DNA of 64,000 nucleotides from the NCBI GenBank assembly GCA_027923505.1, contig BROI01000027.1, positions 310,001 to 374,000 of the forward strand, written 5' to 3'. Below the pieces are notes generated by a model. The model searched no databases, was not told where the DNA came from, and was given only the letters and a program-made list of their open reading frames with translations. This DNA comes from Mayamaea pseudoterrestris. Taxonomy: Eukaryota. This document shows positions 1 to 64,000 of the stretch, in pieces; position 1 is the stretch's first letter, and each line of letters starts with the position of its first letter. The translations under genes were made by a program, and so were the position numbers.

Positions 1-35
1 ACAGTCATGCACGTACACATTCGCTGCTGTTGCAG

Positions 36-1679
36 TCAATCTTTATGCTTCTTGGCGTGGCCGTGCTGGTGCCGTGGAACGCGTTCATCTCGGCCAAGGA
101 TTACCTTTCCGTGCGACTCGGCGACTGCGGCGGCGCTGTGGAATCCACCATTGCCATTATTTTCAATGTTTCGTCGGTTTCGAGTTTGACCTTGCTGATG
201 CTGTGGCAGTGGAACAATGAAGCAAAGAGAGATTCAAGTAGTGAACCGATCGATGACATTGACGAGCAAGAGCGAGCTGCAACGACGACGACTCCATCAA
301 GCAAGACAGCAAAAAGCCAACGAGAAACCCCTGCCGGCGCTAGTAACCGCAATCACGCATTCATCATGGTCATGGGCTCGCTCACTCTCAATTTAGCGGT
401 CTTTGTGATCCAATGCTGCTTGGTCTTGGTGCTGCACTTGGAGAAATCCACCACTCGATTCATGATACTGACTAACATTGGCTTGACGGGCTTGACTGGA
501 TCCGTCGCCACGGCGGGAGTCGTCTTGACGTGTACTTGCAATGAAGCAATGACTAGCATGCTGCATCCATACTTTCAGGGACAGGCCATTGGCGGTTTGC
601 TCGTGTCGTTGATGAATTTCATGGCAGCGTCGTACAAGGATCCGAGCGATTTTACGCAAAAGCAGTGTCATGACAATCAATCTGCAAACGATAGCTTGTC
701 GCATTTTGAGTATGCGAGGCAGAGTCTCTCGGTGGTTGATGCGAGCGGCAGCAGCAGTAGCGACAGCGACTGCTCCTACGAACGCATTGACTGGGCCGTC
801 TTTGGTTACTTTGTGACCGGAAGCTTGCTGCTCGTCGCTTCCATTGCCGGGTATTTGCACGTTTACCGACTGCAGAAATACAATTACGAGCCAGCCGGGC
901 AGGACGACGAAATTGACTTGGTGCTGACGCAAGTAGCATTGTCGAACATTGACGGATTGGAAATGCAACGAGACGGTACTGAACAAGCGAGGCCAACGTC
1001 AGCTTCACTACTCACGGAGCCGTACCATGACCAACGTTACAATAATGGTCTTGTAGCTGAGGAGTCGAGTGATGGAATCATGATTGAATGCGAAGTCAAG
1101 ACTGACTTGTACACCGTTTACAAGCTAATGCGAGCTCCAGCCTGGTGCATCTTTTTGACCTTTGTCGTAACGCTCGCAGTCTTTCCAGGCTGGACGTCGC
1201 AGCTGCAGAGTGCATGGCGGTGTCAATCGACCTTTCGCATTGCCAATGACTTGTATACGCCATTGACCTTTGCTTTATTTAATGCTGGCGACTTGACCGG
1301 ACGAATTCTCAGTGGACGCGTGCCAATGGATCTCGTCAGCAGTCGCGACACATCAAAAAGGCTCGTTCTTGGCGCTTTGCTTCGCGTGCCGCTGGCACTG
1401 TTGCTATTCACGTGCCTTGGTGCTTCGCAACGAGTTTTTCCGTTTGTGGTTCCGTCGGATTTGTATTCATTCGCCATGCAATTCTTGTTCGCGGCATCCA
1501 ATGGTTTCTTGGTGACGCTTGCGTTTGCGCATGCTCCCTCGCTGCTGGAAGTGACAGGATCGAACCTCAACTCTGGTGCGCAGCAGGAACGCATGTCGGA
1601 AATCTTGAGTTTCTCGCTGTCGCTCGGCCTATTGGTGGGAAGCTTGTGCTCCTATCCAGTCTCCAAGCTTGGGCATTGA
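36..1679 (+). CDS. Equilibrative nucleoside transporter (ENT/SLC29 family); 5' end may lie upstream of the window
   Basis: TM1 motif FMLLGVAVLVPWNAFISAKDY; later motifs IFLTFVVTLAVFPG, LFNAGDLTGR and FAASNGFL; many hydrophobic segments. Possible acceptor ttgcag ends at 35; alternative ATG at 45. Confidence 0.9.
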   Translation, partial: SIFMLLGVAVLVPWNAFISAKDYLSVRLGDCGGAVESTIAIIFNVSSVSSLTLLMLWQWNNEAKRDSSSEPIDDIDEQERAATTTTPSSKTAKSQRETPAGASNRNHAFIMVMGSLTLNLAVFVIQCCLVLVLHLEKSTTRFMILTNIGLTGLTGSVATAGVVLTCTCNEAMTSMLHPYFQGQAIGGLLVSLMNFMAASYKDPSDFTQKQCHDNQSANDSLSHFEYARQSLSVVDASGSSSSDSDCSYERIDWAVFGYFVTGSLLLVASIAGYLHVYRLQKYNYEPAGQDDEIDLVLTQVALSNIDGLEMQRDGTEQARPTSASLLTEPYHDQRYNNGLVAEESSDGIMIECEVKTDLYTVYKLMRAPAWCIFLTFVVTLAVFPGWTSQLQSAWRCQSTFRIANDLYTPLTFALFNAGDLTGRILSGRVPMDLVSSRDTSKRLVLGALLRVPLALLLFTCLGASQRVFPFVVPSDLYSFAMQFLFAASNGFLVTLAFAHAPSLLEVTGSNLNSGAQQERMSEILSFSLSLGLLVGSLCSYPVSKLGH

Positions 1680-2889
1680 CCGTTTTCTTAAATGCATTCG
1701 ACATGGCATGTTACATGCACTTTGTTCCGCTGTTTGCAGGAGAGCAAGCGGCGATTGCAAGCGAAACTGACCATGTGAAGTACGCAATATAGCCATCACA
1801 CATCGAAACGCTTTCTTGTATCTGGTGGCAGCTGTACGCTTGGTTTAATGCGCCGAACATGATGTGATGCCAGAGAATACGGCGAACTACAAATTTCGGA
1901 CATGAGACCTCTTAAAGGCAAACAAACGATAGCGAATGAAAAAAGGACTCCAAGCTTGTATATATTAAGCGCATGGAAATGTATAGCTCAGGTTTTCAAG
2001 CTTAAACACGCCTGCAGCTTGTAATCATAGTAGGAAAACTAATTTTAGTTTACAACATAAAGAAAGCCGTCTGAAATATCAATTTTGCTTACTACCGGTG
2101 CTTCATTATCGACGACTGAGCTTCAAAGACAAAACGAATAAAATTCAGAGATCAATGTTGTCTTAAAGCCAAGGCGCATCCGTTGTCGATATTACTTGCA
2201 GCCCAAGCAATCCCAGGGAAGTAGTACCCGGCTCGATTGAACGCTGAAATCTTGAACCCTGGCGTCTGGAAAGGGAATGCGAGCAACATAAAGACAAAAT
2301 GGGTAGTAGCGCCATGCACCAAGTACTCGTGGAAGTAGCCAGTGCCCGGGCGGAATCCATACGATAGCAACCTTCATCAATCAAGCTTGTGTCTTGAAGC
2401 GTCATTCATGATGACAGATCGCATTGCCAGCAGCTCTTCTTACAGCGCATGCCGCCCACGTTGCGGGTTGGCGCAAATGAGCATGAGTATATCGAACAAA
2501 TCGTCGGCCCAGTGCAAAGAGACAGCAGCATCAATACTACCATGATTTTGGCAGACATCGGAGCGCACTTGGACACTTTGGCGGCAAAGTTAGTACTGCA
2601 AGACGATTTCGAATATCCACAATTGTTCGTCGACATGCCTCCGCGAATTTGCTAATTGCGGCGTATGCAGTCGTTTGCAAGGATAAGGCATAAGGCATGC
2701 ATGCGACCATCCTAGAGCGACAACATCTTGATTAAGGCTCGTCGCGCAACTCTCCACGCGCCACTTGAAACAATGTGTGGTATTCCAAAGAATTTCTTGA
2801 CTGAAAGCCGTCTTTGGCACTCTCGCTGACACCAGCGGCAACGGCAGTAGCGAACTAGTGGATCATCCGGCGGATTACTGAACTTCACG

Positions 2890-5450
2890 AGTCATTGCAA
2901 TTTCGTTTCGTCTTGACCACGTTCCGACTTGACCGACGTTGCTGCGCGCTCAAAAACTCGTTGCAACGTCCGACTGATGGGCGCAGCGGTTGGACTAGGC
3001 GACTGCCTATTAAATAAAAGTGGTGTCGCAACATTGCTGAAAACATGAAATGAAGCCCAGGGTTCGAATGCAAGTGAGGCGTGGCATAAAGGCGTCGCGA
3101 TGACCATCCCTGTCGCGAATCGCTCCGGCCTTGGTAACAACAATATCGTCAATGCGAATCAATGAACGGTTTGTCTTAACCAAGCTCTCGTGCTGATTGC
3201 ACTCAGTTATTCCATTCGTCGTCATCCGCGTCAACGGAATGAGTGGGTCGTTATTGCTGCCTCCATTCCATTGCTCGCGTCCAAGCAGCATCGCGTGATA
3301 GCCGACACAGTCACTAAGATGATCGATGCCGTGACTATAGAAGCTCACGAGTCCACCACTAGTGAGCTGAAATTCGAAAGATTGTTGCGCATCACTTGTA
3401 TAAAATCCGGAGTAGGAGGAACGACTGCTGACTGTGCAGCTGGAATATCACTGTCACTGCTTCCAAACAAAATTTCGGGATTAAAGAAAAATACTTGTCC
3501 TTTCGATTTGGATCCGTTTAGCCTGGAACAACTTGTAATATCCAGCCAACTAACCACTTACGCTTCTGTCTATAAAGGAGCTTGGTTGGTCTACTGAATG
3601 TGACGCCTGTACGAGTGGGTATCCAAGGGGTTGTTAGGGGCTACATTTTTGGCTTTTACGGTAGGACGTCCAACCAGTTGGCCACTCGTCGGTGTTCTTT
3701 TTGCCAATCAAACCCATTCAAGGTTCCATATGGCGGTTTGCCGGCAGCAGCAGTAGGAGCAGGATCAATCAACGCTACTGCCTTACGAGGCTTCTTGGCA
3801 GCAGCGGAAGCAGTTTTGTCACTTGGCGCCACCAACTTCCTGGACGAGGCGATGACTTTGTGGTATCAGTAGAGCTAGCCTTCTTTGCCTTGTTGGCAGC
3901 CGCAGCCAAAATGAAGCTTGACGATGATGCAATGGAGCTACCGGCCGACTTGCGAGGCGTCTTTGACGCGAGCAGAACGAGCAGACTCCTCCACCATTTT
4001 GCCTTTGATGCGAACCGTCTGCATCTGCTCTTCTACAGCAACGTTAGCTTTGCCTTCGCTCTTCGCTTGCATAGCGTAAATCTGCATCAGGCATCCTGCG
4101 ATCACTAGCTTCGGCGACGGGGTTGCAATTCTCTTCCTGCGCTGGAGCGCTCGCTGGTGCGCTCGCTGGTTCTGCCTCCATCTTGGCGTCCACACAGACC
4201 ACGGCGGCTGGCATATTGTGATCGTCTACGTCATATACCTCCAGAACTTCCGCCGCGGCAAGCTTCTCGTCGCCAATTCATTTTCAATGTCGCCCGTGGA
4301 AGAGGACGTGGCAAGGAGAATCCAGTTCCTGCTCCTTTAAAGCCTCCGCCAGTACTACAAGTACGAGCTGCAGTCGCTTCTCCCAATCCCTTAAAGGCTC
4401 CCAAAGTACTCGTAGCATCCACTGTTGTAGTAGTGAACATCGATTCGTCCTTGGCGCCATTGCCCGCGTCAGCAGCAGGGACCGCTTCTGCTGCTCGACC
4501 GCTGCACGAAGAGTCTCTTGCGACAGCAGTGGTCGTTTCCGCCTCCTAAATGCAGCGGCAGCAGATGTCTCTTGCGCTGTGAAAGCCTCTGTGGTAGCTG
4601 TATCAATGGTCGGGTTTAAGGAAGCAGGAGCAGGAGCAGCAGCAGCAGCTGCTGCATTCGCATCCGCATTACCATTAGTTTTTTCAAACGCTTTGTCGAT
4701 GTTGGCAAGGGGATGTATTGCGGCCCAGTTGAACGATGTATCGCTGCGTCATGACTTGCTCCGAGGCGCGCACTGGAGCTGTACTTGAAGTGTCGTTGCT
4801 ATCATGATGTACGTTGTCGGCGGCGGCATTGTCCTACATTCGGCGCCGCGTTTTACCATTGTTGCATTGGCAGGTTTTCTGCCGTCGTTGCCAAACATGC
4901 GTTGCTCCTTGCCTCCGCAGCGTCGTCATGCTCGTTCGCCTGTTTCTTGCCCGTGCGCAATTCCACAGCGTTCGTTTCTTGTCGCCATTGTTAATTGACT
5001 CGTCGCCTGTCTTGTTGCTAGACTCGTTGCTAGAGGTTGTTGCCTTTTCCAATACGTAGAATCGTCGTCATCGACCACTTCGTCCTCGGTATCTTCATCA
5101 TCACACTATCATCGTTCATAACGAAATGTGTTGGCACAGTGTTGAGGTATCAAGTAGATGGTGTTTGCGCATTGATTGATTTTGCGCAAAACATGAAAAA
5201 GTTTGCGTTGCTCCACTTCGGAGAATGCCGCAGCCAACGTGAGCCGGTCCGCGTCACAAAACCTTGACGAAACTCTCTCATTCTACAGCAAATGTCTTAC
5301 TCCATCATGCGCTTGAAGTCCTCCGGTGACTTGTCGATTCGTCATGGCAGCGACGGAGTTTGCGTCGTGTCACACCTCGCACCGGTTTTCTCTGCGACAA
5401 GGGGTTTGGCGTCGTGGCTTCAACGTTCGTTTCCGACCATTGCTCATTCA
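2890..5450 (-). pseudogene. Probable decayed gene for an Ala/Lys/Ser-rich low-complexity protein
   Basis: Protein-like fragments on the minus strand (DDEDTEDEVVDDDDS, TASAAAKKPRKAVALID, AAAANKAKKASS) broken by many stops and frameshifts, while neighbouring genes are intact. Confidence 0.35.
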
Positions 5451-5819
5451 CTGCTGCAAGTGCAGTCTACACATCTACGTGGAGGAACGACTATATATCA
5501 GTAGCGAATGCATCAAGAATGTTTTGTATTGACCGGCGCGGCAACGCTTTCTCGACTCGCGTTCTTCGCCGCCAAAGTCTCTTTCGTTTACGCACACGCG
5601 TATCAATGTACAGCAAATGAAAGCAAAATTCAATGAAGCACTTCAACCAGTCGCTACTATAATTTCAAGTGTCATGCTACAGCCACAAGGTTCTACTGGT
5701 CTTTTATTACGCTGCTGCTGCTGGACCGGCTCGAAAAAGCTGTGCGCTTTTCGCCTTTACTCCAAACTCAATATACAGTCATGAAGATCCTTGATGCTAA
5801 TTCATCGTTTATTCGCAAG

Positions 5820-7457
5820 CTACTTGAAAACAAGCTGATTGTGTTTTGCATTGGCGATGGCTCTTTCAATGAGTAGATTGGACTGTTGCTGCTCCATTGC
5901 GGAATCGTCGTCGTCGTCGAATTCCCATTCTGTTAACAGTTCCACAGGCTTTTCGACTTGTTTTTCTTTACGCTCAAACTGACTGCTTGTAATTGGCGTA
6001 CGTACGTCTGGGTCGGCAATATTTACATCCATGCGAGTTGCTGTTTCGCTAGCAGACGAACTATTGGAAGTGCGCGACGAAATGGATTGGCAATCCGTTG
6101 CAATCGAGCGTGAAGGCGGTTGAAAGTCTTGTCCATCGGCCGAAGAAGCTTGCTCGGGCGCTTGCCGAGTTGTTGGCTCGCAAATGATACTGGCAAGTTG
6201 TTGGTCTTCACGCTCGTCAATACTGGATGGCTCGCAAATGATACTGGCAAGCTGTTGATTTCGACGCTGGTCAAGACTGGATACTCGCTCTTGGTCAGCG
6301 GCTGCCAAAGCTGACTCGAGTCGCCAAGTACCTCGGCGAGAAAGATGTGAGCTGCTTCTTGGGTGTAGCTCCTCTTGACGAACATTGTCGCGATTTTCCG
6401 ACCATTGGGATTGCATGGTTTGGCGGTGGTCTGCTGAATGCTTGCTTTGGTCGTGAAGAATGTCTGACGATCGGTTGGAGCCGTAAAGAGCTTGAGCCTC
6501 CCGCCCTTGTTCTTCAGTGAGGCGTGATTGCCAAAGTCTTGGTCGAAAGCTTTCATTCTCATCAAGTTCAAAGCAGTGTATGGCTCGGTGCCCATATACT
6601 TGACAAATGTAGCATCTCAAGGTGCAACGTCTGGTCCGCCCAACTATATTGCCTTGGCCATTGTCTTGGCTCGGACCTTGACGATCATTGTCGCGTGACG
6701 ATTGGCCTTGTTGTTCTTCGTTTGGCAGCACGTTGTACATGCGCTTATTCAACAAGTCATTCACTTCATGGTCTTCATCGATGCAGTACCACCATGCATC
6801 GTAGCTGGCAAAAATTATGCGCTCAATGGTATCAATGTCAATCGCTTCACCAAGCTGCTTGTTCTGTGCTTTCGTCAATGCTAACTGGTAGTAAGCGGGT
6901 AGTTTGGACATCAGAAAACCAGTGAAGGCTGTGCTGGTCACTGTTTGTCGGTACTGAGCAGCTAGAGAGAACATGGCGTCGATGAGTACTCGCGGGTTGG
7001 CGCTTGGTCGTTCATGCTGAAGGCTGTCAAGACGTTTTTGGTAGATGCTTCGCGCCAGTGCAAAACTTGGTGTGAATCGACGTTCGAGAGCGGCAAGTAC
7101 TCTATGAGCTTCTCCACTTGGGTACTCGGCGGTCTCGGCGAAGCTAATAATGAAACTAAGTTCCCCTGGAAGTGTCATTGTGTACAAGCACATGAGCATC
7201 TCATTTTGCTTACGGGCGGCGCGTTGTTCAAGTACCGCTTGTTTTTGCTCGTCGCTTGCTCCGATGGGAGCATCCGCAATCGCTTCCGCTTCAGTGGCTG
7301 GTAAAAACGGATCTCGGTGGATTGAGATGGGGCGATTGCAGCCTGCAAGTCGAGCATAAACGCAAATCTGCTTATGCCACATTATATGACCTTCCATTGT
7401 ATTGGGATGTTTGGGGACCTTGTGGATAACGTCAATAATTGGGCTGGTTCTCGGCAT
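5820..7457 (-). CDS. Ty1/copia (CoDi-like) Gag-only protein with CCHC zinc knuckle; no pol
   Basis: CYICQVYGHRAIHC = CX2CX4HX4C followed by FELDENESFRPRLW; EYPSGEAHRVLAALERRFTP resembles diatom copia Gag; no protease, integrase or RT motifs follow. Confidence 0.75.
   Translation of the reverse strand: MPRTSPIIDVIHKVPKHPNTMEGHIMWHKQICVYARLAGCNRPISIHRDPFLPATEAEAIADAPIGASDEQKQAVLEQRAARKQNEMLMCLYTMTLPGELSFIISFAETAEYPSGEAHRVLAALERRFTPSFALARSIYQKRLDSLQHERPSANPRVLIDAMFSLAAQYRQTVTSTAFTGFLMSKLPAYYQLALTKAQNKQLGEAIDIDTIERIIFASYDAWWYCIDEDHEVNDLLNKRMYNVLPNEEQQGQSSRDNDRQGPSQDNGQGNIVGRTRRCTLRCYICQVYGHRAIHCFELDENESFRPRLWQSRLTEEQGREAQALYGSNRSSDILHDQSKHSADHRQTMQSQWSENRDNVRQEELHPRSSSHLSRRGTWRLESALAAADQERVSSLDQRRNQQLASIICEPSSIDEREDQQLASIICEPTTRQAPEQASSADGQDFQPPSRSIATDCQSISSRTSNSSSASETATRMDVNIADPDVRTPITSSQFERKEKQVEKPVELLTEWEFDDDDDSAMEQQQSNLLIERAIANAKHNQLVFK
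6174..6290. repeat. 54-bp tandem duplication within the Gag ORF
   Basis: tggctcgcaaatgatactggcaag(t/c)tgttg occurs twice and encodes QQLASIICEP twice. Confidence 0.85.
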
Positions 7458-7880
7458 GTTGAAGATTTGATATGTTGTGTTTGGTTCGCACCATAGGTTA
7501 CGTTATTAGTTTTCTGAGATACAGTAGCTGAGTAGCTGGGTAGGCTGGCTTTTAAGTTCGTTGTGTTCTCGATGACAGAATTTACACGGGAGTGTTTGGC
7601 TTGTTTGAAAAAGTACTTGCTGGCAGAAGGAAATTTAAGATGCCTCGCTCGATGAATACACTGCTCTGCAAAATTGATGAAGATTGACGGCCTAGTAAGT
7701 GAAAAGTGGCTTGCCTACTCGACCAGGGTGGTATTGGCTGCTGCTTGCCTGGCAACTGGGATGAGTAGGCCGTGTCGCTTTCTTAGATGACCGAACGGTG
7801 ACACGGTGACTGACGGAACAAACGTTATTTGGATGGCGGGCCGCGGATCAGGTTCGATTGCGTGCGTAACGCAAGAGATA

Positions 7881-8242
7881 TGTTGCCAACTAGGTCAAAC
7901 TTATGACGCGACTTGAGATAAAGAAGCGGCAAAAGCAATTAGTACTTTCTTTTTCAGATGTTTCTTTCTGACAGTCTCGAAACCTCCGGAGCGTTCCCCC
8001 TTCTATGCCTCTGAGTCCTTCAATCGATTTGCTTGGTCTGGACTTTCTTCTTTTGGGTCCGTAGAGAGTGCAATTGCTCTCACACTTGACAATATGCTTG
8101 GAATATACCAAAGTTTTTTTTTTTTGAACAATCAAGTACAGCAAGACCAGTTGCAACGAGTCATCTGGCAGTCTTCGTCGCGCACGGATCTTCGAGCGCC
8201 AGAACAAACTTGGGTCATTTTGAAACATTTGCATTCACAACA
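7881..8242 (-). mobile_element. Candidate orphan 5' LTR of the truncated copia Gag element
   Basis: Segment bounded by TGTTG...CAACA about 420 bp upstream of the Gag ATG. No second copy, matching TSD or clear PBS seen. Confidence 0.3.
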
Positions 8243-8768
8243 AAGTGTACTGTTTAGCTCACTGTACCGTGACTGCCAAGCGTATATTCATCAGGCCCTT
8301 TGACGAATCTTGCATAGCCCGACATCGTACCGATACTAGATTTAAGAGGATTACGATAGCTACGACGTACGTCATATGCTCCAATAGCTATGTATACAGT
8401 CTTGTCGCGGCAAAGATGGCGAGTAACAAGAAAAAGCTTCTCGGGTGAAGTAGACAAAATGGTTATTATATTACTCTGTTCGAAGTGGGCTGGCTAATCA
8501 GGAAGGGCATGTAGAAATGGAGAAGGCTACTCGAAATGCCGCACGACAATGCGCGACGTGAGAGTTATCATACTTCACCAATGCTTACTTTATGTGTTTT
8601 ATTGACTGATTAATACGCGCAAGCAATGCTATTCAAGCTATAAACTGAGCGAGTTGACGTTCTCCGATTGTCAAAGTGGAATACAAGTGTCACGGACGCA
8701 TGCTTTGTGCTCGCAACATTGCGCATGTCTCTATGGCTGCCCTCCACCAAAACATCTTTTACATTATT

Positions 8769-9680
8769 TCAAGGCATGGAAGCCGCGCTTCGTGCAGCTC
8801 GTACATCTTGCTCATCGATAAAGCTCAACCACTGGTCAAAGGCTGCAACAGCTTCCTTTGTCAGCTTTGACAGTTCCGAAACATCCGTTTCTGTTGCATA
8901 CAGCTCGGCCGCAACATCGTCCAGTGTCGTTTGCGCCAAATTGCGATACAAGTCGCGCAAGTCCAGGTCGGCCGTGACGACTTGCTTCACGTTTGGAAAG
9001 GCTCCCTTGTCGCGCAGCATGCGCGACTTTTCCGATGGACTGGCCGTAAGCAAGTAGGAATCGGAGAAGCGAAGATTGGCTGTATAAGTATTCATTGCTG
9101 CTCGCGTTTTTGCTCCGGATAGTTTCGTGATAATGGCGCTGTCAGATGGCGTGATGGATTGTTGTGACTCCACCGCGTATCGCTTCGTCGCTCCAATGGC
9201 AAACTTTGCAGTCGATGACGATGACGATGAAGGAGCTTCAACAAGCTCCTTCAGTTGCCCCATTATTTCAGTAAGATCCGAGTCAGCTCTTGACTTTATA
9301 GCTAATTGCTGCGTCAACTGTTCGACCTTTTCTAGCAAGAGCTTTTGCTGCATGGCTGGAACGAGTGCTTGCATTGGTGCAAACGGACGACGACGTTGCT
9401 GCTGCTGCGAGCTTGTAGTCAATGCAGTATCATCTTTTACTTCGTTATTCGTTGCGACTGCGGCAGTTGTTTGGAACTGCAGCAGACCGGCGGTGCATGC
9501 TGCTGCTGACTGGAACAGAATTCTTCGCGATTGTTGCAGCGATGCTTGACAAGCAAAATGATCCTTATATGAGGCGCTTCCATGCGGCTGCTGCCAAGCT
9601 ACGCAGTATTGCGAGAAGCAGGTCAAGGTAATGAGAAGAATAAGCAGTTTTGGTTTGTATTGCTTGCTTCGTATCGTCAT
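8769..9680 (-). CDS. Putative thylakoid-lumen protein with tripartite presequence
   Basis: ATG 9680; signal peptide KLLILLITLTCFSQYCVA-W (ASAFAP-like W variant), transit region, twin-Arg motif SRRILFQSAAACTAGLL...AVA, then a helical mature domain. Confidence 0.65.
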   Translation of the reverse strand: MTIRSKQYKPKLLILLITLTCFSQYCVAWQQPHGSASYKDHFACQASLQQSRRILFQSAAACTAGLLQFQTTAAVATNNEVKDDTALTTSSQQQQRRRPFAPMQALVPAMQQKLLLEKVEQLTQQLAIKSRADSDLTEIMGQLKELVEAPSSSSSSTAKFAIGATKRYAVESQQSITPSDSAIITKLSGAKTRAAMNTYTANLRFSDSYLLTASPSEKSRMLRDKGAFPNVKQVVTADLDLRDLYRNLAQTTLDDVAAELYATETDVSELSKLTKEAVAAFDQWLSFIDEQDVRAARSAASMP

Positions 9681-10205
9681 GGTCAATTTAGTGTGACGGA
9701 CGCTCCTGCTTTCGGCTGATGCGTCTTGCTTCGACGAGTCGCGGATTGTGTCGCATGTGACACTCGCCTCCTCGTGCACAAAGGGAGAGAGATCCGAGCA
9801 AAGTGTGAGCTTGGCGCAAAAGTTGAGCGGACTCTTTATGTGCCTACCGTATTAGTAGCATAATCGGATGACAAAAGATCTTGAGAGGCTTGGTAGGTCT
9901 TCTTGCCTTTCTTGTTTAACCTAGCAAAGCAAGGAACACAAACTGTACACGTATTCACTCGGCATCTCGGCATGCAGGCTTCGCTTGAGTGCAAAATGTG
10001 AGAGTTCACATTCCGCAGTACCCTATGTACCGTAGTAAAATAAAAATAGAGCGCTGTAACATACAACAGAGGTTACAATTTAATATTGAAAGCTAATATG
10101 AGTTCATTTTATAGAAGGGGAATTTACTCGTTCCAAACTGAATGGCTTTGGATGAGACCCTTTGATCACCGAATGGTTGCTGGCCGCCGCCAGGTCGTTC
10201 ACAAC

Positions 10206-10553
10206 TTAGACGGGGGTAGTGCTAGGCGCCATGGAAGGCGATTCCACAACCGGCGTGGCACTTGGAGCAGCGCTGATGTCATCAACTACTGGGTCGCAAG
10301 GCAAAGCGGCTCCCTCCGTTCGACTGGCAAACTTCTTCTTGAGATTGAGGCAACTCTTGGTAGGCGTCGCCTTTTCGGCGCACTTTTGGGCCGTGCAGTA
10401 GGCGTTGCACAAACCGACAGCACCTTTAAAAGCTTTGAAGTCCTTGCAAACTGCTTTCTTGTTTCCGCCATTTCCTCCGTTGGGCTTGTCCTTCTTGGCA
10501 CTGACAAGAGCAATGATGGCGAAGAGGGTGATGATGAATGAGCGGCTGAACAT
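10206..10553 (-). CDS. Small secreted Cys-rich protein with Pro/Ser/Thr tail
   Basis: Signal peptide MFSRSFIITLFAIIALVSA; six-Cys module VC...GLCNAYCTAQKC...SC...LPC; tail APSATP/SPSMAPS. Confidence 0.8.
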   Translation of the reverse strand: MFSRSFIITLFAIIALVSAKKDKPNGGNGGNKKAVCKDFKAFKGAVGLCNAYCTAQKCAEKATPTKSCLNLKKKFASRTEGAALPCDPVVDDISAAPSATPVVESPSMAPSTTPV

Positions 10554-11700
10554 GGTGGTAGATGGTGATGGTGTGTAAATGCGAGATGATTCGAAATTTG
10601 TGAGAGTGAACACACAAGCAATTGATCGCAACATCGCAACGCACTACGATCACTTGGGCCTGTTCGTATCTTGGTCTTGGGCAGCAACTTCAATGACCCA
10701 CGACCAAGATTCAATTAGTATGCGATGTAGAGTAGGATGACTTTACACACGACTACTTATTACTCGTGAAATTCTTATTTTGTATGTGCCGTGACTTTAT
10801 ACGAGCACACTCACGAATATTTGAGTCATGAAAGACCCGACCAGAACCGTTGAGAACGTACGTACGTGACGTTCATGCCATTTTCATCCATTTACTCCGC
10901 GCATTGGCGGGCCCAACCCACCCAACAGTAGGTTCGTACTGCCCTTATACTTGCGAATACGTAGATGACGGTCGGATCTAAATGAACGCACAAGGTAGCC
11001 TACTATACATACGTAGCTCTCAGTTTTTCATGGGACCTTGTATTTTTACTGCTGCTTTGCTGTGCAAAGCATTGCTTGGGCAGACAGACGGCCCTAGACC
11101 AACTTTATTCACTCTCCTAGCAGAGAAATGTCTCGCATATTGTACTGCGACTCTAACAAATCATCTTGAAAGCTTTTCAATTTATCATCATGCTATACAA
11201 TCATTCTCTTGTTGACTAGTAGTCATTCGCAAGTCGTCTGGCATGCCAGCAGGATGGAAGGCAGACACGGGTTGCTGGCAAACCTGGGATCGCAGCAGAT
11301 TTCTCATAGCATAAAATTGACCTGCATTACGACTATCTGATGATTATGCCTGTAGTGGAAAAAGTCTACTTGGTGCCTTATACATACTGCAACATCATAG
11401 TAGTATGATACATTTCCCACTTTCACTCACAGCAACACGCCCAGCGCGACACCCTGTGGCGCACAGCCGTTGCGACTCGCATGTGACAGGCTCTTGCCGT
11501 CCGCTGAAACGGTGATGCGCAGCCATCGCCACTTTCCGGCTGCATCGCGATTTATCTATCAAGTTGTTTCTAATCAAGGCCAAACATTGTACTATAACGA
11601 AGCAAAAGAGGGTCTAGACGGAACTGCTGCTGGTTAAATTCGATCATCCTTTCCACCGCACCTCACTTTCAAGCTGCCATCAATCGGCTGCGTGAACATC

Positions 11701-14700
11701 ATGGATCCAATCATCACAAGGGAAATCCAAGACGAGACATGCAAGCAGGATCACAAATCAGGCAATGAAGAAGCGCATGCGACTACAGCAGCACCAGCTG
11801 CTGAATCACTTTGCGATTCGCTGCCGCCGCTACAAAACTTTGATCCTGCAGTGCAAGCCGATAACAATTTACGTTGGCAGCCAGTCGAGTCGAGGAGCGA
11901 GCATCTCATTGACAAACCTTGCAAAGAGTTAACAGCACGACGAATCGATTTCAATCATGCAATGTTTGATCCGCCCATAATTAGCCGCGTCGTGAGTCGC
12001 GACAAGGATGAAGACGACATTATGATTGACCAAAATGGCAGCAACGACGATGATTTGATCATTTCCCTCTTGAACGTTTCCGACTATGACCAGCTCTTTC
12101 GATCCATGCACGAATACAATGACGACGACGAAACTGTTGCCGGTAAAGTGAGTCTGGATGAAGCGTTGATTTTCCAGGAGCTTGCGTTTGACGATGACGC
12201 GTCGAAACAACATGACGACTGCGATGACAGTAACAAGCCGCTGCAGTCAATCACTTGCGGCGGTAAATACTTGCACGAGTCGCCCATTTCATGCGCATCG
12301 TCATTGTCAATATACAATACTCACAATGATGACGATGGAGACGCAGCAAGCAGCACGACACTTCCCTTTGCGTCAACTTCCATGGAGCAATTCTTGCTCA
12401 ACTTTGAGTGTCAGCTTGACGAAACGGTGCATGACTTGCGCCAAACCATGCAGCAGCAGGAGGACGAGCAACGGCAGCAATTTAACGTCAAGCGACAAAA
12501 GGCTTCCATGTTGATAACTACCTTCATGAAACGGCACCGCAGCAGTGTCCATCGGGTCAAGCACGACCAATACTTGGAGCTGGCGAACGCGTCCATGGCA
12601 TGGCGCAAAAAGTGGGAACGTGACACGAGCAGTTGCCGAATGCATGATGCTGCGGCGATCAAGATTCAGTCCGTGGTGCGCGGCCAAGCTAGTCGGCGAA
12701 GAACGTCAATGCTGCTGCACGAAATCAAGCGAGAGCTGGCTCAAAGCGATTTTTCGTCAACGTTGCTGCTGCAGGAAATTTCGGCGGAAATGACCTACAG
12801 TGACTCGAGGGAAGCGGCAAGGTTGATTCAAACCATTCTTCGTCGCTACAAAGTCAAGCAAACTGCTGGTCGTCGGCAAAGAGTGCAGCATGAAACAATT
12901 GCAGATACTCCACCTCGATTAATTAAAAGTCGAAACAATGTTTCCTCGAGCAGTGCAGCATTCGTCAACGACTCACCAGCCCGGCGTCTCATTCAGACTA
13001 TGCTTGCGTCGACAAGAATATCCAACGTTTGGAGGCAATCATTGAACGAGCGTCACCATGAAGAGGAATCGGCGGTTGCTGCTGCAAGTGTCATCCAATG
13101 CGCCGTTCGTCGATGGCTGGCGACCAAGAAATTGGTGCCTTTGCAGGAAGAGCAAACTCGGCGAGGCGAGGAGTTACGACAGCAATCACACCGAGTAGCG
13201 GCAGCCAATCTCTTGGCTCGTATTTGGAGCGGCTTTGCGACGCGGCGCCGATTCCTTTGCAGCAGAAAGGCTAGCGTCAAGCTTCAACAAGGTTGGCGAA
13301 TGCACAGAGCCAGACAGCTGTACATTCGCCGGCAAAGAAGCTCCACCATGCTTCAAAACCTTTTGCGCTGCTATCTCTCGCGGCGCAAGCTCCTTGCGGC
13401 GGTACAAAAGATGAAACTCGACCGTGCAGTGACCCTTGTTGCGCGTCAGTGGCGACGCTTTGTCACGCGAAAGAAGTTTGCCGCCAATATCAAGGCACTC
13501 GTTACGATGCAAAGAGCTATACGATTGCACCAGTTGAAGATGGCTGGTACAACTGTTCGTGTCGCAAGGGCTGCCCGGGAGAAGGCCGCGAGTAAACTTC
13601 AAGCAACGTGGCGGCGTCGGGAGTGCAGGCAAGTTAATTCAAAGCAAACCAATCCACCTGAAAATCGAAAAATAGTCACGATCCAGTCCATCATCCGGCG
13701 CTATCACGCTCGTGGTACCTACGTTAACCTACATGACTTGCGTTTCGAAATCTCGGCGGTACGCATCGCCAGCTTTTGGCGACATGTTGTTAATCGTCGA
13801 CGATATAATGCAATGCGGTACGCAGCGTTGATACTTCAACGCCACTTGAGAAAATGCATGATGACAAGGCTGAAGGTTTCGCCCATTGCATCGTCTGCGA
13901 ATCTGCAAGTGTCATCGCCATTGTTGCCTTCGAGTCTGGCGATCCAAGTGACATCAGCAGGGAAAATGCAAAGGATTGTCCGTCAATTTCTTGCTCGGAA
14001 ACACGCCGCTACGCACATTCAGCGAGCATATATCAGCTCTCCCATGAAGCGTCAGCAGGCGCGAAAATTGCTTTTAGAAGCATCAAGTTTCTTTAAAGCC
14101 AATTGGCGGTCGAAATACAATTACAAATTCAACTCCCCTGTCCGGTGCACTGCCCTTAGTTCGCACGAATCTCTTCAAACATTGGATAACGCGAGTGCGG
14201 TCAAGGCGATCATTGTACTACAGACAAAGTCGACTCAAATACAAGCTGCCTGGAGGAAAGCTTTGGCTTGCATACCGTACGCTTTGGTCCGGAAGTCTGT
14301 CATTTTGTGCCAGTCAGTAGCAAGATTGTTCATCGCGCGTCAAAAACTTGAAACGTCTTCAAATTCATCATTAAAGCACAATTTAAATGGATGTCATGAA
14401 CTTATCGAGGTTCAAGACAAACGTAATATCTGTATTATCAAGCGCAATTTGAACGCCTCTGCTGTCAAATGCATTCAGAAAAGATGGCGGCGTCATGCTC
14501 AGCTGCGAACCGAGCGATGGCAAATTAAGCCTGCGGCTGGAAGGAGAGTACAACAGTGCAGGGCAAGAGAAGGTCGTGCAGCTTTGATTGAACAACAAGC
14601 GTTGCTGGTGCCGACTGAGCTTCGTCAAATTCCTATGAAGAAGGCGTTAGTCGCTTGCAATGAGCAAAAACACTTTATAGCGAATGTTGTACTCGTTCAA

Positions 14701-15588
14701 AACGTTTGGCGTCGCTATATGTGCTGCAAAGCGCAATTAGCTCAACAAGCCGCTGTCATATTACTTCAAGCGGGTGCCAGGGGAATGTTGACACGGAATC
14801 AAACCCAACATACCAGGAGCAGAAATTTATTTGCCTGTCGACGCGTCCAGAGGCGATTTCGAGCTTTCGCTGCATCGCGTCGGTCTCGCGAATACCCGAA
14901 ATCCAGTTTATCTGCTTCAAAACGAAATATGAAGACTTTAATCCGACATGAAGCCCCATTATCGTCAGGGACGGGAGACCAGGCGCATGGATCATTACGT
15001 CCGAGCATCCCGGAGTTTGTGACAGTTTACGATCATGACGTCGATTCACTGTCCGGAACACTCGATGCCAAGGAGCCGACAACCTTCCAAAACGAGTCTC
15101 CAAAGAGCTATTCTTTTGGTTTACGATCATTAATGGCCATGTCAATCTTGAGTCTCGCTGTCGTCCTTTTTAGCCACCAGCCTTCCGACTCGACTTGTCT
15201 TGCGAAAGGATGTCGCTCAGTGGACCTGTCGACATTCTCTTCACACTCTGACAATGACTCGCCGGCATCTGGTGCGAAAATGGTGGAGCTAAGGCGGTAC
15301 GATTTTGAGGTTAGTGTACCTCCACTGATATCCTTAACCACCAATGAACTTGAGTTGATAAAATTCAACGTAGAAGGCTCGTTTGACAAGGATGTTCCCA
15401 CCGCGGCATGCACGGATCCATCAAACAACGAAGAAACAATCGCAGTCATAGATACTGCATCCGAAGCTGTTGTTGACAGTCCTAGTGTAGGCCTTGAAAT
15501 ATTCGAATCAGTTTTTGCGTCGGACGCCGCAGCTGATGGATTAAGTCATAAAGATCAACGAGGTGACAAATGTTCCAACGCGTGCTGA
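11701..15588 (+). CDS. Large poly-IQ (calmodulin-binding, ASPM-like repeat) protein with C-terminal TM helix
   Basis: Many IQxxxRGxxxR variants (IKIQSVVRGQASRR, LQQGWRMHRAR, LQAGARGMLTR); hydrophobic segment LMAMSILSLAVVLF near the C-terminus. Confidence 0.85.
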   Translation: MDPIITREIQDETCKQDHKSGNEEAHATTAAPAAESLCDSLPPLQNFDPAVQADNNLRWQPVESRSEHLIDKPCKELTARRIDFNHAMFDPPIISRVVSRDKDEDDIMIDQNGSNDDDLIISLLNVSDYDQLFRSMHEYNDDDETVAGKVSLDEALIFQELAFDDDASKQHDDCDDSNKPLQSITCGGKYLHESPISCASSLSIYNTHNDDDGDAASSTTLPFASTSMEQFLLNFECQLDETVHDLRQTMQQQEDEQRQQFNVKRQKASMLITTFMKRHRSSVHRVKHDQYLELANASMAWRKKWERDTSSCRMHDAAAIKIQSVVRGQASRRRTSMLLHEIKRELAQSDFSSTLLLQEISAEMTYSDSREAARLIQTILRRYKVKQTAGRRQRVQHETIADTPPRLIKSRNNVSSSSAAFVNDSPARRLIQTMLASTRISNVWRQSLNERHHEEESAVAAASVIQCAVRRWLATKKLVPLQEEQTRRGEELRQQSHRVAAANLLARIWSGFATRRRFLCSRKASVKLQQGWRMHRARQLYIRRQRSSTMLQNLLRCYLSRRKLLAAVQKMKLDRAVTLVARQWRRFVTRKKFAANIKALVTMQRAIRLHQLKMAGTTVRVARAAREKAASKLQATWRRRECRQVNSKQTNPPENRKIVTIQSIIRRYHARGTYVNLHDLRFEISAVRIASFWRHVVNRRRYNAMRYAALILQRHLRKCMMTRLKVSPIASSANLQVSSPLLPSSLAIQVTSAGKMQRIVRQFLARKHAATHIQRAYISSPMKRQQARKLLLEASSFFKANWRSKYNYKFNSPVRCTALSSHESLQTLDNASAVKAIIVLQTKSTQIQAAWRKALACIPYALVRKSVILCQSVARLFIARQKLETSSNSSLKHNLNGCHELIEVQDKRNICIIKRNLNASAVKCIQKRWRRHAQLRTERWQIKPAAGRRVQQCRAREGRAALIEQQALLVPTELRQIPMKKALVACNEQKHFIANVVLVQNVWRRYMCCKAQLAQQAAVILLQAGARGMLTRNQTQHTRSRNLFACRRVQRRFRAFAASRRSREYPKSSLSASKRNMKTLIRHEAPLSSGTGDQAHGSLRPSIPEFVTVYDHDVDSLSGTLDAKEPTTFQNESPKSYSFGLRSLMAMSILSLAVVLFSHQPSDSTCLAKGCRSVDLSTFSSHSDNDSPASGAKMVELRRYDFEVSVPPLISLTTNELELIKFNVEGSFDKDVPTAACTDPSNNEETIAVIDTASEAVVDSPSVGLEIFESVFASDAAADGLSHKDQRGDKCSNAC

Positions 15589-15680
15589 AGATACAACGCA
15601 GTCAAAACTGCATCCGAAGCGTTGTTGACAGTCTAGGAGGCCTTGAAATATTCGAATCAGATTGCGTCTGGATTAATGAT
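15436..15680. repeat. Degenerate ~155-bp tandem duplication at the end of the IQ gene
   Basis: actgcatccgaagc(t)gttgttgacagtc...ggccttgaaatattcgaatcag occurs twice; the second copy has several small deletions. Confidence 0.8.
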
Positions 15681-15730
15681 CTCAACTAGCCAGAGCAGCG
15701 GCCTGAAGCATCTGAGCGAAGACTGTCGAT

Positions 15731-16843
15731 TTGGTGGATTTGCATTTGACCATGCAATATGTTGGCTTGTCCGCTTTAGAAATGGAAATATCAACCCACC
15801 ACGATGGTGATGTAGTCGCAACTGCAAGATCAAATGGCCCCACACCCGCGGAAAACGAGGTAGTCAACTGTGACTCGATAAGCGTGTATAGGAAAGAATA
15901 TGATTACCCATCTCAATTTGACGCACCAGCTGAAATAAGCGACTCTGTCGAAATCGGCGAATTGGAGCTTACGGCGTCCCTGGACGAAGTTATCTCATTC
16001 AAAGAGCCGGAGGAGTACCTTGCGCTGCAAGACAGCTCACAGATGCTCAATAGCGACGTAGCGGTTGCCGGCAGCGATGCGGACGCGGTAGTTGAGTTGG
16101 TAAATGATGCGTGGTCTTCAGCAGTGTTTGACTCATTCATCGACGAGTCAAGAGGTCTAGAAACATTCGACACGCGCTTCAGCGCTGGAGCATCAACTAG
16201 CGGTTCCGAAAACGGGCTCGCATTGGAGGACCTAAAAGCCATTCCTATGGGAGATGACATACCAGAAGATGAAGAATCTATTGATGGAAATCCGAACTTT
16301 TTCAATAACAGTCTGGATGTGCTCAATAAGCGTGACCAGGCTCTGTCGTTTGAGCTCAGCGAGGTTATAACTATGAAGAATCGCGAGCCGAGTCAGCATA
16401 TCACGGAAGAGGTAGGATTGACAGATCAGCTTGAGCATACTTTGGAATCACATGATGTCAATGAAGGAACATACTCGATTTCGGCGAGCGATCTCGCCGC
16501 CAGCCGCCGTCACGTCCCAATCAATGAATTATGGACACTGGATCTCGATGAGGTTATATTGTCCAGCGTCAATGAAGAAACGGAGCCTATCTCGTTTGCT
16601 CCACTTGACAGACTTGTTGAACTTTGGACGGTAGACTTGGATGGTCTGTACATGAATGAGAGTCCTGCGACTAATGCAAACGGCAATTTTGGCAGTGCCA
16701 CAATCACCAGCGAGGAATTTCCGCGTCGAGGAAACCTCGAACATGATGAAGATCTCGAGCGGCTTGCGCTCCAGATCAACAGCATTGTCCATGATGTCAC
16801 GCATCGCACTAGAATTTGCATGGAGGCAATCAATAAGCTATGA
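15731..16843 (+). CDS. Acidic hypothetical ORF, possibly the frameshifted C-terminal continuation of the IQ protein
   Basis: 370-codon D/E-rich ORF (first ATG 15752) that begins just after the degenerate duplication, in a different frame; internal repeat ELWT(L/V)DLD. Confidence 0.55.
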   Translation: MVDLHLTMQYVGLSALEMEISTHHDGDVVATARSNGPTPAENEVVNCDSISVYRKEYDYPSQFDAPAEISDSVEIGELELTASLDEVISFKEPEEYLALQDSSQMLNSDVAVAGSDADAVVELVNDAWSSAVFDSFIDESRGLETFDTRFSAGASTSGSENGLALEDLKAIPMGDDIPEDEESIDGNPNFFNNSLDVLNKRDQALSFELSEVITMKNREPSQHITEEVGLTDQLEHTLESHDVNEGTYSISASDLAASRRHVPINELWTLDLDEVILSSVNEETEPISFAPLDRLVELWTVDLDGLYMNESPATNANGNFGSATITSEEFPRRGNLEHDEDLERLALQINSIVHDVTHRTRICMEAINKL

Positions 16844-17091
16844 CTCGAAGAATTGCCTCAGCCGTGCATTTTAGCCGCTTTATTTATACTGTAAAGTTTT
16901 TGTTAAACATAACGTGCGCAAGCGAAGGAAATATCGGTTGAGAACTTGCAGCGCTTGCTACCCGATCATATGCCGTGCACGTCACTATGACAATGAACTT
17001 GAGCGAGTCGAGTACGACACAATTCGCCTGACTCTGACATGGTCATCGCCCCTATAGATTGTCCCGCTCTTCGCAACAATGAAATAGTCCA

Positions 17092-18471
17092 CTACTGTAG
17101 CAAATTCTTGTTGTATCCAAACTGCTGCATCAAGTCGTCACTCAAAACCTCCGCAATCACCTTTAAATCATCGGGCGTCAAGTTCTGTACACGCCGCCGC
17201 AAATCACAATGTTTGACCATGCTGCTCACCAAGTTGGACTGCGGCCCTTGAAAACGAACGTGCTCCCACTTGCTCGCGTCAACCACGTACGTAAACTGTT
17301 CATCGTCACTGCGCCACATGGCGCCCGTGCATTCCTTAAGCTTGCGTATCGTTTTGTGCGGCTGAAACCACAAGTCTTCAAGACGTACCAACAAGTAGGG
17401 AAAGTCGCTGGAAAGGTAGTCTCGGTACCAATGATTCCACAAGTGAAGGAGCGTCGGCCACGTTTGCTCGCCCGTCACGGAAGGCATGCGCACCGGCACG
17501 AGCAGCGAATTCGTATGATTGCCTACTGCCTCGTCATTGACAAACTCGACCAAGTATGGAGCCCTCTGCATGCTTTGGAACCATGTGAGTGGATCGCGAA
17601 CGACTAAAACTGGTAGCACTCGCGCCTTGTCAATGTGGCGCATCCATTGAATCGTATGCGTTTTCCGCAGCGAGCTGAACCAGTGCTTGTCCCACGGCAC
17701 TTGCGTAAGAATGCCGCTGTTTTGGAATCCGGACGAGTTGTTGTGATATGGATTAGTTGTATTGACCGTCGTCTTGCTCGTATAGCCTGGCATAATCAGG
17801 TTGGCCCGTAAGTAGTAGGTGAGTGCATTGGTGCCAGAGTTAAAGAGTCCAGCGACGCCAAGCATCATGCCAGAGTTAGCCTTTGGATCGCATCGCCCCA
17901 GAATAACCGGATCGCCGATACCAAACGAGCTTCTAGTTAACGTACTCGATGGATTGGAAGCAATGTTGTATGATGCGTTGGAATGCGAGTAGTAAAGCGC
18001 CTTCACCGTAGTCCAGCTAGGCAGCATATTGATTGTCGCTTGATCAATCCCTTCTGTGATACCCGCCTCTTGCAGAATTTGCAAAATAGGCTTCTTGTTT
18101 TCAACAGTCTCATTGACTGCGGCGCGCTGCAATATAGAGTCGTCCGTAATGTCGCTCAAGTCTTGCGCAAATATTTTGTCAATCTTGCGCATGACGACGC
18201 GGCCGCGCTTATTGTAGCGAACGTATTGCTGACTGTTGCTCGGTAACGATGCAGAGGGCTGAGCATTTTGCGAATAGACTTGATCAAGCAATGCTGGTTG
18301 CGAAATTGTTACGTTATGGAGCGAAATGATGGAATATGCGCAGACGGCAGCAGATGCAAGTAGCAGCAGCGTTACACTTCGGCGTCGTCGACGGTCCGAG
18401 CGGTTCCATGGACGGCAAACATCTCTATTGACATTACAATGATTACTCTTCGCGGCTACTGGTTGGACCAT
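17092..18471 (-). CDS. Golgi-type (type II membrane) sulfotransferase-fold protein
   Basis: N-terminal RRRRR plus TM helix; GVAGLFNSGTNAL (5'-PSB-like loop), VVRDPLTWFQSM (3'-PB-like motif), VRLEDL. Confidence 0.8.
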   Translation of the reverse strand: MVQPVAAKSNHCNVNRDVCRPWNRSDRRRRRSVTLLLLASAAVCAYSIISLHNVTISQPALLDQVYSQNAQPSASLPSNSQQYVRYNKRGRVVMRKIDKIFAQDLSDITDDSILQRAAVNETVENKKPILQILQEAGITEGIDQATINMLPSWTTVKALYYSHSNASYNIASNPSSTLTRSSFGIGDPVILGRCDPKANSGMMLGVAGLFNSGTNALTYYLRANLIMPGYTSKTTVNTTNPYHNNSSGFQNSGILTQVPWDKHWFSSLRKTHTIQWMRHIDKARVLPVLVVRDPLTWFQSMQRAPYLVEFVNDEAVGNHTNSLLVPVRMPSVTGEQTWPTLLHLWNHWYRDYLSSDFPYLLVRLEDLWFQPHKTIRKLKECTGAMWRSDDEQFTYVVDASKWEHVRFQGPQSNLVSSMVKHCDLRRRVQNLTPDDLKVIAEVLSDDLMQQFGYNKNLLQ

Positions 18472-18881
18472 TAAACTACAAGCATTGTTTGTTTCTATGC
18501 TTGGTGGAAGAATTTGATGTGTGACGGACTACCGTCAACACGCCAATGTCGTAGCGGTTCTGGGTGTGACATCGCTGTAGCGTGCGAAGCCACAACCATT
18601 GCGGAATGTTTCTCTTCCACTCACATGCATGTAGCTAATCAATGGGAATGTGTTATGCTGTGTTAGACCTTCATCTACGGTACGCAGATTCACTATGCCA
18701 CGACTACTGGTAGTAGTACTAAAGTTATGGAGGCAAAGTTGAGAGTAAAAAACAAGTTGGCTAAAATAATAATTATTGTTCCAGGCTTTCGGCGTACGAC
18801 CAACTTGCTGGGCCGTCAAAATGCAGTGTTTCAATGAAATTCACACAATGATGAAAGTGGGTTTGGTTGTGGTGCGGCGAC

Positions 18882-21535
18882 TTAGAAAAGGAAGGTGCTT
18901 GTGGCGCTTGGTTGCAGACTGCTACTCGATGACGAGCTTGGTTGCAAGCTGGGCGTTGCGGTTGGGGCGGATTGCGCAGAAAGGCGACCCATTCCCTTGC
19001 CGCCCTTGCTAGTGCCACCCTTTCCAGATGACATGCCCTTTCCGCCTCCCTTGCCGGAAGACATGCCCTTACCGCCCTTACCCCCCTTTCCTGACGACAT
19101 GCCCTTGCCAGAAGTCTTACTTCCTTTACTTCCGGACTTGCTTCCTTTACTTCCAGTAGTGCCTCCTTTGCCGGAAGACATGCCTTTGCCGCCGGAGGAC
19201 ATGCCCTTTCCAGATGACATACCCTTACCACCCTTTCCAGACGACATGCCCTTGCCCTTGCTCTTGCTGGCTTTACTCTTGCTACCCTTGCTTCCGCATC
19301 CGTTGATTCTCTTGCCGAACTTGGAAAGTTTCGAGCAGTCGATAGGTGCAAGTGTTGGAGCAATAATGACGGGGCTGAAGGTGGGCGTCAAGACACGCTG
19401 CGGGCCTTGGACTGGAGCCGGAGCCAGACTTGGAGTAGGTGTCACGGCGCGCTGCGGTCCAAGAACCGGGGCCAGAGTAGGGTTTACGGGAGCCAGAGTT
19501 GGGCTAACCGGGGCCAGAGTTGGAGTAGGTGTCAAACCACGCTGTGGTCCAAGAACTGGAGCCAGAGTTGGGTTGACAGGAGCCTGAGTTGGGATAACCG
19601 GGGTCAGAGTTTCAATCTTAATCGATGGCGACAGAGTTGGAGTGACTGGACTTAGTGTTGGGCTCGGAAATCCTGTCGGAGTGATTGGGGCAAGTGTCGG
19701 CGCAACTGGGGCAAGTGTTGGAGCCACTGGGGCAAGTGTCGGTGCCACTGGGGCAAGTGTTGGGATGACAAAAGTAGAAGTTGGGGACGGTGTTGGACGA
19801 ACTGGAGCAAGTGTAGGAGCAACAGGGGCAAGTGTCGGAGCAACAGGCGCAAGTGTTGGAGCAACTGGGGCAAGTGTCGGAGCAACAGGAGCAAGTGTTG
19901 GAGCAACCGGGGCGAGTGTCGGTGCCACTGGAGCAAGTGTTGGCGCAACCGGGGCAAGTGTCGGTGCCACTGGGGCAAGTGTTGGAGCAACAGGAGCAAG
20001 TGTTGGCGCAACCGGGGCAAGTGTCGGAGCAACAGGCGCAAGTGTTGGCGCAACCGGGGCAAGTGTAGGTGCCACTGGAGCAAGTGTTGGCGCAACCGGG
20101 GCAAGTGTTGGTGCCACAGGAGCCAGAGTTGGCGCCACAGGGGCAAGTGTTGGCGCAACTGGGGCAAGTGTCGGCGCAACAGGAGCAAGTGTTGGCGCAA
20201 CAGGAGCCAGAGTTGGCGCAACCGGAGCAAGTGTTGGCGCAACCGGAGCAAGTGTTGGCGCAACAGGAGCTAGTGTTGGAGCAACAGGAGCCAGAGTTGG
20301 CGTGAGAGGGTAGATGGGCGCATTAGTTGGTGGCTTGACAGGCGCATTAGTCGGTGGCTTGACAGGTGCATTAGTCGGCGGCTTAACCGGAGCACATGTT
20401 GGTGGTTTGACAGGTGCATTTGTTGGCGGCTTGACTGGTGCATTGGTAGGCGGCTTGACTGGTGCAATGGTAGGCGCACAGGTCGGTGGTTTGGCAGGTG
20501 CATTCGTCGGCGGCTTTACCGGTGCGTTGGTAGGTGGCTTGACTGGTGCATTGGTAGGCGGCTTGACTGGTGCAATGGTAGGCGCACACGTCGGTGGTTT
20601 GGCAGGTGCATTCGTCGGCGGTTTGACTGGTGCATTGGTAGGCGGCTTGACCGGTGCATTGGTAGGCGGCTTGATCGGTGCATTGGTTGGTGGCTTGGCA
20701 GGTGCACTCGTCGGTGTGCACTCGCAATCTAAAGTAACAAGCGAGTATCCGGCCCATGATGCGCCATTATCTGTAACTGCCGTGTCATCGTCACCAATCT
20801 CATAGTCCGTAGTCCAAGCAGATTCGCCGTTGCTTAGTGATGCATGTGCCGCAAGCTTGTAAGTGCCCGAGCAAGCAGGTGGCAAATCCGTCGTGAACGT
20901 GAACGTCTTGATGCATCCACTGAGTGCTCCGCTTTTCATGGGGAAATTGCCAATCTATAGTGGAATGGGGAGGTGTGAGTGAAAGCAATGAAAATATTCG
21001 CTACACACTTTTAGAACGTACCTTTGGGTTTTCTGCCATGTTAATTGGAATGTCGTTGCCAAAGTAGGCATGCAATTTTGAAAAGCAAATGTTTGTTTTT
21101 GAAATGTCGAAGGTAATCGTGATCTTGTTATTCACAATGTTGACGCAGACTGTACCAACATCTGTAAATTGACCGGCAAAAAATGTGAAGCACTTTTCCG
21201 AAGTAATTTTTGGGGGGCAAGGTGGAGTCTGCGTTGGAAAAAAATTGGATCGAAACGAGGCGCAATGTTTGTGTGAGTAACGAGGCTAGAAGACGCAGTC
21301 TGCGTACCAATCGTCACACGACGCAAGCAAGCTGTACGCCAAGCTTTCTCTTCTCCAGTCGATTGAAACGTACCACTGATGGTGCTTTCGTTGGAGCGCA
21401 AGTTGGAGGCTTGACCGGTGCCGCCGTTTGCTTGAGAAAGCGAGCGACATGCGTGCGAGTGTTGGATTGCTCTTGAGCTTGAGCGACGACGCCTAGCGTC
21501 AAGAGACCGATACAGACAGCCTTTGGAGAGATCAT
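18882..21535 (-). CDS. Secreted mucin/silaffin-like extracellular protein, 3 exons (21535-21374, 21228-21022, 20954-18882), about 813 aa
   Basis: Signal peptide MISPKAVCIGLLTLGVVAQA, RFL motif, two phase-0 GT-AG introns restoring a globular domain (FAGQFTDVGTVCV...NPKIGNFP...AAHA...ESAW), KPPTNAPV and PTLAPVA repeats, Lys/Gly/Ser/Met-rich SSGKGGKGM tail. Confidence 0.85.
19640..20700. repeat. Coding tandem repeats: 21-bp (PTLAPVA) and 24-bp (KPPTNAPV) units
   Basis: gcaagtgt(t/c)gg(a/c)gcaac(a/c)gg array and ggtgcattggtaggcggcttgac array are directly visible. Confidence 0.95.
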
Positions 21536-23534
21536 TGTCGTTCGTAAAGCAGACGAGTGAAGCGAAAGACAGGATTGTGAGAGGTTGCAGAACCAGACAA
21601 TTTTGGCAGACCCATCCTCGACAGCATCCTTGGCGCGGCGTGTCGAATGCACTTTTGGCCCGGGCTTTCCGATCAGGGCTATTATATTAAGAATGTCATG
21701 ACAGAAACAAATTATGTAAAACGATTCATGCGTGGCAAGTTTTCATGAAAGTTAATTAACCCTATGATTTGGTACGAGCGTTTAGATCGTAGCAAAGATG
21801 AGAAAGCTCGCCTTCCGTTGGCTTGCGACGTTCTTGACATTACTCGGAAACCGCATAAGCTTTGTCTATGAGTCCCAGATGCAGTATTGGCGCTTGTGAT
21901 TCGCCACAGAGGCTTGAATAGAGCTAGCAAAGAGAAGAAAGCCTGTCGTCATATGGAAAGTGTCCATATCTGCAGCAATGATACTCGGACGCCGCATGCA
22001 CAATTCAAATCTCAAACATCTGCCAACGGATCGTCATTGGCAATAACGTCAATAACTCGCTGCAGTTGCCGCCGAGCGCTCGCCGCCGAGTTCTTTCAGT
22101 TGACCCTTTCGCACGGATAGGAAAGCCTCCGCAACAGGTGAGTCTGTGCTAACGATGTATCGCACGCGCTCGTCCAGTCAGTCACACTTGCCATCCATGG
22201 CACTTGAGCATGTTAGCTACTCGAGTCTATAGTTAACAGCCTATAGATAGCCTATAGATAGCCAATCTGTCCCGTTCACAATTCAAGCTCTACATGCTCG
22301 AGACGTTACGTGACAATTAAACGGTTGGTAACTCACGAATATTATCAGTACAGCGCTTGAAATATGGAATCCGCGGGATCATGCCGTCAATGTCAATAGA
22401 AATGTGGTCGAAAGTGCCATGCAGTTTGCGTGCAAGAGAGGCTGGTAGCGATAATCTAAAAGTTGAATTTGGTCCTACAAGGAAATCAGTGTGAACTATG
22501 TTATATCATAAGCTTTTAAACCGAAGCTGGAAGCCGTCGTATAGTGCCTCGGCACTCCCAGTTGATAGTGGAGTAACGGAAAGCGGTTGCTGAAACACAT
22601 CATAGTTACCGGAAGTGAGAGTTGAAAGTTAAAGATCAGCAAAATACGTTTTAACATAATCGTTTACATTAACGCGACGAGCCTTTTTTGTAAAGTTGCG
22701 TGAATCCGTTCTCGAGATTGCCTGTCGTCGCCACACGATGCACCCAGTCTGAACCACGGCCTTTCCACATTTCTTGCGCCGTCTGCCCGTCTTCAATGCA
22801 TCAATCGCTCTTTTTGTCCACAAATCGAGCTTTTGGTCAAGCGAATGACTTTATTGTGTTCTGATGGTTCGAAGTGGCGCAATTTTTTCCAGCCGCAAGC
22901 GCTGAGATACAGTACAATCTTGCAAAATGTGGAGCTGCTCGACGATCTTTTGTACGTGCCATCCAGGCTTTGACCGAGCGTCAGCCATCAGCAATGCTTG
23001 ACTCGTCATGTATCTCGTTGAAAGACAACACTCAACGCCGCAGACTTCAATTGACGCTGCCTACTGTTAAATTTGGATTTTGAAATGCGGATGGACGCAG
23101 GACGGATGGACGGCAAGGCGAATCTTTAAGCAACAATTTGATTACGACTGCGTCTTTCCATGGCGTGAGTGGCTGGAGCTTGGGCAATTTTTGTTTCATT
23201 CTGCATCCCATGGTGCTTGGAAGCATCGTCGTTTGATGTGAGCGAGAAGGTTGTTGCTTCGCAGCAGGTGGCATGGCGCGTGGCACGATGAAAGGTCGCT
23301 GAAGTCGTGCGCGCAATCACAATGAGGTACGGCTCGCTCTCGTGACGACCCGCCCGACGCGAAACGTCATAAATAGGTCATATTCGTGACTGAAATCAGT
23401 CACAACTTGAACTTGCGGTTCGATCTTCGAAACGCAAGGCAACGATTTGCATGACCTCCCTTGTCGACTTGCATTGCTTGCTACTTGACTTACACTTCAG
23501 TCAAGACGTTAATAATTCAACAAATTGAATAAAG

Positions 23535-24689
23535 ATGCGATCTGTTTTGCTTGCATTTGTATTGACGGGTTCCGCAGCGGCGTTTTCAAATTGTCCATCC
23601 AAAATCTCGCACAGAACACCAGCAACGTCGCGTCAATGGCAGTCATCGGTTCGACGTTCCGCCGTCAATGGAGCGACAGCGACGGCAGATCCGTCCAACG
23701 CAACAAGCGACAAAAGTAAAGCAGATTTGATTAAAAGCATTCGACTGAATGTCAATGAACAGGCGCGAACCGTGACAGCCGTCTGCACCTCCGGAACACT
23801 TTGTACACTGTCGTCGCACGGAGGACTTGAGGGCGCACCCTTTGGATCACTCGTCGACTATGTACTTGACGATCAAGGCTGTCCGGTTTTGCTAATGAAT
23901 GACATGTCCATGCATACAATCAATATTCAAAAAGCCATGCAAGAGAGCTCCAATCAAGGCCAGTCGGCCCAAGCCATGGTGACACTCTTTATCCAACTGG
24001 GCAGCAGCAGTCAAACGGCCGCCAGTAGCAGTACCGGCAAAAGCAGCAATCGGCAGCAGGATGTTTCACGATGCAGTGTGACTGGGAATTTGGTAAAGTT
24101 GGACATGAAGAATACGGCAGACATGGATATACTGCGACTACGATATTCGCTGACGCATTCCTATGCTGATCAAGTATTGGATTCGCCAAAATTCTCCTTG
24201 TATCGATTGGTACCAACTGCTATTTACTACGTTGGTGGCTTTGGAGTCCAAGCGACATGGGTGGATCCGCAAGAGTATCAACTCGCCAATCCCGATATTC
24301 TCGCGACGGAAGCATCCGAGATTCTTCGCAAACTGAATCAACCAACGCACTGGGACGACTTGAGACTTACGGCGCAGCAAGTATTGGGCTTGGTAGACCA
24401 AGAGATTGAAACTATTCGAGTCACGACAGTGGATCGATTGGGAATGGACTTGCGAGTCACAACGCAGGCGGCTGGGTCACGACGAAAGACCAAGTTAGAG
24501 ACGAACGAGTATCGGATTGGCTTTCGTATTCCTGTTCGATCCGTTGAGGATGCCAAGAGTGAGATACTAAAAGTGTTCCAAGAAGCATGGGAAGCGGCAA
24601 ATTGGCCGGATGATGACGACGATGACCAAGGCGCTGTGGACGCGAATAGAATACCTTTTGTCAAGATTGCTGCGGATAGTTTGCAGTAA
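23535..24689 (+). CDS. Plastid-targeted glutamyl-tRNA reductase-binding protein / HugZ-like split-barrel protein
   Basis: Bipartite presequence MRSVLLAFVLTGSAAA-F; SGTLCTLS...GAPFGSLVDYVLDDQGCPVLL, YYVGGFG, A.PD.LA, VDRLGMDLRV, EYRIGF...VEDAKSE. Confidence 0.8.
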   Translation: MRSVLLAFVLTGSAAAFSNCPSKISHRTPATSRQWQSSVRRSAVNGATATADPSNATSDKSKADLIKSIRLNVNEQARTVTAVCTSGTLCTLSSHGGLEGAPFGSLVDYVLDDQGCPVLLMNDMSMHTINIQKAMQESSNQGQSAQAMVTLFIQLGSSSQTAASSSTGKSSNRQQDVSRCSVTGNLVKLDMKNTADMDILRLRYSLTHSYADQVLDSPKFSLYRLVPTAIYYVGGFGVQATWVDPQEYQLANPDILATEASEILRKLNQPTHWDDLRLTAQQVLGLVDQEIETIRVTTVDRLGMDLRVTTQAAGSRRKTKLETNEYRIGFRIPVRSVEDAKSEILKVFQEAWEAANWPDDDDDDQGAVDANRIPFVKIAADSLQ

Positions 24690-24917
24690 TCTATTAAGCA
24701 AATTTTAAGGGTTGCTCAGTTAGTTGTACACTTTCTATCAAAGATTTTGTGGCGTGGTGTTATGAAAAGATTTCATTTGTAATGTGCTGGACTAGGCATA
24801 TTGTTGGTAAATCTCACGTTGTCGGTAGCGTCACGTGATGTCTTGGGCAGCCTTGTACTTTCTTCATCGTTTGCGTTGCTTACTGAAAGGATAAACGACC
24901 CCATCCGAGATATCTCG

Positions 24918-27900
24918 TCAAGCGTTTTTGGCGGAACTGTATTGCTTGTGCTCGCCATGTTGCGACAACGCCTCGCGCCAAGACGCTTGACGACCCGGGT
25001 TTACAGGTCTACTCGTGCTGAGGATTTCAGAAGGTTCTGCAACGTTGTCGATACTTTGCCGCATCAAAGGCTTGCGTCTTTCCATGTCAACAAGCCTTCC
25101 AGAGCGCAAGTCCGGATGATTCTCATCCTGCGCTTCGCTTGGCTGCAAATTTTGTAAGCTTTTGCGCAATGCTTCATTGATTGAGGTAGGCTGAGTCATT
25201 TTCTCCAAAAATGCTTCATCAACGACAAAAGATTGCGCAACTTTTCTGCGCGCGTGCAAAACTTCTGCGCCAGGATGCTCAGTAGGAGAAGATAATGTCC
25301 TCCAAGCTGCCCGAAGACTGTCGACAGGAAGGCCTTCCAATACTTTTTCCGTCGTTGCGGGTGTTTCGCCAACAAAAGCGCCATTTACAGTGTTTTTAAA
25401 GGCTACAGCATCGTGGCTTCCGTGGTTTCTTGAGACCGTACTTCCCGAAACACTGAATCGTTTCTTAGATACCTTTTGATTCTTACTGTCAGTGCGCTCG
25501 ATTGGTCTCGGAGCGTTTCTTTGCCCAACCTTGCGGCCTTTTGCTGTTTTGTTGTCTGCGCCGAGCCCCATGCTCATCGTCTTTCCCGAAGATTGCCTTC
25601 TCACAAGCGCATCTTTTAATGTCATAATCGCTCCAGTTCGATTGGAAGCTCGTTCAAAAGCATTCAATCCAAGTTTAATGGTTTTGCTCGCAGCTAGGAG
25701 AGTTGTCGGTGTGTAAGAAGGAGTGTATGCTCGGTCGATAAGCAGTTTGTCATCACTTTGAGCCAACAGCTTGCCTTTCCCGAACAATTTCGAAAGTACG
25801 CTCCTACCGTCATTGATAGATATCATTTGATCCTCCACATGAAACCGATGACTTGACTGGCTGTGTTTTAAGATTATTCTTTGGCCGACCAGTCCACCCA
25901 GTAGAAAAAGTGCTAGCAGTATCATTGCTCCAGCCATGCGTCCTTTACATGTCACGTCGGTATACCTTAGGCGAGCATCTCCACCATGACGCGTAAAATG
26001 ATCGGAGGTCGCCGAGTCGAAAGAAGTTAACTGCTCATCCGTGTCAATCTGATCAAGCAAGTTCGCTCGCCCCTTCTTCTCATTCGAAGGTGCACTCGAA
26101 GGTGTATAATTGCGGACCTGAGGTTGAACCGGACAATTATTCCCTTCACACGTCGCATGAGGTGTAGAAGAAGAATCCATTTTGCTCGTTATGTATGTTC
26201 CATAAGCCCTTTGGATACAGAGCGCAGCAGCTCGTCGTTTCAAATTCACCCCGTGAGCCAAATAACGCCGCCAAGAAGCTTGAATAACAGTTGCTCGCTG
26301 CTCAAGTAGAACCTGCCGTTTGTAGACGTTTCTCGCCTTTTGGAAACGCATTGCGCGCAGCACGATACGTGCAGAATGCTTACGTCGCACAAAACCCTTG
26401 AGAGCACAATAACGCCGCCATGCAGCTTGTACAGTCACAGCCTTACTTTCCGACCTATCGCTGCTGTTATTGCCGCACTGATTTTTCGTGATATTTTCCA
26501 GGTGGTCCGGCATTGTTCCAAAGGACGGTTCAGCTTCGGGCTCAGTCGCAGACATTTGATGCTGCCTATTTCCGAGCAGATTTCTGTTTGCTTCGTCTAT
26601 GTTGGAAGATATTAAAAGCATTGGTTCGTCGTCTGTCAAAATCATCAAACCTTCTGCCATAGCTTTTACAGCCTTTCTTTCAACGCTGATTAATGGCGAC
26701 CCATGCGCATCATGCCTTTGCCAGGCACACTGTCCTTGCCGAGATGCGCTAATCTCATCGGCAAGGCATACACTCTCCAGTCCACACACCGGTTGTCGCT
26801 CGGTAGCTTTATCTGGCGCGCTCAATGCCGTCACGGGGCTTGGAACGGTCGCGACAGGTATTTGGCTGCCCCTGACCACTGTTAAAGGCTTCCATTTAAG
26901 CAAGGCCCCTTTAGAATATAAATTGTCTTGATTGGAAAGTCGTGGAGAGAGATTTTTTCCTGTAGACTCGGGGACCCACTTCCTTCGGAAAAACATGGAT
27001 GTGACAATGAGCATGTTGCGTGTGCGTAACCGCCGGCAGAGTTTCCGACAAAGCACGCACCGTATGAAGCTTTGGATTAAAACGGCAGCAGCCGTCGCGC
27101 ACCTCCCTTGTTGGGAAGCAATGTGCATTCGTACCGTAGCTTGGATTTTGATCGCGGATCGACGTTGAGAAGAGTATCGACTGCAGCACTGAACCTTCCG
27201 CCAATACCGCTGTACTGCCAAAGCACTGAGATGCACTTTCTCCAGCTTTACTTCCTCGTACACCAACCGCGCTTGATTGCACCGATACATGCACTGTATT
27301 TTGGTTGTTGCGACGACTCTCGCCAACGACTCTTTGCGACACTTATAACGTCGCCAGTATTCAATGATCAAAATGACAGCCTCGGTTCTTCTAAGCAGTA
27401 AAAATCTTTCTGCCGTACGACACAAGTGACCCCGCAAGGTAGCTTGAATTTTCTGGGCCCCTCGTTTACGAACAATCATCTCGCGCAATAGGGCTCGACA
27501 TTGATGAGCCCGAACTTGAGCTTGCAATTTTGTGCAATTGGCTTTACTCGTACGGAATGACCTCTTCGCCAAAAAAAGGCGCACGTTGCTTTGTATTTGC
27601 ACTGCAGACCTTGACATAGCTAAAGTGATCGATCGCAGCAATTTGACGTGCTTCACAGCGAGTAATCTTCGAAAGAATGATTGTATTTGTAAGGCGGCCA
27701 AACGCCTCTGATGTAGCAATCGCATTGCATGACGCCGCCGAACCCAAGTCTGCAGAACAACAGTTGATTGTCTCGACAATTTCAAAGCCTGATGCGCAAG
27801 CTTGCGTCGCCATGTCGTTTGTATTTGAATTGCGGAAGCTTCTTTACGCAGCGCCTCAGAGCGTAAACGAGCGAGTCGGGTTATCGCCCGCAATCGGCGA

Positions 27901-30386
27901 ACTCTCCGACGAGCTTGATATTTTCTAATCGAACTCTGCATCTTTATCACAGCAGCATTTTGTTTGACAAGTTGCCGAGAAACTCGATGGCGTCTGACGC
28001 AGGCTTGGATAGTGATTGCAGCTTTCTTGGCTGATTGGTAAGCCGACCGTGCTGCAAAGCTTCTCCAATAACAGCACATCATTAATGACGCCTTGTTACG
28101 CAAGTTTTGCGCACGAAGTTGCGCTGTCGCAAGCCGCGCCAAACGACCCCGCACAGTAGTTTGAGTTTTCACAATTATCGCTCGTTGCCTTTGGAAAACC
28201 ATCATTGCGCTGCGCCTTCTTATGACCGATTGTAGTAACAGAATTGCAGATTGACGAGTTCCAAACAGTTTCTGAGCTAAAAGCCTGCGCAAGCAGTTTT
28301 GAATGGTAATTGCTGCCGCGTGCTGCTTTACACGAGCAATAAGTTTGATGGTCTGACAACGCTCGATGTGGCCACGAACAACAGCTTGCACAGAAATCGC
28401 TGCCATATGCTGCTGCGCCCGACCAAGTATGTCAACAGTTTGACAACGAGCAACATGACCACGAATTGCAGCTTGGAGTTTAATGGCTGCCATGTGTTGC
28501 TGTGCGCGCGCAATAATGTCGATGGTCTGACAGCGAGCAACATGACCGCGAATGATGGCTTGTATCTCAACTGCTGCCTCATGCTGCTTCACTCGAACTA
28601 AAACACCTTTAGCTTCACGCCGTACAAGATACGCCCGGGTCACAGCTTGTAGCCTCTTTATCACTCCTTTGTATTTTGCAAATTGTCGTTCATGCTGATT
28701 CGCTCGCAAGCAAGCTTGAATCTTAACCATAGATCTTTTGGCAAGCAAATACCTTCGTGTAAACGCTGCAGCTCGCCACATGCTGGCAAGTTTGGTGGCT
28801 GCCATTGCTTGTCGAACGCAATCATACAATTCAATTGCTCTGTGTCGTTCATGGCTTCCTCGAATTACAGCTTGAAGCCGTATCACTAAAAGTAAACGCC
28901 TTTGGAAGCAATCTACCGCATGGTTTCGACGAATATGAGCTTGAATAGTAATGATGCAGAGTCGAACAATTCTCCAATGCTTCCGCTGCAAATGGCACCG
29001 AAGCAAGCATTGGATTTTAGTGGCTGCATTCATCATCTGATTGGCTGTCCACCTGAATTTAGCCTCCCGTCTCGCCACGCAGCCTCGTTGAAACGCTTGA
29101 ATCGTCAAAGCGGCAGTTCCTTGTTCGTCAAGCAATCGAACAACCCAAAAACGCCGCCAGCAAGATTGTAAACGCCTTGTGGCAATCAAAGCAGTCACTA
29201 AATTTTGCTGCGCATGCCATGTTCGACACTGAGATTGTACTACAACGGCGGCCAGCGTCACTCTTCTCCGCGTACATATAACAGTGGCGCGCCTCCGCTC
29301 ACAATGTCCGCGCAGCACGGCCTGCAATTGCATTACAACTACCACTCCCTGAAGATACTGTTTGATGGCTAGATATCGTCTTATATTGGCTTGAATTGTA
29401 GTTGCCGCTTGCTTTGCAGCTTGAAACGTTCGTTGCGCTTTGTAGCGCCGCCAAGCATTGGCAATGTTCGTCGCTGCCAGCAGTTTTAGTTGTATTCGAC
29501 GAAACTTTAGATTGCAGCCATGCACTTGATGCAAATACGTGACGGCCGCCGCTCGATCAGCTACAAAGTCTCGCGTCTCTTGATGCGCTCTCCAAAAGTC
29601 TTTCATCGCTCGCACTGCCGCAGCAATTCGTTGCCGCGCGCGTCGGGTGGAAACGTTGGTGCGAGCCGCAAAGCGGCGAAACAACGACTGAATCATGATC
29701 GCACTGGAGCGACATTTTTGAAACGTTTTCACGGCAATGTAGCATCTCACTTGACTCTGCACGGTAACAATGGCCTGATGGGCCCGCCCGACGCTGGGAT
29801 GCAGTCGACGCAGCGTCAGATAGAGTCGTTCCGCCAAGTAGCACCTCCACGTAGCTTGTATGCGTACAATGGAGCATAGCTGCACGCGCCGTCTCATTTG
29901 CTTGACAATATTGACAATCGTTCGATCAATATTGCCTCGAAACAGGGCTTGCATAATGGTCGCCGCGTACTTTTGATCAAGGTAGTTGCTTCGCGTTGAA
30001 TAGGCGCGCCACAGTGCTTGCCACTGGATGGCGGCGTCTCGCGTCTGAATCAGTAGACGCAATTTCGCGGCAAACCGCAGTCGCTCCAGTCTGGCTCTCA
30101 CAAGCGACTGCGATTGAATGACGGCGCGACGAAATTTTAAGTAACTTGATTGCGCCAAGAATGTTCGCACCACCGACTGCATGACTTGCACTGCCTGTTG
30201 CAGGCGCATGAATTCCGCTTCACCGAGACAGAGACGCATGAGGCGCTCCGCTTCCAAGGCAGTCATGCTGGAAGTCATTGTATTCATGCTTTGCATGGAC
30301 TGAATCGTCGAGTCGTCGGCATTGTGTAACTGAAATGCCGACTGCTGCTGCTGCTGCTGTCGCTCTCGTTGAATTCGGTCGGACAT
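24918..30386 (-). CDS. Giant poly-IQ (ASPM-like repeat) protein with C-terminal TM helix
   Basis: 1822-aa ORF with dozens of IQ motifs (IQAIIRGHVAR, LQAAIRGHVAR, IQATLRGHLCR); TM segment MAGAMILLALFLLGGLVG. Confidence 0.9.
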   Translation of the reverse strand: MSDRIQRERQQQQQQSAFQLHNADDSTIQSMQSMNTMTSSMTALEAERLMRLCLGEAEFMRLQQAVQVMQSVVRTFLAQSSYLKFRRAVIQSQSLVRARLERLRFAAKLRLLIQTRDAAIQWQALWRAYSTRSNYLDQKYAATIMQALFRGNIDRTIVNIVKQMRRRVQLCSIVRIQATWRCYLAERLYLTLRRLHPSVGRAHQAIVTVQSQVRCYIAVKTFQKCRSSAIMIQSLFRRFAARTNVSTRRARQRIAAAVRAMKDFWRAHQETRDFVADRAAAVTYLHQVHGCNLKFRRIQLKLLAATNIANAWRRYKAQRTFQAAKQAATTIQANIRRYLAIKQYLQGVVVVMQLQAVLRGHCERRRATVICTRRRVTLAAVVVQSQCRTWHAQQNLVTALIATRRLQSCWRRFWVVRLLDEQGTAALTIQAFQRGCVARREAKFRWTANQMMNAATKIQCLLRCHLQRKHWRIVRLCIITIQAHIRRNHAVDCFQRRLLLVIRLQAVIRGSHERHRAIELYDCVRQAMAATKLASMWRAAAFTRRYLLAKRSMVKIQACLRANQHERQFAKYKGVIKRLQAVTRAYLVRREAKGVLVRVKQHEAAVEIQAIIRGHVARCQTIDIIARAQQHMAAIKLQAAIRGHVARCQTVDILGRAQQHMAAISVQAVVRGHIERCQTIKLIARVKQHAAAITIQNCLRRLLAQKLFGTRQSAILLLQSVIRRRSAMMVFQRQRAIIVKTQTTVRGRLARLATAQLRAQNLRNKASLMMCCYWRSFAARSAYQSAKKAAITIQACVRRHRVSRQLVKQNAAVIKMQSSIRKYQARRRVRRLRAITRLARLRSEALRKEASAIQIQTTWRRKLAHQALKLSRQSTVVLQTWVRRRHAMRLLHQRRLAALQIQSFFRRLLAVKHVKLLRSITLAMSRSAVQIQSNVRLFLAKRSFRTSKANCTKLQAQVRAHQCRALLREMIVRKRGAQKIQATLRGHLCRTAERFLLLRRTEAVILIIEYWRRYKCRKESLARVVATTKIQCMYRCNQARLVYEEVKLEKVHLSALAVQRYWRKVQCCSRYSSQRRSAIKIQATVRMHIASQQGRCATAAAVLIQSFIRCVLCRKLCRRLRTRNMLIVTSMFFRRKWVPESTGKNLSPRLSNQDNLYSKGALLKWKPLTVVRGSQIPVATVPSPVTALSAPDKATERQPVCGLESVCLADEISASRQGQCAWQRHDAHGSPLISVERKAVKAMAEGLMILTDDEPMLLISSNIDEANRNLLGNRQHQMSATEPEAEPSFGTMPDHLENITKNQCGNNSSDRSESKAVTVQAAWRRYCALKGFVRRKHSARIVLRAMRFQKARNVYKRQVLLEQRATVIQASWRRYLAHGVNLKRRAAALCIQRAYGTYITSKMDSSSTPHATCEGNNCPVQPQVRNYTPSSAPSNEKKGRANLLDQIDTDEQLTSFDSATSDHFTRHGGDARLRYTDVTCKGRMAGAMILLALFLLGGLVGQRIILKHSQSSHRFHVEDQMISINDGRSVLSKLFGKGKLLAQSDDKLLIDRAYTPSYTPTTLLAASKTIKLGLNAFERASNRTGAIMTLKDALVRRQSSGKTMSMGLGADNKTAKGRKVGQRNAPRPIERTDSKNQKVSKKRFSVSGSTVSRNHGSHDAVAFKNTVNGAFVGETPATTEKVLEGLPVDSLRAAWRTLSSPTEHPGAEVLHARRKVAQSFVVDEAFLEKMTQPTSINEALRKSLQNLQPSEAQDENHPDLRSGRLVDMERRKPLMRQSIDNVAEPSEILSTSRPVNPGRQASWREALSQHGEHKQYSSAKNA

Positions 30387-32504
30387 GATACAGTGATAGC
30401 TGCTAAATTATATACAAGATTGCACTGCTGTAGCTGTAGCGTCGCTTTTCAACTTTATAAATGCCTCATGATATCATTATGAATGTTCGAAAGATCCTTT
30501 CGCAGGTTGGCGGCAGAGCGTCGTCGTGTGTGATGGCTGCGTTTGCTTCAAACGTAAATCGCGGCGCAGGCGACATCTGCTGACGTCATTAACGCGTCAC
30601 GCGCTCGCCAAAATTGGTCGCAAGCAACTCGATTCGATTTGCGAAGAAGAAATCGACCAATGCGGCAGATATATCAAAGACCATGGTTGCTGGGCATGGG
30701 AGCTCAGAGAGAAGCTCCTGAAAGCCTATGGGCACTTTGCATGATGTACTATCCCGCTCCTTGAATCTCGTTCCAGTTGTTTTCCGTCAGCATGAGGTTT
30801 GTAAACTCTATACAAACACTGACGTCTTTCACCAATATGTCAAACAGCCATCCATTCATGTTTGTTCATGTATCCCTATTTCTTCTCCAAATCATACCTG
30901 TGACATAATGCACTACTGTTAATTATCTTCTACCGATCATCACAAAACGCCAATGATCATGTGAAATCACCATGAGGGTTTTGCAATGCCAAAAAGGCTC
31001 TGCAGAGGAGATTTCAGGTTAGCTCAATAGGAAAAAGTAATGCGTACGAGCCAAAGTTAGGAAGCAGTGAACTGCAAGCCTTCCTGAACTGATGGAAGTT
31101 GACCAAGCAAAGGATGACCGAGTCTTGCTTTCTTGCTCCATCCCTCTCTCTACTCTGACATTTACTGGCACTCAAGTGGACAAAAATGAGCATTGGAACC
31201 AATAATGACATATAATTATGCTGCAGCAAGTAATGGTGATTCAGTCATTGTCTAGTCAGAAAGGATTCGACAGCAATGCCATCAACATCATCCGCAATTC
31301 CTACACCATTCTCACGCCCCGACGCGACCCACCAACGTTACCGACATACCCCATAAGGCAAAAAGGAAGCAATTTGTGACATATCACAAAAGCAACCAGA
31401 GCTGCTGGCAGAGTCCGCGACTACGAGGCCGCGACTATGAACCAATGGGACAAGCATCATGAGACGCGATGTTAGCGGGCGGTGTTTCGTCGTTTTGCGC
31501 GTTTCATCGTTTCATCGTTTGAAACAACGCGCGCCGCGGAGTTAGCGGGCGTTTCGTCGTTTCATTGGTTCATGCCAAAACGTCATCACACGTCATTAAT
31601 TATTAAGCCTATCATTTCGTGGGACTGAAAACCCACGATCAAAACGACATGGAATGGTCCCGCACAAACCAGCTCATAGTTTGCTCCTTGATGAATCTAT
31701 TGTCATTCTGTTTTGCCAGATGGCTTCTCTATAGTGATCTGGATTGCATAGTGAAAGAGCAACGGCTATATTCTTTCTTGTTTTCGTGGCAGACGCCCTA
31801 CAAGTTGTGACAGATGAACGCGTTTTCCTTGCGCTTTTGTCTGCTGAACAATGGATGATGAACAACATGCTTGACACCATGCAGTGGATTGCTGCAACTA
31901 TAAATATAACTCCTACTTTGTTATATATATGGATAGAGCTATTCGCCTTCCTTATATGGTTCAAGGAGCTACCATCGGCAAGTGCAGCAATTGCCACCAA
32001 AACTTGAAACCCTTTCGTACTCAATGTCCCAGCAACTCCGGAAGGCCACTGAAGCAGTTGCATGAACGCTGGATGGTACAGTACCAGCCTAGAGAAACAT
32101 GACCTGTCATCGACGCGCTCGACAGTACGCGGTGCATCGAGATATCGAGGTGTTTATAGTTTATAATATCATGGTAGGCTCATTTGCCTTTCAGGGCTTT
32201 ATAGAGCACCCAGATGCACAATAAACTCCAAATATATCTTTATATTGTAATTAGTTGTTTCTGGTACATTTGGGCTGCGGGATCAACCTCCATGGTGGCG
32301 AACAAGCCATCGAGTCTTGGAACTTGGATGGAAAAATGGCGCCAATGGAGGTTTCCGAATTTGCTGTTTTGCGGTGCAACAACACGACGTCCGCTAACAT
32401 TGCCCCTGAGATCCATGGCGCATTGACGCTGCCATCCTGCCCATTTAGCCTGGAATCGTAGTTTGGTCACCATATATACTACTCGAAGCCATTCAAGAGT
32501 CATA

Positions 32505-33581
32505 ATGAGCGATAGTAAGCTTGTCGGAGGATTGAAGCGAGAGAAGCAGCCGCCGGTACAACGAGTATGAGTGAACATTGCGTTCAGATTCAGATTGGCT
32601 CAAACGAAGCTTTCACTAATAAATTTGCCTCCTTTCATTCCAATGCTTGTTTAGCTTTCATCAGCAGAAACTCCTCCTGTAATATTGATGCTTGCTCACG
32701 ACGTCTTTTGCTGGCACGCCCCAGCACGTCTTCCAGTACCTTTGTTGTGATGAAATCAAGAGTTGCTTGGATTTGGCACGTGGAAGCAAGACTCTACACG
32801 AGCATTTGAACTGCAGGCTCAGTTCTGCAGCCACCATAGAACAAGACTCGAGATTGATGCGGAGGAGCCATTCTGTGTGGACGGTTGCATGGAGCTGCAA
32901 GATCATTTTCGCTGCAACAAGTGTAATGATTTTTATCATGGATCGGAGCTTGGCTGTGGATATTGTGGATGAACGCTTTGCTCCGCATGCGGACCTGTCC
33001 TCACCTGTGAACGCTGCCAAAATGACCATCACATTGATTGCGTAGGGTGTCATCGCATTGGGGCGTGTGATTACTGTCGTGAGAATGCCTGCTCTGATTG
33101 TGCGCCTACGTGTCAAGTTTGCACTAAAATCTGCTGTAACGACCATCCCCTCTCCCATCTGCGCCAATGCAATAAATGCGACAAGTCTGTCTGCGACTGG
33201 AAGCCGTGCAGTAATACCTGTCATTGGTGTTTAGACACTTTTTGCACGACTACGAGCTGTTGTGGACTTGTCAAGTGCGGGGATTGCAGCCAAGAAGTTT
33301 GTGAAACCTGTCAGCAACATATTAATAATGGTCCATGGATTTATGAGTGCGCCAAATGCTTGCGCCGCTCTTGTGAAAAACCTGGCTGTCGTCCCTTCAG
33401 AACCTGCGAATTGTGTGGTAAACGTTACTTCGACGACTACGACGACTGCAACTTTCTCAAGTTTTGCACGTGCAGGCACTCTGTATGCTGCAGCGACATT
33501 CGCTGCGGCGATGGCTGCAAAATTCATTCTCAATGCAAAGATTGCATTACCATGTGCGCCAAGTGTCCACACGGGGTATAA
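32505..33581 (+). pseudogene. F-box-like plus CxxC-repeat Cys-rich protein pseudogene
   Basis: ATG 32505; putative intron gtatga...tttag; F-box-like LMLAHDV../QHVFQYLCCDEIKSCL broken by frameshifts; long CxxC-rich frame with in-frame TGA at 32970-32972 continuing to TAA at 33581. Confidence 0.6.
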
Positions 33582-33713
33582 CGTATCTAAGACAAGCAGT
33601 ATTCTGGCTATCGAACCACAGGCGGATCCTTTGGACCTATATGGATCTTTTGAGGAATACAACCCTAACCCTGAGAAGGAGCGCTCGCATACCAATCAAT
33701 AGCGTAACAATAC

Positions 33714-34390
33714 TAGCAGGTATGCAACAGAAAGTAGTATCACTATGCCGTTAAAAGTAGCGCACCTCGGAATCGAACCAAGGATAACCGGCTATATCAC
33801 CTCTAAACACGCTGCTACTTTTCCGTCTGCTAGTGTACTATATGCTGCATACAAGGCACCATGCACTATGACAAGTAAAGGTATCGCTCTGGTTGCTGTT
33901 TTTCGTGTGCAACCTGCTACTCCCCTAGCTTTGCGCGTCATAGTGCTAACTCGTCTTCCGTTTCAGCTGGCATTTTCGTCTCGCGGGGGAATGTCACTTT
34001 TCAGTTTTTCCTGCGGCGTTTCGGGCTCGGCGCATCTTTGTGCACTCCCCAGGGTCCGCGACTCCCCATCGTTCGTTCGTGACAAACCCGTGCAACCAGT
34101 GAATTTTTTGCTTTTTCTTCGCTTGATTCGATCGCAACTCGAACCAGCAGCCTCAGTCCAGATCTCTCGATAGGGACGCTACCATAGCAGGTATGCAACA
34201 GAAAGTAGTATCACTATGCCGTTAAAAGTAGCGCACCTCGGAATCGAACCAAGGATAACCGGCTATATCACCTCTAAACACGCTGCTACTTTTCCGTCTG
34301 CTAGTGTACTATATGCTGCATACAAGGCACCATGCACTATGACAAGTAAAGGTATCGCTCTGGTTGCTGTTTTTCGTGTGCAACCTGCTA
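33714..34390 (-). mobile_element. TRIM (non-autonomous miniature LTR retrotransposon)
   Basis: Two identical 206-bp direct repeats (33714-33919, 34185-34390) with TAGCAGGT...ACCTGCTA ends; 265-bp non-coding interior; minus-strand PBS TGGTAGCGTCCCTA (34184-34171); purine tract AGGGGAG next to the 3' LTR; flanking duplication ATAC (extendable to AATACT). Confidence 0.9.
33753..33822 (-). ncRNA. tRNA-like Pol III module in the TRIM LTR (second copy 34224-34293)
   Basis: Minus strand: AAAAGTAGC...GCTACTTTT closing stem, T-arm CCTTGG-TTCGATT-CCGAGG with perfect B-box GGTTCGATTCC, weak A-box-like TGTTTAGAGG, and a TTTT tract. No complete anticodon arm. Confidence 0.55.
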
Positions 34391-34700
34391 ATACTTCATA
34401 TGCTTCATCTGCTTATTACATGGTTTACCCATCTACATTAGGTCACTCGCTACCCTTGCGGTGACATTCATAATTGAAATAATAATTGTTGAAGGTTTTT
34501 GGGATCCATTGTTTCGCGGTGCAACGAAACGATTCAACGACGACCACACGCTGACATCGCGATTCAACGATGACCACACGCTGACATTGCTCCGCGATCG
34601 CACCATTATATTATATCTTTCATTGTTTCATCGTTTGAAACAACAGCTGTCCGCAGCCATCCTTCTCGTCGCCCTTCGAATTGAACAGAAACTCACAAGC

Positions 34701-36369
34701 ATGGGGAAGAAAGAAGACTATTGGATGCCGTTGGCAAGACAGTGGTATCTAGAGTCGGAAGGAGTTCGAGACGAAGAGAAAATGACTGCGGCGCAATTCC
34801 TCGAGTCAAAAAAGTTTGATCCGAATGAGATCAATAAAGCGAAGCGTTCCCTGTTGTATTATCATCAGATGTATGCACAGGACAAGGTGAAATATGATAA
34901 ATTGTATGGAAACGTTGCTGGTGCTACCGCTACACGTCGAACTAAACCTCAGTTCCCTGAATTTGAGCAGCAATTTGTTTATCGAGTTTCTAAGATGTGT
35001 ACTGTTGGGTTGAGCCTTGAAGTCTTGCACAAATTTGCCTTGGAACTCATGAAACAGTTTCCAGATGCGAAAAGACCCAAAGCAGCATCGTCGAGATGGG
35101 TCAGGGATGTGCTGGAACGCAACAACATGACTAGAAGCACTAATCCTTCGCTCAAGATCATTCACCCCATAGTAGGCAACGATAATCATGACGACATGGT
35201 CAACGTCATATTGCCAGAGCTTGAGAAGGAGGTTTGTCAACCTGCCACTATTGCCAACTTGTGGACGCGAATTGCACACAATGACAAGTCACTCATGGGC
35301 ATTCTTGGCCAGCGGTAAGTCTCCTTTGCTTTGTTTGTACCAGCTTCTGCAACAATAACTGAACTTTTTGCTGGCTAGAATTGAGCTCTTTGTAGCCAGG
35401 GTCAGAAAGCTTCCAACAACAGCATTCGATCTGATCGCCAAGAGGATCTGCCGGTTACCAGAGCTGTCAGTCGAGGGTTTGCGAACGAAACTTATTGACT
35501 ACATTGAGTCGCAGACAAAACTTGATGAACGTCTTGCCCATCATGTCATTTCCTACATTGCCATTATTCTGTCTGTGGGAAAGAATCAAGAGGTTCTGAA
35601 AGAGGCAGCAAAGCTTGTTAGCACGCAAGTGTTGAACAAATTTGAGCTGGGAGATGGCGATGCCAAACAATACATGCATCTTGATTCCGTGAATCCAAAC
35701 TGCCAGATTGTTGTAGCTATTTCTGATGAGATTCCTCCGACAAGAATTTATACTGGTACACTCAGCTGTTCAAATTGGGGTTTGTTGTTTCTCGCAAGGA
35801 AGTGGAATGAATACCCGCCCACTTTGCATTACAAACTTGACAAGCACCCTTCGGATATGCTGCTCACCCATGGCTCTCTCTTAGATCCAAAGCTGACCTT
35901 GGTGCCTTCATCGGGGCTACTCCGTCGAGGCGACACCACTACAATGCCCGGTGTTGTTGTTCATGCTGGCCCATCTTGTGACAAAGTCCACTGCATTTTG
36001 TTTAGCACTGGCGCTCCTCATGATACTAAGGGAGCCTACGATCCGGAATCCCAGTACTGCGCCTCTCAAGTATTTGCCGAGCTAACTGAAGAAGTGTTAC
36101 TATTATACAACGCTGACACTAAGCAGTTTCTCCTTGACCATGCTGAACGAGTCTTTTTCCTTAACAAGCTGGTTGAGTTTGAAAAGGAAGGCAGACTAAA
36201 GGGGACTGGCAAAACTTGGTATTGGCTTGACCATAAATTGTTTATCTATGGCTTTTTAGAACACTTAAGTGTCATTCTCGTGGACGACACAACTGATGGG
36301 GATACTGGCCCACTTGTGGACTTCTGGGCATGTAAAATGCCTCCACTACAATCGCAGGTGCCTTGTTGA
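34701..36369 (+). CDS. CENP-B/Tc5-type HTH fused to a putative 2OG-Fe(II)/cupin-like domain; 2 exons (34701-35314, 35379-36369), about 534 aa
   Basis: KPQFPEFEQQF...GLSLEVLHKFALEL...KAASSRWVRDVLERNNM fits HTH_Tnp_Tc5; 64-bp GT-AG intron joins the frames; QYMHLD...GVVVHAGP gives an HxD...H triad. Confidence 0.65.
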
Positions 36370-36402
36370 AGTGTATCTTCGCCGGTGGCTTTTAACGCCC
36401 CA

Positions 36403-36791
36403 AGTTAAGGTATCTTCGGATCGGGTTCATATCTCTCCGGTACTCCGGGTCCGTTTCGACACCCATCATGTGTGGTCGGAATGTTCTTCATGTTGCTTGC
36501 TTCACCATGGCAACGCCTTGCTAGTAAAGGCATGCCCCAACCTCTCGCAAGCATGGTTACACTGTCAAACGGTCTATAATTACATAGGGAAGCAGTTGAG
36601 GCGATCCGTTTGGCATGCATAACTGTAGTTTTCGCCCAACGCCTCGGGCGATGGTTTTGCAACTTGTTCGCTCAAATCTCGCTCACAATCTGATAGTCTG
36701 GTTGGTCCATAACACTATAAAGCAACAGTTGCATTTCACAAAGCATCTCCTTTCATCGTACTCAAGTAGATTGCATCAAGCATTCTTCACT
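36403..36791 (+). repeat. 5' LTR of the copia element (AGT...ACT termini)
   Basis: Direct repeat of 44342-44730; terminal IR AGTTAAG/CTTCACT. Confidence 0.95.
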
Positions 36792-36922
36792 GGTTACGAG
36801 CCCAAGTTAAAGCCTTACACGCCAACGTTTCCCTCAAGCAAACGATTCCTTTTACGTCGGGACGCCGCCGTTTAAACAAGCCAACAAGCCTTTGATATCA
36901 AGCTCCATACCCTGCAAGAAGC

Positions 36923-39900
36923 ATGTCGACACCTACTACTGCTCCCCAAGACACTGAACCGGCCGAGGATCCGTTTCAGCCCGTCCTCCCCAAGAAAAAG
37001 CGCAACCCTGCTCCAAAGGATGGAGAGGGTCCAGTCCCTGCTCCAAAGGATGGAGAGGAACCCCCGACGCCGTCTCCAAAGGTTGGAGGCAAGCCATGGC
37101 CTACACCTCCCCGCGCTCCCGCTCCTGCTCCCGCTCCCGCTCCAGCTCCGGCGCCCGTCCCGCCGCCTGCTCCTGCTCCTCCAGCCCCTCCGGCGCCTCC
37201 AGCTCCTCCAGCTCCTCCAGCTCCTCCGGCGCCTCCAGCTCCTCCAGCTCCAGCGCCTCCTGCCCCGCCTGCTCCTCCTGCCCCGCCGGCAGACGAGCCG
37301 CCTGAAGATCCAGGCGCCTTGGCAGCAGCCGTGGATGCGGATCGCCCCCCTAAACCAGTGCACGGTGCACTTTGCAAATTGGAAAAGAAGTACATCCCCT
37401 ACACTGGCGGTGAGCCGGCCCGTGACTTTGCCGAGTTCCCTCAGCCGGCCTACACCATCCGTCCGTCTCCATTGGCTCGCCTCCGGTTTGATGATGCCAA
37501 GCTCACCGGTTGGAATGCCCGTACCAAAGGACTGTCGCAAAAGCTGTCCTTAAAGGGCGACCTGCTCGCTTGGGAAATGCAGGTTGAGGAGCATCTCGTC
37601 ACCCATGGAATGGACACCATTGTGCACCTTGATCACCCTTTGGATGACAAGCAAACCGTCTCCATTATCAAGCACAGTGGGCTTTTCTTGACCACCGAAG
37701 AGGTCATCCGTCATCTCGAGGGACCCAAGAAGACCTGGGACCCTTATGATGAGGCCAATGATGATGAGGCCACCACATTCCTTCGCAATTCCATTGATTC
37801 CGAGTTGCTCAAGCGCCTCATGTACCAGACGCCCGGTGGCAAGAAGGAGCCCTTTGTCATCACCTTTTCCCGTGTCATGTCAATGATGCGCCAGCACAAC
37901 CGCGAGGTTCACCACCGCATTGAACGGGAGGCGGTGGCCATCCGTCCCCAAGCTTTTGCAGGCCAAAACATCACTGCTTATGCGACCGCTGTACTGGACA
38001 AGCTCAAGCCTCTATTCAATGCCTGCACCTACAATCATGATACCACCGAGGAGCTCATCATGGCCCTAAACACCGCAGGAGGCGAGTGTTTGAAGGAAAA
38101 CCCTGGTGAGCTGGCCTTCCGTGAGGCGCTTTACCCCTTCAAAAAGCGTTACTATAAGGCCCGCCTAGAGCTCCGCCCCATGCGTGAAAGTGAACGGCAT
38201 TTCTACATGGCGGAACAGCGGTGCCTGCCTGAAGACCTCTTTGCTGATGCCATTGCCTCCTATGACGTCCTCTGTTCCAAGCAATTGTGGCAGCCTGCCC
38301 GCAACCGCACGGATTCGCGGGTTCCCCAAGCCAATCTCCTCGAGCTCAATACCAAGTCCCAGAGCTCCTCCCGCTCCACCCTTGCCCAGCGCGGCTGTTT
38401 TGTATGCGGTTCCATGGCTCACCAAATTGCCGACTGCCCCAAAAAGGACGAGCATTTCAACCCGAAGAAGGATGGTGGTTCCAACGGTGGTGGCTCCGGT
38501 GGATCCAGCAAGCCCTCCCATTCCGGTTCTGGTCGAGGCAACCAAGGCAACCAAGGCAAAGGCAACTCCTCCCGTCAGAACAATAATGGCAAGGGCAACA
38601 AAGGCAACAACAACCGCTCCTCCAACGGCAAAAAGGGCCGTTCCTCCTCCAACCAGGACTCCAAGCTCTGGTGTGGCTATTGCACTCGGTATGGCACCCA
38701 TTGCACCAAGGAGCACAAGGACACGCGCACCATGAAGAACCCACCCAAGGAGCCTCCTACTCATCAGGCAAACCTTGCAAATGTGCATGATCCCAATGAG
38801 TGGGTGGTCCCTTATGTTAACCTGGCGCAAGTTGAGTTCCAAAAGCGCTGGTCTGCCCCGTCGCCTGATCCTGCCACTGTCCCAGTTGCTGCCCCACTTG
38901 TGAACCGTTGGGTGGCGCCTCCTCGCATCATTCCTGATGGCCCTCCTACAGTTCCTCCTCCCGTGGCTGCAGCTCCTACTGTCATTGATTTAACTGAAAC
39001 GGTTGTGGATTTGACCCTTGACGGGGGATCTGACAGTGAATCCGGTCACAGTGCCTCCACTCACAGTGCCTCCACCGTTCCCAGCACCAACAAGGCAAAG
39101 CGCCCTGCTCGGTCCCACAGCAGTCCCTCTCGGTTCCCCAAGTCTGCCAAGATTGCTGTTGGTACCTTGCTCCTTTTGAGCCTGTGTGCTCCCAAGGCTG
39201 ATGCATTTGCCCCGTTTGTCGCTCTCCGCCCTGCTGTGACCCCAGCTCCAAGCCCTACACTCAGCCAAGTTTATGAGTGGTTTCCGCCCGTGTTCACCCC
39301 AGTTCCTGAGCCTGCCTTGCCTACCGCCACCATTCACCTTCAGGAGACTGCCTCTCGGTTTAAGGAAGCCATTGGTGTGCCTGTGCCTGCCGTCACCCTT
39401 CTGGCCTCCTCGCTCCTTGAGCTCGCCAGCTCCAGCCTCTCCCTTGTGCATGCCACCCTCTTCTTCTACTGGATGCACTGGGAGCTCATTGAACCTTTCA
39501 TTTTGTGGTTCCTCCTTGCTGGATTGGTTCTCCTCGGCTGCTGGTACCGCGCCGCCTACCGCCGCCTTCGTCGAGGCCTACTTGGCTGCCAACCTGCTCC
39601 ATACTTGCGGCGCCTCCTCCTGCCTTACCGTGCCTACCGCGCCTTGAGTCGCACTGCCTGGCGAGGTATTCAAAGGTCTGTCTGGTGGGAAGCCTTCCTT
39701 TTGATGGATCATCTTGACCGGCGCCTCACACGGTGGTTTGCTCGGCACTTTGCCTACTGGCTCTCCTACTGGCCTGCCAACGGGGGAAGATGCCATGCGA
39801 GGCCTGCGACTGTCCCTTTACACCTTCAACGGGCACTCCTGGATCCAAATGCAATGATTGGCCAGTATGTACCTGCCTCTCCCCGCAACAAGCGCCGCCG

Positions 39901-42900
39901 CCGCCAGCGCCGCAACAAGTGCGACCGCTGTGTTGCTGTGGCTCCTCCTCCTCCTCCGCCGCCTCTTCCAGTCCCTCAAGTCCCTAAATCCCGCCGTCGA
40001 GGCCGCCGAGGCCGAGGCCGAGGCCGTTCCCGTAAAGGCAAGTCCCTTGGAAGAGACCAGTCTCGCAGCCCCTCCCGTGATCCTAAACGGGGGAATACTT
40101 GTCAACCCAGCACGAGACCAAGCCATCTGCCAAGTCCATCACCAGACGCCGTTCACGTCCCTCCCATTAGCTATCTTGCTTCTGCCTACGTCTTGAGCCT
40201 TTCCTCCTCTGAGCGAGAGGCATTGCCCGACTGGATCCGTCAGACATTGGCAGCCATCCGCCGCAATCCTAACTTCATTGACTCTAAGCCCAAGGCTAAA
40301 GAAGAGCAGTTCAAAGTGATTTGGGATTCAGGTGCCAGCATCTCCCTTTCTCCATGCCGCTCTGACTTTGTTGGTCCAATTGAAACGCCTCCTGAGGGAG
40401 CATTTATCAATGGATTGTTTCAACCTGGTCGCATTGCAGGCAGGGGATGTGTTGCCTGGACCTTCCTTGACAATGGAGGCATGCGGCGCACCCTCAAACT
40501 CCCTGCATATTACGTTCCTACTGGAAAGGTTCGGTTGCTCAGTACCTCCAACTTGCTGCAGCAATACCCAGAGGAATTCATCTATGGAGATGAGCATGCT
40601 ATCTACCTAAGTGGAACCAAGTCTACCACGCATGAGGATGGATCCATTACCAACAATGGGATTGAAGTCTTGGTGGATCCTGATTCAAACTTGCCCACTG
40701 CCTACGCCATTGACAATGATTCTGGCCCAAATGCCTTTTACATCGATCCTGGAACACCTGGCCCTCCATCTGGTCCAGCGCCAAGCTCACCTTCTGACCA
40801 ATCACAAGGCGAAGGAGGTTCAAGTGGCTCATCTCCTGGTTCTCCACAAGGCCCTCGAGACCCTGATCCGCCTTCTTCTCCCCCATCTGGTGCGCCAAGT
40901 GCTCCAGGCTCTCCATATTGCCTAGCAGTCACCCCAGCTCCTTCCGTCCTTTCAAACATCAACAAGAATCTCAGTGAGTCTGAAAAGGAGCTCCTTAGAT
41001 GGCATTTCCGCCTTGGCCATCTCGCCTTCAACCGGATCCAGTTCCTGATGCGCAGTGGCACCCTCTCCCATTCAGAGGCCCAGCGCAGGCTCCATGCCCT
41101 TAGCTCCCGCATCATTCACCCTCCAATGTGTGCTGCCTGTCAATATGCCAAGCAAAAGGTCCGCGCAACCCCAGGCATTCAGTCTCAAGCAGTTAAAGAC
41201 CGAGCGGGTGTCCTACGGCGCGACAATCTGTTTCCAGGGCAGCGCGTCAGTGTGGACCACTTCATTTGCTCTACAAAAGGCCGCCTATTCAACTCTAGAG
41301 GCAAGTCTCAAGAAACTGAGCTCTTCAGTGGTGGTTGCATCTTTGTGGATCATGCTACTGGCTTTGTCCACATTGAGTTCCAGAAGCACCTCAATTCTGA
41401 CGAAACGCTTGCAGCCAAGGAGGCCTTTGAGCTCAAATGCCGTGACTTTGGAGTCCTTCCTCAAGAGTATCTTTCAGACAATGGAAGAGCCTTTACCTCC
41501 CAAGCATTTGCGCAGCATTTGTCCACCTTTGCTCAAGTTAGCAGGTTTGCTGGCACTGGAGCCCACCATCACAATGGCATTGCAGAGCGCAGTATCCAAA
41601 CAATCATGAGCATCTCGCGTGCTATGATGCTGCATGCCTCCATCCACTGGAGTGAAGTCTCTGATCCTAATCTGTGGCCCATGGCCTGCAGCTACGCCGT
41701 CTTCCTTTGGAACAAGATGCCAGACCTGCAAAGCGGTGTGAGTCCCCATGACCTCTTTACCAGGACTCGCTGGCCTCAAGCCAAGTTCCATGACCTCCAT
41801 GTATGGGGATGCCCAGTGTATGTCCTTGAAAAGCGCCTTTCTGATGGCCAGAAGCTTCCAAGGTGGTCACCCCGCTCCAAGCGCTGCATCTTCATGGGTA
41901 TGAGCGACAGTCACGCCAGCTCTGTCCCTTTGGTCCTAAATCCTGCAACAGGAGCTATTACGCCACAGTTCCATGTTGTCTTTGATGACTGGTTTGCTAC
42001 AGTTACCTCGGAACCGTCCAGTTTGCCTGACTTCAACACCCCAGCCTGGGACAAGATGTTTGGCGAAAGCGCCTACCAGTACATTCCAACCGACGAACCC
42101 GAGTCTCTGCCTGCAACACCGGATGATGCTACACCTCCCATTACTGAAGCTGCAAGTCAAAGGATCGACAGGGTACAGAATGCCTTCGAACGCAACAGTC
42201 CCCCTTGCGTCCTTCCCATTCCGCCTCCGCCTGAGCCAACCTGGGCACAGCTTCCGCCAGCACCGGCGCCAATGCCAGCTACGCCAGCGGTACCAAGAGC
42301 GCCCAGTCCTCCTCCTACAAGGGCGCCAAGTTCGCCTCCTACAAGGGCGCCTAGTCCTCCTCCTGCAAGGGCGCCTAGTCCGCCTCCAACAAGGGCGCCA
42401 TCTCCCATTTTGCACGACCCAAGGGCGAACGAATCCGCACCTCCGTCGTCACCTGCACCTCCGCCGGCTCCAGCTACACAGCATGAACCAAGACGCTCTA
42501 GTCGCTCCAATTTTGGCGTTCAACCCGATCGACTTACCTACCCGCGCCTTGGCCTTCCGGCTATGTTCGCCTACACTGAAAAAGTGGCTGAGTATGCCCA
42601 TTTTGCCTCCCTGTATTCCGCCTTCCGCATCCCAGCGCCAGCCATTTACAAAGCTGCTGCCTCTGACCCCGACACCCTTTCCTGGGATGAGGCAATGTGC
42701 GATGTCTCTCACCGAGATCACTGGCTCAAGGCTGCAGAAGGAGAAATCACATCCCTACAGTCAAAAGGCACATGGATTGAAGTCCCCAAGTCTGAGGCCA
42801 AGAGCAGGATCATCCCCGGCACCTGGGTCTTCCGCCGCAAGCGTTCACCCGATGGCACAATCAAGAAGTACAAAGCTCGCTTCTGTGTCCGTGGTGACCT

Positions 42901-44245
42901 TGAGGAAGGCTCATTTGACACCTTTGCCCCGGTTGTGGCCTGGTCTACCATTCGCCTCCTCCTAGTGTTTGCCCTGACCCTTGACTGGCATGCCTGCACC
43001 GTCGACTTTGCAAGTGCCTTTGTCCAAGCTGAGTTGGATAAGCCAGTTTGGATTCACATTCCTCGAGGTTTCAACTCAAGCAAAGGCCCCAACCACTGCC
43101 TGCGCCTCAAGAAGAGCCTCTACGGCTTGTCCGTTGCACCCCGACTCTGGTTTCAACACCTGTGCAGCGCCTTGAAAAGCCTTGGTCTCATACAAAGCTC
43201 CTTTGACCAATGCTTGTTCTTTGGCCTTGGTCTAGTGTGTGGGTGCTATGTCGACGATTTAGCTATCATTGGCAAGACTCCAAAGGTTGTCAACGACTTT
43301 GTTGCAAAGCTCCGGTCCCTTGGTCTTGAACTCACTCAGGAAGACTCCCTTTGCGAGTACCTTGGCATCAAGCTTGTACGTGATGATGCTAAAGGGACCT
43401 ACACTCTCACCCAACAAGGATTGATTGACAAGATTATCACTGCCACTGGCCTTGCTGAGTCCAACCCCAACAGTGTCCCTGCTACCCAGCTTGCCCTTGG
43501 CACCGACCCCGATGGAGCCTACATGCAAGAAAGCTGGTCCTACCCTTCTGTTGTTGGCATGCTCCTCTATCTTGCCATCAATACCCGCCCAGACATTGCC
43601 TACGCCGTCAGTCAAGTGGCACGTTTCAACCATGGTCCCAAGCAGACTCATGCGAGAGCTGTTAAAACGATTGTCCGTTACCTCAAGGGATCCCGCACCA
43701 TTGGCACCGTCATGAAGCCAAATGGTTCCTTCAATCTTGATCTATATACAGATGCCGACTATGCTGGTTTGTATAAACAGGAACCCGACCATTCTGCTAC
43801 AGCAGTCCGCTCTCGTACAGGCTACATCATTCTTCTCGGTAGCTGCCCGCTTGTTTGGAAATCCCAGCTACAGACCGAGATTGCCCTTTCAACTCTGGAA
43901 GCCGAGTACTGTGCACTCTCCCTTGGTCTTAAAGCCCTTCTCCCTCTCAAGCGCATCCTTATGGAAGTCCTTCAGACCCTCCGCCTTCCCAGTCCTACAG
44001 CAACTTGCGTGAGCGCTCGTGCCTACCAGGATAACCAAGGCGCCTTCTACCTTGCCGTCAATAAGCGCCTCACCAACCGCACCAAGCACATGTTGGTCAA
44101 GTTCCATTGGTTTTGGCGCCACCATGAGCAAGGCGAATTCTCTATCTGCATGGTTAAGTCAGCCGATCAGCTGGCAGACTACCTCACCAAGGGTCTCTCC
44201 AAGGATGTGTTCCTCAAGAACCGCAGAAGCGTCCAACACAATTAA
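36923..44245 (+). CDS. Gag-Pol polyprotein (Gag, zinc knuckle, PR, INT, RT, RNase H; copia domain order)
   Basis: CFVCGSMAHQIADC; VIWDSGAS protease; WHFRLGH...CAAC; integrase VSVDHF/SDNG/GIAERSI; RT YVDD; RNase H YTDADYAG...EAEY...DNQGA...LADYLTK. Confidence 0.97.
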   Translation: MSTPTTAPQDTEPAEDPFQPVLPKKKRNPAPKDGEGPVPAPKDGEEPPTPSPKVGGKPWPTPPRAPAPAPAPAPAPAPVPPPAPAPPAPPAPPAPPAPPAPPAPPAPPAPAPPAPPAPPAPPADEPPEDPGALAAAVDADRPPKPVHGALCKLEKKYIPYTGGEPARDFAEFPQPAYTIRPSPLARLRFDDAKLTGWNARTKGLSQKLSLKGDLLAWEMQVEEHLVTHGMDTIVHLDHPLDDKQTVSIIKHSGLFLTTEEVIRHLEGPKKTWDPYDEANDDEATTFLRNSIDSELLKRLMYQTPGGKKEPFVITFSRVMSMMRQHNREVHHRIEREAVAIRPQAFAGQNITAYATAVLDKLKPLFNACTYNHDTTEELIMALNTAGGECLKENPGELAFREALYPFKKRYYKARLELRPMRESERHFYMAEQRCLPEDLFADAIASYDVLCSKQLWQPARNRTDSRVPQANLLELNTKSQSSSRSTLAQRGCFVCGSMAHQIADCPKKDEHFNPKKDGGSNGGGSGGSSKPSHSGSGRGNQGNQGKGNSSRQNNNGKGNKGNNNRSSNGKKGRSSSNQDSKLWCGYCTRYGTHCTKEHKDTRTMKNPPKEPPTHQANLANVHDPNEWVVPYVNLAQVEFQKRWSAPSPDPATVPVAAPLVNRWVAPPRIIPDGPPTVPPPVAAAPTVIDLTETVVDLTLDGGSDSESGHSASTHSASTVPSTNKAKRPARSHSSPSRFPKSAKIAVGTLLLLSLCAPKADAFAPFVALRPAVTPAPSPTLSQVYEWFPPVFTPVPEPALPTATIHLQETASRFKEAIGVPVPAVTLLASSLLELASSSLSLVHATLFFYWMHWELIEPFILWFLLAGLVLLGCWYRAAYRRLRRGLLGCQPAPYLRRLLLPYRAYRALSRTAWRGIQRSVWWEAFLLMDHLDRRLTRWFARHFAYWLSYWPANGGRCHARPATVPLHLQRALLDPNAMIGQYVPASPRNKRRRRQRRNKCDRCVAVAPPPPPPPLPVPQVPKSRRRGRRGRGRGRSRKGKSLGRDQSRSPSRDPKRGNTCQPSTRPSHLPSPSPDAVHVPPISYLASAYVLSLSSSEREALPDWIRQTLAAIRRNPNFIDSKPKAKEEQFKVIWDSGASISLSPCRSDFVGPIETPPEGAFINGLFQPGRIAGRGCVAWTFLDNGGMRRTLKLPAYYVPTGKVRLLSTSNLLQQYPEEFIYGDEHAIYLSGTKSTTHEDGSITNNGIEVLVDPDSNLPTAYAIDNDSGPNAFYIDPGTPGPPSGPAPSSPSDQSQGEGGSSGSSPGSPQGPRDPDPPSSPPSGAPSAPGSPYCLAVTPAPSVLSNINKNLSESEKELLRWHFRLGHLAFNRIQFLMRSGTLSHSEAQRRLHALSSRIIHPPMCAACQYAKQKVRATPGIQSQAVKDRAGVLRRDNLFPGQRVSVDHFICSTKGRLFNSRGKSQETELFSGGCIFVDHATGFVHIEFQKHLNSDETLAAKEAFELKCRDFGVLPQEYLSDNGRAFTSQAFAQHLSTFAQVSRFAGTGAHHHNGIAERSIQTIMSISRAMMLHASIHWSEVSDPNLWPMACSYAVFLWNKMPDLQSGVSPHDLFTRTRWPQAKFHDLHVWGCPVYVLEKRLSDGQKLPRWSPRSKRCIFMGMSDSHASSVPLVLNPATGAITPQFHVVFDDWFATVTSEPSSLPDFNTPAWDKMFGESAYQYIPTDEPESLPATPDDATPPITEAASQRIDRVQNAFERNSPPCVLPIPPPPEPTWAQLPPAPAPMPATPAVPRAPSPPPTRAPSSPPTRAPSPPPARAPSPPPTRAPSPILHDPRANESAPPSSPAPPPAPATQHEPRRSSRSNFGVQPDRLTYPRLGLPAMFAYTEKVAEYAHFASLYSAFRIPAPAIYKAAASDPDTLSWDEAMCDVSHRDHWLKAAEGEITSLQSKGTWIEVPKSEAKSRIIPGTWVFRRKRSPDGTIKKYKARFCVRGDLEEGSFDTFAPVVAWSTIRLLLVFALTLDWHACTVDFASAFVQAELDKPVWIHIPRGFNSSKGPNHCLRLKKSLYGLSVAPRLWFQHLCSALKSLGLIQSSFDQCLFFGLGLVCGCYVDDLAIIGKTPKVVNDFVAKLRSLGLELTQEDSLCEYLGIKLVRDDAKGTYTLTQQGLIDKIITATGLAESNPNSVPATQLALGTDPDGAYMQESWSYPSVVGMLLYLAINTRPDIAYAVSQVARFNHGPKQTHARAVKTIVRYLKGSRTIGTVMKPNGSFNLDLYTDADYAGLYKQEPDHSATAVRSRTGYIILLGSCPLVWKSQLQTEIALSTLEAEYCALSLGLKALLPLKRILMEVLQTLRLPSPTATCVSARAYQDNQGAFYLAVNKRLTNRTKHMLVKFHWFWRHHEQGEFSICMVKSADQLADYLTKGLSKDVFLKNRRSVQHN

Positions 44246-44341
44246 GCTCCTGCTACTTCTTCTACATCACTACACCTCTACATTCAAATAACTACATTTT
44301 ACATTCCCGTTCCTATTTGCCTGCATTCAAGCGCAAGGGCG

Positions 44342-44730
44342 AGTTAAGGTATCTTCGGATCGGGTTCATATCTCTCCGGTACTCCGGGTCCGTTTCGACA
44401 CCCATCATGTGTGGTCGGAATGTTCTTCATGTTGCTTGCTTCACCATGGCAACGCCTTGCTAGTAAAGGCATGCCCCAACCTCTCGCAAGCATGGTTACA
44501 CTGTCAAACGGTCTATAATTACATAGGGAAGCAGTTGAGGCGATCCGTTTGGCATGCATAACTGTAGTTTTCGCCCAACGCCTCGGGCGATGGTTTTGCA
44601 ACTTGTTCGCTCAAATCTCGCTCACAATCTGATAGTCTGGTTGGTCCATAACACTATAAAGCAACAGTTGCATTTCACAAAGCATCTCCTTTCATCGTAC
44701 TCAAGTAGATTGCATCAAGCATTCTTCACT
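44342..44730 (+). repeat. 3' LTR of the copia element
   Basis: Identical by eye to 36403-36791. Confidence 0.95.
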
Positions 44731-45240
44731 CCCCACACTTTCACCTACGAACTGCACGGGCAGCGCTTGGACTACACATGCAAGTCCTTTGACAATGGTA
44801 GCAGCTTCATCATCGGCGGCAAGTATTCTTCACCGGTTGGCAGCTTTTGGAGGTGTTCCATTTCCGTCCATGTAGCTGTAACGTAAGATTAACAGTAAGA
44901 TATAATCCTCCAGCATATTTGCTTTGCTCATTACTTGCACCGCTATATGATCCGTGTAATCAAAGGGCTCATAATGGATTCCTGTCAGGCCTTGACGGCA
45001 GCAGCCATTGAAAATGATTCTCTCAGTTCATAGTAAGAAATGATTAGACAAGAGGCCTCTCGTCAAAAGACAAGTAAAGTGACAAAGTTGAGCACCAGAG
45101 CTTTAGCTAGGACAACAGAGGCAGACTGACGCTGTTCTTAAGAAGCTACGCAAAGGCTTTTGCATAATTCAAACCAGGATATCCGTCTACGTAGTTCAGG
45201 TTGCTCTTTTGTATTGTTGCTATTCTATGCCATTGCATCT

Positions 45241-46263
45241 CTATTCTGGCCGATGAGTGAAGCGGGGCAAGTTACCCCCGCGAGCTTGCAGCTCACACCC
45301 TTCCGACTCTTCACCGTCCGCCTTTTCGCCGTCCGCGTCTTCACCGTCCGCCTCTTCACCATGCAGCTCCTCGCCATGCAGCTCCACGCCAGCTGCCTCT
45401 TCATCCATCTCTTCGGCATCCGTCTCTTCATCTAACACTTTGCCATCCGACTCTTCATCCAACTTTTTGTCCGATTCTTCATCCGATTTTTTGTCCGACT
45501 CTTCGTCCGACTCTTTATCCCCCTCTGTGCCATCCGACTCTTCGCCATCCGACTCTTCGCCATCCGCCTCTTCGCTGTCCACCTCTGCACCATCCGACTC
45601 TTCACCATCCGCCTCTTCGCCATCCGCCTCTTTGCCGTCCACCTCTTCGCTGTCCGCATCTTCGCCATCCACCTCTTCGCCATCCGCCTCTTTGCCATCC
45701 GCCTCTTGGTCATCCGTCAATTCACCTTGCTCATCCATCTCCTCCTCACTGTCAAAAGAGACATAATTGGCAGTGCCATCCTCCTCCTCTACATTGTCAT
45801 GGAGCTCATTGTCAAGCTCATTGTCGAGCTCATCGTCGAGTTCACTGTCATTGTCACCAGCCTCCTCCTCATCCAACTGGTGCACAGCAGAGAGGTCATT
45901 TGCGTCATCCAGGTACATTCCAAGCGACAAGGAATTGTTCACCTGGCGGCGCCATTGACGATGTTGATTAGTCCACCAATTTCCTTGCGCCAGGCTAGAG
46001 GGAGCGACGCAGTTCAAGTGATCCAAGGCACGCTGTTGCTTGCTGCATAGCTGCTTCCACATGTTGCACTCCACCAGTGTGTTACTGAGCTCCCTCAACA
46101 TGTTGTTGAGCTGCTGTTGCAGAACGATGAGCTGCTGTCGCTGGACGACGACATCCTGTCGCAAGGCGACAAGCTCCACCTCCATCTCATCTACTTCATT
46201 ATCAAAAAAAGAAACTGCAACTGCAGGAGCTGCATCAAAAGGAGGATTGTGATCCATATTCAT
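45241..46263 (-). CDS. Coiled-coil plus highly acidic (EADGE/ESDGE repeat) hypothetical protein
   Basis: 340-aa ORF with 15-bp coding repeats; paralog at 62150-63487. Confidence 0.55.
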   Translation of the reverse strand: MNMDHNPPFDAAPAVAVSFFDNEVDEMEVELVALRQDVVVQRQQLIVLQQQLNNMLRELSNTLVECNMWKQLCSKQQRALDHLNCVAPSSLAQGNWWTNQHRQWRRQVNNSLSLGMYLDDANDLSAVHQLDEEEAGDNDSELDDELDNELDNELHDNVEEEDGTANYVSFDSEEEMDEQGELTDDQEADGKEADGEEVDGEDADSEEVDGKEADGEEADGEESDGAEVDSEEADGEESDGEESDGTEGDKESDEESDKKSDEESDKKLDEESDGKVLDEETDAEEMDEEAAGVELHGEELHGEEADGEDADGEKADGEESEGCELQARGGNLPRFTHRPE

Positions 46264-46469
46264 GCTTGATGTTTAGAATGGGGATGGCAATTGAAGGTGA
46301 TGGATCCGTTTGAGCGAGAATGACAAGGCCAGCAAAGCTGCGGCAGTGTCACAGTGGTTTTGATCTTTGTCATTGCTTGGCGTTGCTTGCGTGGCTGGAA
46401 CATGAAATTGCATCACAAATACATAAGCCTTTTGTTTAAATTCTCACACATGTTGCTGGCGTACAAAAG

Positions 46470-46730
46470 CCTTCTGGGATGGAACACTTTGATGGCCGTT
46501 GCAAGCTGCTATGCAGCAATGACAAAGAGTCACAAATACATAAGCCACTTGGATGGAACGCTTTGATGGCCCGTCGCAAGCTGCTACGCAGCAATGACAA
46601 AGAGTCACAAATATATATGCCACTTGGATGGAAGGCTTTGATGGCTCAGCTGCATCCATGAATGGCATCATGATTAGATAAGCCTTGCGTCATAGTTAAA
46701 TAAGCCACCTGGATGGAACGTGCTCGCGTG
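46470..46730. repeat. Degenerate ~76-bp tandem repeat (inverted copy at about 61690-61950)
   Basis: gcaagctgcta(t/c)gcagcaatgacaaagagtcacaaata...ccacttggatggaa..ctttgatggc is repeated. Confidence 0.8.
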
Positions 46731-46929
46731 CGCATTGATGGCCCGTCTCCAGCCATGACAATGACCGACGTGAGACGTGAGACCAAGCCTCCTCCATTTG
46801 GCTTCATTCTCAAGTCAAGAGACTTCAATAGCTGCAGATTCAACAGCAGCAGTGCATTTACATATTGTAAATTGCAAACAAGGAAGCAAGCAAGCAAGCA
46901 AGCAAGCAAGGCAGAAACGAGAAACAATC

Positions 46930-47331
46930 ATGCCTCCGTATGGTCCCCCAATTTTTTTGTTTGAACGAATCATGCCTCCGTATGGTCCCCCAATTTTTTT
47001 GTTTGAACGTTCTCTTCGACTATTCATGGTGAATCCAAATACTCTAAACGGCCGTCTCAAAAAGTGGGCAGCTATCCAACACCTAGCGTTTATCGATGCG
47101 AAACTTAAGTTTGATCGCGTGGAAATGTTGGAGGATGCAGGCTTTGATTGGTTTCCTCCTGGAAAGCAGCAAGAAGATCAGGCTCACTGGCAGATGGTCC
47201 TTCATGAAGTGATTCAATACCAGCATAAGTACCCCAACAAGCATTTAAACCCGCTTGATGGCACTCGGGTCTATTCTTGGTTGTTTTGGTTGCGCTACAA
47301 ATACCAGAAAGGGACATTGAGCCAGACGTGA
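46930..47331 (+). pseudogene. Helicase-associated (HA) domain protein, probably truncated by a premature stop
   Basis: LKKWAAIQH...KLKFDRVEMLEDAGFDW...W...VYSWLFWLRYKYQKGTLS fits HA-domain repeats; 42-bp duplication at the start; Gln/Pro-rich hydrophobic-tail sequence continues to 47628. Confidence 0.6.
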
Positions 47332-47939
47332 GTAGCGGATTTGATTTGATTCAAAATCACCGGCACACTTTACCACATGGTTTGCAGCAGCCACTGCTGC
47401 CACCCCATCCACATAATCTGCCGCAGCAGGTTTTGCAGGCGCCGCAGCTCAGGTTTTGCAGCAGCACCCGCCACGCTGGTGCAGCAAGCCATGGGAGTCA
47501 ACAACATGGTAAATCCACATCAGCCAGCGCTAGTCCTTCATAATTTGCAGCCAGTTGCTTTTTTCAGTGCGGCCACTGTCATTGCTTGGGCGATTTTTGC
47601 AATCATTGCTTTGGCGTTTCACATGTAGGGATAAGCAAGCCAGGGGCCTGCAGTCAACTTTTAACTCGCATGCACAGGCAGGTACATGTGTACGTCCACT
47701 GGACAAGAGTTTCATGTATAGCAATACATAGTGAACCTGAGTTGTCAACACAGTAATTTACCTTGATGTTTTATATTTGTATCAACTCTTATAGTATTTT
47801 GTTTGTGGGTGCGCATGTATTTTATCATGTAGACTTGGAAATGGTGTTGGCACGAGTCATCATGGTTCACTTTTAACCATCATTGCGTTGCTAGCAGGAA
47901 CACATAAAATTGGCAAAGGAGTGACCCTGGCCCCAGATT

Positions 47940-48377
47940 GGTGGCTTAATGAGGATTGGCTGTGATGGCATGGACAACTCGGCCATTTTGATGAAGGTTT
48001 TCTTTGCCAACAAAATACTACAAGGCTTGGTAGTGGAAGCAGCCAGCATTGCCTTGCTTTGGCAACTGTTGCCTTTCGCCATTCCATTCATCTTGTCATC
48101 GCTGCTGCTACCATTACTACTCGAAACCAGACGCGGCTGGAGGAGCGCCGCCGCATACCCATGCAGTGACTTGCGGCACGAAAAGTCCACATTTGCATGC
48201 TTGCCATTGCAGCCGCATAGTCATTGTGATGAACCATTGGCAGTGCGGCTGGATCCAACACCGTCGGCGCCAATGCTTGCAACCTTGCTTTCACGTACTG
48301 TTTGGCCAAGGTGCACTGGCACAGCTGCATCATGACTGTCATGAGCTCCTCGCGGAAAATGTATCCAGCACAATGTA
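47940..48377 (-). pseudogene. Inverted, internally deleted copy of the LARP4-like 3' exon
   Basis: YIVLDTFSAEELMTVMMQLCQCTLAKQYVKARLQA-like sequence and GYAAALLQPR match 60098-60881; the copy begins mid-intron. Confidence 0.6.
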
Positions 48378-48699
48378 CCTGCGGGTAAGAGTAACAAGAG
48401 AAAATTGATGAGATTGAGTGTTATGTACACAATTCAAGATTTCTTCTTGATCAGCAATGCTACTGTGCCAAAATTGGCTACATTCTGCTGCCACTGCACC
48501 GTTGGCTTATTAAAAGTTCCAAAAGCCATAAAGAGAGGTTAAGCAACCACTAATTCCTACTCACAAGGCGTTGAGCAACCACTACCAGTGCCTCTTCACT
48601 GGGTCTCACAATATAACCAACCCAATGTATTGAACCATCAATTATCTGCACAACATTTGGTGAGTGGCCAGCAAGCAACTGTGGCTGATGATACTAATC

Positions 48700-49460
48700 T
48701 TACCATCATGCCAATCTGAGCCAGCAGTTTTTTTGACTTGCAAATATCCATATATCACCCATGTATGTGCCCAAGTAACATTAGAATGGTGCCAGCATTA
48801 TAAATCAGTTTTGTGTTACAAGATGGTGTGTGCCTGGTTGTTGTCTCCGTGTACTGGAATGTGACTGGTGAGAACGTCTCACCAGTCTAAGCTAGCTGCT
48901 GATGGAGTTGTCACTGATCACATGCGGTCTACCGAGGGACCAGCAAGTCATCATTTCTTGTAGCGTACCTGAAATAGGGATGTTAGATCCACTATAGCTT
49001 GATCTGGGCATACACATGGCTCTAGGTATAGGACTTTGAAAACTTTTGCAAAATGCCCCATGTATGCCCAAATCAAGCCAGAATGGTGCAAGCATCTTAT
49101 TTAAGGTGCGCTTCAGGATACGTTGATTGGCTGATATTTCGGTGACTGCAATATGATTGGTGATAACTTGTCACCAGTCTTAGCCAGCAGCTGCCATGCC
49201 TTTCAAATGCCTGTTTCTAGAGCCATGTGGATGCCCAACTTAAGCCAGATTGGTGAATTACATACGTAAGGTCAGCTTCAAAAAAAAATATACTGGTTGC
49301 TGTGGCCCTGGCTGGTCCCTCGGTTGACTGCAATGTGCCTAGTAAGAATCACACCAGTCTCAGCCTGCAGATGCCGTATCTTTAAAATATCCAAACCTTG
49401 AGCCATGTGTTGCCTAAATCAAGCCAGAATGGTGCAAATATCCTTAAAGCAGGTTTGCTA
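48700..49460. repeat. Degenerate satellite-like repeat, about 4 units
   Basis: Recurring motifs ccatgt...gccca...aagccagaatggtgca and gactgcaat.tga.tggtga...tcaccagtct.agc. Confidence 0.6.
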
Positions 49461-49863
49461 AGAGAAAGAACGCGACTTCAATAAGATCGTATGCCCGTTA
49501 TAAATATCGTTTACTTGTGAGGGTTAATGTATGTGACATGTTTAAAAGTTGATATAAATAGTTACGCAACATGATTGCAGACAATTGTCTTGTTCACGAA
49601 AAAACTCACGTTGCCTTGAAGGATAGCATCTCAGCCTTATTTCGGGCAAATTTTATCGTATATCATGCCATTACTACACCCAAATCACAGCAGTCTGTTG
49701 CTTAATCATTGGATGCTGCGCTACTAAATGAACTGCCTGACTGATTTCTCCAAAGTATCGTCATCATTATACATGGTGCCCCTGACGATTAATAATAATG
49801 AAGGAGATGCTTAAATATAGATTGATTTATTTTTTAATCCTAAACAAAAGTTGCAATAAATGT

Positions 49864-49985
49864 TAATGGATCTTGAACTTAAACTTTCTTGAAAAATATA
49901 TATAGCTGTCAAAACGAATTACATATAATGGATCGTGAACTTATACTTTCTTAAAAAATATATATAGCTGTCAAAACGAATTAGA
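49864..49985. repeat. ~62-bp tandem duplication inside an AT-rich island (about 49480-50070)
   Basis: taatggatc.tgaactta.actttctt.aaaaatatatatagctgtcaaaacgaatt occurs twice. Confidence 0.85.
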
Positions 49986-50755
49986 TAGAAAATAGTAACA
50001 TAAGAAAATCAAATACTTCTAGTAGGCACTGCAACTGGTTTATTACAGTACTACAAAATAATTCTGGCTAGTTAGCCTAAGCTCAGTGCGTCACCTCACA
50101 CAGTGCTTGTATCCTTTCCAGCGCTCTCCATCAAGTGACTTAAGCAGAAAGCCCAGCGAGTCACTTCCCACGAAGTGAAGCACTTTCCTCGGCACTCGCG
50201 TCATTGCGACATTATAACTTGACTGCAAGAAAGCTTAGCTGAAGAATGATTCAGACCGTAGGAGGTGATGAACAGGCCAACCATTTACAGCGTCTTCAAA
50301 TGAGTCACCCAATATCGGGCGGACCGACTCTTGTTCTAACACTGTAAAGATGAAGATCAAAAAGTGATTTTAATCCATGTAATGTTAACTGAAGTTTCAA
50401 GAACACATCAATCCAGACTGCCTGTAGGCATTGTTTGATCAACCAACACCCGCCTCTTGCGGTCGAAGCAATCGCAAACCATGGTCCTCAGAACATTGAA
50501 GGCATCCTCATCTCATTGTTATCCACCTTGTCGACGTGGAAGGATCAAATCGGCAAGCACTTTCCTACCGACAAGCTCCACCGGTAGTGTTACCCCTTCA
50601 TTCAACTGCGTTGGTGGGGATTGTACGTCTCCAAATCGGACTCGGAGCCGACGCAGGATGGAAAGGAATTTCTACAGTCTTTTCCTCTAGCGCCAGTCAT
50701 TGAATTAATGCGCGACGTTCCAGTTGATGTCATGATGGATCACATAGAGAAAGCC

Positions 50756-50925
50756 AAGCCTGCGGGGATCGCGCTGTCCACCCTCTCGCCGTCGCCAAAG
50801 CCGTCGCAGGAGGAACATACTCATGGAAGCAAACAAGCCTGCGGGGATCGCGCAGTCCACCCTCTCGCCGTCGCCGAAGCCGTCTTAGGTGGAACAAGCT
50901 CTCATGGAAGCAAACAAGCCTGCGG
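50756..50925. repeat. ~80-bp tandem duplication
   Basis: aagcctgcggggatcgcgc.gtccaccctctcgccgtcgcc.aagccgtc...ctcatggaagcaaac occurs twice. Confidence 0.85.
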
Positions 50926-51418
50926 CAATTGAAGCGAGTGCGACGTCATTGCAAGAAAACCAAACAAAGCCTAAAAAAACTGGCTCTCTTACTACTTGGA
51001 ACCGATTGGCAACCAACGGGATCTGGGTCCGCTCTACCACAAATTCCGATACATGCGTGCTTTCCAAGATGATAATTACAAGGACTGCTTAAGTGAGCTG
51101 TATTTATGGCCATTGATGCCGATAGCCCTCATTAGCAACAAGCTTGGCAAGCTGCATGTTTCCTTTGCTCACCACTTTGCCTTTCCAAAAAAAGTTATTC
51201 CAAACCTCATTTAGCAGGAGAGGTGTTTGCTTTCCTTGGTCACAAGGATCCCGCTCTCATCTCACTTACTGGGAAACATTGGAGCTCTTGACCGACTCAA
51301 GCAATCCAATAAGTCACTAGTCATCCAAAAGCTTTTTGTTCTTTGCGTTTGCTTCGAACCGCGTTCTTTCAATCGTTCCTTACTCTCTCTCCTCTCCTTT
51401 CCTGATCTTGCTCGCATC

Positions 51419-53160
51419 ATGCCTGTCGTCAGTCCCCCTGCTCTCGCCTCGTTCTCGGGGTCTCCTACGGTCGACTTCTTGTTGCCGGAGGAATCACCTC
51501 TTGACGATACGTGGTTGGGAATGCAGGCGCCTACCAAAGTGGACCGAGCGGCGGGGATGTTGCTCCAAACGGATGGAGACAGCGGCTTGACCAGTGAGGA
51601 GAAGGCGTTGTAGGTGCACCGTGCCATGTCCAAGATTACCTTGTTCGACACTGATTACTCCAAGGAAGACAAGTCGACTTTCGACTACCGTAGCGGCAGT
51701 AACAGTTTCCAAGCGATGGGAAATTCAGCGATTCGTGGCGTCCTTTACCTCACCATTTTCAAAGTTCCAGGCGTCGGAAAAGTTGGTCCATTTCTCATGG
51801 CGGCAGCGTTCCCTTCCGGTCCACTTGGCGACGACAGTTTCATCTTACCCAAGGCGACAGGAGAAGCGAAAGCAAGTTCGAGCGACAGTCATTCGACAAA
51901 CTATCATTCGACTGGTTCGGTTCCTCAAGACGACAGTGCCCCGTTTGCGTGGCTCCCTGGAAACATTGTGACGCATTCGATCATTAAACCAGTTCTTCTC
52001 TCGATTCGTCGCAACACTCGGGCTCCTATGGAGACTGACATTGGCTCCTGGTGGGACCAGTGCTACAATTCGATGATTTTCATTCCGCGTGGAAACAAGC
52101 TCACGCACCCAGTTTCTATGGTGTGCAGTTCGACGGACATTCCCGAGGCCGATTCGCCATTTCTCAGGTTCTTCGCCGGCGACGAAACGAATATTCCCTA
52201 CCCGACATTCGAAAACCAAGTGGTTGATCCTCCTGTCAGCGTCCTGGCGACATTAGCCATGGAAAATCATGCCATGTGCACCCAACCTCAAGGTTTCATT
52301 CTCCCGACTGGTCATTGTTTCCCTTTGGGCATTCCCTTGGACGTTGGCAAGTGCGCCACCGTGGCTGAGCTTAAACTCCATCTTGCCGACTTCACGGGCT
52401 ACGACGTCGACACGTACAACTGGCTCGACTCAATTTCAACTTTGCCAGTGTGGCTCCGCGCCTGCAACATGGAGCCAATTAAGATGGCTATCGATTCCTT
52501 TTTCCTGTTTGATGTCAAAGAAACTTTTCTCCAGCTCGCGGCGCAAGACGACCACTGTGCCGAACGTACTTTTCTCTATTTGGAGATTACCATTCGCGCC
52601 AAGACAGTCATGGATCATGTTTCCAATTCATTTGGTTCAGACAAGAAGGCTTGGACAGAGAAGCTGCCGCACTTTCTGTCACTCTCACTCCAGGCGGTAA
52701 ATGGCACTCCACTTTTATCCGATTACCACCGCCATCATTCCCTGGATTGCCCCGTCATTTTTGCGTTGTGCAACCCAAAGACCGCAGGATGGCGCAGCAA
52801 ATTTCACATTCCGTTCCTCAAGAGCGGCATTCCAACATTTCTTGAAGCGTTTAAAGTCCTCCAGTTGCCAGGCCAGCGTGACAATGTTCCAGACTCTCTA
52901 CATATTTTCTCCAAGGATGAACATGCGGGAGCCAAAAGTCCTCAGTCGAAAGACAAAGCAACCGCTCCAGTGGACGCGAGTGCAATTCTTAACAATCTGT
53001 TCGGCGACCAGTTCAAAACAGTTTCTTCTCCTGCGCATGTCCACCAAGATCCATTCAAAGAACCTCCCAAGAAACGGCTCCATTCTTCCAATCACAAGGC
53101 CGATACCGTCTCCTCACGCTCCCGTGGCAACGACATCTCAATTGGAACAACTATCGAATG
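51419..53160 (+). pseudogene. Large hypothetical ORF (possibly retroelement ORF1-like), with premature stop and 3' truncation
   Basis: Frame opens at ATG 51419 (MPVVSPP), has an in-frame TAG at 51611-51613, then 560 open codons that run into the LARP-like fragment. No recognisable family motif. Confidence 0.4.
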
Positions 53161-53444
53161 TTTGGAACGCGCGACGGCGAGCCACTGCCGGACCACGAAC
53201 TCGTTTTTCAGCCAATGTCCACTCTTGCGGCCGCTTCATCATCGTCGCCATCATCCAGCAGTGCTACTCCAACGCTGGCTGGCGCAAATACATTGATTCT
53301 GCACGACGTGGATCCGTCCGTCATGGGGGTTGCCGGAAAGTGAATCACGTGTCACAAGATAAACTTGAGTTACTGCTGGCATATTGTAAATTAAAGAAGA
53401 TAGTTAACATATACAAACTATCAGTGTTTAGATTAAAAACATCT

Positions 53445-54601
53445 TTACAGTAAGCGCAGCCAACCAGAGCTGCCCAAGAACGCAAAATAAATTGACAGAG
53501 CAAGTATAAAAGCTGCAGCAGCCAAATTCAACACTTGTTCAATTGCAAAACCAACTCCTCTTGGAGCTGCTCGCGCAACTTCATCTCCTTGCACTGGAGG
53601 TGGCAGTGGCTGGTTGTACGGCTGGACAACCCGCACTGTTGGAGCTCTTGGCGTCTTGTACCCAGTTCGTGGCAGCTGGAGGCGTACTTTGATGCAGCGG
53701 AAAGTGCTTCCGTTATTAGTTGGCAAAACTACAATCTCAACGGCTCCTTCTGCCAATGGCTCCACCTTGCGTCCAAGGTCAATGTAGTCGCTGCTGCCGA
53801 CATAGACCGATTCCTTGTTGGTGGCCCGAACTTGTTGCACAGCACGCTGGAAAGCAGCCGTCTCCGCGGAACTCAATGCACAAGGCCCAAAGGATTCATC
53901 TGCAACGCGTTGGGCATCAAAAAACTCATTAGGCACGCGCTGCAAAACAAGCAATGAGCGATGATCCTTGGAAAGCTGAACTTGTATGTGCTTGGGTTCA
54001 ATGCCAGAGTTGGCAAGCAGCCGAACGGTCATTTCTTCGTCTCCTTTCTCATTAGTGAAAGGGCCACAAATGAGCTTGTAGAAGGTTCCATTGGTGCATG
54101 CTGCTTGCTTGTGGGAAGGCTTGTAATGAGACATGATGGTACTACCAAGAATGCTGTTGATTTCTTGGCTGTCGATTTCTTCAAAGGGCATCAATTCTTC
54201 CGTCGGGTCGCTAGCCAAGGTGTACGACTCGTCTTCTGACTCGTCTGCAGAAATGGAGAAAGTAATATGAGTGAGTGCTTGAAAATGACACTTTGATGTT
54301 CCGCAAGTCGCGACTTACCTGGCGCACTTGGTTGAAGGTGGCCTGGAGGCAGAACTGGAGGCGGCAAAGGTTGACGACGACCTCCTTGAGCTTGCTTGTT
54401 TGCAAGGTATTCTTGAGCAGTGCGTCGATAGTTGTTGAGCCAGTTCCGTTTCTTCACTTGGCCAAAAAGACGTTGGTGGAGACGGTAGATATTGTGAATG
54501 TAGAGCACGTCGTCAATTTTGTGTGGGTCAGCTTCGTTACGATCAAACAAGGCACAGAGATTGGCTCCCTCAACTTTGGACTGCCAGCGTCCATCAGCCA
54601 T
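53445..54601 (-). CDS. Transposon A accessory protein (exons 54601-54319, 54244-53445): helical N-domain, acidic linker, putative HSP20-like domain, C-terminal TM
   Basis: GT-AG intron restores a 360-aa frame; paralog of 55631-56809; tail VLNLAAAAFILALSIYFAFLG. Confidence 0.8.
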
Positions 54602-54827
54602 GTCAAGCTCCAATGTATGGAATCAAGCTGCTTTTTTATGATTGCAATGAGAGTGGTCGTGTGTCTGTCGTGTTGGTCGCTTCTCGTAGGTCGTGGTGGT
54701 CGTTTCTCCTCGCTGGTTGTTTCGTGGAACGGACGAGAAGCAGTTCAACGTGCACCGTCCAATGAACTGTAAGCCTGACGATTGACATTCATTCTATATA
54801 TGCCTAATGAGTCATTTTCATTCATAT

Positions 54828-55167
54828 GATGACGCAATAGGGCATATGCCGACAGGTGGCGGCATATGTATCCATCTGAAGGCATATGTCGACACCTGTC
54901 GACACATGGTGACCTCACAGTCTTCCATATTTCAATCGAGTCGCACGCAAGCTACAGATAACTGTCTGGAATAAAAATTATACCATCTGATAGAGCTTTA
55001 TTTAAGGATTCTAAATAATATAGTAGCTTCTCTATAACTACAGTATTTATTCCTGTAGAGGTCCTTGAATATTGACACTTTTTACCCTCATGTCGCATAT
55101 GTCGACACATGGCGACATATGCCAACGGGTGTCGTCGTATGGAGGCTTAAGTTGACATTACGTCATT
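54828..55167. promoter_or_regulatory. Inverted-repeat-flanked core between the divergent genes of element A
   Basis: CATATGTC-rich arms (about 54880-54913 versus 55089-55125) flank a ~170-bp core containing atctgatagagct. Confidence 0.65.
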
Positions 55168-55630
55168 ATTGCCCAAAAGTGTCAAAGTTGGCGATAGTAT
55201 TAATGTCTGCTCGATTGTGTACTGAATTGGTAATGAAAAGAAGTCAAAATCGGAAAAAATGACTTTTTGTGACCATTGATATGCAGTGCGATGCGAGGTG
55301 AGGCGAGCGAAATCGATCAATTCTCTTCGTCACGTCGTCGTCGTCGTCGTCGTCATGCTGACCATCATGCCACCAACAAAACCTCCATGCATACAAGCAA
55401 TAGTCAAGCTTATTAAATCCAAAGCTGCTAATGCACAGCTAGATGAGAGTCCCTTCAGAACATTTTGTTGACATTGGCAATGAAATAATGTCGCGTCATG
55501 GTGTCACTGGCCAGACGGGGATGCCGGAACATGAAGCAGGTGCTGCAAATAGACCATATTATTGTTATAGAGATAGCTAATTACATACAATCTATCTCAA
55601 CAATGTTTGAATGCGACATTGATTGTTTTT

Positions 55631-56809
55631 CTAAAACACATATTTTGACCAACCGTAAACCAAATTGAAAAAGTAGGCAAACAGTAGCACGCCAAAAAAA
55701 GGCACCACGCATTCCAGCACCTGCTCCCATTTTGCATGCTCAGCTGCAAAGAAGCCTCTTGGAGCTTCCGGCAGAAGTGGCCCTGCAGCTGCAGCCGCTG
55801 CCGGTGACGCATACGGATGAATGACTCGCAGCACTGGCGCGTTTGGCGTCTTGTAACCAGTTCGAGGCAGCTGAAGTGTTACTTTGATGACATGCAAGGT
55901 AGTTTTGCCCTTCTTAGTTGGCAGCACAATGATCTCAGTAGAATTTTCTGAAAGCTGCTCGACCTGGTGCCCAAGGCAGATGTAGTCGCCATCCCCGACA
56001 AAGACAGGCTCCTTGTCGGTGGCACGAACTTGCTGTACAGCTTGACGAAACGCAGCTGTCTCAGCTGATCCCATACCACAAGGCCCAAAGAATTCTGCAG
56101 CAACAATTTGCGCGTCGTAGAACTCATCAGGTACACGCTGCAGAACAAGCAATGAACGCCGATCATTGGAAAGCTTGACCGTGACGTATTCGGGTAGCAT
56201 GCCAGAGTGTGCAAGGACTCGGACTTGCAATTCAGAATCTCCAACTTCATTGATGTAGGGACCACAAACAAGATTGTGAAATGTACCATTCACACCAGAC
56301 AGCTGGTTGCGAGAAGGCTTGTGAGGCGACGGCATGTTGATGACACTGACTTGGCCGATGCTGTCGAGTTCCTTGCTGTCAATTTCTTCAAACTGAGTCA
56401 ATTCTTCCGACTCGTCACTCTTGTAGATCCAGCTGTCGTCTTCTGACTCGTCTGTGGGAAAAGAACAGGCGTCAGAGCAAGAAATAATGACATTCTGGTG
56501 TTTCCAATGCGACGCACTTGACACCGACTCACCTGGAGCAGTTGGCTGGATGTGTCGTGGCGGCAGAACTGGAGGCGGCAGAAGCAGACGAGCTCCTTGA
56601 GCTTTTTTGTTCTTTAAATACGCGTCAGCTGTGCAACGATAATTGTTGAGCCAGTTGCGATTGCTCACGTGACCGAAAAGCTGAAGGTTGAGTTCACGGA
56701 TCTTGTGGACGTAATTGGCGTCGTTGGCCTTGAGTGGATCTGCTTCCTTTTGGTCAAACAATTCGCAGAGCTTTGCTCCTTCTACTTTTTGACGCCAGCG
56801 GTTACCCAT
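55631..56809 (-). CDS. Transposon B accessory protein (81-bp in-frame intron 56452-56532; about 365 aa)
   Basis: Aligned with the element A paralog (NWLNNYR, CGP, LSNDRRSLLVLQRVP, LQLPRTGYKTP); same intron position; TM tail VVPFFGVLLFAYFFNLVYGW. Confidence 0.85.
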   Translation of the reverse strand: MGNRWRQKVEGAKLCELFDQKEADPLKANDANYVHKIRELNLQLFGHVSNRNWLNNYRCTADAYLKNKKAQGARLLLPPPVLPPRHIQPTAPGESVSSASHWKHQNVIISCSDACSFPTDESEDDSWIYKSDESEELTQFEEIDSKELDSIGQVSVINMPSPHKPSRNQLSGVNGTFHNLVCGPYINEVGDSELQVRVLAHSGMLPEYVTVKLSNDRRSLLVLQRVPDEFYDAQIVAAEFFGPCGMGSAETAAFRQAVQQVRATDKEPVFVGDGDYICLGHQVEQLSENSTEIIVLPTKKGKTTLHVIKVTLQLPRTGYKTPNAPVLRVIHPYASPAAAAAAGPLLPEAPRGFFAAEHAKWEQVLECVVPFFGVLLFAYFFNLVYGWSKYVF

Positions 56810-56944
56810 TGGGATTATAATGCTTTGTTGTTGAATGTGCCGACATCATGCTGCGATCGTGAGTGGCTGTCGTGTTTGCATGGTTGGTGTCGACTGTCGT
56901 TTCACGTCGCGAAACTGACAAATCGGCGATGGACAAGTTCCACG

Positions 56945-57313
56945 TGTCAATGATGACGTTTTATGACGCATATGAGACATATGTCCAAAGGAGTGACATA
57001 TTCGACATATGCCCACAGGTGCGACATATGTCGCATATGTCGCATAAGTCGACTACTTTGAAGGACTCTTACGGGACCATTTCAAGAGCTACAACCAAAC
57101 TAATACGCGGAATAATTGCCTCTAGTATAGCTCTATTAGATTCAATGCTGCCGGTAGCAAACAGAGGTCTGTAGGGTACAGGAGACTTGATTGAAACTTG
57201 ATGGTTTCCTTGTGCCAACAAGTGCGACATATGTGACATCTGCGGGCATATGTCGCATATGTCACTCATGCGGACATAAGTCACATATGTCCCATATGAC
57301 GCCATCATTGACA
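56945..57313. promoter_or_regulatory. ~92-bp inverted repeats flanking a ~185-bp core between the divergent genes of element B
   Basis: 56945-57035 is the imperfect reverse complement of 57222-57313; the arms are arrays of GACATATG. Confidence 0.8.
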
Positions 57314-57499
57314 TAAGTTGAAATATATACATATGCCTTAAATGTCAATTTGAGAACGCCAGCGTTACTGTTGCACTGGTCGCCAGTCGACGCGCATCAA
57401 GTGCTCGCACCAGTCGCATTAAAGCCACCATCGTCGCCCAACCACACCTGCAGTCCACCAACGTATACAAGCGTGCTGCTGCACATTTACTAGCTTATA

Positions 57500-58454
57500 A
57501 TGGCAATGAGAGTCCCACCAGAACATTTTGCTGACCTTGGTAATGAAATCATGGCGCGTCGTGGTCGTGGTGTCAGCAGCCGAACTGATCGGCGATTCCG
57601 CGCGACATTTGGAACCACGCCTGCTCTTTGCAGCACCCTTTGGATGAGACTAGACCCTTCAAGAACCATGCACCAAAAAGCTGAACCAAAGCATTTACTT
57701 TGGAGTCTTATGCTCTTGAAGCTTTATCTTTGTGAGCATGCACTTGCCGCGCTAGTCGGTGGAGTTGATGAAAAGACTGTTGCAAAATGGAGCTGGCTTT
57801 TCATCGACAAGATTTCAAGTCTTGAAAATCAAATTGTACGTAATCATAGTCCTTACAGTGTATCTCATGGCTGCAAAGTCTCATTTGTGTTCTTTCTTGA
57901 ATTTCAAACAGATTCGCTGGGAGAATCGTTTTGACGATGACATCGGGAACGATTGCTTAGTGTCAGTCGATGGCACCGACTTTCGTATTCAACAATTTCG
58001 TCCATTTTGGAAAGGATGGTACTCCCATAAATTCCATGGGCCAGGCGTCCGTTGGGAAGTTGCTCTATGTATCCGAACAGGTCATATTGTCTGGATTATA
58101 GGACCATTTCCTTGCGGTGAATGGCCTGACATCAAAATATTTCGTCATGCTTTGAAGAATATGCTGCAACAAGGTGAGCGGGTGGAGGCAGATGATGGGT
58201 ATGCGGGTGAATGCCCACAGTTTGTTGTGGCTCCAGCGCGCTTTGCTGAGGGTGCTGCACGAGTTGCAGCAACAACACAAGTACGGGCTCGGCATGAGAC
58301 AGTCAACAAGCGCTTCAAACAATGGGGTTGTCTGAAGCAAGTCTTTCGCCATGAACTTTCAAAGCAGTCACTTGTATTCCGTGCTGTTGCTGTAATAACT
58401 CAGCTTGCAATTGAGAATGGCGAGCCACTGTTTGCGGTGGCATATGATGTTTAG
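57500..58454 (+). CDS. DDE_Tnp_4 (PIF/Harbinger-like) transposase, exons 57500-57835 and 57912-58454, about 292 aa
   Basis: N-terminal HTH-like region (FRATFG...HLLWSLMLLKLY...VDEKTVAKW); catalytic CLVSVDGTD, EADDGY, RARHETVNKRFKQW; phase-0 GT-AG intron. Confidence 0.92.
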
Positions 58455-60040
58455 CTACATAGTTTATTTTTGCATAGTCGCAAATTTAAAACCTCAATTT
58501 ACAGCTCTTTACGTAATTATTGTACAATCTGCGGCCAGTGACGGGTGCTGTTGGAGTAATTGGTGCCATGTACCGGGGGTAGTTAGTAGCAATATACTGC
58601 CTGTGCCAAGTAGCAATAATAGGACATTTACTTGAACCATTTACACGCATTGCTATCTAAAACGATTCACAGGTTTTTACTTGACACTTATGCTACATTT
58701 GCTCCTAATGTGCCAAAATCTGGCATCCCCGACTGACCGACGCTTCCGCTCAACATTTGGCACCACGCCAGCAATTTGCAGCATTCTTTGGGACAAACTA
58801 GATCCTGAAAGGTTTATTCACAAGAGAGCTGAACCAAAACATTTGTTATGGGGCTTGATGCTCATGAAACTCTACCTCCCTGAGCGTGCAATAGTTTCCT
58901 TGGCTGGTGGAGTTGACGAGAAGACCTTTTCAAAGTGGAGCTGGCTTTTCATTGATCAAATCTCATTCTTGGAGACACAAGTGGTAAGTTTGGCTGGTGA
59001 AGCTCCAAGTTGCTACTTGTTTCTTTCATTTCTCATGCTGTTATCGCCATGCTGCTCCACAGATTCGTTGGGAAAACCGCCTTCAAAATGACATTGGAAA
59101 TGATTGTCTGGTTTCAGTGGATGGCACTGACTTCCGCATTCAACAGTTTCAACCATTTTGGAAAGGGTGGTACTCCCATAAATTCAATGGGCCAGGTCTG
59201 CGCTGGGAAGTTGCACTCTGCATTCGTACAGGTCATATTGTGTGGATTTCTGGTCCTTTTCCTTGCGGTGAATGGCCCGACATCAAGATTTTTCGCCAAG
59301 CTTTGAAGGGAATGCTGGGCCAAGGTGAACGTGTGGAGGCAGATGATGGATATGCTGGAGAATGTCCTCGGTTTGTGGTGGCACCAATTCGGTTTGCTGA
59401 AAGTGCTGCGCGTGTTGCCCTGACCAAGCGGGTGCGGGCGAGGCATGAAACCGTGAACAAGCGTTTTAAGCAATGGGGCTGCTTGAAGCAAGTCTTTCGG
59501 CATGCACCATCAAAGCAATCTTCAATGTTCCGCTCTGTTGCCGTAGTCACTCAGCTTGCAATTGAGAATGGTGAGCCCTTGTTTAATGTTAACTACAACT
59601 ATATGTAGTGCTGCAAGCTTTGCAAATGGTGAGTGAATGGATGGGAAATAATGTACTCCAGACCATGTAATGGATTTATTTATTAAGCATGACACTGTTG
59701 TAGTATATAACGTGTCCAAGGTACATACGACTGCCATAAAAATTTATTTACGTGGAGGCTGTCACATATGTGTTTGCCGCACACATACAAAATGACCCAT
59801 CCAAGTGGTTACAGTTGCTAAATGCCATGTGTGGACAGGAGTCACATAAGAGCCATCTGCTACAAGTGTTGCCATTTCCAGCAACCCCATGGTCGAGGAC
59901 ATTCAACTGCTGCTGGAATTGATTGAGGATTGTCCAAGCGTCGTTAGCATTCAGCCAGACGTTGCGAATTGCTGGTACGTTGAAAAATGTGAAACGAGCT
60001 TGCATTTGCGATGACTCAAGTCGGCTTGACTCGACTCGAC

Positions 60041-63000
60041 TGTGTGCATAACGCTCAATCTCATCACTTTTCTCTCGTTACTCTCACGCACGCACAGGTA
60101 CATTGTGCTGGATATGTTTTGTTGCGAGGAGCTCATGACAGTCATGATGAGACTGCGGCAGTGCACCCTGGCCGGTCAGTGCGTGCAGGCAAGGTTGAAA
60201 GCGTCGGCGCCAACGGTTTTGGATCCAGCTGCACTCCCAATGGTTGCCAGCATGCCAATGTTGCAAATGGAAATGATGCCAATGATGCCATCAACGACGC
60301 TGCAGCAGCGATGAAGGAAGAGAAACAAGAAGAAGCATCAGCAAAAGAAGCGAAACAACAATCAGAATAGCAGCAGCAGCAGCAAAGCATCTCATGTCAA
60401 AACCAATAGCAAACCATTTGTGGCGAAACCTCCATCACTGGGCGAGGAAAACTTTCCAACCATGCCGCACGAAAACAAGGTCGAGTGGGAAGTCACGCCA
60501 CCTGTGCAGCAAACGCTGGAGATTGGCTATAGCAGCAGTGGTAGCGCTTCCTCCAAGTGCAAGGGATCAGATGCCGCCTCCACCGCAACCACGGTTTCAT
60601 CTAGTGTGGACTTATCGTGCCGCAAGTTGCAGCTGCATGGGTATGCGGCGGCGCTCCTCAAGCCGCGGCCGGTTTCGAGTAGTAACGGTAGCAGCAGTAA
60701 TGCTAGCAAGTCAGTTGGCGAGACGACTGGATTGGCGCAAGGCAAACAGTTGCCAAGCGAGGCAATGCTGACAGCTTCCACTTCCAAGCATTTTAGTATC
60801 TTGCCGGCAAAGAAAATATTTATCAAAATGCCCGAGTTGTCCATGCCGTCGCAGCCAATCCTCATTGAGCCACCAGTCTGAGGCCAAGGGCGCTCCTTTG
60901 CTGATGTCATGCGTTCCTGCTAGCAAGTGAGCCATGATGACTCGTGCCAACATTATTGTCCAACTCTACATGATAAAATACATGCGCGCACCCACGAACA
61001 AAATACTAAAAGAGTCGATATGAATATAAAACAGCAAGGTAAATTATTATGTAGACCACTCAGGTTCATTATGTATTTATGGATGTTTGCATGCATGTAC
61101 CCGCTGGTACACGCGCGAGTCAAAAAAGTTGAATGCAGGCCCCTTGCTCGCTCATCCCTTGGCCTGCTTGGCGGAGCCCTACATGCGAAACGCCAAAACA
61201 AGGATTGCAAACATCGCAATGAAAAAAGCGATTGCGACTGGCTCTGACATTTGAATGACAATGACTAATCCCATGGCTTGCTGCTGAGCCGGCGGTGGTG
61301 CCTGCTGCTGCAAAACCTGCGGCAAAGGCGCCTGCAAAACCTGCGGCAGAGGCTGCTGCAAAACCTGCTGCGGCAGATTATGCGGATGCGGCAGAGGCGG
61401 CTGCTGCTGCAAAACCTGTGGAGCCGGCGGTGGCAAGAGAATGTGCCAAATTGGGGGATTATACGGAAGCATGATTGTTTCTCGTTTCTGCCTTGCTTGC
61501 TTGCTTGCTTGCTGGCTTGCTTGCTTGCTTCCTTGTTTGCAATTTACAATATGTAAATGCACTGCTGCTGTTGAATCTGCAGCTATCGAAGTCTCTTGAC
61601 TTGAGAATGAAGCCAAATGGAGGAGGCTTGGTCTCACGTCTCACAGCTCACGTCGGTCATTGTCACGGCCAATGCGCACGCGAGCACGTTCCATCCAGGT
61701 GGCTTATATAATTAGGACGCAAGGCTTATCTAATCATGACGCCATTCATGGATGCAGCTGAGCCATTAAAGCCTTCCATCCAAGTGGCATATATATTTGT
61801 GACTCTTTGTCATTGCTGCATACTGGAGTAGCAGCTTGCGACGGGCCATCAAAGTGTTCCATCCAGGAGGCATATGTATTTATGACTCGTTGTCATTGCT
61901 GCATAGCAGCTTGCGATGACAACTAAAGTGTTCTATCCAGTAGGCTTATGTATGCCGTCAACATGTGTGAGAATTTAAACATAAGGCTTATGTATTTATG
62001 ATGCAATTTCATATTCCAGCCACGCAAGCAAAGCCAAGCAATGACAAAGATCAAAACCACTGTGACACTGCCGCGGCTTTGCTGACCTTGTCATTCTCGC
62101 TCAAACAAATCCATCACCTTCATTGCCACCCCCATTCTTAACATCAACCATGAATATGGATCACAATCCTCCTTTTGATGCAGCTCCTGCAGTTGCAGTT
62201 TCTTTTTTTGATAATGAAGTAGATGAGATGGAGGTGGAGCTTGTCGCCTTGCGACAGGATGTCGTCGTCCAGTGACAGCAGCTCATTGTTCTGCAACAGC
62301 AGCTCAACAACATGTCGAGGGAGCTCAGTAACACACTGGTGGAGTGCAACATGTGGAAGCAGCAATGCAGCAAGCAACAGTGCGCCTTGGATCACTTGGA
62401 CTGTGTCGCTCCCTCTAGCCTGGTGCAAGGAAATTGGCAGACTAATCAACATAGTCAATGGCGCCGCCAGGCGAACAATTCCTTGTCGCGTGGAATGTAC
62501 CTGGATGATGCAAATGACCTCTCTGCTGTGCACCAGTTGGATGAGGAGGAGGCTGGTGACAATGACAGTGAACTGAACGATGAGCTCGACAATGAGCTCG
62601 ACAATGAGCTCCATGACAATGTAGAGGAGGAGGATGGCACTGCCAATTATGTCTCTTTTGACAGTGAGGAGGAGATGGATGAGCAAGGTGAATTGACGGA
62701 TGACCAAGAGGCGGATGGCGAAGAGACAGATGGCAAAGAGGCGGATGGCGAAGAGGTGGACGGCGAAGAGGCGGACGGCGAAGAGGCGGACGGCAAGGAG
62801 GCGGACAGCAAAGAGGCGGACGGTGAAGAGGCGGACAGCAAAGAGGCGGACGGCGAAGAGGCAGACGGCGAAGAGGCGGACAGCAAAGAGGCGGATGGCG
62901 AAGAGGCGGACAGTGAAGAGGCGGACAGCAAAGAGTTGGATGGCACAGAGGCGGATGGCGAAGAGGCAGACGGCGAAGAGTCGGATGGCGCAGAGGCGGA

Positions 63001-63357
63001 TAAAGAGTCGGACGAAGAGTCGGACGGAAAATTGGATGAAGAGTCAGACGAAAAATTGGATGAAGAGTCGGATGGCAAAGTGTTAGACGAAGAGACGGAT
63101 GTTGAAGAGATGGATGAAGAGGCAGCTGGCGTGGAGCTGCATGGTGAGGAGCTGCATGGCGAAGAGGCGGACGGCGAAGAGGCAGACGGCAAAGAGGCGG
63201 ACGGCGAAGAGTCGGACGGCGATGAGTCGGACGGCGAAGAGTCGGACGGTGAAGAGTCGGATGGCAAAGAGTCAGATGGCACAGAGTCGGATGGCGAAGT
63301 GTCAGACAAAGAGTCGGACGAAGAGTCGGACGAAGAGTCGGAGGGCAAGGAGCTGCA
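60041..63357. repeat. Right arm of the inverted duplication of 45287-48431
   Basis: Reverse-complement homology with indels; lacks the HA domain; has a longer acidic repeat. Confidence 0.9.
61179..61472 (-). pseudogene. Deleted paralog of the HA-domain gene (only the Gln/Pro repeats and hydrophobic tail remain)
   Basis: MLPYNPPIW...PQQVLQ repeats...VAIAFFIAMFAILVLAFRM matches 46930 and 47380-47628. Confidence 0.5.
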
Positions 63358-63487
63358 TGGTGATAACGAGAATGCAGTTGGAATGGGTAGCATGGCTGCC
63401 AAGACAGAAGCCAATGGGTCTCTTTTGAATCAACACAAGCTCAAGGAGGCAACAAACTGTGGCAGCAGCAAAGGCAGCAACTGTTAG
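62150..63487 (+). pseudogene. Paralog of the acidic-repeat protein with a premature TGA
   Basis: Same MNMDHNPPFDAAPAV start; CGA in the left copy corresponds to TGA at 62273-62275. Confidence 0.7.
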
Positions 63488-64000
63488 AGCAACAGGTTTG
63501 ACAGTTGATATGGTGGCCAAGTAATTATATATTCATGCATGCAAAGCACTGGCACATCTGCAGCCAATGATGATAGTAATATTTCACTCATAAAAAGATA
63601 GTCATTGTCAACACAAAGCTGCTAATGTCTCCTTAGTTTGTAGTGGCCCACCATGCTGCTAAATTGGTATCAGTTTCAATTGGAATATTGCCTTCCTCAC
63701 TTCATGGACCAATAGTGCAGATGTATCCGGTGGAAAGGACTGCCCGGAGTATGTCGTCCATCTTATCCATGAGCACCACTGTTTGATGATCTGAACGTGG
63801 CCGCGTGTGCAGTCCTGACTGGGGAGGAACACGTGTCACTCGTGCAAAGATAGGACAAGAGTCACCAGATTCGTTTTGTATGTGATGGATATGGCATAGT
63901 TACGACCATGGTGTTCAACATTGTGCAAGTTAGTATTTGGAATGTAAATGGTGCGACTAGCCTTGCCTTGCTCGGTTAACTTCCATTGGTGTCCAGTCAA

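Follow-up and report, generated by a model that had tools for sequence, protein, structure and literature searches.

The window, by which we mean the whole 64,000-nucleotide stretch that we analyzed, contains a short LTR element on the minus strand. Next to it lies a copia element (36403–44730), and the long ORFs of the window are ordinary ones: a nucleoside transporter, IQ-motif proteins and a CREG-like protein. An earlier note on this DNA had set the short element "inside heterochromatin" and offered insulation as a role, for which we found no support in a sequence with such ORFs.

The short element is 677 nt long (206 + 265 + 206). Its LTRs are direct repeats that are identical over their full length, and on the minus strand each reads TAGCAGG...CCTGCTA, with a terminal inverted repeat of 7 nt. 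The features of the element are listed in Table 1.

Table 1. Features of the LTR element, in window coordinates
Feature	Position	Strand	Basis
TSD, left copy (ATAC on + strand)	33710–33713		Flank comparison and empty-site contig
3' LTR, 206 nt	33714–33919	-	100% identity to 34185–34390; a 206-nt contig in run X1 spans exactly 33714–33919
T4 run, 3' LTR copy; begins two bases past the acceptor stem	33753–33756	-	T-run scan
tRNA-like unit, 3' LTR copy; 83 nt, with a long variable arm and an anticodon loop of 8 nt	33757–33839	-	ARAGORN -ps95
B box GGTTCGATTCC within T arm CTTGG-TTCGATT-CCGAG, 3' LTR copy	33769–33779	-	Motif search, ARAGORN drawing
A-box-like stretch TAGCAGACGG, LTR positions 88–97, 3' LTR copy	33823–33832	-	Motif search
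Purine tract AGGGGAG (7 nt), adjoins 3' LTR	33920–33926	-	Sequence reading
Internal region, 265 nt, without sense ORF >65 aa	33920–34184	-	ORF scan
PBS TGGTAGCGTCCC, 12 nt, immediately after 5' LTR	34173–34184	-	Sequence reading
5' LTR, 206 nt	34185–34390	-	Identity to 3' LTR
T4 run, 5' LTR copy	34224–34227	-	T-run scan
tRNA-like unit, 5' LTR copy, 83 nt	34228–34310	-	ARAGORN -ps95
B box, 5' LTR copy	34240–34250	-	Motif search
A-box-like stretch, 5' LTR copy	34294–34303	-	Motif search
TSD, right copy (ATAC)	34391–34394		Flank comparison and empty-site contig

Element structure and recent movement

The element has the features by which TRIMs are recognized: short direct LTRs around a short inside, a total length below ~1 kb, a PBS, a purine tract and a TSD, and no coding capacity, the longest sense ORF being 65 aa. 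The earlier note had identified a TRIM from its identical 206-bp LTRs, PBS, purine tract and TSD, and each of these parts held up on inspection. An antisense ORF of 142 aa in the internal region matched no Pfam family, and a protein search found no relative of it among 47 candidates.

Evidence of movement comes from run X1, a further sample from this organism, in which the site is empty. There, a 2287-nt contig joins position 33708 to position 34390 and skips 681 nt, that is, the element and 4 nt of duplication (677 + 4), with 0 differing letters across the 655 letters compared. Up to six letters at the TSD borders can be placed on either side because the end bases of the LTR happen to extend the repeat. 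Contig depths in the same run were 3938 for the 206-nt LTR contig, 1980–2412 for internal contigs and 32.8 for the flank, a contrast that points only roughly to many copies and gives no copy number. Given the empty site and the far greater depth of the LTR and internal contigs than of the flank, this is a young insertion of what looks like a multicopy family. Runs X2, X6 and X7 yielded a 500-nt contig of LTR and internal part; the flanks had no cover in these runs, which proves nothing about other hosts, tandem arrays or circles. The element is, with hardly any doubt, a TRIM that moved recently, as the earlier note had also proposed.

A search for an autonomous partner, suggested in the same note, was run within the window. 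The adjoining copia element shares neither LTR ends nor PBS with the TRIM, and its TSD length and internal sequence differ as well; it was rejected as a partner. The TRIM matched only itself when compared with the 64-kb window by blastn (next best E 0.43), and no second TATGGTAGCG occurs there. The LTR start followed by a gap and the LTR end with PBS had 0 matches in metagenome contigs; the LTR start and the LTR end with PBS, searched separately, each had 0 matches in viral contigs.

A tRNA-like unit in each LTR

Read in the sense of the element, each LTR begins with ~80 nt of U3-like sequence, continues with an 83-nt tRNA-like unit and a T4 run (LTR positions 164–167), and ends in a 39-nt tail. 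The unit carries an A-box-like stretch and, within its T arm, a perfect B box. The B box GGTTCGATTCC matched the window only at the two LTR positions, both on the minus strand, and we count these LTR twins as one independent match. The 5-bp T stem is present, as is a 9-bp stem (AAAAGTAGC/GCTACTTTT) that is used in the MFE fold. The A box reads TAGCA..CGG and departs once from TRGCY..YGG, having A in place of the usual Y; a single base separates A14 from GG. The two T4 runs are the element's only sense-strand runs of at least four T, a scarcity that is not significant (P(0)=0.52).

ARAGORN was run at several thresholds. At the default threshold it reported 0 tRNA genes in the window. At 95% of the default (-ps95) it drew a full 83-nt cloverleaf with D, anticodon, long variable and T arms, the anticodon loop having 8 nt, and at both -ps95 and -ps90 the two LTR copies were the sole matches in the window (2 out of 2). 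Across 60 shuffled windows the same program gave 0 matches at the default threshold, 5 at -ps95 and 55 at -ps90. By manual count, the 25 stem pairs comprise 16 Watson-Crick pairs, 6 G-U pairs and 3 mismatches, a tally consistent with erosion of a tRNA by transitions. In run X1, a diverged variant of the LTR preserves the two strands of the anticodon stem, and its loop has the standard 7 nt (30 letters, compared by eye).

These results revise the earlier description of the unit in part. The perfect B box in its T arm, the 9-bp closing stem and the TTTT tract were all rightly seen. An A-box-like stretch is also present, but the better match, TAGCAGACGG, sits upstream of the stretch that had been examined. 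The statement that the unit has no full anticodon arm is wrong, because ARAGORN draws a full cloverleaf just below its default threshold, and the extent once given (33753–33822) is too short. The LTR unit is best read as a decayed full cloverleaf of class-II tRNA type rather than an anticodon-less hairpin.

Covariance models gave no signal for the unit. The Rfam tRNA model, run with Infernal on stretches of 901, 86 and 99 bases, found nothing at E<=10 in any of the three. We also built a class-II model, in which the LTRs scored 8.1 bits (E 7.4) and ranked 14–15 of 17, below chance matches elsewhere in the window. This model was trained on four Leu tRNAs and one Tyr tRNA of a single bacterial MAG; eight class-II tRNAs had been obtained, and two Ser and one Leu were left out with arms misaligned by MAFFT. 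Its power is low because the training set is thin and bacterial. The earlier note had named the lack of a tRNA covariance signal as evidence against its reading, and neither the Rfam model nor the class-II model provided one. RNA folding of the unit and of the U5-to-PBS stretch was likewise no better than that of shuffles (z -0.19 and -0.35). The predicted U5-to-PBS fold leaves unused the pairing that the acceptor end could form with the PBS.

A parent tRNA with the same T arm and acceptor was not found in metagenome contigs or prokaryote genomes: a 21-mer had one chance match in the contigs, on a GC-rich contig, and a 20-mer had one chance match in the genomes, neither of them in a tRNA. Functional tRNA genes were ruled out at the LTRs on four counts, namely 0 ARAGORN genes at the default threshold, no Rfam match, the 8-nt loop and the three mismatched pairs. 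We consider it quite likely that the LTR unit is tRNA-derived.

Comparison with Helenus and other known elements

TRIMs whose LTRs contain tRNA-derived sequences have been described under the name Helenus, collectively TRIMp3 (Kojima 2024, Biology 13:119, PMC10886601). What the earlier note described as a "tRNA analogue of Cassandra" is not new but a class already published. The tRNA content of Helenus was identified by Censor similarity to tRNA or SINE2, plus tRNAscan-SE, and the origin proposed by Kojima is the insertion of a SINE2 into an LTR.

The diatom TRIM resembles Helenus in several respects. Its 677 bp lie within the range of total lengths (311–1263 bp), and its tRNA-like unit lies within the 3' half of each LTR, has sense orientation and is not a working tRNA. 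The Helenus boxes (A = TRGCY..YGG, B = GGTTC; PMC10886601) have counterparts in the GGTTC box B and the TRGC..YGG-like box A of the diatom unit. Both have a PBS, a purine tract and a TSD of 4–5 bp. The first 8 nt of the diatom PBS are tggtagcg, of iMet type, and the internal part begins with the same letters in three fungal Helenus families of part 1 of the supplement. A further likeness is the T4 run just past the unit, followed by a short (39-nt) tail. Among the complete LTRs in the supplement of PMC10886601, a run of at least four T soon after the tRNA-like part and then a short tail could be seen by eye in 26 out of 26 fungal LTRs (part 1) and 22 out of 24 animal LTRs (part 7). This layout of sense unit, T run and short tail (48 out of 50) is our own reading of the consensus LTRs in these two parts and not a criterion of Kojima.

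There are also differences. The host here is a diatom, and the LTR ends are TA..TA rather than TG..CA. The diatom unit has a long variable arm and is more decayed, with no Infernal signal, although other detectors (Censor, tRNAscan-SE) were used for Helenus. Its 3' end is complementary to the PBS, whereas Kojima sought complementarity between unit and PBS in Helenus and found none. The hosts in Table 1 of that paper are only fungi, animals and Selaginella (one lycophyte), and the words "diatom" and "stramenopile" have 0 occurrences in its main text (PMC10886601). A literature search found no report of Helenus/TRIMp3 or of tRNA-like LTRs in diatoms. A Helenus-type TRIM in a diatom is the best reading of the element, and we give it an even chance of being correct.

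Other known systems are less similar. Cassandra is a plant TRIM whose LTRs contain 5S rRNA-derived sequence (introduction of PMC10886601). It carries a Pol III promoter and terminator that come from the gene of a small RNA, in each LTR, of which the diatom TRIM has a putative counterpart, but the diatom module is of the tRNA type (boxes A and B) whereas that of Cassandra is of the 5S type (box A, IE and box C). Membership in Cassandra was ruled out by the absence of a 5S match, the Rfam 5S rRNA model finding none across the window at its gathering threshold and none at E<=10 on 33600–34500. In SINE2 elements, too, a tRNA head is decayed and carries boxes A and B. SINEs, however, depend on LINEs and lack LTRs, PBS and purine tract, and the presence of all three rules out a tRNA-derived SINE. 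A retrozyme was ruled out as well, with no hammerhead among the Rfam matches at E<=10 (33600–34500).

Short LTR elements have been annotated in diatoms before. For Phaeodactylum tricornutum, 27 "putative TRIM/LARD" were annotated (Rastogi 2018, PMC5859163); these are likewise short and non-coding, but tRNA-like LTR content is unmentioned in the part of that paper available to us. The copia-like CoDi elements of diatoms, for instance Blackbeard, are autonomous and about 5–8 kb long according to the available part of Maumus 2009 (PMC2806351). Blackbeard has a 4-bp TSD (TTCC), the length also found in the diatom TRIM, and CoDi elements are a possible kind of helper.

Proposed transcription of the element and its meaning

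Judging from its motifs, the LTR unit may drive synthesis of the genomic RNA by Pol III, a role to which we give somewhat less than an even chance. The A and B boxes would recruit TFIIIC and Pol III, and transcription would start slightly upstream of the unit in the 5' LTR. Part of the Pol III would read past the weak T4 of the 5' LTR and end at the T4 of the 3' LTR, and the terminal repeat (R) of the resulting RNA would be the tRNA-like unit. An autonomous LTR element would be the source, in trans, of Gag, RT and integrase, priming of reverse transcription would take place at the initiator-tRNA-type PBS, and integration would create the 4-bp duplication. The readthrough of T4 in the 5' LTR that full-length RNA needs speaks against this role.

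The element may instead be an ordinary TRIM transcribed by Pol II, in which a captured fragment of a tRNA or tRNA-SINE was copied to the other LTR and is no longer a promoter. The decay of the unit (three mismatched stem pairs, 8-nt anticodon loop, deviant A box) and the missing covariance signal would agree with such a passenger, as would the T4 right after the unit in the 5' LTR, at which Pol III would halt at about 95 nt. Moreover, Kojima regards Pol III use by Helenus as unproven (PMC10886601). Yet the B box is perfect while the remainder of the unit is worn, and by eye the sense LTR has no AATAAA and no TATA box at the usual position. The recurrence of unit, T run and short tail in 48 of the 50 Helenus LTRs read from the two supplement parts also speaks for a function linked to that layout. 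We consider a passenger unit rather unlikely.

An ordinary TRIM could also have LTRs that are tRNA-like by chance alone. The expectation for a perfect B box is 0.12 in a window of 64 kb, ARAGORN at -ps95 gives ~0.08 matches per shuffled window, and this window is one of about 250,000 surveyed; both Infernal tests were negative and the fold is not significant. However, the match falls within a 206-nt LTR, in sense and followed by T4, and the shuffle rate for 206 nt is ~3e-4. A perfect B box with an A-box-like stretch at tRNA spacing and a T4 run is expected ~8.5e-5 times per window, for a pattern picked after seeing the sequence. Even when the T arm was fixed and only its flanks were shuffled, ARAGORN called 56 out of 3000 constructs at -ps95 (1.9%), and the diverged LTR variant of run X1 retains the anticodon stem and a 7-nt loop. 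Chance likeness seems improbable to us.

It is very unlikely that the LTR unit works as a separate small Pol III gene, terminated by its own T4, whose processed, CCA-tailed RNA primes the PBS of the element, which would make this a TRIM that encodes its own primer. The tailed 3' end (...CGCUACCA) could anneal to the PBS at 11 out of 12 positions: the nine bases encoded as far as the discriminator, with CCA added, form 10 Watson-Crick pairs and 1 G-U pair with the 12-nt PBS. Eight pairs are contiguous from the 3' end, for which the chance is ~1.4e-3 per random 9-nt end, tested post hoc. The unit also brings promoter-like boxes of its own, and a putative terminator lies 2 nt past the acceptor stem. 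Against this, Kojima found no such complementarity in Helenus (PMC10886601), and TGGTAGCG is a PBS of the initiator-tRNA type that is common in copia-like elements and also used by some fungal Helenus families. The host initiator tRNA is a simpler primer because this PBS type is common in such elements. Furthermore, the acceptor stem has one mismatch and one wobble pair, which makes processing uncertain.

That the boxes are only a landing site for TFIIIC (a boundary, insulator or targeting cue), without any RNA of the element, is hardly credible: the perfect B box is a high-affinity TFIIIC site, but the sequence says nothing on chromatin, a selfish multicopy element has no evident gain from insulation, and the T4 and the sense orientation are more in keeping with transcription.

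The design of a tRNA-like unit in an LTR is already known from fungi, animals and one plant as Helenus, and we found no report of it for diatoms. The family is apparently young and multicopy and a further sample from this organism lacks the insertion, which is therefore a possible strain marker. For annotation, some caution is in order, since an LTR may be what gives rise to a tRNA-like call in a diatom genome. If confirmed, the element would extend the Helenus/TRIMp3 design to diatoms and would support repeated acquisition of Pol III-type heads by LTR elements. In an alga that can be cultured, it could also offer a convenient living system for asking whether such TRIMs use Pol III.

Structure and recent insertion of the element

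The TRIM, a 677-nt LTR retrotransposon, is bounded by two direct LTRs of 206 nt each that are 100% identical and lie 471 nt apart from start to start. Read on the minus strand, each LTR runs TAGCAGG...CCTGCTA, with a terminal inverted repeat of 7 nt. The identical LTRs, PBS, purine tract and target-site duplication described in the earlier note were all confirmed (see the table). The sense strand is minus, since on the plus strand the element would lack both a TGG-type PBS and a purine tract. The longest sense ORF spans 65 aa, and an antisense ORF of 142 aa has no Pfam family and no relatives in a protein search; the TRIM thus has no noteworthy coding capacity. Its PBS appears to be of the initiator-tRNA 3'-end type, as in Copia-39_PHord and fungal families of Helenus, the name given by Kojima (2024; PMC10886601) to TRIMs with tRNA-derived LTR sequence, which together with Cassandra and Ajax form TRIMp3.

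Features of the TRIM and of the neighbouring copia-type element
Feature	Position	Strand	Remark
3' LTR of TRIM	33714-33919	minus	206-nt direct repeat
5' LTR of TRIM	34185-34390	minus	206-nt direct repeat
PBS TGGTAGCGTCCC	34173-34184	minus	directly after upstream LTR
Purine tract AGGGGAG	33920-33926	minus	just before downstream LTR
Target-site duplication ATAC	33710-33713 and 34391-34394		both flanks of TRIM
tRNA-like unit, 3' LTR	33757-33839	minus	ARAGORN -ps95
tRNA-like unit, 5' LTR	34228-34310	minus	ARAGORN -ps95
Intact copia-type element	36403-44730	plus	2 kb right of TRIM
LTRs of copia-type element	36403-36791 and 44342-44730	plus	389 nt, identical

Public contigs were aligned to 33300-34800 of the window. 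In run X1, another sample of the same organism, the site is empty: a contig of 2287 nt at depth 32.8, with no other letters among 655 aligned, joins 33708 straight to 34390, skipping 681 nt, the 677 of the element plus 4. Since the LTRs are identical and another sample holds an empty allele, the TRIM has moved recently, as the earlier note had proposed. An X1 contig of the LTR is exactly 206 nt long (33714-33919; depth 3938). Because it ends exactly at the repeat borders, the terminal T and A belong to the LTR and the duplication is 4 bp; a chance match of two LTR end bases stretches the flanking repeat to 6 letters. Contigs of the internal part have depths of 1980 and 2412. LTR depth is about twice that of the internal part and both exceed the flank 60- to 120-fold, a sign of many TRIM copies, the depth ratio not being a copy number. 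Loose ends in X1 point to two or more LTR relatives that have diverged. At 34104 the T run of the window copy is one base longer than the common form, which the contigs of all four runs (X1, X2, X6 and X7) show; the extra T is either a private change or an assembly homopolymer error.

A second, diverged version of the flank also occurs in X1 (33465-33638 and 34400-34445; 10 other letters in 122), with 33638 joined to 34400 through 24 other letters and likewise without the TRIM; either a second haplotype or a paralogue could account for it. In X2, X6 and X7, which carry other organism labels and come from one study, LTR and internal part are joined in a contig of 500 nt that shows 100% identity bar the base at 34104. 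Its length is that of the 471-nt cycle plus k-mer overlap, and the TRIM flanks are uncovered there; it could stem from the same organism at low coverage, from tandem or circular forms, from library carry-over or from presence in other hosts. A tandem duplication of 30 nt (34530-34589; 93% identical) lies 140 nt right of the TRIM.

The tRNA-like unit in the LTRs

At its default threshold, ARAGORN found no tRNA anywhere in the window. At 95% of that threshold (-ps95) it returned exactly two 83-nt units, one per LTR and in sense, with no other match in the window down to -ps90. In 60 dinucleotide-shuffled windows, 0, 5, 55 and 383 matches were obtained at default, -ps95, -ps90 and -ps85, respectively; when the 17-nt T arm was kept and the remaining LTR shuffled, 56 of 3000 constructs reached -ps95. 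The earlier note had placed a tRNA-like hairpin with a B box at 33753-33822 and seen no full anticodon arm. The hairpin is indeed present in sense; the ARAGORN cloverleaf implies that the extent was cut too short, and it does have an anticodon arm, made up of a 5-bp stem and an 8-nt loop (label 'Stop|Leu'). The 9-bp stem of the earlier note pairs the same 3' strand in another way, the one preferred by the MFE fold.

In the ARAGORN drawing, the acceptor stem (AGTACAC/GTGCGCT) includes an A.C and a G.U pair, T8 and A14 are present, the loop of the D arm holds GG, and a long variable arm, as in Leu/Ser-type tRNAs, has a 4-bp stem. The T arm reads CTTGG-TTCGATT-CCGAG, and the discriminator A is followed by C and TTTT. 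Six of the 25 stem pairs counted on the drawing are G.U, in agreement with decay by transitions. The unit occupies LTR positions 81-163, followed by T4 (164-167), a 39-nt tail and then TGGTAGCG. Within the window, the B box GGTTCGATTCC is confined to the minus strand of the two LTRs (2 matches, 1 independent, versus 0.12 expected), and an A-box-like stretch, TAGCAGACGG, lies at LTR positions 88-97. A perfect B box with an A-box-like stretch at tRNA spacing and T4 within 30 nt is expected ~8.5e-5 times per window under a first-order Markov model, for a pattern picked after the fact. A diverged LTR variant in X1 (loose end at 34296), by eye ~70% identical to the window over the 30 letters shown, keeps both anticodon-stem strands there, and its loop has the standard 7 nt, one fewer than in the window.

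Covariance models gave no tRNA signal (Infernal with Rfam and a long-arm model), an outcome that the earlier note had listed among those that would speak against its reading. Rfam yielded no tRNA match at the gathering threshold, nor at E<=10 on 901, 86 and 99 bases, where only chance-level snoRNA and miRNA models appeared. Our own long-arm model, built from four Leu tRNAs and one Tyr tRNA of one bacterial MAG (3 of 8 fetched were dropped for poor alignment), scored the LTRs at 8.1 bits (E 7.4), ranks 14-15 of 17 and below chance matches elsewhere. Scans of metagenome and prokaryote contigs for the exact T arm plus acceptor found no tRNA, and RNA folds of the unit and of the U5-to-PBS stretch were no better than shuffles. 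On the basis of the near-threshold ARAGORN match, the motif set and the architecture, we consider a tRNA origin of the unit quite likely.

Neighbouring elements and genes

The nearby copia-type element has a 5-bp duplication, CCCCA, and a single ORF (36923-44245; 2440 aa) with integrase and RVT_2 domains. N-terminal to the integrase domains stand some 1300 residues, with Pro/Ala-rich repeats at 37104-37317, far beyond the usual gag-protease part. As a partner of the TRIM this element is not evident: its LTR ends (AGT..ACT) and PBS-like start (GGTTACGAGCCC) differ, and with the TRIM as blastn query the entire window gave self matches only. The PBS-like start differs by one base from 'ggttatgagccc', a sequence present in fungal Helenus and Copia elements and assigned by Kojima to the anticodon loop of initiator tRNA (PMC10886601).

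Nothing in the sequence indicates the heterochromatin setting supposed in the earlier note. Uninterrupted long ORFs in the window encode a nucleoside transporter, IQ-motif proteins and a CREG-like protein. Organism-named relatives of the latter (CREG/DUF2470; 23535-24689) are diatoms (Epithemia, Amphora, Eucampia, a Bacillariaceae MAG and others), and its best relative is 71% identical. The IQ calmodulin-binding motif is the sole Pfam match of ORFs 24918-30386 (1822 aa; E 2.5e-63) and 11692-15588 (1298 aa; E 1.4e-12). Long arrays of 21-, 24- and 15-nt repeats (19643-20762, 45284-45752 and 62646-63387) lie within long ORFs (18882-20939 minus, 45241-46263 minus and 62312-63487 plus), with a 186-nt jump in spacing in both 15-nt arrays, at 45284 and 62646. 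At 57584-59608, two adjoining copies of a unit, ~1150 nt apart and 71-82% identical, carry ORFs (57759-58454 and 58997-59608) that match the DDE_Tnp_1 transposase weakly.

Relation to Helenus and predicted transcription

Helenus elements measure 311-1263 bp, feature a PBS and purine tract along with duplications of 4 or 5 bp, and keep TRGCY..YGG (box A) and GGTTC (box B), mostly being unable to encode a working tRNA (PMC10886601). Their hosts in Table 1 of that paper are fungi, six animal phyla and Selaginella; the words 'diatom' and 'stramenopile' are absent from its main text. Inspected by eye, a T>=4 run soon after the tRNA-like part and then a short tail are found in 26 of 26 complete fungal LTRs (supplement part 1 of 11) and 22 of 24 complete animal LTRs (part 7 of 11), and in three fungal families of part 1 the internal part starts tggtagcg. 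The TRIM has the same LTR plan, from unit to T run, short tail and PBS. It is best read as a new member of the Helenus/TRIMp3 kind. The 'tRNA analogue of Cassandra' of the earlier note, whose interpretation as a whole is partly supported, is a class already in print; in the literature we found no report of Helenus/TRIMp3 or tRNA-like LTRs in its host group, the diatoms. The Phaeodactylum annotation includes 27 'putative TRIM/LARD' and 13 'putative SINE' (PMC5859163). The copia-like Blackbeard is reported to make a 4-bp duplication (PMC2806351), and a copia-like helper would therefore be compatible with the 4-bp duplication of the TRIM.

With CCA added, the final 9 bases encoded by the unit, as far as the discriminator, can form 10 Watson-Crick pairs and 1 G.U with the 12-nt PBS, the 8 pairs nearest the 3' end being an unbroken run (chance ~1.4e-3, in a post hoc test). 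For Helenus, in contrast, Kojima reported no such complementarity (PMC10886601). Coincidence with an initiator-type PBS would explain this most simply. The boldest reading, that the unit might supply the TRIM's own reverse-transcription primer, we regard as very improbable; the predicted fold of the U5-to-PBS region leaves the pairing unused.

For Helenus, use of Pol III was inferred rather than shown (PMC10886601). In the TRIM, the A and B boxes of the unit would recruit TFIIIC and Pol III, and transcription would begin in the 5' LTR, a short way upstream of position 81; part of the polymerases would pass the weak T4 of that LTR and end at its counterpart in the 3' LTR. The terminal repeat R would then be the tRNA-like unit, U5 the 39-nt tail and U3 the first 80 nt, and the proteins would come from a helper element. 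The weak point of this model is that the first T4 must be read through. Besides the T4 runs, the sense strand of the TRIM has no run of T>=4, a scarcity that fits the model although it is not significant (P(0)=0.52). Judged from its sequence, the TRIM may use Pol III, as has been proposed for Helenus.

Follow-up and report, generated by a model that had tools for sequence, protein, structure and literature searches.

Two-gene transposons of the Harbinger type are the source of the domesticated host pairs HARBI1/NAIF1, HDP1/HDP2 and ALP1, and less is understood about the second of their two proteins than about any other part of the system. In 2008 work by Sinzelle and colleagues, this ORF1 partner reportedly takes part in nuclear import and in the recruitment of the transposase to the transposon ends. 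The relevant sections of PMC5339849 describe the second ORF of Harbinger as usually encoding a DNA-binding protein of the SANT/Myb/trihelix kind, which diverges faster than the transposase. The PHIS groups distinguished in the main text of PMC4482050 are PIF/Harbinger, ISL2EU, Spy, Pangu, NuwaI and NuwaII; the hosts named in that text, which dates from 2015, are plants, fungi and animals, with neither diatoms nor stramenopiles appearing in it.

The window analysed here, a 64,000-nucleotide stretch of contig BROI01000027.1 from Mayamaea pseudoterrestris, contains two nested PIF/Harbinger-like (PHIS) DNA transposons, each carrying two genes (Table 1). The outer element, A, is 6563 bp long including the inner element, B, and 3346 bp long once B and one copy of its target site duplication (TSD) are subtracted. 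The terminal inverted repeats (TIRs) of element B open with GGGGATGCC and are identical over their first 9 bases. Like the PHIS groups, both elements have short TIRs, a 3-bp TSD and an IS5/Harbinger-type DDE transposase, and like PIF/Harbinger and Nuwa they contain two ORFs. However, the TSDs of the two insertions in the window, ATG and GAC, do not have the strict PIF/Harbinger form TWA, and together with a further TSD, CCA, inferred from a sequencing run, they fit none of the forms TWA, AT, ANT, CWG and C|TNA|G in the main text of PMC4482050. Apart from the TIRs, no 7- or 8-mer is common to all four element ends. A joint lacking element B (55513 to 58731, skipping 3217 and carrying 3 ambiguous letters) was found in sequencing-run contigs, one each in X1, X2, X3 (shorter side 27) and X4 (side 93), the last being spanned by X4 record 28, and contigs of X1 and X3 contain other flanks beyond exactly 53326 and 59888. 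Because of the nested insertion, the 3-bp TSDs, the B-free joint and these other flanks, it is clear that the elements have moved and that the family is mobile.

Table 1. Features of the two nested elements (positions are those of the window).
Feature	Position	Strand	Remarks
Element A, outer transposon	53326..59888	none	TIRs and TSD ATG at both ends
Element A TIRs	53326-53339 and 59875-59888		identical at 13 of the first 14 bases
Element A TSD ATG, 3 bp	53323-53325 and 59889-59891
Element A accessory gene, P0002, 360 aa	53445..54601	-	splice gives the deposited protein exactly
Element A accessory, start and exons	ATG 54601; exon 1 54319-54601; exon 2 53445-54244	-
Element A accessory intron	54245-54318	-	74 nt, GT..AG
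Basic N-terminal three-helix domain of A, residues 1-75 (predicted)	54377..54601	-	matching in B: 56585-56809
Middle strand-plus-helix domain of A, residues 140-305 (predicted)	53613..54110	-	matching in B: 55805-56302
Hydrophobic tail of A, residues 332-360	53448..53534	-	matching in B: 55634-55720, residues 337-365
Element A central inverted repeat	54823..55121	none	between the divergent genes; 6 CATATG, 20-bp spacing
Element A transposase, 5' stub	55443..55513	+	severed by element B
Element A transposase, remainder	58731-58983 and 59063-59608	+	intron 79 nt
Element B, inner transposon, 3214 bp	55517..58730	none	within 5' part of element A transposase gene
Element B TSD GAC	55514-55516 and 58731-58733
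Element B accessory gene, P0001, 365 aa	55631..56809	-	splice gives the deposited protein exactly
Element B accessory, start and exons	ATG 56809; exon 1 56533-56809; exon 2 55631-56451	-
Element B accessory intron	56452-56532	-	81 nt, GT..AG, in frame
Element B central inverted repeat	56945..57335	none	arms 56945-57040 and 57218-57313
Element B transposase, P0003, 292 aa	57500..58454	+	exons 57500-57835 and 57912-58454; intron 76 nt

With element B removed, the transposase gene of element A forms an intact 289-aa frame. By homology, the transposases can be placed in a large DDE_Tnp_4-type family: 1202 of the 1417 candidate relatives matched at E<=1e-3 (best E 1e-60 to 1e-79), and PF13359 is precomputed on 61 of the 120 relatives listed. 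When aligned family members were scanned directly, PF13359 (DDE_Tnp_4) was found in 20/34 and PF01609 in 6/34, while the sole match of the window transposases themselves was to PF01609 (20-23.3 bits; cut-off 23); they are thus alignable to the PIF/Harbinger type of DDE transposase (PF13359). Scans of genome and viral contigs for the genomic context of the transposase relatives found nothing. Pfam identified no DNA-binding domain in the compact 292-aa transposase itself, so that a partner protein is expected.

In both elements of the window (2/2), an accessory gene lies inside the TIR/TSD limits and is divergent to the DDE transposase, which bears out the linkage to the transposase proposed in an earlier note on this DNA; gene content and linkage are counted here over the two elements of the 64-kb window, where tblastn found no third copy of the accessory gene. 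The same note had described an intact protein of about 360 aa with a conserved intron, and this description holds, with both introns in phase 1 at the identical codon and alignment position and with an in-frame stop just upstream of the ATG in both genes. Both accessory genes are expressed and spliced, the intron-less form being present in one run: record 25 of X4 joins 53458-54244 to 54319-54584 (element A) and record 26 joins 55598-56451 to 56533-56809 (element B), in each case with the intron gone. X4 is a run of unrecorded kind in which 10 of 30 bins are without depth, and only its contig bridges were used; no intron-less joint of either gene was seen in X1-X3.

The two accessory proteins are 57% identical (E 2e-127), and their genes have a dN/dS of 0.29 at a dS of 1.19 over 356 codons, so they are not chance ORFs but are maintained by purifying selection. 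By part, dN/dS is 0.20 in the N-domain, 0.23 in the middle domain (63% identical between copies) and 0.41 in the tail (tail dN 0.84). Among the coding variants listed from run contigs, 13/21 are synonymous; a single 12-nt deletion keeps the reading frame. Compared to the accessory gene, the transposase is more strongly constrained (dN/dS 0.09; dN 0.13 versus 0.34 for the accessory). In this faster evolution, in its position beside a DDE transposase in the same element and in its small, basic, predicted helical N-terminal domain, the accessory protein resembles the second ORF of PIF/Harbinger (Myb-like in Harbinger3_DR, ORF1 in PIF/Ping, and the domesticated NAIF1 and HDP2). However, it differs from these proteins in having no Myb, SANT, trihelix or MADF profile match, an additional conserved domain of 165 residues, a hydrophobic C-terminal segment of the kind that anchors proteins in membranes, and no sequence relative found; by profile, it is also unlike the Myb/SANT second ORF of the PHIS groups.

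Our preferred explanation, to which we give a probability of roughly 55%, is that the accessory gene is the second gene of an active, low-copy PHIS family, with the role of the Harbinger ORF1 partner and with a C-terminal membrane tail anchor. The protein would do the job of the ORF1 partner as follows: its basic three-helix N-domain may bind the DNA of the element, either at the ends or at the phased CATATG arrays of the central inverted repeat; its conserved middle domain could contact the transposase; and its tail anchor would hold it in a membrane, most plausibly that of the endoplasmic reticulum or the nuclear envelope, with the bulk of the protein facing the cytosol or nucleoplasm. To our knowledge, every described Harbinger partner is without such a membrane anchor. 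In agreement with the view of the earlier note that this architecture is not known from described PHIS elements, no Harbinger-type element with a tail-anchored or transmembrane partner was found in the literature searched, and among the papers listed on Harbinger and other DNA transposons of diatoms, titles and abstract openings make no mention of it. If confirmed, these elements would indicate that widely differing proteins can serve as the partner, and they would be the first cut-and-paste transposons found to tether some of their machinery to a membrane.

The N-domain contains 13-14 K+R against 8 D+E, and its helices (residues 2-20, 31-45 and 53-70) are modelled at pLDDT 55-60 within an AlphaFold2 model of 35.2 overall. 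Residues W6, Y34 and W54, which form a W..Y..W pattern, and the segment NWLNNYR are invariant between the copies. All of the motifs quoted in the earlier note for the N- and C-terminal domains proved to be invariant columns of the two-copy alignment (W, KVEGA, LC, LFD, EADP, NWLNNYR, RSLLVLQRVP and IKV.LQLP), and the Pro/acidic linker was likewise evident at residues 76-135 (12-14 D+E, 1-3 K+R, 9-10 P). The suggestion of a SANT/trihelix N-domain found no profile match, since the Pfam profiles for Myb, SANT, trihelix and MADF were all unmatched by the accessory protein; its basis is the three low-confidence helices and the W..Y..W pattern. The best PDB-profile match of the N-domain, to glutathione S-transferase (E 0.021 over 31 residues), was judged to be due to chance.

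The accessory protein is probably membrane-tethered, as its sequence predicts a tail-anchored layout: a single hydrophobic span falls in the last 30 residues or so, and there is no signal peptide or other span. Kyte-Doolittle maxima over 19 residues are 2.21 in A (332-350) and 2.02 in B (340-358), so the TM-like hydrophobicity that had been noticed at the extreme C-terminus is real; windows above the threshold of 1.6 occur at the C-terminus only, and elsewhere a coarse profile taken at 10-residue steps never exceeds 0.9, with N-terminal windows at or below 0. The uncharged segment measures about 21-26 residues in both copies, and a helix is modelled at 328-364 with a pLDDT of about 76 in the whole-protein AlphaFold2 model (overall 35.2). 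The tail is not spliced out, as X4 records 25 and 26 retain it in intron-less form: past the intron joint they follow the genome colinearly, without another joint, as far as 53458 (A) and 55598 (B). It is possible, although unlikely, that the protein is instead an ordinary soluble nuclear analogue of Harbinger ORF1, itself a nuclear protein, and that the C-terminal helix is a buried oligomerisation or transposase-binding helix. Several tail residues are invariant between the copies (E, Q, V and L before the segment; F, L, Y, F, F, G and W inside it) and could reflect a packing interface, and the segment of copy B contains a proline and a glycine. However, a stretch of uncharged residues at a Kyte-Doolittle value of 2.0-2.2 is kept at the extreme C-terminus of both copies despite low identity, and a diverged sequence with retained hydrophobicity is typical of membrane anchors, not of specific interfaces. 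Tail-anchored or membrane-tethered proteins that bind DNA or chromatin include emerin, Bqt4 of S. pombe and the NTL/NAC factors of plants. The accessory protein is similar to these in its basic helical N-domain, linker and predicted single C-terminal span with few residues beyond, but it is transposon-encoded and has no sequence or fold relation to them.

The accessory protein is best read as a fast-evolving orphan. The two window proteins were all that a word-indexed protein search recovered, and of the 14 candidates from a search with the N-domain region the only match was the query itself. When 1.84 billion representatives were searched by phmmer with exon 2 of A, only its own cluster was found, and scans of metagenome and viral contigs gave no relative. 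This lack of similarity to known ORF1 or any other protein would suit a passenger, that is, a captured or de novo gene with a role outside the chemistry of transposition, such as countering host silencing or a membrane function that benefits element or host. In addition, unrelated extra genes are found in other lineages of PHIS, for instance TET/JBP dioxygenases in fungi (PMC12730594). Nevertheless, we consider a passenger rather improbable, as the deposited proteins of Mayamaea pseudoterrestris include no host paralogue (two element copies only); two elements separated by a dS above 1 agree in the gene's position and orientation, in its intron and in the central repeat; and a 292-aa transposase with no Pfam DNA-binding domain would be expected to have a partner.

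The earlier note had also proposed that the middle domain is HSP20/alpha-crystallin-like, and this proposal found no support. To the eye, the alternating hydrophobic strands MTVRLLANSGIEPKHIQVQL and IKVRLQLPR look alpha-crystallin-like, although no tool result reflects this, and low-confidence models contain 6-7 short strands in the middle domain. However, neither HSP20, CS nor any other Pfam family matched at E<=10 in either copy, whether the whole protein or the domain alone was used; membership of HSP20/CS by family profiles (PF00011, PF04969 and relatives) was not found; a PDB sequence-profile search gave no solved relative of the domain and no small heat shock protein at E<=10; and none of the named ESM Atlas matches to the middle domain was HSP20. 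Furthermore, at about 165 residues with a predicted central helix of 15 residues, the domain is far longer than an alpha-crystallin domain, which has roughly 90 residues. AlphaFold2 models from the two-sequence alignment reached a pLDDT of 35.2 for the whole protein and 31.9 for the middle domain alone, and structure searches with models at pLDDT 32-35 are uninformative. In the ESM Atlas, the best score for the whole protein was 0.78, below the 0.9 lead level; among named clusters, FHA reached 0.84 with the middle domain, also below that level, and was rejected, its signature residues being unseen. The background to the proposal was confirmed in sections of PMC5339849, according to which HDP1/HDP2 derive from Harbinger, IDM2/IDM3 carry alpha-crystallin domains and the two form an HDP-IDM complex in Arabidopsis, but this is an analogy only: IDM2/IDM3 accompany HDP1/HDP2 as separate host proteins outside any transposon, and the accessory protein has no detectable sequence similarity to them. 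A middle domain with an HSP20/alpha-crystallin or CS/p23 beta-sandwich, acting as a chaperone-like or anti-silencing partner akin to IDM2/IDM3 with HDP1/HDP2, is therefore highly improbable.

Returning to the explanation of a tail-anchored ORF1-type partner, a more speculative extension is that a membrane-tethered cofactor confines transposition to the nuclear periphery, or that regulated release of its soluble part gates transposition, with the CATATG arrays as docking sites. We regard this extension as doubtful; if true, regulated release would couple mobility to stress or the cell cycle. The elements are suited to a transposition assay in diatoms, being compact (3.2-3.3 kb), with intact genes and known ends, and occurring with and without the nested copy. 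In element B, the arms of the central repeat are 96 nt long and 81% complementary, and the repeat contains 11 CATATG sites that are spaced 9, 19 or 28 bp apart within the arms, except that the last site follows after a gap of 37 bp. The two intergenic regions together hold 17 of the 26 CATATG sites in the window, and the longer CATATGYCGMCA pattern was matched 10 times, compared to 1.04 expected.

Two accessory genes occupy 53445-56809. Each forms a divergent pair with a DDE transposase gene, and one pair is nested in the other, PIF/Harbinger-like element B lying inside the transposase gene of element A. The accessory gene belongs to the element that carries it. Once spliced, copies A (360 aa) and B (365 aa) are identical to P0002 and P0001, respectively, both deposited as hypothetical proteins of Mayamaea pseudoterrestris; the two share 57% identity (E 2e-127). 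Both introns are in phase 1 at the identical alignment position, and that of copy B is in frame by chance. These results agree with the earlier note, which described two intact proteins of about 360 aa with a conserved intron and quoted motifs that proved to be invariant columns of the A/B alignment. A tblastn search of the window found no third copy.

Elements, accessory genes and neighboring features (window coordinates)
Feature	Position	Strand	Details
Element A	53326-59888		TIRs match at 13 of first 14 bases; ATG flanks both ends
Element B	55517-58730		left end opens with GGGGATGCCGGAA at 55517; inverted copy closes at 58730; GAC on both sides
Accessory copy A	start 54601, stop 53445-53447	-	GT..AG intron 54245-54318, 74 nt
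Accessory copy B	start 56809, stop 55631-55633	-	GT..AG intron 56452-56532, 81 nt
Inverted repeat, element A	54823-55121		between the divergent genes
Inverted repeat, element B	56945-57335		between the divergent genes; arms 96 nt, 81% complementary
Open frame	51614-53296	+	560 codons; without a Pfam match; stops 30 bp short of the element A insertion site
Tandem repeats	50741-50925 and 61282-61960		79-85 bp units; GC-rich 24-56 bp units

The transposase gene of element A starts at 55443, is interrupted after 55513 and has its frame picked up again past element B; removal of B and one GAC yields an intact protein of 289 aa that is 80% identical to the element B transposase (P0003). P0004 (273 aa), the model deposited for the element A transposase, begins at 58708, within the right end of element B (58708-58730); its first codons derive from the element B terminus, and it lacks the true N-terminus, encoded at 55443-55513.

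The elements are mobile. A joint skipping element B (55513->58731; 3217 letters skipped, 3 ambiguous letters) was present in one contig each of public runs X1, X2 and X3, where the shorter side has only 27 letters, less than the 31-letter rule of the contig comparison, and also in a contig of run X4, where the shorter side reaches 93 letters. In addition, X1 and X3 contigs part from the window at precisely 53326 and 59888, continuing into different flanking letters, and CCA, common to both flanks in X1, is read as a further 3-bp TSD. The element limits are consistent with these runs, so DNA copies of A without B exist, as do A-like copies or alleles flanked by other sequence. The B-free form may reflect a heterozygous insertion, paralogous copies or excision. 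Run X6, labelled as a different organism and from the same study as X1, contained 14% of the words sampled from the 6.6-kb stretch, a hint that another taxon has a related element.

The elements were assigned to the PHIS superfamily because they combine a DDE_Tnp_4-type transposase, short TIRs, 3-bp TSDs and two ORFs. The transposase has 1202 relatives (identity up to 67%), and of 34 aligned family members 20 carry DDE_Tnp_4 and six DDE_Tnp_1. The TSDs ATG and GAC and the run-derived CCA, a very small sample, fall outside all six TSD classes of PMC4482050.

Relatives of the accessory protein are a different matter. The word-indexed protein search returned the two window proteins and no others, the search with the N-domain (residues 1-75) returned nothing except itself, phmmer, run on 1.84 billion representatives, recovered the protein's own cluster alone, and neither two metagenome scans nor a viral scan gave any hit. 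Since the 265 codons of exon 2 form an uninterrupted frame, which gene callers would be expected to report, the protein is either lineage-specific or diverged past phmmer's reach. Such divergence fits both its dN, 2.6-fold above that of the transposase, and the remark in PMC5339849 that divergence is faster in the Myb-like proteins of Harbinger elements than in transposases.

Substitution rates between elements A and B
Region	dN/dS	dN	dS
Accessory, all 356 codons	0.29	0.34	1.19
Accessory N-domain	0.20	0.29	1.42
Accessory linker	0.39	0.33	0.84
Accessory middle domain	0.23	0.26	1.12
Accessory tail	0.41	0.84	2.04
Transposase, 288 codons	0.089	0.13	1.48

The accessory gene is under constraint, while identity between A and B is near random in the introns (39/69 aligned bases) and the intergenic region (347/692). 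Among the 21 coding variants listed from the runs, 13 were synonymous, with 81 further differences beyond these. One of the 21, carried by X1 and X2 contigs, is an in-frame 12-nt deletion in copy B at residue 144, the end of the linker (window 56299); the 570-nt contig bearing it has 10-12 other differing positions.

Both accessory genes are expressed. None of the runs is recorded as RNA, and the type of X4 is not on record; X4 contains one contig per gene from which precisely the predicted intron is absent (54244->54319 and 56451->56533), the joint ends being CT..AC on the plus strand, and neither joint occurs in X1-X3 contigs. These contigs extend with no other joint to 53458 (A) and 55598 (B), covering the tail-coding part; removal of the tail by splicing, named in the earlier note as a refuting outcome, is thus not what these contigs show.

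The Pro/acidic linker described earlier lies at residues 76-135. The hydrophobic C-terminal tail was likewise recovered: the last 25-30 residues lack charge, reach Kyte-Doolittle values (19-residue windows) of 2.21 (A) and 2.02 (B), contain the sole windows above 1.6 and have no more than a few residues after them. No hydrophobic stretch occurs at either N-terminus, and the tails differ in sequence and retain their hydrophobic character. By hydropathy, in two copies from one genome, this predicted layout is the defining one of a tail-anchored protein. We favor, at a probability of roughly 55%, an orphan protein equivalent in function to the Harbinger ORF1 partner and membrane-tethered by its tail; it would bind DNA and the transposase, and its tail would insert into a membrane. 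The idea is unusual and testable. Our literature search found no description of a Harbinger-type transposase with a transmembrane or tail-anchored partner, and none is mentioned in the titles or abstract openings of the diatom transposon papers listed.

With the hydrophobic tail retained in both copies, the same ORF1-partner role lacking a membrane anchor appears considerably less probable. Still less likely is a passenger gene serving another role. Conservation is highest in the middle domain (residues ~140-305; 63% identity), to which low-confidence models (pLDDT 32-35) give short strands and one 15-residue helix. The HSP20/alpha-crystallin domain proposed for it was without support and that reading is improbable, since Pfam at E<=10 gave no family, PDB sequences at E<=10 gave only an ABC-transporter match judged to be chance, and the ESM Atlas gave FHA at 0.84. 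A conserved EF(F/Y)DA (P0002 residues 201-205, ~53913-53927; P0001 residues 202-206, ~56111-56125) resembles the FFAT core (EFFDAxE). FFAT motifs bind ER VAP proteins. The sequence here lacks an acidic upstream tract and directly follows a predicted strand, and the likeness may be a coincidence.

The central inverted repeats are kept as a feature in both elements despite only ~50% intergenic identity. The palindrome CATATG has 17 of its 26 sites in the 64-kb window within the two intergenic regions, at 20-bp intervals in each arm of element A and at 9, 19 or 28 bp in arms of element B, where the last site follows a single 37-bp gap; overall, spacing is roughly 10-bp-phased. The longer pattern CATATGYCGMCA has 10 matches against 1.04 expected. 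Near the element ends, no shared words were found beyond the TIRs. A candidate role for the CATATG arrays is docking of the partner protein, or of a host factor on the bidirectional promoter. Outside the elements, tandem repeats flank the transposon region, and the 560-codon open frame may be a host gene or another repeat.
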